A stretch of 20,000 nucleotides of DNA. Origin: an uncultured virus (IMG/VR IMGVR_UViG_3300031555_004022) (Duplodnaviria > Heunggongvirae > Uroviricota > Caudoviricetes). The translations under genes were made by a program, and so were the position numbers. Location of the stretch: IMG/VR virus record IMGVR_UViG_3300031555_004022; one strand, 5' to 3'. The notes beneath the pieces were generated by a model, which was not told the DNA's origin, did not search any database, and saw only the letters and a program-made list of their open reading frames with translations. The number at the start of each line of letters is the position of its first letter. Within the stretch, counting starts at the first letter, position 1. Shown in pieces: positions 1 to 20,000 of this stretch.

Positions 1-84
1 CTTCATGTCGATGTAGCCGCGGGTCACGACCTTCCCCTGCCGGGTTGCCTTCATGTCGTAGCGTTTAGTCTTCAGATTCTTCAT
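1..84 (-). CDS. Probable prohead/Clp-like head maturation protease, N-terminal 28 codons (runs off the window)
   Basis: ATG at 84 after GGGGGTG RBS inside the portal 3' end; open frame MKNLKTKRYDMKATRQGKVVTRGYIDMK to position 1. The call rests on its position after an HK97 portal. Confidence 0.6.
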   Translation of the reverse strand, partial: MKNLKTKRYDMKATRQGKVVTRGYIDMK

Positions 85-1450
85 CTTCTTCACCCCCTTC
101 CTGATCGTCTTCGGTTTCTTCTCCCTCGTCGTCCTGGGGTGGTGCCGCCGCGGGCTGCTGCCCGACGGTAGCCGTGCCGGTCTTGTTTGCAGCGACGTCC
201 AGCGGGATCATGGTGCCATTCACCAGCGGGCGGTCGCCATATTCGACGCCTTCCATATCCAGGTAGGCGCGGGATTCGTTGATCAGGTAGATGCCGTTCT
301 TCGTGTAGCCGGTCATGACCTCCATCTGGGTCTTGCTGTCTGTACGCAACAGGGCCTTCTCGTTGATCTTGACGTACTCGCCCCGCTCCAGAAGCTCGAT
401 GCCCAGGATTTTGTACCCGGTTTCTTCTTCGTACTGTTTCAGGACGAACAGCATGGTCTCGGTCAGGAAGGACAGCTGCTGCATTTCGCTGTTGCTGTAG
501 CTGCTCTTTTCGTAGTCGTTGATCTGATTGGGCTTGACGCCGAAGGCTCCGGCGATTTGCAGGGCGGAGTATTTCCGCAGCTCGAAGAACTGCGCGTCGG
601 TCAGTTTGATGTCCAGCGGCGTCAGCTTCATGCCCAGGGGCACCGGCATGATCCGGCCCGTGTTCTTGACGCCGTTTCCGAAGTCCTCGAAGGCTTCGCG
701 CAGGGCTTCCTTCGCCTCCTGGGACATTGTGCCGGTGTATTCCAGGGTCGCCTTCGCGGTCATGCCCTGTTCGTATAGCTTGTTCATGTAGCCCTGGCCG
801 CTCTTGGCGCCCATGACCGTCTCGCGGAGAATATCCTGTACCGGCATACCGACCAGGCCGTTCAGGGTGTGGGACGTCTTCACGTGGATCACGTCCTCGC
901 TCCGGAAGATGTACTTCTTCCCGCTGTACGGGTCGGTGTACCAGTACCAGACGTTACCGGCTCCGGCGAAAATTCCCGCGTCGTCCACCAGTACCTGCAC
1001 GCAGTTCGACGGCATGATCCACAGGTTTTTGATCTCATAGCTGCCGCCGTATTTCATCCGGCGGAAGCGGCGCTCGATGTAGACGTAGCCGTTGCCGAAG
1101 TGGTTCCGGTTCATTTCCACCGTCGCCCAGAACGTGGTCGGCGTCATGAACGGGTTCGGGCGATACCGCAGCACGCGGTTCACGTCCTTCCGTCTGCTGT
1201 CTGCGACGCCGTTCTTGCTCCGCTTGTAGACCTTCCAGGGCAGCTTGCCCAGGGTCTCCGCCAGGGTCTTCATGCAGGTGAAATACGTGATTTCAGACCA
1301 TACGCCGCGGCGTTTTCCGCTGCGGTTCAGCCATTCCACCAGGGTCTCGCCGCTCATGCTGGCGACGTTTTCGGTGCCGTTGTAGGCCCTCCAGCCGTTC
1401 AGCCAGGGGAATCTGGCGCGCAGATTTCTAAAAAATTCGCCTATTTTCAT
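65..1450 (-). CDS. HK97-family phage portal protein
   Basis: 461 aa with RPNPFMTPTTFW, GNGYVYI, DVIHVK, IAGAFGVKP, YSNSE and GIYLINESR motifs; directly after TerL. Confidence 0.95.
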   Translation of the reverse strand: MKIGEFFRNLRARFPWLNGWRAYNGTENVASMSGETLVEWLNRSGKRRGVWSEITYFTCMKTLAETLGKLPWKVYKRSKNGVADSRRKDVNRVLRYRPNPFMTPTTFWATVEMNRNHFGNGYVYIERRFRRMKYGGSYEIKNLWIMPSNCVQVLVDDAGIFAGAGNVWYWYTDPYSGKKYIFRSEDVIHVKTSHTLNGLVGMPVQDILRETVMGAKSGQGYMNKLYEQGMTAKATLEYTGTMSQEAKEALREAFEDFGNGVKNTGRIMPVPLGMKLTPLDIKLTDAQFFELRKYSALQIAGAFGVKPNQINDYEKSSYSNSEMQQLSFLTETMLFVLKQYEEETGYKILGIELLERGEYVKINEKALLRTDSKTQMEVMTGYTKNGIYLINESRAYLDMEGVEYGDRPLVNGTMIPLDVAANKTGTATVGQQPAAAPPQDDEGEETEDDQEGGEEDEESED

Positions 1451-3189
1451 TGCTTTGTCGTCACCTTCTTATGCCTTTCGTACATCTTCAGCCATTCGCC
1501 CACGATTTCCTCCGTGGTCTGGGCCTGTTCGCCGCACATGGCGACCTTCCAGGCGTCAATCACGGCGTCGACCGGGTCGATCCGCTGGGTCGTTATGTCT
1601 TTGTCGATCTTGATCTCGCCGTAGTTGTTGGAAATGACGCGGGCGTTCAGGATCGACCAGACCAGCAGCTCTTCGCCGCGGTTGTATTCCACGTTTCCGG
1701 CTTCGATTTCCAGCCGGAAGTCGTCGGTGGGGTCGGACAGGGCCTTCGCGCTCTGGTGAATCTCCAGGCTGTCGTAGCCGGTGGCCTCCAGGTCTTGCAA
1801 GAAGGCGGAGGCGTTGTGGGGGTCGTAGCAGATCATTCTGACCTTCAGATCGAAGGCGTCCACCAGGGCCTGAAGGTAGGCCAGCACGTACCGGTAGTCG
1901 GTTTTTATGCCGCCCATGGTCTCGGTGACGGTCACCAGCTTCTTCGCGATCCACACGTCATACGGGGCAAGGTCGCTGTCGATATGCTCCTGGACGCGCT
2001 TCGACGGGATGAAGCTATGGCTATGAATGAAATACTTTTTGACGCCCGCCACCCAGAATGGGATCACGATCACGATCGTCGTCAAGTCGCCGCCGGACGA
2101 CAGATCCAGGCCCACGTAGCACGGCAGGCCCTGGAAGTCTGCCAGGCTCCGGTCAGACGCGCAGCGCTTCAGGGCTTCCGGGTCTTTGATGTACAGAGCG
2201 TTCGACCATTGCAGCCACTTGTTCAGCTGCTTGACCAGGAAGTCACGCAGGTCTTCGCCGCCCATGTCCTTCGCGGTGACCGCGATCGGGATCATGTTCT
2301 CCAGGGCCTCCTGGTCGTAGGCCAGGGCCGGGTTCGCCTTGATCCAGTTCTCCGGCAGCCATAGGTCGTCATTCTCGTCCATTTCGGCGATATAGATAAA
2401 CTGACTATCGACGCGGGTGGTGCCCTTCAGGATCGCCTTGCAATGCTCGTATAGCTTGTAGCAGGGGGCGTTCAGGTTGAAGCCTGCGGTGGTGATCACG
2501 CTGATCAGGGCCGACTTCATCTTCTTGATGCCGCCCTCCAGCAGCTTGTACATCTGGTTCGTCAGGTGGGCGTGGTACTCGTCGACGATGCCCAGATATG
2601 GCCGGTGGCCGTCCAGGCTTTTCGTGTCGCCGGAAATAGCGCGGATTTTGCCGTTCGTCAGCAGGCAGTCGATCGTGTGGTTGTGATCGTGGACTTTGAA
2701 GCACTCCTGAAGATCGGCGTCCGAATTGATGAATTTCTTGATTTCCTCGAAAACGATGTCCGCCTGGTCTTGTTTTGTGGCCGTGCAGAAGATTTTCGGG
2801 TACTGGTAGCTTGTAAAATTGCCATAATAGGCCGCCAGGATGCCGTTCAGGAAGGACTTGCCGTTCTGACGGCCCAGCTGGACATAACTGGTACGGTACC
2901 GGCGGTGTCCGCCTGCCTTCTTCCTCCAGCCGTTCAGGCTGCCCAGGATGAAACATTGGAACGGGTACAGGGTGATCGTCTGGCGCTCGTCACCCTCTGC
3001 GATTTCCAGTTCTTCGGCGAAATTTATGATTTCTTCCGACGCTTCGACGTCGAAGCAGTAGGCAAACGGGGCGACTTTCGCCGCCTCCAGGTCGTCCAGG
3101 TGACGCTGGCAGGCCATTTTGACGGTCTCACCGGCGACGATCCGCCCCTCCAGCACGTCGATCGCGTACTGTGTGCAGCGGTCGGTCAC
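1447..3189 (-). CDS. terL: Terminase large subunit
   Basis: Walker A GRQNGKS, Walker B GIVDEYH, ITTAG coupling motif, GLDLSSGGDLT nuclease motif, RIDPVDA. Likely start is GTG at 3189, overlapping the terS stop (GTGA). Confidence 0.95.
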   Translation of the reverse strand: MTDRCTQYAIDVLEGRIVAGETVKMACQRHLDDLEAAKVAPFAYCFDVEASEEIINFAEELEIAEGDERQTITLYPFQCFILGSLNGWRKKAGGHRRYRTSYVQLGRQNGKSFLNGILAAYYGNFTSYQYPKIFCTATKQDQADIVFEEIKKFINSDADLQECFKVHDHNHTIDCLLTNGKIRAISGDTKSLDGHRPYLGIVDEYHAHLTNQMYKLLEGGIKKMKSALISVITTAGFNLNAPCYKLYEHCKAILKGTTRVDSQFIYIAEMDENDDLWLPENWIKANPALAYDQEALENMIPIAVTAKDMGGEDLRDFLVKQLNKWLQWSNALYIKDPEALKRCASDRSLADFQGLPCYVGLDLSSGGDLTTIVIVIPFWVAGVKKYFIHSHSFIPSKRVQEHIDSDLAPYDVWIAKKLVTVTETMGGIKTDYRYVLAYLQALVDAFDLKVRMICYDPHNASAFLQDLEATGYDSLEIHQSAKALSDPTDDFRLEIEAGNVEYNRGEELLVWSILNARVISNNYGEIKIDKDITTQRIDPVDAVIDAWKVAMCGEQAQTTEEIVGEWLKMYERHKKVTTKQ

Positions 3190-3749
3190 GCTTCCACCTT
3201 GCCCTTCGCGTATTTCAGGAACTTGTTCTCCGGTTTTTCGTCTTTCGCCTTCGGTGCCACCAGACGGCAGCGTCCGGCGATCGTCAGGCCGAAGTCCGTG
3301 GCGCCCTGGCGGCATTGCTTCCACAGCTTGTCCTGTTGCTGAAGCAGCGCGGCGCGTTCCTCATTGACGACCATCCTGGTCTCCACGATCTTCTCGCCGG
3401 TTTCCGGGTCGATCTCCGGCTTGCCGTCCAGGTCGGTCTTGTACCGGCGCTTCTCCACCATCAGCGGCAGCTCGTCGATCGCCTGGGTCATGGCGACATA
3501 GTCTGCTTCCGCCTTCACCAGGCGGCCCAGGGCCTCGCAGTCCAGGTTGGTCATTATTTTCAGGTCGATCAGCTGGGCGGCCAGCTCCTTGAAACGGCGC
3601 TTTTGCTTCTTGTCCAGCCATGCAGGCGGGGCGACTTTGTCGGCGTCAGGGTGTAGTTCCTGGGCCTTCCGCAGCTCGATCTCCGCCTTCGTCAGGTGTT
3701 TCCGGCCTTTCGCCTGCAACAGGGCGATCGGCTCCTTCTTTCCGGCCAT
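3186..3749 (-). CDS. terS: Terminase small subunit, P27 family
   Basis: KHLTKAEI, APPAWLD and FGLTIAGRCRL motifs; ATG at 3749 after GGAGGTGGGG RBS. Confidence 0.9.
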   Translation of the reverse strand: MAGKKEPIALLQAKGRKHLTKAEIELRKAQELHPDADKVAPPAWLDKKQKRRFKELAAQLIDLKIMTNLDCEALGRLVKAEADYVAMTQAIDELPLMVEKRRYKTDLDGKPEIDPETGEKIVETRMVVNEERAALLQQQDKLWKQCRQGATDFGLTIAGRCRLVAPKAKDEKPENKFLKYAKGKVEA

Positions 3750-3800
3750 GTCCCCACCTCCTTCGGTGTCAGATTCTGACACTTCCCTGGGGCGGGGGCG

Positions 3801-4307
3801 TCAGATTTTCCCGTGGGGAGTTTTCTCCACGAAAAAGGGGGGCGCGACTAAACCAGCGGCCGCGAATACTTTTTCGATACCCCCTCGGTCTGCAAACCAC
3901 CTGTCCCGCAGCGCCCGCAGCCGCTTCTGGCAGGCTGCCATGCTCTCCGGCCCCGCCTTGTACATTGCGGTGACGCGTGTATGGTTGGCATTGCTCAATG
4001 GGAACAGGTTGAACGGGTCAAGCCGTAAATCCCAGTCTTCCTCCAGCTCTACAATGTGGTGAACTCTGTCCGCTTCGACCAGCTCCTGGTCTTCGTAGTA
4101 GGCCAGGATGTCGATGCCGTCAAAGACGTCGATCATGCGCTGTCTCATAACGCGCCACGCGCGCGAACAATAAAAGGCGGCTGACATTTGGCTGCGCTCC
4201 TGGCGGTTGTAAATCATGTGCCTGCTGCCATACCGAACACGGCAGGCCGGGCACATATCAATGCCTTGCTGGATGGGCTTTCCACAGCGGCACAAATGCA
4301 GCAGCAT
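3801..4307 (-). CDS. HNH endonuclease (packaging-associated)
   Basis: CRCG...CPAC at the N-terminus, FYCSRAW, VHHIVELEEDWDLRLDPFNLFPLSNANH; immediately upstream of terS. Confidence 0.85.
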   Translation of the reverse strand: MLLHLCRCGKPIQQGIDMCPACRVRYGSRHMIYNRQERSQMSAAFYCSRAWRVMRQRMIDVFDGIDILAYYEDQELVEADRVHHIVELEEDWDLRLDPFNLFPLSNANHTRVTAMYKAGPESMAACQKRLRALRDRWFADRGGIEKVFAAAGLVAPPFFVEKTPHGKI

Positions 4308-4423
4308 TTTCTTCTCCTTCCTGGGGCTTCCTGTTTTTCCGGATTTACGGCGGCCCTTCTCTGGGCCTCTTGGCGGCCTTCTGGCGGGTCTTTTTTGACC
4401 GCGACCGCCAGCCCTCGGAAACG

Positions 4424-4475
4424 AAAAAAGACAAGCACCGGGTGATTGATTGCTCTTTCACTCGGTGCTTGTCTT
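4424..4475 (-). terminator. Long hairpin with U-tract upstream of the late genes
   Basis: 18-bp inverted repeat 4428-4445/4458-4475 (one non-Watson-Crick position), followed by T-run on the minus strand. Confidence 0.55.
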
Positions 4476-4564
4476 GCACATTTCCTGTCTGATATTCTAT
4501 CGCCTGGGGCCGAAAAACGCCACCCCAGGTTTTCCCCACGTTTTTACGCTCGGTTTTCAGCCCT

Positions 4565-5008
4565 TCAGCAGCTAATCCCGTTGACGCCGAAAAGCCGCAC
4601 GGCCATTTGCCGCATGATCTCGTCGCACCACCTGCGGGGGCTGTTTCTCCCGCTGTTCATTGCGTCCGCGATCTGTTCGTAGGTCTGGCCCTTGATATAT
4701 CGCCGCTCGAAGGCGTCGACCTTGTAGGAATAGCCGCCGGCGATCGCCGCCACACGTACCGCTGCCAGGGCGCGGTCGATTTCAGCGACCACGGCAGCGG
4801 TGTCTTCGCGGCTGCTTCTCAATGCGTCCAGGATCGCGCCCAGGTCGGTCCCGGACGGCTCCGATCCTCCGGGGCTGCCTTTTTGGGCGTATTCGTGCAG
4901 AAGCTGATAGTTTTCAAGCAGGCGCGCCGTCAGGGTCAAGCCCTGGGCGCCGTTGGCACTCTTGTCGGCCATTTCGGGCCGGATTTTGGGGTCGTTTCTG
5001 TTTTCCAT
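4565..5008 (-). CDS. Late-gene transcriptional regulator (sigma region 4/ArpU-RinA-like)
   Basis: C-terminal RRYIKGQTYEQIADAMN HTH and AVRLFGV ending; last early gene before HNH/terS. Confidence 0.7.
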   Translation of the reverse strand: MENRNDPKIRPEMADKSANGAQGLTLTARLLENYQLLHEYAQKGSPGGSEPSGTDLGAILDALRSSREDTAAVVAEIDRALAAVRVAAIAGGYSYKVDAFERRYIKGQTYEQIADAMNSGRNSPRRWCDEIMRQMAVRLFGVNGISC

Positions 5009-5043
5009 CGTTTACTTCCTCCTTTCGGCCCGGTAGGTCGTTT

Positions 5044-5775
5044 TTACAGGCCGGGCGGCGGATCACGCCACCATTTGCTTCGCGTGTCCTCGTCGGTTTT
5101 GTCACCCTGGGCCGCCTTTTCCTTCTCCAGCGCGATCCGGCGCTTGGCTTTGTCGTAGGTGCTTTCCTTCACCTCGAAACAGATAAACCGGCGGTTGTTC
5201 CGGATCGCTGCGACGCCGGTGGTGCAGCTGCCGCCGAACAGGTCGACGACCAGGTCGCCCTCCTGGGTGGAATCCAGCAGGCAGCGCTCAATGATCGCCA
5301 CCGGCTTCTGGGCCGGGTGGATTTTGTCACCGTCGGTACCGGCAGCGCCCACAGAAAAGCCGTTTTCCCGCCACACGTTGGATCCACCACGCCGCAGGCC
5401 GGTGTTCTTCGTGCCGTACAGGATGAATTCGTGGGTGTAGCTGTAAAAGCTGCCAGGGCCTGCTCCCTTGTCCCAGACGATCAGGTTCTTGACCGGCAAA
5501 TACTCCGCGAAGATCGGGTAGTAGAACGCGTAGCCGCGCCAGTCCATGAAAATGTAAAATTCCCCTTCCGGCTTCAGCACGCGGTTGATCTCCCGCGCCA
5601 GGGCCTTCCAGAACGGCTTGGTGATCTCCAGATCAGCGAAGTCTCCGCGGGTTCCGTTCTGGGTCAGCCCCTGGAAGTAGGGGGGGTCGGTGATGATCGC
5701 CTGGACGCTGCCGGTTTTGATCTGCCGCAGGCCGTCCAGGCAGTCCATGTTGTAGATTTCATTCTCTTTCAGCAT
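5044..5775 (-). CDS. DNA N6-adenine/N4-cytosine methyltransferase (beta class, orphan)
   Basis: ITDPPY catalytic motif, HPAQKP, DLFGGSCTTG SAM-binding motif. Confidence 0.92.
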   Translation of the reverse strand: MLKENEIYNMDCLDGLRQIKTGSVQAIITDPPYFQGLTQNGTRGDFADLEITKPFWKALAREINRVLKPEGEFYIFMDWRGYAFYYPIFAEYLPVKNLIVWDKGAGPGSFYSYTHEFILYGTKNTGLRRGGSNVWRENGFSVGAAGTDGDKIHPAQKPVAIIERCLLDSTQEGDLVVDLFGGSCTTGVAAIRNNRRFICFEVKESTYDKAKRRIALEKEKAAQGDKTDEDTRSKWWRDPPPGL

Positions 5776-6001
5776 TTCGCACTCCTTCCAGCGTCGCGGT
5801 GTAGGTCGTTGTGACGACCTGGATCGCCGTGCGCTGCATTTCTCCGCAGCTTATGCGGTCTTCGACCGGTATGCCCGCGGCTTCCTCCGCGGTGTCGGTT
5901 TTGTTGCAGTATGGCCGGGCCGGGCAGCCGGGGCACAAGCCCGCGGCGCCCAGAGCGTCAAACAGCCAGTCCTGTTCCTCGCGGGTGGCAATGATTACCA
6001 C
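5759..6001 (-). CDS. Hypothetical Cys-containing phage protein
   Basis: 80 aa, GTG start, tightly packed between its neighbours; CPGC...C...C. Confidence 0.6.
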   Translation of the reverse strand: MVIIATREEQDWLFDALGAAGLCPGCPARPYCNKTDTAEEAAGIPVEDRISCGEMQRTAIQVVTTTYTATLEGVRNAERE

Positions 6002-6002
6002 G

Positions 6003-6507
6003 TCACGCGCTCCTTTCCATCAGGTGCAGGGCCATCCGGCGCCAGCTTTCGGCCTGCTCCTTCGCTTCGGCCAGCTGTTCCTCCAGCTGGTCGGTCTCTG
6101 CTGCGCGGCGGACGTCCCGCCACGGCTTGGGGTCGTAGGTGTTCCGGGGTGCTTCTTCCTCCAGGCCCAGGGCGCGCCGGATCGCGTCGTCGATCTGGGC
6201 CATTTCCTCGTCGGTCACGTGGCCGCAGCACTTATCCAGGCGGCGGGTGTCGACGGTCTTGATCTGATCGCACAGGGCGATCGAAGGCTTCGGGGCGCTG
6301 CCGATCTCGATGTGCAGCCCACCAGGGTCAGGGCGGTCTCGTTTGGTGGTCAGATACACCACCATGCAGGTGTTACCCCCCCCCCGCGGAAAAATCGCTG
6401 ACAATGACGCCAGGGCGTCCGGGCTGCTGTTCGTGGCCCCTGCTGATCTCCATGTCCCGCTCCACGTAGTAAATATCGCCGCGGGTGATTCTCCGGTTTC
6501 TGTACAT
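6003..6507 (-). pseudogene. MazF/PemK-like protein, frameshifted at a G10 tract (6376-6385)
   Basis: RGDIYYV...GHEQQPGRPGVIVS in one frame ends at TAA 6373; VVYLTT...ALCDQIKTVDTRRL...EEMAQIDDAIRRALGL continues in another frame. G9 or G12 would join them (167 aa with G9). Confidence 0.85.
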
Positions 6508-6512
6508 TGTGG

Positions 6513-6707
6513 TCACCATTTCCTTCCGTAGCCGTAGTAGTTCCGGCGCTGCGCGTCGGTCATGTTTCTGACGTTCTTCTTCTCGATCCATTCCAGGATG
6601 CTATCCGCCACCAGCATCAGGATCAAGCCAGGCGTCGCAAGCATTACGCCCAGGGCGCCCAGCAGATAGCCCAGGCTGGCGGTGATCCGGGTGATCAGTT
6701 TCTTCAT
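6513..6707 (-). CDS. Small hypothetical membrane protein
   Basis: 64 aa with a hydrophobic segment; ATGA overlap with the upstream gene. Confidence 0.65.
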   Translation of the reverse strand: MKKLITRITASLGYLLGALGVMLATPGLILMLVADSILEWIEKKNVRNMTDAQRRNYYGYGRKW

Positions 6708-6880
6708 GTGTTCTCCAGTTCCTCGAACTCCGCGTCCAGCGGGTCGATTTCTTCCAGGATGTACACGGCGCCATGCAGCAGTCCGGCAGCGATCACAGCG
6801 ATCAGCATGACGGGCAGTTCGATCACCAGGATCAGAACGTCGCGCACTTTGTCCCAGGTCTTTTTCAGCAGTTCCTTCAT
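6704..6880 (-). CDS. Small hypothetical membrane protein
   Basis: MKELLKKTWDKVRDVLILVIELPVMLIAVIAAGLL..., ATG at 6880 overlapping the ParB stop. Confidence 0.65.
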   Translation of the reverse strand: MKELLKKTWDKVRDVLILVIELPVMLIAVIAAGLLHGAVYILEEIDPLDAEFEELENT

Positions 6881-8181
6881 TCGTCCATTCCCTCCAGGCT
6901 CCAGGCCGCCACCAGGGCGTCCAGCATTTCCAGACAGGCGCGGGCCTGCGCTTCTTCCAGTCCGGCGTTCACGACGCACCAGCGGATCATGCCGATCCGG
7001 TCGGTCTCGGTTTCCACGGACTTCTCGATCTCTGCGGCGATCTCCGCCTTGTAGGTGGTCACCGGCCCCGCCACGGGTTCGGCTGGCTTGACGTTCTTGT
7101 TCCGGTACATATCGCAGGCGGTGGTCTTGTCCGTCCGATCCATGCAGGTGTCCCAGTTTGCACAGCTGAAGCACAGGGACGTCAGCGTCTTCGGCTCCGC
7201 CTGGGTTACCGGTGCAGCCTTCGCTGCTGCCTTTGCTTCTTCGGCCAGCACCTGGCGATCGACCACTTCGCACCGGAAGTCGCAGGTCGTCCGCTTCAGG
7301 CAGCCCTTGCAGCAGCCAGCGCACCCGACCAGCTCACCCTTCCGCATGAAGTTCGCCTTGATCACGCCGTAGTGTTCACAGGGGCCGTTGGCGACCTGGC
7401 AGTCCCTGGACGCCCAGGGGTTGCCGTCGTCCTTCGGCTTCGGTGTTGCCTGCCTGGCTTCGCTGGCGTCCTTGTGGGTGATCTCCGTGCCGGTGTCCTG
7501 GGCGCGCTCGAAGGCGGCACGCTGCGCGTCTTCATCCATGCCCGCCAGGGCGTAGGCTGCGGAGAATTTCAGGCCGCCGGTGTCCAGCAGTTGCTTCAGC
7601 TCTGGGATCAGGTGGCCGGTGATCCGCTCGATCTGGGCGATCTTCGTGGTGGACTTGTTCAGGATCGCGGCGATCACGTCGCGGAGACGTCCGCTTGTCA
7701 GGTCGTACCCGGCCAGCTTCTGGCCCTTTGCCCGCATGGCTTCCAGGGTGGCCTTCAGGGTGGTGTACTCCTGGAGCTGGTCGCCGATGGACTTGACGCG
7801 CTGGCTGTTTGCGGCGATCAGGTCAATGGTTTCTTCCTCCGGCGTCTTCTTCGCCCGGACGTTGCAGGTCGCCACGCTGAACTCGGTGTGTCCCCGGCTG
7901 ACCAGCAGCTTCAGGGCCTCCCATCTGCGCTCACCGCTGACGATCCGGTACTGGCCCGCCGGGGTGGGGTCGTAGATCACGACCAGATTGTCCAGCAGGC
8001 CGGACATCAGAATATGGCCCGCCAGTTCCTCGATCTCGACGATCTCGTAGAAGTTGCCCTCGTTCCGGTACAGCTGATCGATCGGCAGGTCTTTCGTCCG
8101 GAACTTTCCGGAAGGGCCGGAAGGCTGCGCGCCTTTGCTGGCCGCGTTCAGGGTGTCCAGAATGTTGTGTCCTGTTGCCAT
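6877..8181 (-). CDS. parB: ParB/Spo0J-family protein with Cys-rich C-terminal extension
   Basis: YRNEGNFY, GLLDNLVV, YRIVSGERRWEAL (GxRR motif), ANSQR, then a HTH-like region; directly after parA. Confidence 0.85.
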   Translation of the reverse strand: MATGHNILDTLNAASKGAQPSGPSGKFRTKDLPIDQLYRNEGNFYEIVEIEELAGHILMSGLLDNLVVIYDPTPAGQYRIVSGERRWEALKLLVSRGHTEFSVATCNVRAKKTPEEETIDLIAANSQRVKSIGDQLQEYTTLKATLEAMRAKGQKLAGYDLTSGRLRDVIAAILNKSTTKIAQIERITGHLIPELKQLLDTGGLKFSAAYALAGMDEDAQRAAFERAQDTGTEITHKDASEARQATPKPKDDGNPWASRDCQVANGPCEHYGVIKANFMRKGELVGCAGCCKGCLKRTTCDFRCEVVDRQVLAEEAKAAAKAAPVTQAEPKTLTSLCFSCANWDTCMDRTDKTTACDMYRNKNVKPAEPVAGPVTTYKAEIAAEIEKSVETETDRIGMIRWCVVNAGLEEAQARACLEMLDALVAAWSLEGMDE

Positions 8182-8972
8182 TACTTCAGCACCTCCATGA
8201 TCTCACGCGCCAGGGCGGCATATTCCCGCGATACCTTGCAGCGGGGGCTGTACGACGTGACCGGCTCCTGGTTGATGCTGGCCCGCTCCACGATCACCGA
8301 CCGGCTGACCGTGGCGTCAAACGCCTGGCAGCGGTCGAAGGATTTCAGCCACTTCTCGAACTGATCGGAGGCGTCGTTGCGGCCCTTCATGGTGAAGAAC
8401 GACCGCAGCACCAGGGCGTCGTTCAGGCCGTGCAGCTGCTCGATCGTGTCGGCCATGTGGCCCAGGGCGTCAGCCTCGAAGCCGCCCAATTTCACCGGCA
8501 CGACCACCAGATCAGCCGCCACCAGGGCGTTCAGGACGGTCATGTCAAGCAGCAGGCCGCAGTCGACGATCACGTAGTCATACAGTTCCTGCACCTCCGG
8601 TGTGCCCAGGGCGGTCTGTAGCCGTCGCACCTGGTCGTTCTCGGTGTCGGTGGCGATCTCCGTGTTCGCGTCCATCAGGTAGCCGTTCGCCGGGATCACG
8701 TCGACCCGGTAGAAGCCGGTCTTCTTGTCTCCGAACACTCTGGACTGCTTCACAACGTCCGCCACGGTGACCTCGCCATGAACAGCAGACAGCAGGGCGG
8801 CCAGGCCCTTGTCCTCCGGGTCTGCCACGCCGTACAGGGTGGACAGGTTGCCCTGTTGGTCGGCGTCGATCATCAGGACACGGTGATGCGCGCCCAGGAT
8901 GCAGCCCAGGGCCGCGGCGGTCGTGGTCTTACCGGCGCCGCCTTTTTCAATCATTACAGCGATTATTTTCAT
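8181..8972 (-). CDS. parA: ParA/Soj-family ATPase
   Basis: KGGAGKTTT deviant Walker A, IDADQQGNLS, YDYVIVDCG, ALVAADLVVVP. Confidence 0.93.
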   Translation of the reverse strand: MKIIAVMIEKGGAGKTTTAAALGCILGAHHRVLMIDADQQGNLSTLYGVADPEDKGLAALLSAVHGEVTVADVVKQSRVFGDKKTGFYRVDVIPANGYLMDANTEIATDTENDQVRRLQTALGTPEVQELYDYVIVDCGLLLDMTVLNALVAADLVVVPVKLGGFEADALGHMADTIEQLHGLNDALVLRSFFTMKGRNDASDQFEKWLKSFDRCQAFDATVSRSVIVERASINQEPVTSYSPRCKVSREYAALAREIMEVLK

Positions 8973-9019
8973 ATTTCAGGCACTCCTTCACGTTTTTTGG
9001 TCTATTTCTTGTGATTTTT

Positions 9020-9460
9020 TCACTTTCTCCAGCCATCCAGGGACGGGAAGCCCCAGCGCACCTTCAGCAGGTCGGCGTCTTCCGCCATTTTCTCGCACGG
9101 CTTCAGGTTCATGTACTCGGTCAGCAGGTGGATCGCTGCGTTCGCGCTCCATACGACCGCCACGAAATACCCGGCGGCCTGGAGCTGCCGCAGCCAGTCC
9201 TTCTGGTCTTCGCTGGGCAGGTTCTTCCCGTACTTCATTTCGATCCGCAGGCCATGATATACGCCCGCCGGATAGTCCAGGATCAGATCGGGGACGCCAG
9301 GCTTCAGTCCCAGCGACTTCAGAATACCGGCGGTTGCCTTCGTTCTCTTGCCTTCGTTGGGGACGTGGTACAGGTTCTTCAGGCCGGGGTATTTGCCCTG
9401 GGCGTAGCTGGCCCACTCGATCACGGCTTGCTGTTCACTCGTTTCGCTTGCTCCTTGCAC
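9020..9460 (-). CDS. VRR-NUC domain nuclease (resolvase-like)
   Basis: LYHVPNEGKR, GLKPGVPDL, LRIEMKYGKN, SEDQKDW motifs; GTG at 9460 after GGAGG. Confidence 0.88.
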   Translation of the reverse strand: MQGASETSEQQAVIEWASYAQGKYPGLKNLYHVPNEGKRTKATAGILKSLGLKPGVPDLILDYPAGVYHGLRIEMKYGKNLPSEDQKDWLRQLQAAGYFVAVVWSANAAIHLLTEYMNLKPCEKMAEDADLLKVRWGFPSLDGWRK

Positions 9461-10518
9461 TTCTTTCTTCCTCCTTTCCTGATCAGGTGAAGGCAATCCA
9501 GGGGCACCTTGTAGGCCCGGCCCTTGCTTCCGGTCTTCCGGATCACAGCCTGGTCTCCTTCGGCGTACTCGATCAGCTCATAGACCGCCTTCTCGTCATA
9601 GCCCAGATCCTCCGCGTCCCGGATGTGTACCAGGTCGCCGGGGGCACAGGCTCGTCGCAACTTGGCGTATATGTAGGGCAGGCCGTTGAACTCGTTGATC
9701 CGGCGCTCGATGCTCTTTAGCCAGCAGCCAGGGGTCACGGCTCTGATCATTTCGGCGGCGTCTTCGTAGTTTTCGGCCATCTTTTTCGCCTTGTTGTGGC
9801 TGAATGTCTGGTGATTTTTCCGTTCTTCGGGCTTTTTCAGGTTCTTGGAAGCGCACCACCGTTTCTTGCCCTTCGGGTCTTTGGTGATGTAGTGGGCCAG
9901 GCCAGACAGGCCGTTCTCGTCATAGTCCAGGCGGCGGGTCTGATTGCGGCGTCCCAGCTTCCACGTGCTTTCCACTTCATCCATCGACAGCTGGCCGTCC
10001 ATGACGATGTGGTGGTGGCACCTGATCTTGTGGTTGTCGTCCTCTGACCATTCCGTGACATAGACGTACTTGGCAGGGGGCAGGCCCAGCTTCTTCCGGC
10101 GGTAGTTGATGCGCTTGATGTACTTCTGCATATTTTCCAAGGCTTCCTCCATGGAGCCGGGCAGGTTCCGGTCGGTATAGACCAGGGTGGCCCAGATGTC
10201 CTGGCTGGTGAAGTTGGTGTTGATCAGGCGCTCACAGTTCTTTCTGGCGTTCTTGTCCTTCAGGTTCCGCTGGGCCTGGGCATTGTAACCAGGACGGCGG
10301 CCTGCTGCCGGGATGTCTTCACGCTTTACGAACTCCGGATAGATTTCCAGCTCGACCTGATCACCGGCGTCGATCCGCTTCGTGGCGTATATAGCGCGCT
10401 TACCTTTGCGGATCAACTCCCGGACGAACAGGTCATCGTCCTGGTCTATGGTTCGATCGAAGGCTGCCTCGTAGTCGTAGGGAATGAACGGGGCGGGCTT
10501 CTTCCTTGGCTGCTTCAT
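9421..10518 (-). CDS. HUH-superfamily rolling-circle-type replication initiator (Rep)
   Basis: Motif I WATLVY, motif II HHHIV (RCHHHIVMD), motif III LAHYITK, in the canonical order; GGAGG RBS. Confidence 0.75.
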   Translation of the reverse strand: MKQPRKKPAPFIPYDYEAAFDRTIDQDDDLFVRELIRKGKRAIYATKRIDAGDQVELEIYPEFVKREDIPAAGRRPGYNAQAQRNLKDKNARKNCERLINTNFTSQDIWATLVYTDRNLPGSMEEALENMQKYIKRINYRRKKLGLPPAKYVYVTEWSEDDNHKIRCHHHIVMDGQLSMDEVESTWKLGRRNQTRRLDYDENGLSGLAHYITKDPKGKKRWCASKNLKKPEERKNHQTFSHNKAKKMAENYEDAAEMIRAVTPGCWLKSIERRINEFNGLPYIYAKLRRACAPGDLVHIRDAEDLGYDEKAVYELIEYAEGDQAVIRKTGSKGRAYKVPLDCLHLIRKGGRKKCKEQAKRVNSKP

Positions 10519-10619
10519 TGTCTGGCCTCCTTGTAGGCATCTGATCTCACGAAGATTTCCGTGACTTCGGGCTATCCATTACAAGGCCGCCATACCGGGT
10601 GTCTTCCCGGTCGTTTTCG

Positions 10620-10648
10620 TTGACAATTACCGCGCCTTCTGGTATAAT
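10620..10648 (+). promoter_or_regulatory. Consensus sigmaA promoter, antisense to the early operon
   Basis: TTGACA (10620-10625), 17-nt spacer, TATAAT (10643-10648). Confidence 0.85.
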
Positions 10649-10654
10649 AGAAGG

Positions 10655-10731
10655 GCAATATTTAGGTATTGCAGCCTTGTCGGCGTGCCGCCTCCACTCT
10701 CAAATGTCGGGCGGCGCGCCGCTCTTTTTTT
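10655..10731 (+). ncRNA. Putative ~77-nt antisense sRNA upstream of rep
   Basis: Lies between the consensus promoter and an intrinsic terminator (12-bp stem 10681-10692/10710-10721, then CTC and T7); no ORF. The 5' end is estimated. Confidence 0.65.
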
Positions 10732-10888
10732 ATGCGCTTTTGTCGTCTTCCTCATTGTTCCGTTCCGCCTCCTTGCCCATCAGGTAGCCCACGAAGTAGG
10801 CCTTGTCGCGGGTGGGCAGTTTGGTGAACTTCTCCGCCACGGTCTGCGCGACCGTGGCGTTTTCGTTTTTCTGGGGTTCCTGGGTCAT
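10730..10888 (-). CDS. Small 52-aa protein (absent from the ORF track), similar to 15710-15832
   Basis: GGAGGTG RBS; MTQEPQKNENATVAQTVAEKFTKLPTRDKAYFVGYLMGKEAERNNEEDDKSA. Confidence 0.75.
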   Translation of the reverse strand: MTQEPQKNENATVAQTVAEKFTKLPTRDKAYFVGYLMGKEAERNNEEDDKSA

Positions 10889-10892
10889 GTTC

Positions 10893-11111
10893 TCACCTCC
10901 GCAGGCTGAAGCCCTTCAGGACGCCGTTCTCAAACACGGGCGCGACGTACTTCTTGCTGGGTTCCACGATCACGGCGCCGGGCACGTCAGGGTGGAAGCG
11001 CAGGCCGATTTCGCTGCCGTCGACCAGCTCAATCCAGATCGTGCCGGTGTCGTCGACGCCGGTGATCTTCTTGACGCCGATCACTTCCACATTGTTCACA
11101 GTCTTTTCCAC
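10893..11111 (-). CDS. Hypothetical phage protein
   Basis: 72 aa, AGGAGGTG RBS, GTG start. Confidence 0.7.
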   Translation of the reverse strand: MEKTVNNVEVIGVKKITGVDDTGTIWIELVDGSEIGLRFHPDVPGAVIVEPSKKYVAPVFENGVLKGFSLRR

Positions 11112-11154
11112 AGTTTCACCTCCTGGGGTTGGTTTCCATTTATTTCCACTTTCA

Positions 11155-11484
11155 TCACGACGGCATACTTCCGTCCGGGTGTGCTGCGGTAGTGTGCTGT
11201 TGGCGGCGTTCCCGCAGGGCGTCCGCTGCTGCCTTCCTGTCTTCCTCGGTGGCCTTCTCGTTGATGATCACCAGGCCGCCCTGGGTTCTCGCGATCGCGG
11301 CACCGACGCCTGCGGCGGCGATCGCGGTGAAGATGTTGCTGACAAAGTCCATGATGTACTGATCGTGTTCGTCGTGATCCTTTTCCTGTTCCTTCAGCAT
11401 ACCGATCGCGGCGTCCTCCAGGAAGTTGCACGCCTTCAGGATGTCCTCGTCTTCGATGATCCGGAAGTTCTGGCCGTCAATCAT
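11155..11484 (-). CDS. Hypothetical phage protein
   Basis: 109 aa, GGAGG RBS, ATGA overlap. Confidence 0.7.
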   Translation of the reverse strand: MIDGQNFRIIEDEDILKACNFLEDAAIGMLKEQEKDHDEHDQYIMDFVSNIFTAIAAAGVGAAIARTQGGLVIINEKATEEDRKAAADALRERRQQHTTAAHPDGSMPS

Positions 11485-11900
11485 TCCGCCGCCTCCGTTC
11501 CTCTCATGTCGTGGACGATCCGAAGGGCGCGGCCCTTCTCGTCGATCTTGCGGTGGTCAAAATAGACGACCTTGGCAATGCCCAGCAGGTCGGGCAGCTC
11601 CGAAGGTCTGACCGCGCGCATACCAGAGTATTCGATGTTTCGACGGCTGAACAGCTGGACGCCTTCGATGTAGTTGGCAGCGCACACGGTGCCGTCGGGG
11701 TATTCGTGGATTTCATGGACGACGGTGGGATCATTCCACCATGCCCGGCCATTGCTGACCAGCCACTTGTCCTTGATCTTGCGGAAGGCATAGTAGCCGG
11801 TGGTCACTTCCGGGCCGCCCTGCTCCTGTTTGCACTTTCTGGCCTTCTCGTCCATAGCCTTCAGCCAGGCCGGGCTGAAGGTGATCGCAGTTTCTGCCAT
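11481..11900 (-). CDS. Hypothetical phage protein
   Basis: 139 aa, AAGGAGGT RBS. Confidence 0.75.
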   Translation of the reverse strand: MAETAITFSPAWLKAMDEKARKCKQEQGGPEVTTGYYAFRKIKDKWLVSNGRAWWNDPTVVHEIHEYPDGTVCAANYIEGVQLFSRRNIEYSGMRAVRPSELPDLLGIAKVVYFDHRKIDEKGRALRIVHDMRGTEAAE

Positions 11901-11902
11901 TG

Positions 11903-12118
11903 TTACCTCCTTGTAAAGTGTTCCGGCGTGTTTTTATACACGCAGTTCATATTCTTGTCCATAGCGCCGACGACGTGCATGATCTCACCATTGTCCATGC
12001 GTCGCAGGGCGATCTCATAAATGTACGGGCAAACAATATCCACAGCGCCGACCGTTCTGTCGTTATAAACGACCGGCACCCTGTCCTTGAATGCCTGCTG
12101 CGCTTCTTTCCAGGTCAT
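11903..12118 (-). CDS. Hypothetical phage protein
   Basis: 71 aa, GGAGG RBS, ATGA overlap. Confidence 0.7.
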   Translation of the reverse strand: MTWKEAQQAFKDRVPVVYNDRTVGAVDIVCPYIYEIALRRMDNGEIMHVVGAMDKNMNCVYKNTPEHFTRR

Positions 12119-12327
12119 GCTTTCTGGGCCTCCTTCTTCTCCCGGCGCTTCCGCCGGTTGTATTCAGGACACGCGAACGGCTCCAGGTCGTGGCACTTTT
12201 CGCAGCACGCTTTGCAGGTAGCCTGCCCGAAGCGCTCATAGCCGCAGGGCCTCGCCCGCTCGGTCTGATCCGGAAAGACTTCGCCGCAGATGTAGCACCG
12301 GAAGCCCGCCACGGGTTTCTTTTTCAT
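12115..12327 (-). CDS. Small Cys-rich (probably Zn-binding) protein
   Basis: CYIC, CKACCEKC and further Cys residues; overlaps its neighbours by 4 nt. Confidence 0.65.
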   Translation of the reverse strand: MKKKPVAGFRCYICGEVFPDQTERARPCGYERFGQATCKACCEKCHDLEPFACPEYNRRKRREKKEAQKA

Positions 12328-12638
12328 GCGGTGCCCTTCTTTCTCCTGGGCTTTCCGCCATCCGGACGGCGGGCCATCTTTGCGGCCTCCATGATCGCGC
12401 GCTGGCGCTGCTCCTGGGTCTGATCTTCAGCGAAGCACGGCAGGCCGCCCATGTTGGCAGCCACGACGCGGGCGTAGGTCAGACCGGTGACCAGGACGTC
12501 CTTCAGCAGCATGATCTGCGCGACCTGCTCCGCGTTGGTGGGGTCTTCGGGTCTCATTGCCTTCGCCCAGCCGACCGCAGCGTCCAGGTCTTCGGGTTCG
12601 ACCAGTTTGTAGCCTTTCTTCTGTTTCATTTTCGTCAC
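12324..12638 (-). CDS. Hypothetical phage protein
   Basis: 104 aa, overlapping start/stop packing. Confidence 0.65.
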   Translation of the reverse strand: MTKMKQKKGYKLVEPEDLDAAVGWAKAMRPEDPTNAEQVAQIMLLKDVLVTGLTYARVVAANMGGLPCFAEDQTQEQRQRAIMEAAKMARRPDGGKPRRKKGTA

Positions 12639-13402
12639 GCCACGAAATTGATCAGAACGATCGCCGCCAGGGTAGCCACGAAGGCCAGGGTGATGTTCTT
12701 CTGGCGGGCGCCGTCCTTTTCGCCGACCGTGCCCAGGAACAGCACGAAGGCGATCAGGCCCAGCAGAATGTTCAGAAAAATGATCATCGTGTTTTCTCCT
12801 TTCCTGATTTGTCCCGTTTCGGCCCTCCGTAGGCCATCATCGGTGACGCGGGTCAGCGTCAGACGGGATGGGCCAGGGCCGCCGTGATCGACGCCCTGGC
12901 CGTATAATTCGTAAAGCGTAGGCACCGGCAGCAGCCAGGTCACCAGCACCTTCACGGCGCCGTCGTGCCGGTCTTCTTCCTCCGGCTCGTCGGCGTCTGC
13001 GTATTCTTCCATCATTTCCCGGATTTCTTCCCAGGCTTCAGCCAGGCCGGGCGCGTACTGTTCGTTGATCGTCTGGATCAGGGCGTTCAGCATTTCGGCA
13101 GCTGCGGCTGCTGCCTGGGCTACCAATTCACCGACGCGGCGAAGGGCGTCGTCCAGTTCCGCCACGGTGATCCCGGCGGCGTGGGCCAGCTGCGCGATCT
13201 GGAACTCCAACTCTTTACCGTTCCGGCGACCGGCGCCTATGATCACGGCCCGGCTGCGATCCCGTTCCTGGAGTATCTGTTCCTTGTCCATTGACGCCAG
13301 GCGGCGAAGGGTTTCGACGCCTTCGTCCATGGGGACGATCAGCTCGCCCGGTTCCATTTCCAGCTCCTGGGCGTCCGTTTCAATTATTCCGCCGTGGATC
13401 AT
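12635..13402 (-). CDS. Hypothetical acidic protein reading in frame through hammerhead A into a small membrane ORF (internal start 12787)
   Basis: GGAGGT RBS before ATG 13402; a second RBS AGGAAAGGAG precedes ATG 12787 (50-aa two-TM peptide); no stop codon between them. Confidence 0.6.
   Translation of the reverse strand: MIHGGIIETDAQELEMEPGELIVPMDEGVETLRRLASMDKEQILQERDRSRAVIIGAGRRNGKELEFQIAQLAHAAGITVAELDDALRRVGELVAQAAAAAAEMLNALIQTINEQYAPGLAEAWEEIREMMEEYADADEPEEEDRHDGAVKVLVTWLLPVPTLYELYGQGVDHGGPGPSRLTLTRVTDDGLRRAETGQIRKGENTMIIFLNILLGLIAFVLFLGTVGEKDGARQKNITLAFVATLAAIVLINFVA
12812..12868 (-). ncRNA. Type III hammerhead ribozyme A
   Basis: UCCCGUC^UGACGC-UGACCC-GCGUCA-CCGAUGA-U-GGCCU-ACGGA-GGGCC-GAAA-CGGGA; stems I, II and III all pair. 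Predicted cleavage 12862/12861. Confidence 0.8.
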
Positions 13403-13421
13403 GCGTACCTCCGAAGGTTGT

Positions 13422-13442
13422 GCCGCCCCTGGGCGGGGCGGC
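13422..13442. promoter_or_regulatory. GC-only hairpin just downstream of the DGR-like variable region
   Basis: GCCGCCCC-TGGGC-GGGGCGGC (8-bp stem, 5-nt loop), 6 nt past the stop codon, with no U-tract. Confidence 0.65.
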
Positions 13443-13448
13443 GGATTG

Positions 13449-14102
13449 TTAGATCATGGAGCCGATCAAGAAGCCGAACGCGACGCCAATGGAGTAGGTC
13501 GCGCCGTGGTTGTTGGCGACGCCGTAGCCGTTCACACCGCAGAAGTACGTGGTGGACGAAGACAACGGGGAGCGGGTGGCGTACCACCACGTCTCGCCGT
13601 TGAAGTTCTTGACGCGGTCGGCTTCGGTCTTGAAAATGGGCAGCTGTTCCTCGTCGGGGCCGTCGCACTCGGTGCCCCACTCGCCCCTGCCGAACATTTC
13701 CGTCGCAGAGGGCCGCCACAGCTTGTCCTCGGTGACGACTTCCTCGCCGCCGATCAGCTGAACGATCCGGCGGGGCGTGATCTCCGCCACCAGGTCGTCA
13801 GGCAGCAGGGCCAGGTCTTCGGTGTTCATGGTCTTCCGGTCGTCGGATTCTGCCCAGGACAGCAGCTTGCCGGGCAGGCGGTTGTACATAGGGCGCCGGG
13901 CGTGCAGGTCTTTCGCGATAAACAGGGCGCCGGTGTCGGTGACCTTCGCGGCCACGACCGTCTGGGCGATCCCGTCCTTGCCGATGTAGGTGATTTCGTC
14001 GCGTTCCTCCAGGAACTGGGTCAGGCGGCCCTGCTGGGCCTCGACGGTGATGTCGTGCCAGTTCACCGGCACCTGCTTCCACTTTCTCATAACTGCGGAC
14101 AT
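13449..14102 (-). CDS. DUF6273-like/C-type-lectin-fold protein, probable DGR target
   Basis: 217 aa from ATG 14102 (AGGAGG RBS); DKLWRPSATEMFG, QLPIF, and C-terminal WWYATRSP...FCGVNGYGVANNHGATYSIGVAFGF. Confidence 0.8.
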   Translation of the reverse strand: MSAVMRKWKQVPVNWHDITVEAQQGRLTQFLEERDEITYIGKDGIAQTVVAAKVTDTGALFIAKDLHARRPMYNRLPGKLLSWAESDDRKTMNTEDLALLPDDLVAEITPRRIVQLIGGEEVVTEDKLWRPSATEMFGRGEWGTECDGPDEEQLPIFKTEADRVKNFNGETWWYATRSPLSSSTTYFCGVNGYGVANNHGATYSIGVAFGFLIGSMI

Positions 14103-14130
14103 TGTTCTTTCCTCCTGATTGTTGGTATTG

Positions 14131-14298
14131 TTAGCCCTGGGCCGCTTCCGCGGGCGCGGGCTTGAATAAATGGTCATACTGGCCGTCCCGGTTCTCCCGG
14201 ATCGCGTTGATCAGCTCGTCCAGGCTGATCCCCAGGACGCCGACGACCTGCTGCTGCGGGGTCAGCGCCCGCTGCTTCTCCACGATGAACTCGTTCAT
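14131..14298 (-). CDS. Small 55-aa hypothetical protein (absent from the ORF track)
   Basis: GAGGT RBS; MNEFIVEKQRALTPQQQVVGVLGISLDELINAIRENRDGQYDHLFKPAPAEAAQG. Confidence 0.7.
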   Translation of the reverse strand: MNEFIVEKQRALTPQQQVVGVLGISLDELINAIRENRDGQYDHLFKPAPAEAAQG

Positions 14299-14307
14299 GG
14301 GGTTACC

Positions 14308-15113
14308 TCACTTTATGGCGTATTTTTGGATTTCTGTCTGATCGAACGGCACCGGCTCCGCGACGCCGAACAGGGACAGCTGGGCGTCGTCCAGTCGGAA
14401 CTGTTCGTCAATGTCGCAGAATCGCTCCGTCCGGGTGAATCGGTCGGTTGATTTGTTTGGTAGTGCTTGCAGCTCCAGCAGCCGTTTCCACAGCTCCGGG
14501 TGGTGGTCGTATAGGTGCCGCAGCTCCCGCCACTTTGCATTTGGGCAGAAGAAGCAGCCGTTTCGGGTTGTAAACTCATACGACGGAGAATACAGCCCCG
14601 CCTTCTTGCAGATCGCCACGGCGTCGGCTTCGGTCTTTCCGTACTTTGCCAGCAGGGACACTTTCGTCGTCCCGTCCAGCCGTGCCAGGCGATCAGCTTC
14701 GTCGTCGGCGATCCCGATGTACTGGATTACCTCGTCGTTTTTCCAGGCGGCTGCCTTGTACCGTTCCATGGGGCGGACTTTGCAATCGCGGTTTATGTAG
14801 CAGCGGCCACACAGCGGCCACGCCCATATTTTCCCCGCGTGCCGTCCACCCCCCCCCCGATCTCCTTCTGGAATAGGTCGACGAAGTTCTTCTCGCTCCT
14901 GACGATGTGTACCTTGATCCCGTGCCCCTCCAGCCACGGGATCGCGGTGTCGTAGATAAAGGCCCGATGTTCCGGCACCTCCGCGCTGATCTCCTTGTCG
15001 AACATGGTCTCGCAGTATAGGGCCTCGGTCAGCGGATCGCCATGTTCCACAGCCAGGATTGCCGACGCCATGCTATCTTTTCCGAAGGAACAGGACAGCA
15101 CATAGCGCTTCAT
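14308..15113 (-). pseudogene. PAPS-reductase-like (PP-loop) protein, frameshifted at a G10 tract (14849-14858)
   Basis: SCSFGKDS PP-loop in the 5' frame; CYINRDCK, QYIGIADDE and RNGCFFCP in the 3' frame. G8 or G11 joins them (268 aa with G11). Confidence 0.85.
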
Positions 15114-15119
15114 TGTGTT

Positions 15120-15287
15120 TTAGCCCTCCCTCGCCAGCAGTATGTTCTCGGTGATTTCCACCTTCCGGATATGTTCGGGCGCGAACGTGTTCAGGGCTTT
15201 GTTCCAGGCTTCGGTCAGGTTTTGGGCCTTCACGGTGAAGCCCGTGGTGCCGCCGTTCACAAACGTGACGATCACGATGTATTTCAC
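15120..15287 (-). CDS. Small hypothetical protein
   Basis: GGGAGG RBS, GTG start; MKYIVIVTFVNGGTTGFTV... Confidence 0.65.
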   Translation of the reverse strand: MKYIVIVTFVNGGTTGFTVKAQNLTEAWNKALNTFAPEHIRKVEITENILLAREG

Positions 15288-15301
15288 AGGGCCGCCTCCC
15301 T

Positions 15302-15586
15302 TCACAGCGTCTCGTATTTGCCGGTGGTGGGGTTCTTGTACTGGATTTCGGTGCAGCCCAGGCTGGCGCCGACGGTGTCCAAGGGCGCGAAGCTGTTGGA
15401 GTCAGAACAGACGCCCCAGAAATAGGTGACGCCGTCGTCGTCCTTGCAGCGGAACTTGTGGATCATCCGGGGCAGCATCTTCTCGATCTGCTCCCGGCTG
15501 TACTGGTATTCGCAGCGGACGCGGCGGTCGAATTTCTCGCCGTCAAAGACGGCCTTGTTCTCGTGGGTGATTTTGAAAATAGCCAT
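15302..15586 (-). CDS. Hypothetical phage protein
   Basis: 94 aa, AAGGAGG RBS; first gene downstream of hammerhead B. Confidence 0.75.
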   Translation of the reverse strand: MAIFKITHENKAVFDGEKFDRRVRCEYQYSREQIEKMLPRMIHKFRCKDDDGVTYFWGVCSDSNSFAPLDTVGASLGCTEIQYKNPTTGKYETL

Positions 15587-15591
15587 GTGTG

Positions 15592-15615
15592 CCTCCTTGC
15601 GGGGTTTCCGCTTTC
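15592..15615 (-). repeat. 24-bp leader repeat, copy 1 (identical to 17290-17313)
   Basis: GAAAGCGGAAACCCCGCAAGGAGG, ending in the SD sequence. Confidence 0.9.
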
Positions 15616-15620
15616 ATAGT

Positions 15621-15675
15621 CCCGTTTCGGCCCTCCATAGGCCATCATCGGCGGTGCGGATCGGCACCGGACGGG
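15621..15675 (-). ncRNA. Type III hammerhead ribozyme B
   Basis: CCCGUC^CGGUGC-CGAUCC-GCACCG-CCGAUGA-U-GGCCU-AUGGA-GGGCC-GAAA-CGGG; intergenic. Predicted cleavage 15670/15669. Confidence 0.82.
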
Positions 15676-15676
15676 T

Positions 15677-15701
15677 GGCACCGGGGATCCTCCCCGGTGC
15701 C
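15677..15701. repeat. 11-bp perfect inverted repeat directly 5' of hammerhead B
   Basis: GGCACCGGGGA-TCC-TCCCCGGTGCC, with no U-tract. Confidence 0.8.
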
Positions 15702-15709
15702 CTCGGTGT

Positions 15710-15832
15710 TTACTTTGCGGTCTGCTTCTCGTCGTGCTTGCCGGTGACGTAGCCCAGGGCGAACTCCTTCGCCTCGTCGTCCAGCTGGGCGAACTTCTTC
15801 AGGGCTTCCTCGATCAGGTTCTTCTTCTCCAT
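15710..15832 (-). CDS. Small 40-aa protein, similar to 10730-10888
   Basis: GGAGGTG RBS; MEKKNLIEEALKKFAQLDDEAKEFALGYVTGKHDEKQTAK. Confidence 0.75.
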   Translation of the reverse strand: MEKKNLIEEALKKFAQLDDEAKEFALGYVTGKHDEKQTAK

Positions 15833-15834
15833 GG

Positions 15835-16032
15835 TTACACCTCCTTCTTTTTGGGCGGTTCTCCGGTGGTCAGCCACGCCAGCCAGCACTCGCGGCAGGT
15901 GATATGGCTGCAATCCGCTTTTACTCCGGAAGGGAAGGGCGGGTGGCCCTTCCAGAAAATATCGGCCAGCTGTTCCACGGACGCGTCCGGGGTTTTCAGC
16001 ATTTCGGCCAGGACTTTGGTGCCTGCTTTCAC
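15835..16032 (-). CDS. Hypothetical phage protein
   Basis: 65 aa, C...CREC...WL ending, GTGA overlap. Confidence 0.65.
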   Translation of the reverse strand: MKAGTKVLAEMLKTPDASVEQLADIFWKGHPPFPSGVKADCSHITCRECWLAWLTTGEPPKKKEV

Positions 16033-16421
16033 TTCGCTGCCTCCTTCTTCTGGCCGATGTACTTACCGGCCCGGAAGCAGATCAGCGTCTGACAGAACAG
16101 CAGCACCGGCACAGCGAAGGCCAGCTCCACCAGGCCCAGCCACCAGCCCAGGGCAACAACGCCCGCAGCGGCCAGCAGCTTCAGCTCTTGCTTCACCAGG
16201 CGGCGCCATGCCCGGCGGCGGCGCTGTTCTGCCGCCTGGGCCTGTCTCCATGCTGCGATCTGGCGATCCCGTTCGGCCTGCTCCGCGGCGGCCTTCTTCT
16301 TCCGGTTCTGCTCCATGTGGTGGGACAGCTCTGCCAGCTCGATCGTTTCCTCGTCGACGAAGACGGCCCGGCTGCCGTTGTTCGTCTTCCTGGCAATGTA
16401 GATTCCATTCAATGCTTGCAT
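16029..16421 (-). CDS. Hypothetical membrane protein
   Basis: 130 aa, charged helical segment then two hydrophobic segments. Confidence 0.7.
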   Translation of the reverse strand: MQALNGIYIARKTNNGSRAVFVDEETIELAELSHHMEQNRKKKAAAEQAERDRQIAAWRQAQAAEQRRRRAWRRLVKQELKLLAAAGVVALGWWLGLVELAFAVPVLLFCQTLICFRAGKYIGQKKEAAK

Positions 16422-16423
16422 GA

Positions 16424-16741
16424 TTACGCCCCCTTCTCCAGCTTCGCGATCCGCTCGATCGCCATCAGAATGTCCCGGACGGCTGCGGCGTCGTCGCCCA
16501 GCTCGTCGTACAGTTCCATGTTGACCAGGTCGGCGGCGGTGTCGCAGAACGGGATCAGAAAATTGATCGTTGCACAGGCGGCCAGGCGGCGCTTGCCCTC
16601 GTCGTTCAGGTAGGTGTCGACAGCCCGCAGGCGTTCGGTCTCGCGGTGCAGGGCCTCGACCAGGCCCTCGAAGGTGGTGACGATCTCCCGCTCCTTCTTC
16701 TTTTCCGCCACCAGGGCGGGGTTCGTGGGTCTTGGTGCCAT
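16424..16741 (-). CDS. Hypothetical phage protein
   Basis: 105 aa, AAGGAGG RBS. Confidence 0.7.
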   Translation of the reverse strand: MAPRPTNPALVAEKKKEREIVTTFEGLVEALHRETERLRAVDTYLNDEGKRRLAACATINFLIPFCDTAADLVNMELYDELGDDAAAVRDILMAIERIAKLEKGA

Positions 16742-16744
16742 TGT

Positions 16745-16993
16745 TCAGTCCTCCTTAATTTCGCCGTTCGGGATGAAGTGGGTGACGATCTCGCCCTTGT
16801 CGGGGTGGCGCCGGATCAGTTCGTACCGGACGATCTTCAGGTAGTCCGGGGTGTAGATGCAATGCCATTCGTTGTCCTCGCCGCTCTGCCGGTTGATCAT
16901 TACCTGGGACATCAGTCTGATCAGCTTCGCCTCGCTGATCTCGCGGGTGTGGTCGGGCTTGCCGGGGACTTTGGTGATCTGGGTGTATGTCAT
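16745..16993 (-). CDS. Hypothetical phage protein
   Basis: 82 aa, AAGGAGG RBS. Confidence 0.7.
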   Translation of the reverse strand: MTYTQITKVPGKPDHTREISEAKLIRLMSQVMINRQSGEDNEWHCIYTPDYLKIVRYELIRRHPDKGEIVTHFIPNGEIKED

Positions 16994-17006
16994 GCCGTCC
17001 GCCTCC

Positions 17007-17282
17007 TTATTTCTTGAAAATGACCCGGTCGTTGACGGTGATCTTCTCGCAGATCAGGAAGCCGTCGTCTTCCCAGGTGGCGTCCTTCGTTTCATGGCCC
17101 AGTTCGCGGAGATACTTCAGCGCCTGCTTCATGACGCCATAGTTGACATGATTCCGGGCCAGGTCTTTCTGGGCGGCCTGCTCGTTCATCCGATATGCGG
17201 CCAGGATCGCGTCGCACATCATGGTCTCCACCAGCTTCTCCAGGGTGGCGACGGCTTCGGTGGTTTGCTTCTTCTCGTTCAC
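17007..17282 (-). CDS. Hypothetical protein, first gene of the leftward early operon
   Basis: 91 aa, GTG start after AAGGAGG; no HTH evident. Confidence 0.75.
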   Translation of the reverse strand: MNEKKQTTEAVATLEKLVETMMCDAILAAYRMNEQAAQKDLARNHVNYGVMKQALKYLRELGHETKDATWEDDGFLICEKITVNDRVIFKK

Positions 17283-17289
17283 GTTGTTT

Positions 17290-17313
17290 CCTCCTTGCGG
17301 GGTTTCCGCTTTC
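17290..17313 (-). repeat. 24-bp leader repeat, copy 2
   Basis: Identical to 15592-15615. Confidence 0.9.
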
Positions 17314-17328
17314 TTTTGGGTTTATTTT

Positions 17329-17416
17329 GTTCCCTGTCGGAACTTGTATTCTTATTATAGTTTCGTGACGGAACTTTGTCAAGCATTTCTGAAAAATAAT
17401 TGTTGCATTTCGGAAC
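17329..17416. promoter_or_regulatory. Three putative repressor operators
   Basis: GTTCCCTGTCGGAAC (17329-17343), GTTTCGTGACGGAAC (17360-17374), GTTGCATTTCGGAAC (17402-17416); imperfect palindrome GTTCC-N5-GGAAC, each followed by TT. Confidence 0.8.
17354..17382 (-). promoter_or_regulatory. Early lytic promoter (leftward)
   Basis: TTGACA (17382-17377), 17-nt spacer, TATAAT (17359-17354) on the minus strand. Confidence 0.88.
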
Positions 17417-17431
17417 TTTATGTGTTATCGT
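17403..17431 (+). promoter_or_regulatory. Repressor promoter (rightward)
   Basis: TTGCAT, 17-nt spacer, TATCGT with an extended -10 TG. Confidence 0.6.
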
Positions 17432-17451
17432 ATTCCCAGGAGGTGATCGTC

Positions 17452-17841
17452 ACGAAAGACAGAATTAAACAGTTACGCCAGTCCCTGGGCCTTTCCATGG
17501 AAGACTTCGGTGCAAAGATCGGCGTCGGCAAGTCCGCGATCAGCCGGATCGAAGCCGGTGTCAATGGAACGACCGAACAGACCCTGCGCTCCATGTGCCG
17601 GGAGTTTGGCGCGTCCTACTTATGGCTGACCACCGGCGAAGGCTCCATGTTTGAAAAAGGCGGCGACGACGCCGCGCTGCACATCATGGTCGACCGGGTC
17701 ATGGCGTCCGAAAACGAACGGGTCAAGCAGATTTTCAAGAATCTGGGCGACTTCACGGAGGACGACTGGCGCCAGGTGAACGCAGTCCTGGACAAGCTGC
17801 TGGCCGGTATGCGGCCCTGGGAAGACGAAAAAAAGGACTGA
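17452..17841 (+). CDS. Xre/CI-like HTH repressor
   Basis: KDRIKQLRQSLGLSMEDFGAKIGVGKSAISRIEAG...WLTTGEGSMF; divergent from the early operon. Start uncertain (ACG 17452 or GTG 17443); no peptidase S24 domain. Confidence 0.88.
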   Translation, partial: TKDRIKQLRQSLGLSMEDFGAKIGVGKSAISRIEAGVNGTTEQTLRSMCREFGASYLWLTTGEGSMFEKGGDDAALHIMVDRVMASENERVKQIFKNLGDFTEDDWRQVNAVLDKLLAGMRPWEDEKKD

Positions 17842-17873
17842 CCCCCGAAGGGGCCAGTCCCGTCTCCGCAGCG

Positions 17874-17987
17874 TTAGCGGTTCCTGGTGTACAGGTACAG
17901 GATGTACTTGTAAATCAGCGCCAGGGTCTTCTCGTCCTGGATGTTCTTCAGCATCCGGGCGATCGCTGCCTTGTATGCGTTCTTCAT
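17874..17987 (-). CDS. Small 37-aa protein convergent with the repressor
   Basis: AAGGAGGTG RBS; MKNAYKAAIARMLKNIQDEKTLALIYKYILYLYTRNR. Confidence 0.7.
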   Translation of the reverse strand: MKNAYKAAIARMLKNIQDEKTLALIYKYILYLYTRNR

Positions 17988-18069
17988 TTCTGTCACCTCC
18001 TTCCAGGTGACAGCATACCGCAAAATAAAAAAGCCCGGCAAAAGCGGGCAAGAATATGGAGGTATAACC

Positions 18070-18363
18070 ATGGGATTATTCACTAAAGGGCAGGCCGCAG
18101 TCGCCGCCACCGTCTACGACAAAATGAAGCAGTACGTCGCCCCGAAGGACGGCAGGGTTCACGTGCTTATGGTGAACAGCTTCAGCAAAATGTGCAATCA
18201 GGCATTTGAGTGCGAAGACAAGTACACGACCCAGATGGACTGCATCGTCACCGGCTTGCAGGCCGACGGCTATGAGATCGTCGACATCAAGTTCAATTCC
18301 GTCAAGAATCAGGGCGTCATGGGCGACGCCGAAGGCTTCCACACTCTGATCATGTACAAGTAA
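18070..18363 (+). CDS. Hypothetical protein in the lysogeny module
   Basis: 97 aa, GGAGGT RBS, ATG at 18070. Confidence 0.75.
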   Translation: MGLFTKGQAAVAATVYDKMKQYVAPKDGRVHVLMVNSFSKMCNQAFECEDKYTTQMDCIVTGLQADGYEIVDIKFNSVKNQGVMGDAEGFHTLIMYK

Positions 18364-18522
18364 AGGGCGGCGGACTTACCACCCGCCACCCAGAAAACAA
18401 AAAAGCCGCCCCGGTGTTACCAGCACCAGAGCGGCAGACATACAGTTCCCCCGTATCACCACAATATAGGGGCTTTATGCCCTTTTATTGTAACACACGT
18501 GTCACAAAAAAGGAAGTGCAAA

Positions 18523-20000
18523 ATGCTTGATTTATCAGCTTTCGGCGTCCTGAAGGCTGCGGAGTATATGCGGTACTCGACCGATAACCAGACCGAAAAC
18601 AGCATAGCCTACCAGCAGGCCGGAATCAGGAAATACGCCAGAGAAAACAACATACAGATCGTCGCCAGCTTCCAGGACGAAGCAGCCAGCGGCACCAATA
18701 CCGACCGGAAGGGCTTCCAGGCCCTGGTGGCCGCTGCCGGGCGGAAGGCGTTCGACGCCGTGATTATTTACGACATTTCCCGCGGCTCCCGTGACGTGGG
18801 TGACTGGTTCACCTTCCGGAAGTCCATGATGTACCTGGGCATTAAAGTGATCAGCGCCAGCGGCCAGAAGCTGGGCGACCTGACCAACAGCGCCGACTTT
18901 CTGACGGAACTGATCACCGTGGGCATGGGCCAGGTCGAAGTCCTGGGCACCCGGCAGAAGTCCATCGACGGCGTCGCCGTGAAGGCGAAGCAGGGCGCCT
19001 TCCTGGGCGGCCTCCCTCCCCTGGGCTATGACGTCGTCAACGGCCAGTACGTGATCAATCCGGCAGAGGCCAGGATCGTCCGGGACATCTTCGCCTGGTA
19101 TGCTGCCGGGAAAAGCTACGACTATATCGTCGACCACCTGAAGGGCGCCCTGGGCAAGCGGGGCCGCCCGATCGGGAAGAACAGCCTGAACGGCATACTG
19201 CAAAATGAACGCTATATCGGCGTCTATACCTGGAACAAAAAGAAATACAAGATCATGCGGAAGTGGGCAGGCGGCCAGGCGAATCCCAATGTGGAGCGCA
19301 TAGAGGGCGCGATCCCGCGGATCATTGACGACGACACATGGGAGAAGGTGCAGGCCAGGATGAAGGACAACAAACGGAACGCAAAAAACAAAGCCCGCCA
19401 CCAATACCTGCTGACGGGCCTGATCGAATGTGAAGAATGTGGTGCCCGGTACGTGGGCCACGCCAGTACGAACAAAAAGGGCTTTGTCACCCGGTACTAT
19501 TGCTGCGGCAATAAATACCGGACGCATACCTGCGGGGCGAAGAATATCAACGCCGACGAAATTGAGACGTTCGTCGTCCAGCACCTGAAGGAATACCTGC
19601 GGACGATGGACTTCACGGCCACGGCCCAGTATATCGCCGACCAGATCAACGGCGCCCAGCCCGATCTGAAGGCAGAGAAGGCAGAACTGGCCCAGATAGA
19701 GAAGAAGATCGCGAACGGCGTCCAGGCGGTGCTGTCCGGTCTGGTCGTGCCGGAACTCCAGGCCGAACTGGATCGGCTGCGGGTCAGGAAGTCCGAACTG
19801 GAAGACATTATAGCCCGGCGATCCGCCACCCGGCGCGAACTCGATCCGGCGGCGCTGGTGGCCTTCTTCCGCTCCAGCATTGACCAATGGAACGACGAAA
19901 ACCTCCCCGAAATAATCAGGGCGCACGTGACAAAAATCTACGCCCACGCCGACGGTACTTTTACCGTCAACGTGGGCGTACATACGAATGGTTGCGGAGG
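18523..20000 (+). CDS. Large serine recombinase (integrase), 3' end outside the window
   Basis: YMRYSTDNQ catalytic motif, SGTNTDRKGFQ, GGLPPLGY, YIGVY, LLTGLIECEECG...YYCC zinc ribbon. Start and end of the reading frame are in phase; absent from the ORF track because it has no stop in the window. Confidence 0.93.
   Translation, partial: MLDLSAFGVLKAAEYMRYSTDNQTENSIAYQQAGIRKYARENNIQIVASFQDEAASGTNTDRKGFQALVAAAGRKAFDAVIIYDISRGSRDVGDWFTFRKSMMYLGIKVISASGQKLGDLTNSADFLTELITVGMGQVEVLGTRQKSIDGVAVKAKQGAFLGGLPPLGYDVVNGQYVINPAEARIVRDIFAWYAAGKSYDYIVDHLKGALGKRGRPIGKNSLNGILQNERYIGVYTWNKKKYKIMRKWAGGQANPNVERIEGAIPRIIDDDTWEKVQARMKDNKRNAKNKARHQYLLTGLIECEECGARYVGHASTNKKGFVTRYYCCGNKYRTHTCGAKNINADEIETFVVQHLKEYLRTMDFTATAQYIADQINGAQPDLKAEKAELAQIEKKIANGVQAVLSGLVVPELQAELDRLRVRKSELEDIIARRSATRRELDPAALVAFFRSSIDQWNDENLPEIIRAHVTKIYAHADGTFTVNVGVHTNGCG
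19989..20000 (-). tRNA. Possible 3' end of tRNA-Met/fMet (candidate att junction), partial
   Basis: Minus strand reads CCTCCGCAACCA, resembling the initiator tRNA 3' end (CCGCAACCA); only 12 nt visible. Confidence 0.45.

Follow-up and report, generated by a model that had tools for sequence, protein, structure and literature searches.

The 20,000-nt stretch of DNA analysed here (the window) comes from an uncultured gut phage whose host, judging from a related prophage, is likely a member of the Oscillospiraceae. Its minus strand carries two elements with the fold of type III hammerhead ribozymes, HH1 and HH2, which bracket a block of genes. The features discussed below are the following.

12635..13402, minus strand: open frame of 255 codons starting at ATG 13402 (translation, homologues)
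12811..12869, minus strand: HH1, type III hammerhead fold with a C4 core (sequence, RF00008 at 24.5 bits, subfamily covariance model, minimum-energy fold)
12871..12901, minus strand: hairpin directly 5' of HH1, within the acidic open reading frame (ORF), where it encodes GQGVDHGGPGP (fold, translation)
13449..14177, minus strand: DUF6273-domain protein of 242 aa (PF19789, E 2.3e-8)
14308..15113, minus strand: PAPS-reductase-like gene, split into overlapping frames 14793-15113 and 14308-14937 (phrog_424)
15302..15586, minus strand: 94-aa gene at the head of the bracketed block, with the ribosome-binding site (RBS) AAGGAGG 22 nt after HH2
15619..15677, minus strand: HH2, type III hammerhead fold with a C4 core (sequence, subfamily covariance model, minimum-energy fold)
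15677..15701, minus strand: 11-bp GC-rich hairpin directly 5' of HH2 (fold)
15710..15913, minus strand: 67-aa gene upstream of HH2, its TAA 40 nt before the cut, the usual intergenic arrangement
17354..17382, minus strand: sigma-70-type promoter match TTGACA, 17 nt, TATAAT (12/12, a consensus match only)

HH1 spans 12868-12812 and HH2 spans 15675-15621, both on the minus strand. In HH1, stem III pairs U12868-U12863 with A12817-A12812, the predicted cleavage falls between C17 (12862) and 12861, stem I pairs 12861-12856 with 12849-12844 (UGACGC/GCGUCA), the core reads C12843 C12842 G A U G A12837 with C4 at 12842 and is followed by an extra U12836, stem II is GGCC/GGCC, and GAAA lies at 12820-12817. 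The corresponding parts of HH2 are stem III (15675-15671 with 15625-15621), a predicted cleavage between C17 (15670) and 15669, stem I (15669-15664 with 15657-15652, CGGUGC/GCACCG) and the core (15651-15645, C4 at 15650), again followed by an extra U (15644). The minimum-energy folds of both elements are three-way junctions, and the geometry is that of type III, with three helices, of which stems I and II are closed by loops and stem III is open. A preliminary description of this DNA had reported a minus-strand pair with a GUC triplet, a 6-bp stem I, a stem II and GAAA, all of which we read in the sequence, and had noted that stem I differs between the two copies with its pairing intact; three of the six pairs differ between HH1 and HH2, and each time both sides have changed in a compensating manner. 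The RBS that it placed after each element is present as well (AGGAG before ATG 12787 for HH1, AAGGAGG before ATG 15586 for HH2), and its spacing of 2808 nt from 15669 to 12862 is arithmetically correct. Its term "complete type III hammerheads" holds for the fold but not for the consensus core, where both elements read CCGAUGA instead of CUGAUGA and carry an inserted U. A 31-nt block of core, stem II and stem III occurs twice in the window, and any match to it was found in 0 of 200 shuffles. A subfamily covariance model, trained on 43 relatives with HH1 and HH2 themselves among them, gives HH1 71.3 bits and HH2 69.8 bits, and nothing else in the 20 kb scores above 9.4 bits. HH1 and HH2, as observed, are real elements.

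The sequences of relatives reveal the same structure. Across 43 distinct IMG/VR relatives, collected with a search pattern that fixed G5-A9, G12-A15.1 and stem II, 93.9% of the stem positions form standard pairs versus 68.7% in shuffles, and changes on both sides of a pair fill 169 cells versus 46 in shuffles, a value that none of 500 shuffles reached. Compensatory changes are found in both stems I and III. Stem III, which played no part in picking the relatives, shows double changes at 4 of its 6 pairs, 20-24 per pair at three of them and 8 at the other, and double changes occur at all six pairs of stem I, where pairing was itself a selection criterion; stem II, being fixed by the search pattern, is uninformative for covariation. 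Loops I and II may also touch each other. The best helix between loop I and loop II averages 3.05 bp versus 2.51 +/- 0.09 with swapped partners (reached by 0 of 1000 shuffles), and the pair types covary among relatives as UGCC/GGCA, UGCU/AGCA and UACC/GGUA; in the window, UCC/GGA is possible in HH2 and two pairs at most in HH1. The preliminary description had suggested a survey of related prophages for paired ribozymes, and this survey yielded same-strand hammerhead pairs on at least six IMG/VR contigs and three hammerheads in series in one record, G007. In a sample of 151 genomes from the family to which G007 belongs, the subfamily model matched two, one of them weakly (29.3 bits). A protein-based search for relatives returned only two loci in IMG/VR and one in species genomes, and megablast of the whole window against cultured phages gave no match.

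Both hammerheads likely belong to one operon that starts, as far as its sequence indicates, at the promoter match 17382-17354, and no strong minus-strand terminator lies between this match and the hammerheads. The arrangement around each ribozyme is a recurrent module, since the order of gene end, strong hairpin, hammerhead and RBS is repeated in the relatives. In a survey of the 33 loci with at least 400 nt of upstream sequence (17 of 50 were dropped), an RBS with a start codon lies no more than 43 nt from the ribozyme at 32 loci. The 42 nt upstream of the relatives' hammerheads fold at -15.0 kcal/mol versus -8.6 kcal/mol for a control stretch, and in the window the hairpin-hammerhead stretches 15619-15705 and 12811-12905 fold at -48.6 kcal/mol (z -3.37) and -50.2 kcal/mol (z -3.82), respectively. 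The upstream gene stops ahead of the cut in 21 of 23 relatives' loci. With two copies 2808 nt apart and a variable cargo, the locus corresponds to the clustered prophage hammerhead arrays of Perreault 2011 (PMC3088659).

The best reading of these data, to which we give a probability of about 0.6, is that type III hammerhead homologues punctuate the long minus-strand operon and split its message into separately behaving segments, as has already been published for clustered prophage hammerheads. HH1 and HH2 would belong to a phage-borne subfamily marked by a GGCC stem II, a U added after A9 and a putative contact between loops I and II, which in this phage group has C for U at core position 4. 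Once transcribed, each ribozyme would cut itself after GUC, and the message would fall into three pieces. The upstream piece would end in a 2',3'-cyclic phosphate a few bases past a strong hairpin, so that at HH2 the hairpin 15677..15701 would become the 3'-terminal structure of the fragment, while the downstream piece would begin with a 5'-OH and a compact ribozyme fold 20-25 nt ahead of the next RBS. By analogy with other systems, the segments may thereby gain their own stability and translation. The anatomy (one strand, one operon, a 12/12 promoter match and the recurrent module) fits the segmentation proposed in the preliminary description, and the cleavage itself is a step that we infer.

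At HH1 the cut would also leave the message of an acidic protein without a stop codon. The frame that begins at ATG 13402 encodes an acidic, helical and conserved protein and has no stop before the HH1 cut; it continues in frame through the hairpin and HH1 into a 50-aa membrane-protein ORF that has its own RBS and ATG 12787 and matches phrog_20576. HH1 is thus not plainly intergenic, and its place within an ORF had been overlooked by the earlier reader. The acidic protein has a weak match to phrog_491 "Mu Gam-like" (E 4e-5), no Pfam family and no Atlas match above 0.78, and its AlphaFold model consists mostly of long helices with a mean pLDDT of 56.8. HH1 lies within a conserved ORF that meets no stop ahead of the cut in 52 of 54 homologue clusters (43-98% identity over the query part), which is a new finding of this study. 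In 45 of these 52 clusters the frame reads through the ribozyme, in three it stops at a UGA that directly follows the cut, and in four at the core UGA. All three frames are found past the hairpin, and therefore the tail is not under protein selection. A diverged homologue in G002 (35% identity) enters its own hammerhead right after a conserved LYG motif, and the Oscillospiraceae prophage copy of the gene does likewise. Among 50 subfamily loci, only three have the cut spanned by an ORF of 80 codons or more; two of these ORFs belong to the acidic gene family and the third is a spurious frame.

Since the HH1 cut precedes any stop codon, cleavage would give a non-stop message. We therefore considered, as a complement to segmentation, that HH1 may be a programmed non-stop device or a translation-gated switch, a proposal that we hold as tentative and rather unlikely. 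In the former version ribosomes would reach the 3' end and be released by tmRNA or another rescue system, with the protein tagged, low or short-lived; in the latter, ribosomes reading through would unfold HH1 and block the cut. Similarly doubtful is the view of HH1 as a remover of the stop codon, in which the rescue system, or a race between the ribosome and ribozyme folding, would set the level or lifetime of the protein. The 52 of 54 clusters, the shared arrangement in G002 and the prophage, and the rarity of such ORFs in a subfamily whose upstream genes mostly stop first (21 of 23) all argue for a device of this kind. However, the hairpin-hammerhead block is near-identical in most homologues, so that the 52 cannot count as independent, an uncut message meets a stop further downstream, and the protein model is poor. 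Our literature search, which was thin on subscription journals, found no paper on ribozyme-made non-stop phage messages.

The segmentation reading presupposes that a hammerhead with C at position 4 would cleave. The consensus core is C3 U4 G5 A6 N7 G8 A9, G12 A13 A14, A15.1-U16.1 and H17 (Perreault 2011, PMC3088659), from which HH1 and HH2 depart at one of 13 positions, with C for U at position 4 in both copies, and in each an additional U separates A9 from stem II. C occupies position 4 in 20 and U in 23 of the 43 distinct relatives, and otherwise near-identical elements differ there. Because U4 and C4 interchange among such near-identical relatives, HH1 and HH2 are members of the hammerhead family by descent and core variants by strict consensus. 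A column-by-column comparison of C4 and U4 elements found no compensating core change; the differences, in stem III and loop I, were solely effects of lineage. Within this phage group C4 is present in every copy seen, which is new here: two copies each in the window, G002, G003, G004 and G005, one in G006 and three in G007, with the nearest record, G001, identical to the window at both hammerhead sites. Our search of the literature, again with thin coverage of subscription journals, turned up no report of a natural phage hammerhead with C4.

The Infernal search with Rfam models proposed in the preliminary description succeeded in part. Rfam gave 0 matches over the whole 20 kb at the gathering score and no hammerhead row over 3.1 kb at E<=10, and only a 91-nt search of HH1 returned RF00008 (Hammerhead_3), with 24.5 bits where the gathering score is 48.5 bits, which leaves HH1 outside the family by that threshold. 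The alignment nevertheless spans the full model (1-54), with stems I, II and III, GUC, GAUGA and GAAAC; HH1 differs from it by the C at U4 and the U after A9, and the whole phage subfamily scores low. At E<=1 Rfam detected four of eight U4 siblings and one of eight C4 siblings, none at 48.5 bits, and U4 members of the subfamily score 26-36.5 bits against RF00008. As canonical-core siblings also fall below the cut-off, the low score of HH1 says little. It could be argued that C4 disables catalysis, so that HH1 and HH2 are relics, inactive or very slow, kept as structured spacers or by hitch-hiking. U4 does belong to the consensus core, the Rfam scores are under threshold, and a viroid variant with the U4C change is described as having considerably decreased activity in vitro, with infectivity retained (Perreault 2011, PMC3088659). 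We consider the relic explanation improbable, however, since 20 of 43 distinct relatives carry C4 with intact and covarying stems, all other consensus core positions are kept, C3, U16.1 and C17 are invariant although the search pattern left them free, and the siblings with a canonical core miss the Rfam cut-off too.

The 94-aa gene that opens the block has a 96-aa homologue in G002, also directly after the corresponding hammerhead. The PAPS-reductase-like gene is frameshifted, as had been claimed: its two frames match phrog_424 at positions 161-229 and 237-381, and the frame change sits at a G10 run (14858-14849). The gene at 13449-14177 had been called a target of a diversity-generating retroelement (DGR), a claim that we do not retain for the 20-kb window and G001, although DGR parts could sit beyond 20 kb: the window has no template/variable repeat pair, and no reverse transcriptase was found among the 31 ORFs scanned or in G001. 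No tRNA or tmRNA genes were found in the window. The cargo between paired hammerheads varies, with one 582-aa gene in G003 and small genes in G004 and G005, and the bracketed block has homologous ends and a different middle in the window and in G002. This last contrast would suit a main role of the hammerheads as conserved blocks of ~60-180 bp that serve as homology patches for module exchange, with RNA cleavage secondary. In addition, the window and the Oscillospiraceae prophage are 0.9-1.0 identical over 12980-12801, and identity drops to 0.4-0.5 right past the HH1 3' end, where a different gene lies, and a relative in an RNA-library contig lacks 15589-16046, the region containing HH2. Yet recombination leaves the compensatory stem changes, the kept catalytic core and the fixed position before an RBS unexplained, and mosaic joints are expected at conserved sequence whatever its role, so that we find this explanation quite improbable.

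Weakest is a circular or spliced mRNA, in which the 2808-nt piece (15669 to 12862) would be joined by the reverse hammerhead reaction or an RtcB-type ligase; the same strand, identical stem III strands that could pair the excised 3' end with the HH2 3' strand (6 pairs), cleavage chemistry that leaves ligatable ends (Olzog 2021, PMC8782182) and a junction that would supply the stop-less acidic ORF with a UGA 19 codons on are compatible with it, but the circular mRNA of the preliminary description gains no support from, and is made highly improbable by, a cargo that is not conserved (G002, G003, G004, G005), three hammerheads in a row in G007, the resemblance of each element to ordinary intergenic punctuation, a shared stem III that recent duplication would equally give, and circular or spliced products that were sought and, by the account in Perreault 2011 (PMC3088659), not detected (data not shown).

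Assembled contigs from RNA libraries were also inspected. Two contigs, X17 record 15 (12698-12930) and X18 record 23 (12597-13036), are uncut across the HH1 site, which speaks against cleavage there; they come from two RNA libraries of one study and from relatives of the window phage, with DNA carry-over possible. Ends within HH1, at 12840 and 12845, occur in two contigs from a single study, and no joint of ~12862 to ~15669 is listed among the contigs, which cover relatives only, in four runs of two studies. Contigs cannot show RNA ends and two of the runs share a study, and therefore we draw nothing from these ends or joints.

Several known systems resemble this locus in part. The viroid U4C hammerhead, reportedly the work of Ambros and Flores in 1998, is described as a natural C4 hammerhead that functions in vivo, but it is a single plant viroid variant, whereas here C4 is found in many distinct phage elements and in all copies of related records. 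In synthetic insulators of the RiboJ type, a self-cleaving ribozyme just before the RBS strips the upstream RNA and leaves a structured 5'-OH end. RiboJ is an engineered part and the arrangement in the window is natural, so that the analogy supplies only the benefit that the segments may have. The closest likeness is to the arrays of Perreault 2011 (PMC3088659), described as several same-strand hammerheads clustered over a few kb of phage operon, where they flank single genes or short blocks that vary, and proposed to cut long transcripts down to mRNAs the length of a gene or an operon; circular or spliced products were considered there as a possibility alongside mRNA segmentation, and the clustered hammerheads are reported to cleave during in vitro transcription of ~2-kb polycistronic fragments. 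The final alignments of that work rejected core mutants unless their activity had been measured, by which C4 elements would be dropped, and its accessible text mentions no ribozyme whose cut falls in a conserved ORF ahead of the stop codon. Type II hammerheads of phage context are reported to cleave in vivo (Olzog 2021, PMC8782182). Retrozymes and viroid-like circles likewise use two same-sense hammerheads to free a unit-length RNA with ligatable ends, but as presented by Cervera and de la Pena 2020 (PMC7229834) they are small non-coding repeats ended by one ribozyme copy that form circles, unlike the 2.8-kb variable phage gene block seen here, where nothing indicates a circle.

So far only a few self-cleaving ribozymes have been tied to a function, according to Olzog 2021 (PMC8782182). 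In this set of gut-phage ribozymes U4, treated as invariant, is C within an otherwise intact and covarying structure, and, because C4 runs throughout the set, consensus-based searches and Rfam thresholds miss them. If the points about C4 and the non-stop message both failed, the locus would be an ordinary ribozyme-punctuated phage operon. A single gene family in which the gene regularly runs into a hammerhead before any stop codon makes the link from cleavage to ribosome rescue and translation directly testable, and the non-stop reading, if true, would provide a concrete biological job for a phage hammerhead.

Both minus-strand stretches flagged in the preliminary description, HH1 (12868-12812) and HH2 (15675-15621), show the order of parts of a type III hammerhead when read from the sequence. 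Each has a stem III 5' strand whose last bases are GU, then the cleavage-site C, a stem I hairpin of 6 bp, the core, a stem II hairpin of 4 bp (GGCC/GGCC), GAAA and the stem III 3' strand. The predicted cut sites and two further features used below are as follows.

Features of the window used in this analysis
12862, minus strand: cleavage C of HH1 from the sequence; predicted cut 12862/12861
15670, minus strand: cleavage C of HH2 from the sequence; predicted cut 15670/15669
17382-17354, minus strand: promoter match, 12/12 to the consensus
14793-15113 and 14308-14937, minus strand: two frames of the PAPS-reductase-like gene, with the frame switch at the G10 run 14849-14858

The piece between the cuts, 15669 to 12862, is 2808 nt long, as had been calculated before. 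HH1 and HH2 differ at three of the six stem I pairs, with both sides changed each time, and the remaining 31 nt (core, stem II and stem III strand) differ by one loop base. Two copies of this 31-nt block are present in the window; a match to it appeared in 0 of 200 shuffles. The predicted minimum-energy folds of both elements are three-way junctions, and a separate strong hairpin is predicted just 5' of each. Their core reads C-C-G-A-U-G-A against the consensus C-U-G-A-N-G-A, placing a C rather than a U at position 4 (C4 rather than U4), and one extra U precedes stem II.

An Rfam search of the window at the gathering score reported nothing, and a search of 3.1 kb at E<=10 returned no hammerhead. 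In a 91-nt search HH1 aligned to the whole RF00008 model, scoring 24.5 bits where the cut-off is 48.5. This cut-off is also missed by siblings that have the canonical core; among eight U4 and eight C4 loci, five were detected at E<=1, the best at 36.5 bits. A subfamily covariance model, whose training set includes both window elements, scores these at 71.3 and 69.8 bits, with the next match in the window at 9.4. The same model gives a weak third match in the related record G003 (L122 2687-2745; 17.8 bits, E 0.008), about 300 nt past the second hammerhead of that phage.

A pattern scan of IMG/VR with position 4 left free found at least 118 loci (121 matches, including two copies from G001, the nearest record, which is identical to the window at HH1 and HH2). 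Among the matches listed, 55 of 121 (31 C4, 24 U4) passed a type III filter requiring GU-H, a perfect stem I hairpin and at least three stem III pairs, and they comprise 43 distinct sequences, 20 C4 and 23 U4. Most of the 66 listed matches that failed look like type II hammerheads, judging from their flanks. These putative type II loci (L003-L005, L009, L012 and others), which recur in many gut-type viral contigs, have the same GAUGAU-GGCC core, then GAAAC and a hairpin ending in GUC, and a conserved upstream AACCCGCCU.

In the alignment of the 43 sequences among the matches listed, 93.9% of cells pair versus 68.7% in shuffles, and 169 cells carry changes on both sides versus 46 in shuffles, a count reached by 0 of 500 shuffles, where stem I pairing was a selection criterion and stem II was fixed by the search pattern. 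Stem III pairing was not used to select this set; among the matches listed, three of its pairs show 20-24 double changes each and a fourth shows 8. Loops I and II are able to pair, with a mean best helix of 3.05 bp versus 2.51 +/- 0.09 with swapped partners among the matches listed, and their pair types covary; this pairing resembles the pseudoknots described in Perreault et al. 2011 (PMC3088659). Some near-identical elements differ solely by U4 versus C4 and by compensated stem pairs. The covariation, the U4/C4 interchange and the fact that canonical siblings also score below the cut-off argue that HH1 and HH2 are hammerhead homologues with a variant core, neither chance look-alikes nor obviously decaying copies. 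Conservation further suggests that the C4 core is active. Perreault et al. kept core mutants in their alignments only if these had been shown to be active, and they mention a U4C viroid variant that is weak in vitro and still infective (PMC3088659).

Re-examination of the loci with 1-kb flanks gave 50 distinct type III contexts among the matches listed, of which the 33 with at least 400 nt upstream were kept for statistics and 17 were dropped. Among these 33 listed loci, an RBS and start codon lie within 43 nt of the ribozyme 3' end in 32, and the 42 nt just upstream of the ribozyme fold with a mean of -15.0 kcal/mol versus -8.6 for control sequence located 200 nt farther upstream, with 23 of the 33 reaching -12 kcal/mol or lower versus 10 of 33 controls. 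Among the matches listed, 23 loci have an upstream ORF of 60 codons or more that ends nearby; its stop precedes the cut in 21 of them, usually by 22-55 nt. HH2 fits this module, with a TAA 40 nt ahead of the cut followed by the hairpin, the ribozyme and an RBS.

The ORF that runs into HH1 is arranged otherwise. This acidic ORF (12635-13402, minus strand; ATG 13402) has no stop codon ahead of the HH1 cut, and its frame passes through the hairpin and ribozyme and joins in frame a 50-aa membrane-protein ORF (ATG 12787) that has its own RBS. The RBS of the acidic ORF is immediately preceded by a GC-rich hairpin lacking a U tract (13420-13443, minus strand), whose only Rfam match, to a Burkholderia sRNA, is at chance level (21.4 bits, E 0.11). 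Homologues of the acidic protein form 54 clusters with 43-98% identity over the query part, and every one has the C-terminal motif DRHDGA..(V/I)L..WL...P.L..LYG, whose end lies immediately ahead of the hairpin. No stop precedes the cut in 52 of the 54, although these have almost the same hairpin-ribozyme block and do not count as independent. The frame reads through the ribozyme in 45 clusters, of which 29 continue into the 50-aa ORF, 14 into other tails, and two end one residue past AETG, a motif encoded by the ribozyme's 3' end. Three clusters stop at a UGA formed by the first three bases after the cut, four at the core's UGA, one ends early and is probably truncated, and one has a different end with a stop ahead of where the ribozyme would be. 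Since all three frames occur past the hairpin, the tail is not selected as protein. A diverged homologue in the related record G002 (35% identity) enters its own hammerhead straight after LYG. Homologues P0004 and P0028 end five codons past the translated hammerhead core, one residue beyond AETG; such ends are those expected from an HH2-like 3' flank, and may mark a joint of two ribozyme types. Few subfamily members have the stop-less arrangement: among the matches listed, the cut falls within an ORF of 80 codons or more at 3 of 50 type III loci, two of these ORFs belonging to the acidic gene family and the third being a spurious frame in DNA of 72% G+C. The acidic protein itself has a weak match to phrog_491, an Atlas search with it gave no lead, and a structure model of it, mainly long helices, is of poor quality (pLDDT 56.8).

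A survey for paired ribozymes, as had been suggested, did find them: two same-strand copies, separated by 0.5-2.8 kb, are present on at least six IMG/VR contigs, and at least one contig has an opposite-strand pair. G002 and the window share the genes at the block ends and just outside: the first ribozyme is preceded by a small gene and followed by a 94/96-aa gene, and the second follows the acidic ORF and precedes the 50-aa ORF. The middle of the block differs. Elsewhere the bracketed cargo is one 582-aa gene (G003) or small genes (G004 and G005). The sole species-genome match, found in a roe deer colon MAG of the Oscillospiraceae, is a prophage with three successive C4 hammerheads that each have a hairpin on the 5' side and an RBS on the 3' side; the DNA runs containing the stretch are animal gut or faecal metagenomes. 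Identity between this prophage and the window is 0.9-1.0 over 12980-12801 and falls to 0.4-0.5 right after the ribozyme, where the prophage has a different gene. A relative in RNA-library contig X15 record 3 skips 15589-16046, and hence lacks HH2 and a 67-aa gene, and in it 750 different letters replace 14309-15315, the PAPS-reductase region. The identity drop after HH1 and the absence of 15589-16046 from that relative indicate that the ribozyme blocks coincide with module joints.

The window is phage DNA, and almost every gene is on its minus strand: portal, large and small terminase, HNH, methylase, MazF-like, ParB-like, ParA, VRR-NUC nuclease and replication initiator, then small ORFs. At 6003-10518 (minus strand) ParA, ParB-like, replication-initiator (phrog_3584) and MazF-like toxin-domain genes adjoin the packaging genes, a plasmid-style maintenance set that suggests a possible phage-plasmid lifestyle. 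The plus strand has a second 12/12 promoter match (10620-10648, TG-extended) in the gap after the replication-initiator gene and, about 190 nt downstream, a terminator-like hairpin (10835-10859); this region may yield a short transcript with an antisense or regulatory role. The segment bounded by the cuts contains the 94-aa gene, the PAPS-reductase-like gene, small ORFs, a DUF6273 protein and the acidic ORF. The PAPS-reductase-like gene is indeed split over two frames, and the G10 run at the frame change could reflect an assembly error, slipped-strand phase variation or programmed frameshifting. The label of DGR target, also proposed for this block, is unconfirmed, because no reverse transcriptase was found in the window ORFs scanned or in G001 and no template repeat in the window. 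The C-terminus of the DUF6273 protein (13449-13560, minus strand), rich in N, Y, S, T and G and with no template copy in the window, may have been the reason for it.

Given the 12/12 match at 17382-17354 and no strong minus-strand terminator after it before about 12100, one long transcript through both HH1 and HH2 is plausible. The RNA data are assembled contigs of relatives from four metatranscriptome runs (two studies), and two contigs from one study are uncut across the HH1 site. In prophages, hammerheads, several together, often flank single genes or short blocks of varying identity, which implies processing of long transcripts into shorter mRNAs, and three tandem arrangements cleave during in vitro transcription (Perreault et al. 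2011, PMC3088659). In vivo cleavage has been shown for type II hammerheads in phage context, and few self-cleaving ribozymes have a known function (Olzog et al. 2021, PMC8782182). We consider it most likely, with a probability of about 0.6, that HH1 and HH2 self-cleave in the operon transcript and divide it into three pieces. That the cut ends are instead joined into a 2.8-kb circular mRNA seems very improbable to us, and no result of the analysis favours it; Perreault et al. (PMC3088659) treat spliced or circular products as conceivable and report none detected.

With cleavage into three linear pieces, each upstream piece would end in a hairpin, and each downstream piece would start with a 5'-OH and a compact ribozyme just before its RBS. 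By analogy with engineered ribozyme insulators, such segmentation may benefit mRNA stability and translation. Firmicutes RNA polymerase has been reported to outrun ribosomes, so HH1 would have time to cut before the first ribosome arrives, which makes a non-stop outcome plausible there. The clustered arrangement is itself of a known kind; what appears new is the consistent C4 core together with a stop-less ORF ending in HH1, and this combination is worth a bench test.

Follow-up and report, generated by a model that had tools for sequence, protein, structure and literature searches.

The prototype DGR is that of Bordetella phage BPP-1, in which adenine-specific mutagenesis operates from a template repeat (TR) to a C-terminal variable repeat (VR) set in a C-lectin fold. 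Its elements stand in the order Avd-TR-RT, a GC-rich hairpin follows the VR, and the target, Mtd, is a trimeric protein of the tail-fibre tip encoded beside the cassette.

Targets lying away from the cassette have also been described. For Faecalibacterium phage FP_Toutatis, the accessible text locates a second VR 17,480 nt away from the TR, within a core gene whose function is unknown (bioRxiv 10.1101/2024.10.15.618418). The 'small DGR target' of phage Lelie (PMC11792537, available sections) is probably also such a gene, judging by its 87% identity to FP_Toutatis. In nd4 and nd12, the second of two targets per TR (target2) is a small protein of 234 and 294 aa, respectively, which according to the sections available consists of DUF6273 only, carries a C-terminal VR and was modelled as C-lectin-like (Baykov et al., 2023, PMC10743442). 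The second target of Quimbyvirus, a C-lectin protein, is encoded well away from the structural module and is surrounded by DNA-modification and defence-type genes; the excerpted report gives the authors' reading of it as non-structural (Benler et al., 2021, PMC8008677). In the accessible parts of this literature, the function of equivalent genes is termed unknown or receptor binding is favoured, and a DGR survey limited to windows would, by its own account in the text available, miss remote targets (PMC8144416). The remote-target arrangement is thus already in print, as far as the available text of these reports goes, for FP_Toutatis, Lelie, CP11 and Quimbyvirus, so that its novelty is lower than the first-pass annotation of the present locus had held.

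The window analysed here is a stretch of 20,000 nucleotides from an uncultured virus (IMG/VR record IMGVR_UViG_3300031555_004022). Judging from sequence comparison, the gene at 13449-14102 (-) is with high confidence a second, remote DGR target of its phage, which is a temperate, siphovirus-like phage of gut Clostridia. The following features of the window are used below.

9421-10518 (-): replication initiator (phrog_3584, 6.4e-75; Pfam REP_ORF2-G2P)
13422-13442 (-): 8-bp GC-only hairpin with a 5-nt loop, GCCGCCCC/GCCCA/GGGGCGGC, candidate DGR target-recognition hairpin or cruciform
13449-14102 (-): very likely second, remote DGR target gene, encoding a stand-alone DUF6273 protein of 217 aa; stop codon 13449-13451 included
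13469-13487 (-): adenine-free, GC-rich 3' end of the VR, GGCGTCGCGTTCGGCTTCT, from a three-way alignment of remote VR, cis VR and TR
13469-13574 (-): VR of 106 nt, by gapless alignment to the TR at 5914-6019 of viral record G050
14111-14116 (-): ribosome-binding site AGGAGG, read from the sequence, 8 nt before the ATG at 14102
14131-14298 (-): 55-aa ORF occupying the gap upstream of the target gene

The program-made list gives the ORF of the target gene as 13449-14177 (-). Its true start is most likely the ATG at 14102, preferred over the ATG at 14177 because AGGAGG stands 8 nt upstream and most of the 42 homologues are 217 aa long. Since the 55-aa ORF fills the upstream gap, the target gene appears packed into a leftward early operon, without space for a promoter of its own; a promoter and terminator scan of 12500-15200 gave no minus-strand promoter-like site. 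The protein matches Pfam DUF6273 (PF19789) with 34.5 bits, above the gathering threshold of 23.5, and also matches phrog_21980, and a Foldseek search against the PDB returned no match at E 0.001 or better. Its translation closes with WWYATRSPLSSSTTYFCGVNGYGVANNHGATYSIGVAFGFLIGSMI before the stop. The C-terminal stretch resembling an Asn-rich template, quoted in the first-pass annotation, is present as RSPLSSSTTYFCGVNGYGVANNHGATYSIGVAFGF, encoded by 13470-13574. The VR sits at the 3' end of the ORF, inside a C-type-lectin-like domain, and the structure model of the protein looks single-domain, without a separate attachment domain; the VR part of this model is of low confidence.

For the TR search, a pattern was taken from the adenine-free 3' end of the VR and scanned over viral contigs. 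It matched twice in the viral record G050, at sites 639 nt apart, and in one more record, G051. Between the remote VR and the TR there are 13 mismatches in 106 nt, every one on a TR adenine, and the remaining 93 positions are identical without exception (93/93); the cis VR (G050 6553-6658) likewise differs from the TR at adenines alone (12/12 mismatches). The TR has 27 adenines in its 106 nt, all at codon positions 1-2 and none at position 3, belonging to twelve AAY codons and three Thr codons. The chance that 13 of 13 mismatches fall on 27 adenines of 106 positions is 1.3e-9 (hypergeometric). In the VR, the twelve AAY-templated codons are located between 13488 and 13547. Eleven of the twelve codons that the first-pass annotation had listed as former Asn codons fall on true AAY codons of the TR; the twelfth, TCC, is templated by Ser, and AAC at 13530-13532 had been omitted. 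Its predicted template peptide agrees with the TR translation, RSPLSSSTTNFCNVNNNGNANNNNATNSNGVAFGF, apart from one surplus Asn inside the Ser run. It had also expected a template repeat to exist, and the one found differs from the VR solely at adenines and lies beside an RT.

The three repeats (remote VR, cis VR and TR) agree throughout the 19 nt of the adenine-free 3' end and diverge directly afterwards. This stretch may represent the GC-rich portion of the homing signal (IMH); from the three-way repeat alignment, no discriminating IMH/IMH* pair was definable. Only 18 nt separate the end of the remote VR from the stop codon. No second copy of the VR occurs within the window or the 24-kb record G001, and no RVT_1 match was obtained in either, in line with the earlier statement that no RT lies nearby. 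As a separate observation, the last 12 nt of the TR (CGTTCGGCTTCT) occur again as a direct repeat after another 6 nt, where the RT-2 RNA region begins (G050 ~5885-5930 (-)); this repeat may bear on cDNA priming.

The cassette itself was recovered in record G050, all of it on one strand, in the order primary target, Avd-sized ORF, TR, RT-2 RNA and RT.

G050 (-): tape measure and tail proteins, the tail module ahead of the primary target
G050 6527-12406 (-): tail-fibre-like primary (cis) target of 1,959 aa, carrying the cis VR
G050 6553-6658 (-): cis VR, 12 of 12 mismatches on TR adenines
G050 6074-6445 (-): 123-aa ORF of Avd size and in Avd position (weak match to NCBIfam NF033474, E 0.17, by which Avd is not confirmed)
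G050 5914-6019 (-): TR of 106 nt, from pattern scan and gapless alignment
G050 5672-5894 (-): RT-2 RNA (Rfam RF03077), full length, 119.3 bits against a gathering score of 40
G050 4408-5934 (-): RT ORF directly 3' of the TR (RVT_1 2.9e-15; phrog_1423 3e-86)
G050 (-): holin and endolysin, after the RT

With the tape measure and tail proteins before it and the holin and endolysin behind it, the primary target closes the tail module; its C terminus scores 23.2 bits against Pfam DUF6273, marginally under the cut-off of 23.5. The 123-aa ORF in the Avd position and an equally placed ORF of the related locus L019 both match phrog_30516. The RT ORF is open, and its translation contains LGSQVSQ and YMDD, which we take to be hallmarks of DGRs; the RT-2 RNA family presumably belongs to DGRs as well. 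Among the tblastn relatives of this RT are the enzymes of Roseburia phage Shimadzu and of the known DGR phages nd12, Roos and FP_Toutatis, and the organism tally contains five records of Bordetella phages; its identity to the RT of nd12 is 36%.

The link between cassette and window was made through overlapping records and not on one molecule. Positions 18050-22019 of G050 equal positions 1-3970 of G001 at 99.975% (an overlap of 3,970 nt), and G001 5340-24167 equals the window from 1 to 18828 at 100% (18,828 nt). The tiled phage map measures at least 43,388 nt and runs from lysis genes through the DGR cassette, tail, head, packaging, ParAB, replication, small target and early genes to the repressor and serine integrase. 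On the prophage map, ~30.8 kb separate the TR from the remote VR; in the opposite direction around a circle, the distance is at least 12.3 kb. The claim of a remote, trans-targeted VR in a non-tail gene is thereby borne out, the TR, the RT and the primary target having been found ~30.8 kb off in the same phage. A megablast search with the whole window against the phage collection gave no match.

The 8-bp GC-only hairpin reported earlier after the stop of the target gene is indeed present at 13422-13442. It starts 6 nt past the stop and 26 nt past the end of the TR homology, and its folding energy as DNA is -12.1 kcal/mol (z -3.9), a stability reached by 0 of 200 shuffles. It is without a T-run and was not called in the terminator scan. 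The cis VR is followed, 29 nt past the end of homology, by a hairpin of different sequence (CTCCGCCC-CCTGT-GGGCGGAG), so that both VRs precede a GC-rich hairpin with a stem of 8-9 bp. Of 58 homologue loci, 46 have a perfect stem of at least 8 bp within 70 nt of the stop, whereas such a stem occurs in 12 of 1,200 random windows; the stem sequences vary between lineages.

Homologues of the target protein were collected by scanning contigs. A scan of viral contigs with the single protein gave no relative, whereas an alignment-based scan gave 60 loci with homologues at 28-48% identity; the homologous protein clusters number 42. The genome-contig scan gave 13 distant relatives only (25-43% identity), in Clostridia-type MAGs, which were taken solely as a hint to the host. 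In an alignment of 38 sequences, realigned from the 217-aa start, the framework is conserved and about a dozen columns of TTxFCxVxxxGxAxSxxATxAxGVAFGF are scrambled, even among near-identical proteins. Two homologues with 93-94% identity to the window protein illustrate this: P0002 differs from it at 8 of the 12 templated sites and at 7 of 205 others, and P0003 at 9 of 12 and at 5 of 205. Templated columns have a mean entropy of 2.78 bits, compared with 1.06 for the other columns, and 443 of 444 residues at templated sites are within the 15 amino acids encodable by NNY, the exception being one Gln. Adenine-biased variation among homologues, the absence of which had been named at the outset as a refuting result, was found at the AAY-templated codons.

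The RVT_1 search covered 48 homologue-bearing records, since 12 of the 60 loci were excluded (11 contigs shorter than 8 kb, and L036, which shares its contig with L011). An RT is present in 25 of these records, and in all nine homologue-bearing viral records that are at least 90% complete. The last 106-130 nt of the homologue match a TR near the RT in 20 of the 25 RT-bearing records, and 298 of the 305 mismatches to the TR in these 20 records fall on TR adenines. In the other five (G017, G040, G042, G043 and G046) the 3' end of the homologue had no match in the RT locus; for G040 and G043 the query was shorter than 300 nt, the locus ending close to the 3' end of the homologue. The homologue is remote from the cassette in 17 of the 20 TR-matched records, and in G007 and G015, which have terminal repeats, it lies ~14-15 kb from the RT. 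In the 24-kb record G012 (L019, ~9986-12666), the homologue runs directly into Avd-like, RT and endolysin genes; early-region genes flank it upstream, and the stretch between the remote and cis VRs has seemingly been removed. G012 was not accepted as a case of a cassette-adjacent target and was read as an assembly join or as a deletion or recombination across two near-identical VRs. G047 and G049 were likewise rejected as cassette-adjacent small targets, because the match there is the C-terminal domain of a larger protein of the tail module.

Variation restricted to the templated adenine sites of the VR was seen both between genomes and between contigs of other runs. Record G051 equals the window from 1 to 13503 at 99.96% and ends within the VR, of which it covers 35 nt; among its five differences from the window, one falls at 13496, an adenine-templated VR site. 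The other four are clustered at 1863-1952, within 90 nt of the large terminase gene. For the comparison of runs, Logan contigs containing the target gene were taken from three DNA runs (X5, X7 and X10). Of the 40 contig differences listed, 15 lie within the 106-nt VR (13488-13554), and of the 13 listed between 13488 and 13537, 12 hit positions 1-2 of templated codons. The contigs of X5, X7 and X10 have a loose end at 13469 which is the reverse complement of the 3' flank of the TR.

Two further contig patterns were observed. At 13553-13554, the same two substitutions relative to the window occur in every contig of X7, X10 and X15 that covers these positions (4, 3 and 4 contigs, respectively) and in none of X5. 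Contigs over these positions presumably represent the TR and both VRs, and the pattern looks like a concerted change of TR and VRs between phage lineages, which would be expected if the VRs are regularly overwritten. In X7, a contig of depth 4.3, with 30 nt on its shorter side, connects 13438 to 14127 through 7 intervening letters of other sequence, so skipping the target gene and retaining the distal arm of the hairpin. This join may come from a gene-less relative, in which case the target gene would be an insertable cassette, or it could represent another organism at 80% likeness.

An early-region, non-tail location had been claimed for the gene, and it is situated in the replication or early module here and in every relative examined. 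It has a PAPS-reductase-like gene on one side and unnamed small genes on the other, with the initiator ~3 kb downstream; among 20 neighbouring ORFs searched with Pfam, the replication initiator alone received a name. In six of six related loci the homologue lies among genes for SSB, PAPS-reductase-like protein, methyltransferase, resolvase and initiator, before the terminase, and the replication-initiator family adjoins it in five of the six. The homologue of Dulem virus 34 is likewise found among replication genes, and the baseplate genes of that phage point to a contractile tail; the tail module of the phage studied here is of sipho type. The occurrence of this position with both sipho-type and myo-type tails indicates that the small target follows the replication module whatever the tail type. 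An Mtd-type placement, in the tail module and beside the cassette, was not found, the gene standing among replication genes ~30.8 kb away.

Some other features of the early region deserve mention. The PAPS-reductase-like gene (phrog_424), at 14308-15113 (-), appears to be spread over two ORFs, 14793-15113 and 14308-14937, which overlap in different frames and match consecutive parts of phrog_424; relatives have a single ORF of 284-354 aa. The split could be due to a frameshift or a sequencing error, and G001 is identical there. Another gene that looks split occupies 6003-6591 (-), where the overlapping ORFs 6373-6591 and 6003-6404 match the N- and C-terminal parts of phrog_1936, 'MazF-like growth inhibitor'. 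A 68-nt direct repeat with 79% identity lies within two early-region stretches (12811-12878 and 15619-15686). The first of these belongs to the 3' portion of the gene that directly follows the DGR target, and phrog_20576 matches the corresponding C terminus; the repeat may mark a shared small domain. The phage carries two copies, 86% identical, of an element of ~115 nt. One of them (window 4431-4547 (-)) directly follows a putative transcriptional regulator gene, 4565-5008, and precedes a small ORF, HNH and terminase genes, and the other (G050 3425-3539 (-)) is upstream of the lysis genes. The element comprises a GC hairpin and a TAgAAT-like box, together with a 13-bp stem that leads into a U-run; its RNA fold has -48.4 kcal/mol (z -4.9). 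No Rfam family matched it, and it may act as a late promoter combined with a leader terminator, under antitermination-like control.

By analogy with BPP-1, the RT would reverse-transcribe the TR RNA, making errors specifically at adenines, and the resulting cDNA would replace either VR in trans, its homing being guided by the common adenine-free 3' end and the hairpin. The product would be a single-domain, DUF6273/C-lectin-like putative binder with a randomised surface of 12 residues, and would act as a freestanding binding module expressed along with the early genes. It could be argued that an Asn/Tyr/Gly-rich lectin loop followed by a terminator-like hairpin arose by chance or convergence, without any DGR, as DUF6273 also occurs in non-DGR proteins such as IgA peptidase. 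This retains practically no probability and is already refuted, since the TR agrees at every non-adenine position (P about 1e-9), a match to a TR, with mismatches almost confined to adenines, recurs in 20 related records, and the hairpin has no T-run. It is also improbable that the VR is a relic of past DGR activity which is now either no longer a substrate or served by an inactive RT, so that the variation among relatives would be old. The evidence of variation is at the contig level, and for phage Lelie the available text reports no read-level peak at the VRs (PMC11792537). Against a relic speak the identity of 93 of 93 non-mismatch positions to the TR, with synonymous sites free of drift, the intact hairpin, the difference at a VR A-site between genomes 99.96% identical, the differences at 8-9 of 12 templated sites between proteins 93-94% identical, and the open RT ORF with its catalytic motifs. 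As far as sequence can tell, the remote DGR target is very probably active.

What the diversified protein binds is a matter of weaker preferences. It might be a virion-associated or extracellular adhesin or a receptor-binding accessory, Mtd-like and merely encoded away from the tail genes, whose diversification would let progeny bind new host-surface or gut ligands. The scaffold of its 35-residue VR is the same as in the tail-fibre-like primary target; DUF6273 is found in surface or virion proteins, including the Hoc-like decoration target of FP_Toutatis, and forms the N-terminal domain of a cell-wall-anchored IgA peptidase; and receptor binding was proposed for the equivalent small targets in the available text of two reports (PMC10743442; bioRxiv 10.1101/2024.10.15.618418). 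Such a role is nevertheless doubtful, though a serious candidate, because the gene is in the replication module in the window, in six of six related loci, in Dulem virus 34 and in FP_Toutatis, a position that is constant with a sipho-type or a myo-type tail module, because the model is single-domain and lacks a separate attachment domain, and because the translation, inspected by eye, has no hydrophobic N-terminal stretch. A non-virion role is somewhat favoured, since the gene follows the replication module with sipho- and myo-type tails alike, and an intracellular role is plausible. The most specific proposal, an antibody-like early binder acting inside the cell, which would neutralise variable proteins of host defence or of rival phages and would not be part of the virion, is put forward tentatively and is rather unlikely as it stands. 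If it were true, the function of phage DGRs would extend from receptor tropism to counter-defence. Whatever its ligand, the second target sharpens the question of how a diversified, apparently non-structural binder benefits a temperate gut phage. It also illustrates that the sequence of a remote DGR target is by itself enough for its recognition, the template then being recoverable from fragmented metagenomic records.

Among the described systems, FP_Toutatis offers a close parallel. Its gp24 is likewise a stand-alone DUF6273 protein, of 215 aa. Its early-region gene precedes the replication initiator by ~2.5 kb and has methyltransferases on one side and replication genes on the other. A sequence check made here found that 13 of 13 mismatches between the VR of gp24 and its remote TR fall on adenines, and the cassette (Avd, TR, RT) similarly follows the tail genes and has a cis target of its own. 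The two small proteins themselves show no significant similarity to each other (BLASTP E 0.052; hhalign probability 34%, over the VR scaffold alone), and neither BLASTP nor hhalign detected homology outside it. Other differences concern the distance from the VR end to the stop (~120 nt in FP_Toutatis and 18 nt in this phage); the hairpin, none of which is obvious in the stretch viewed after the gp24 stop; the cis target and tail, Hoc-like and myo-type with a sheath protein in FP_Toutatis and tail-fibre-like and sipho-type here; and the distance between TR and remote VR, ~17.5 kb against ~30.8 kb (at least 12.3 kb round the circle).

The target2 proteins of nd4 and nd12, as described in the available text, resemble the gene of this phage in being small DUF6273 second targets of one TR; a tblastn search with the window protein of a collection including nd12 did not find nd12 at E 1e-5 or better. 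Quimbyvirus, compared by the description in the accessible report, differs in being a Bacteroides phage of another family, with a frameshifted RT and its target on the strand opposite the structural genes. Compared with Mtd of BPP-1, the window protein is remote from its cassette, single-domain and encoded among replication genes. The gene thus represents a new sequence lineage (phrog_21980; 60 viral loci, 42 protein clusters) of already described small DGR targets, and adds a distinct branch to the few that have been described.
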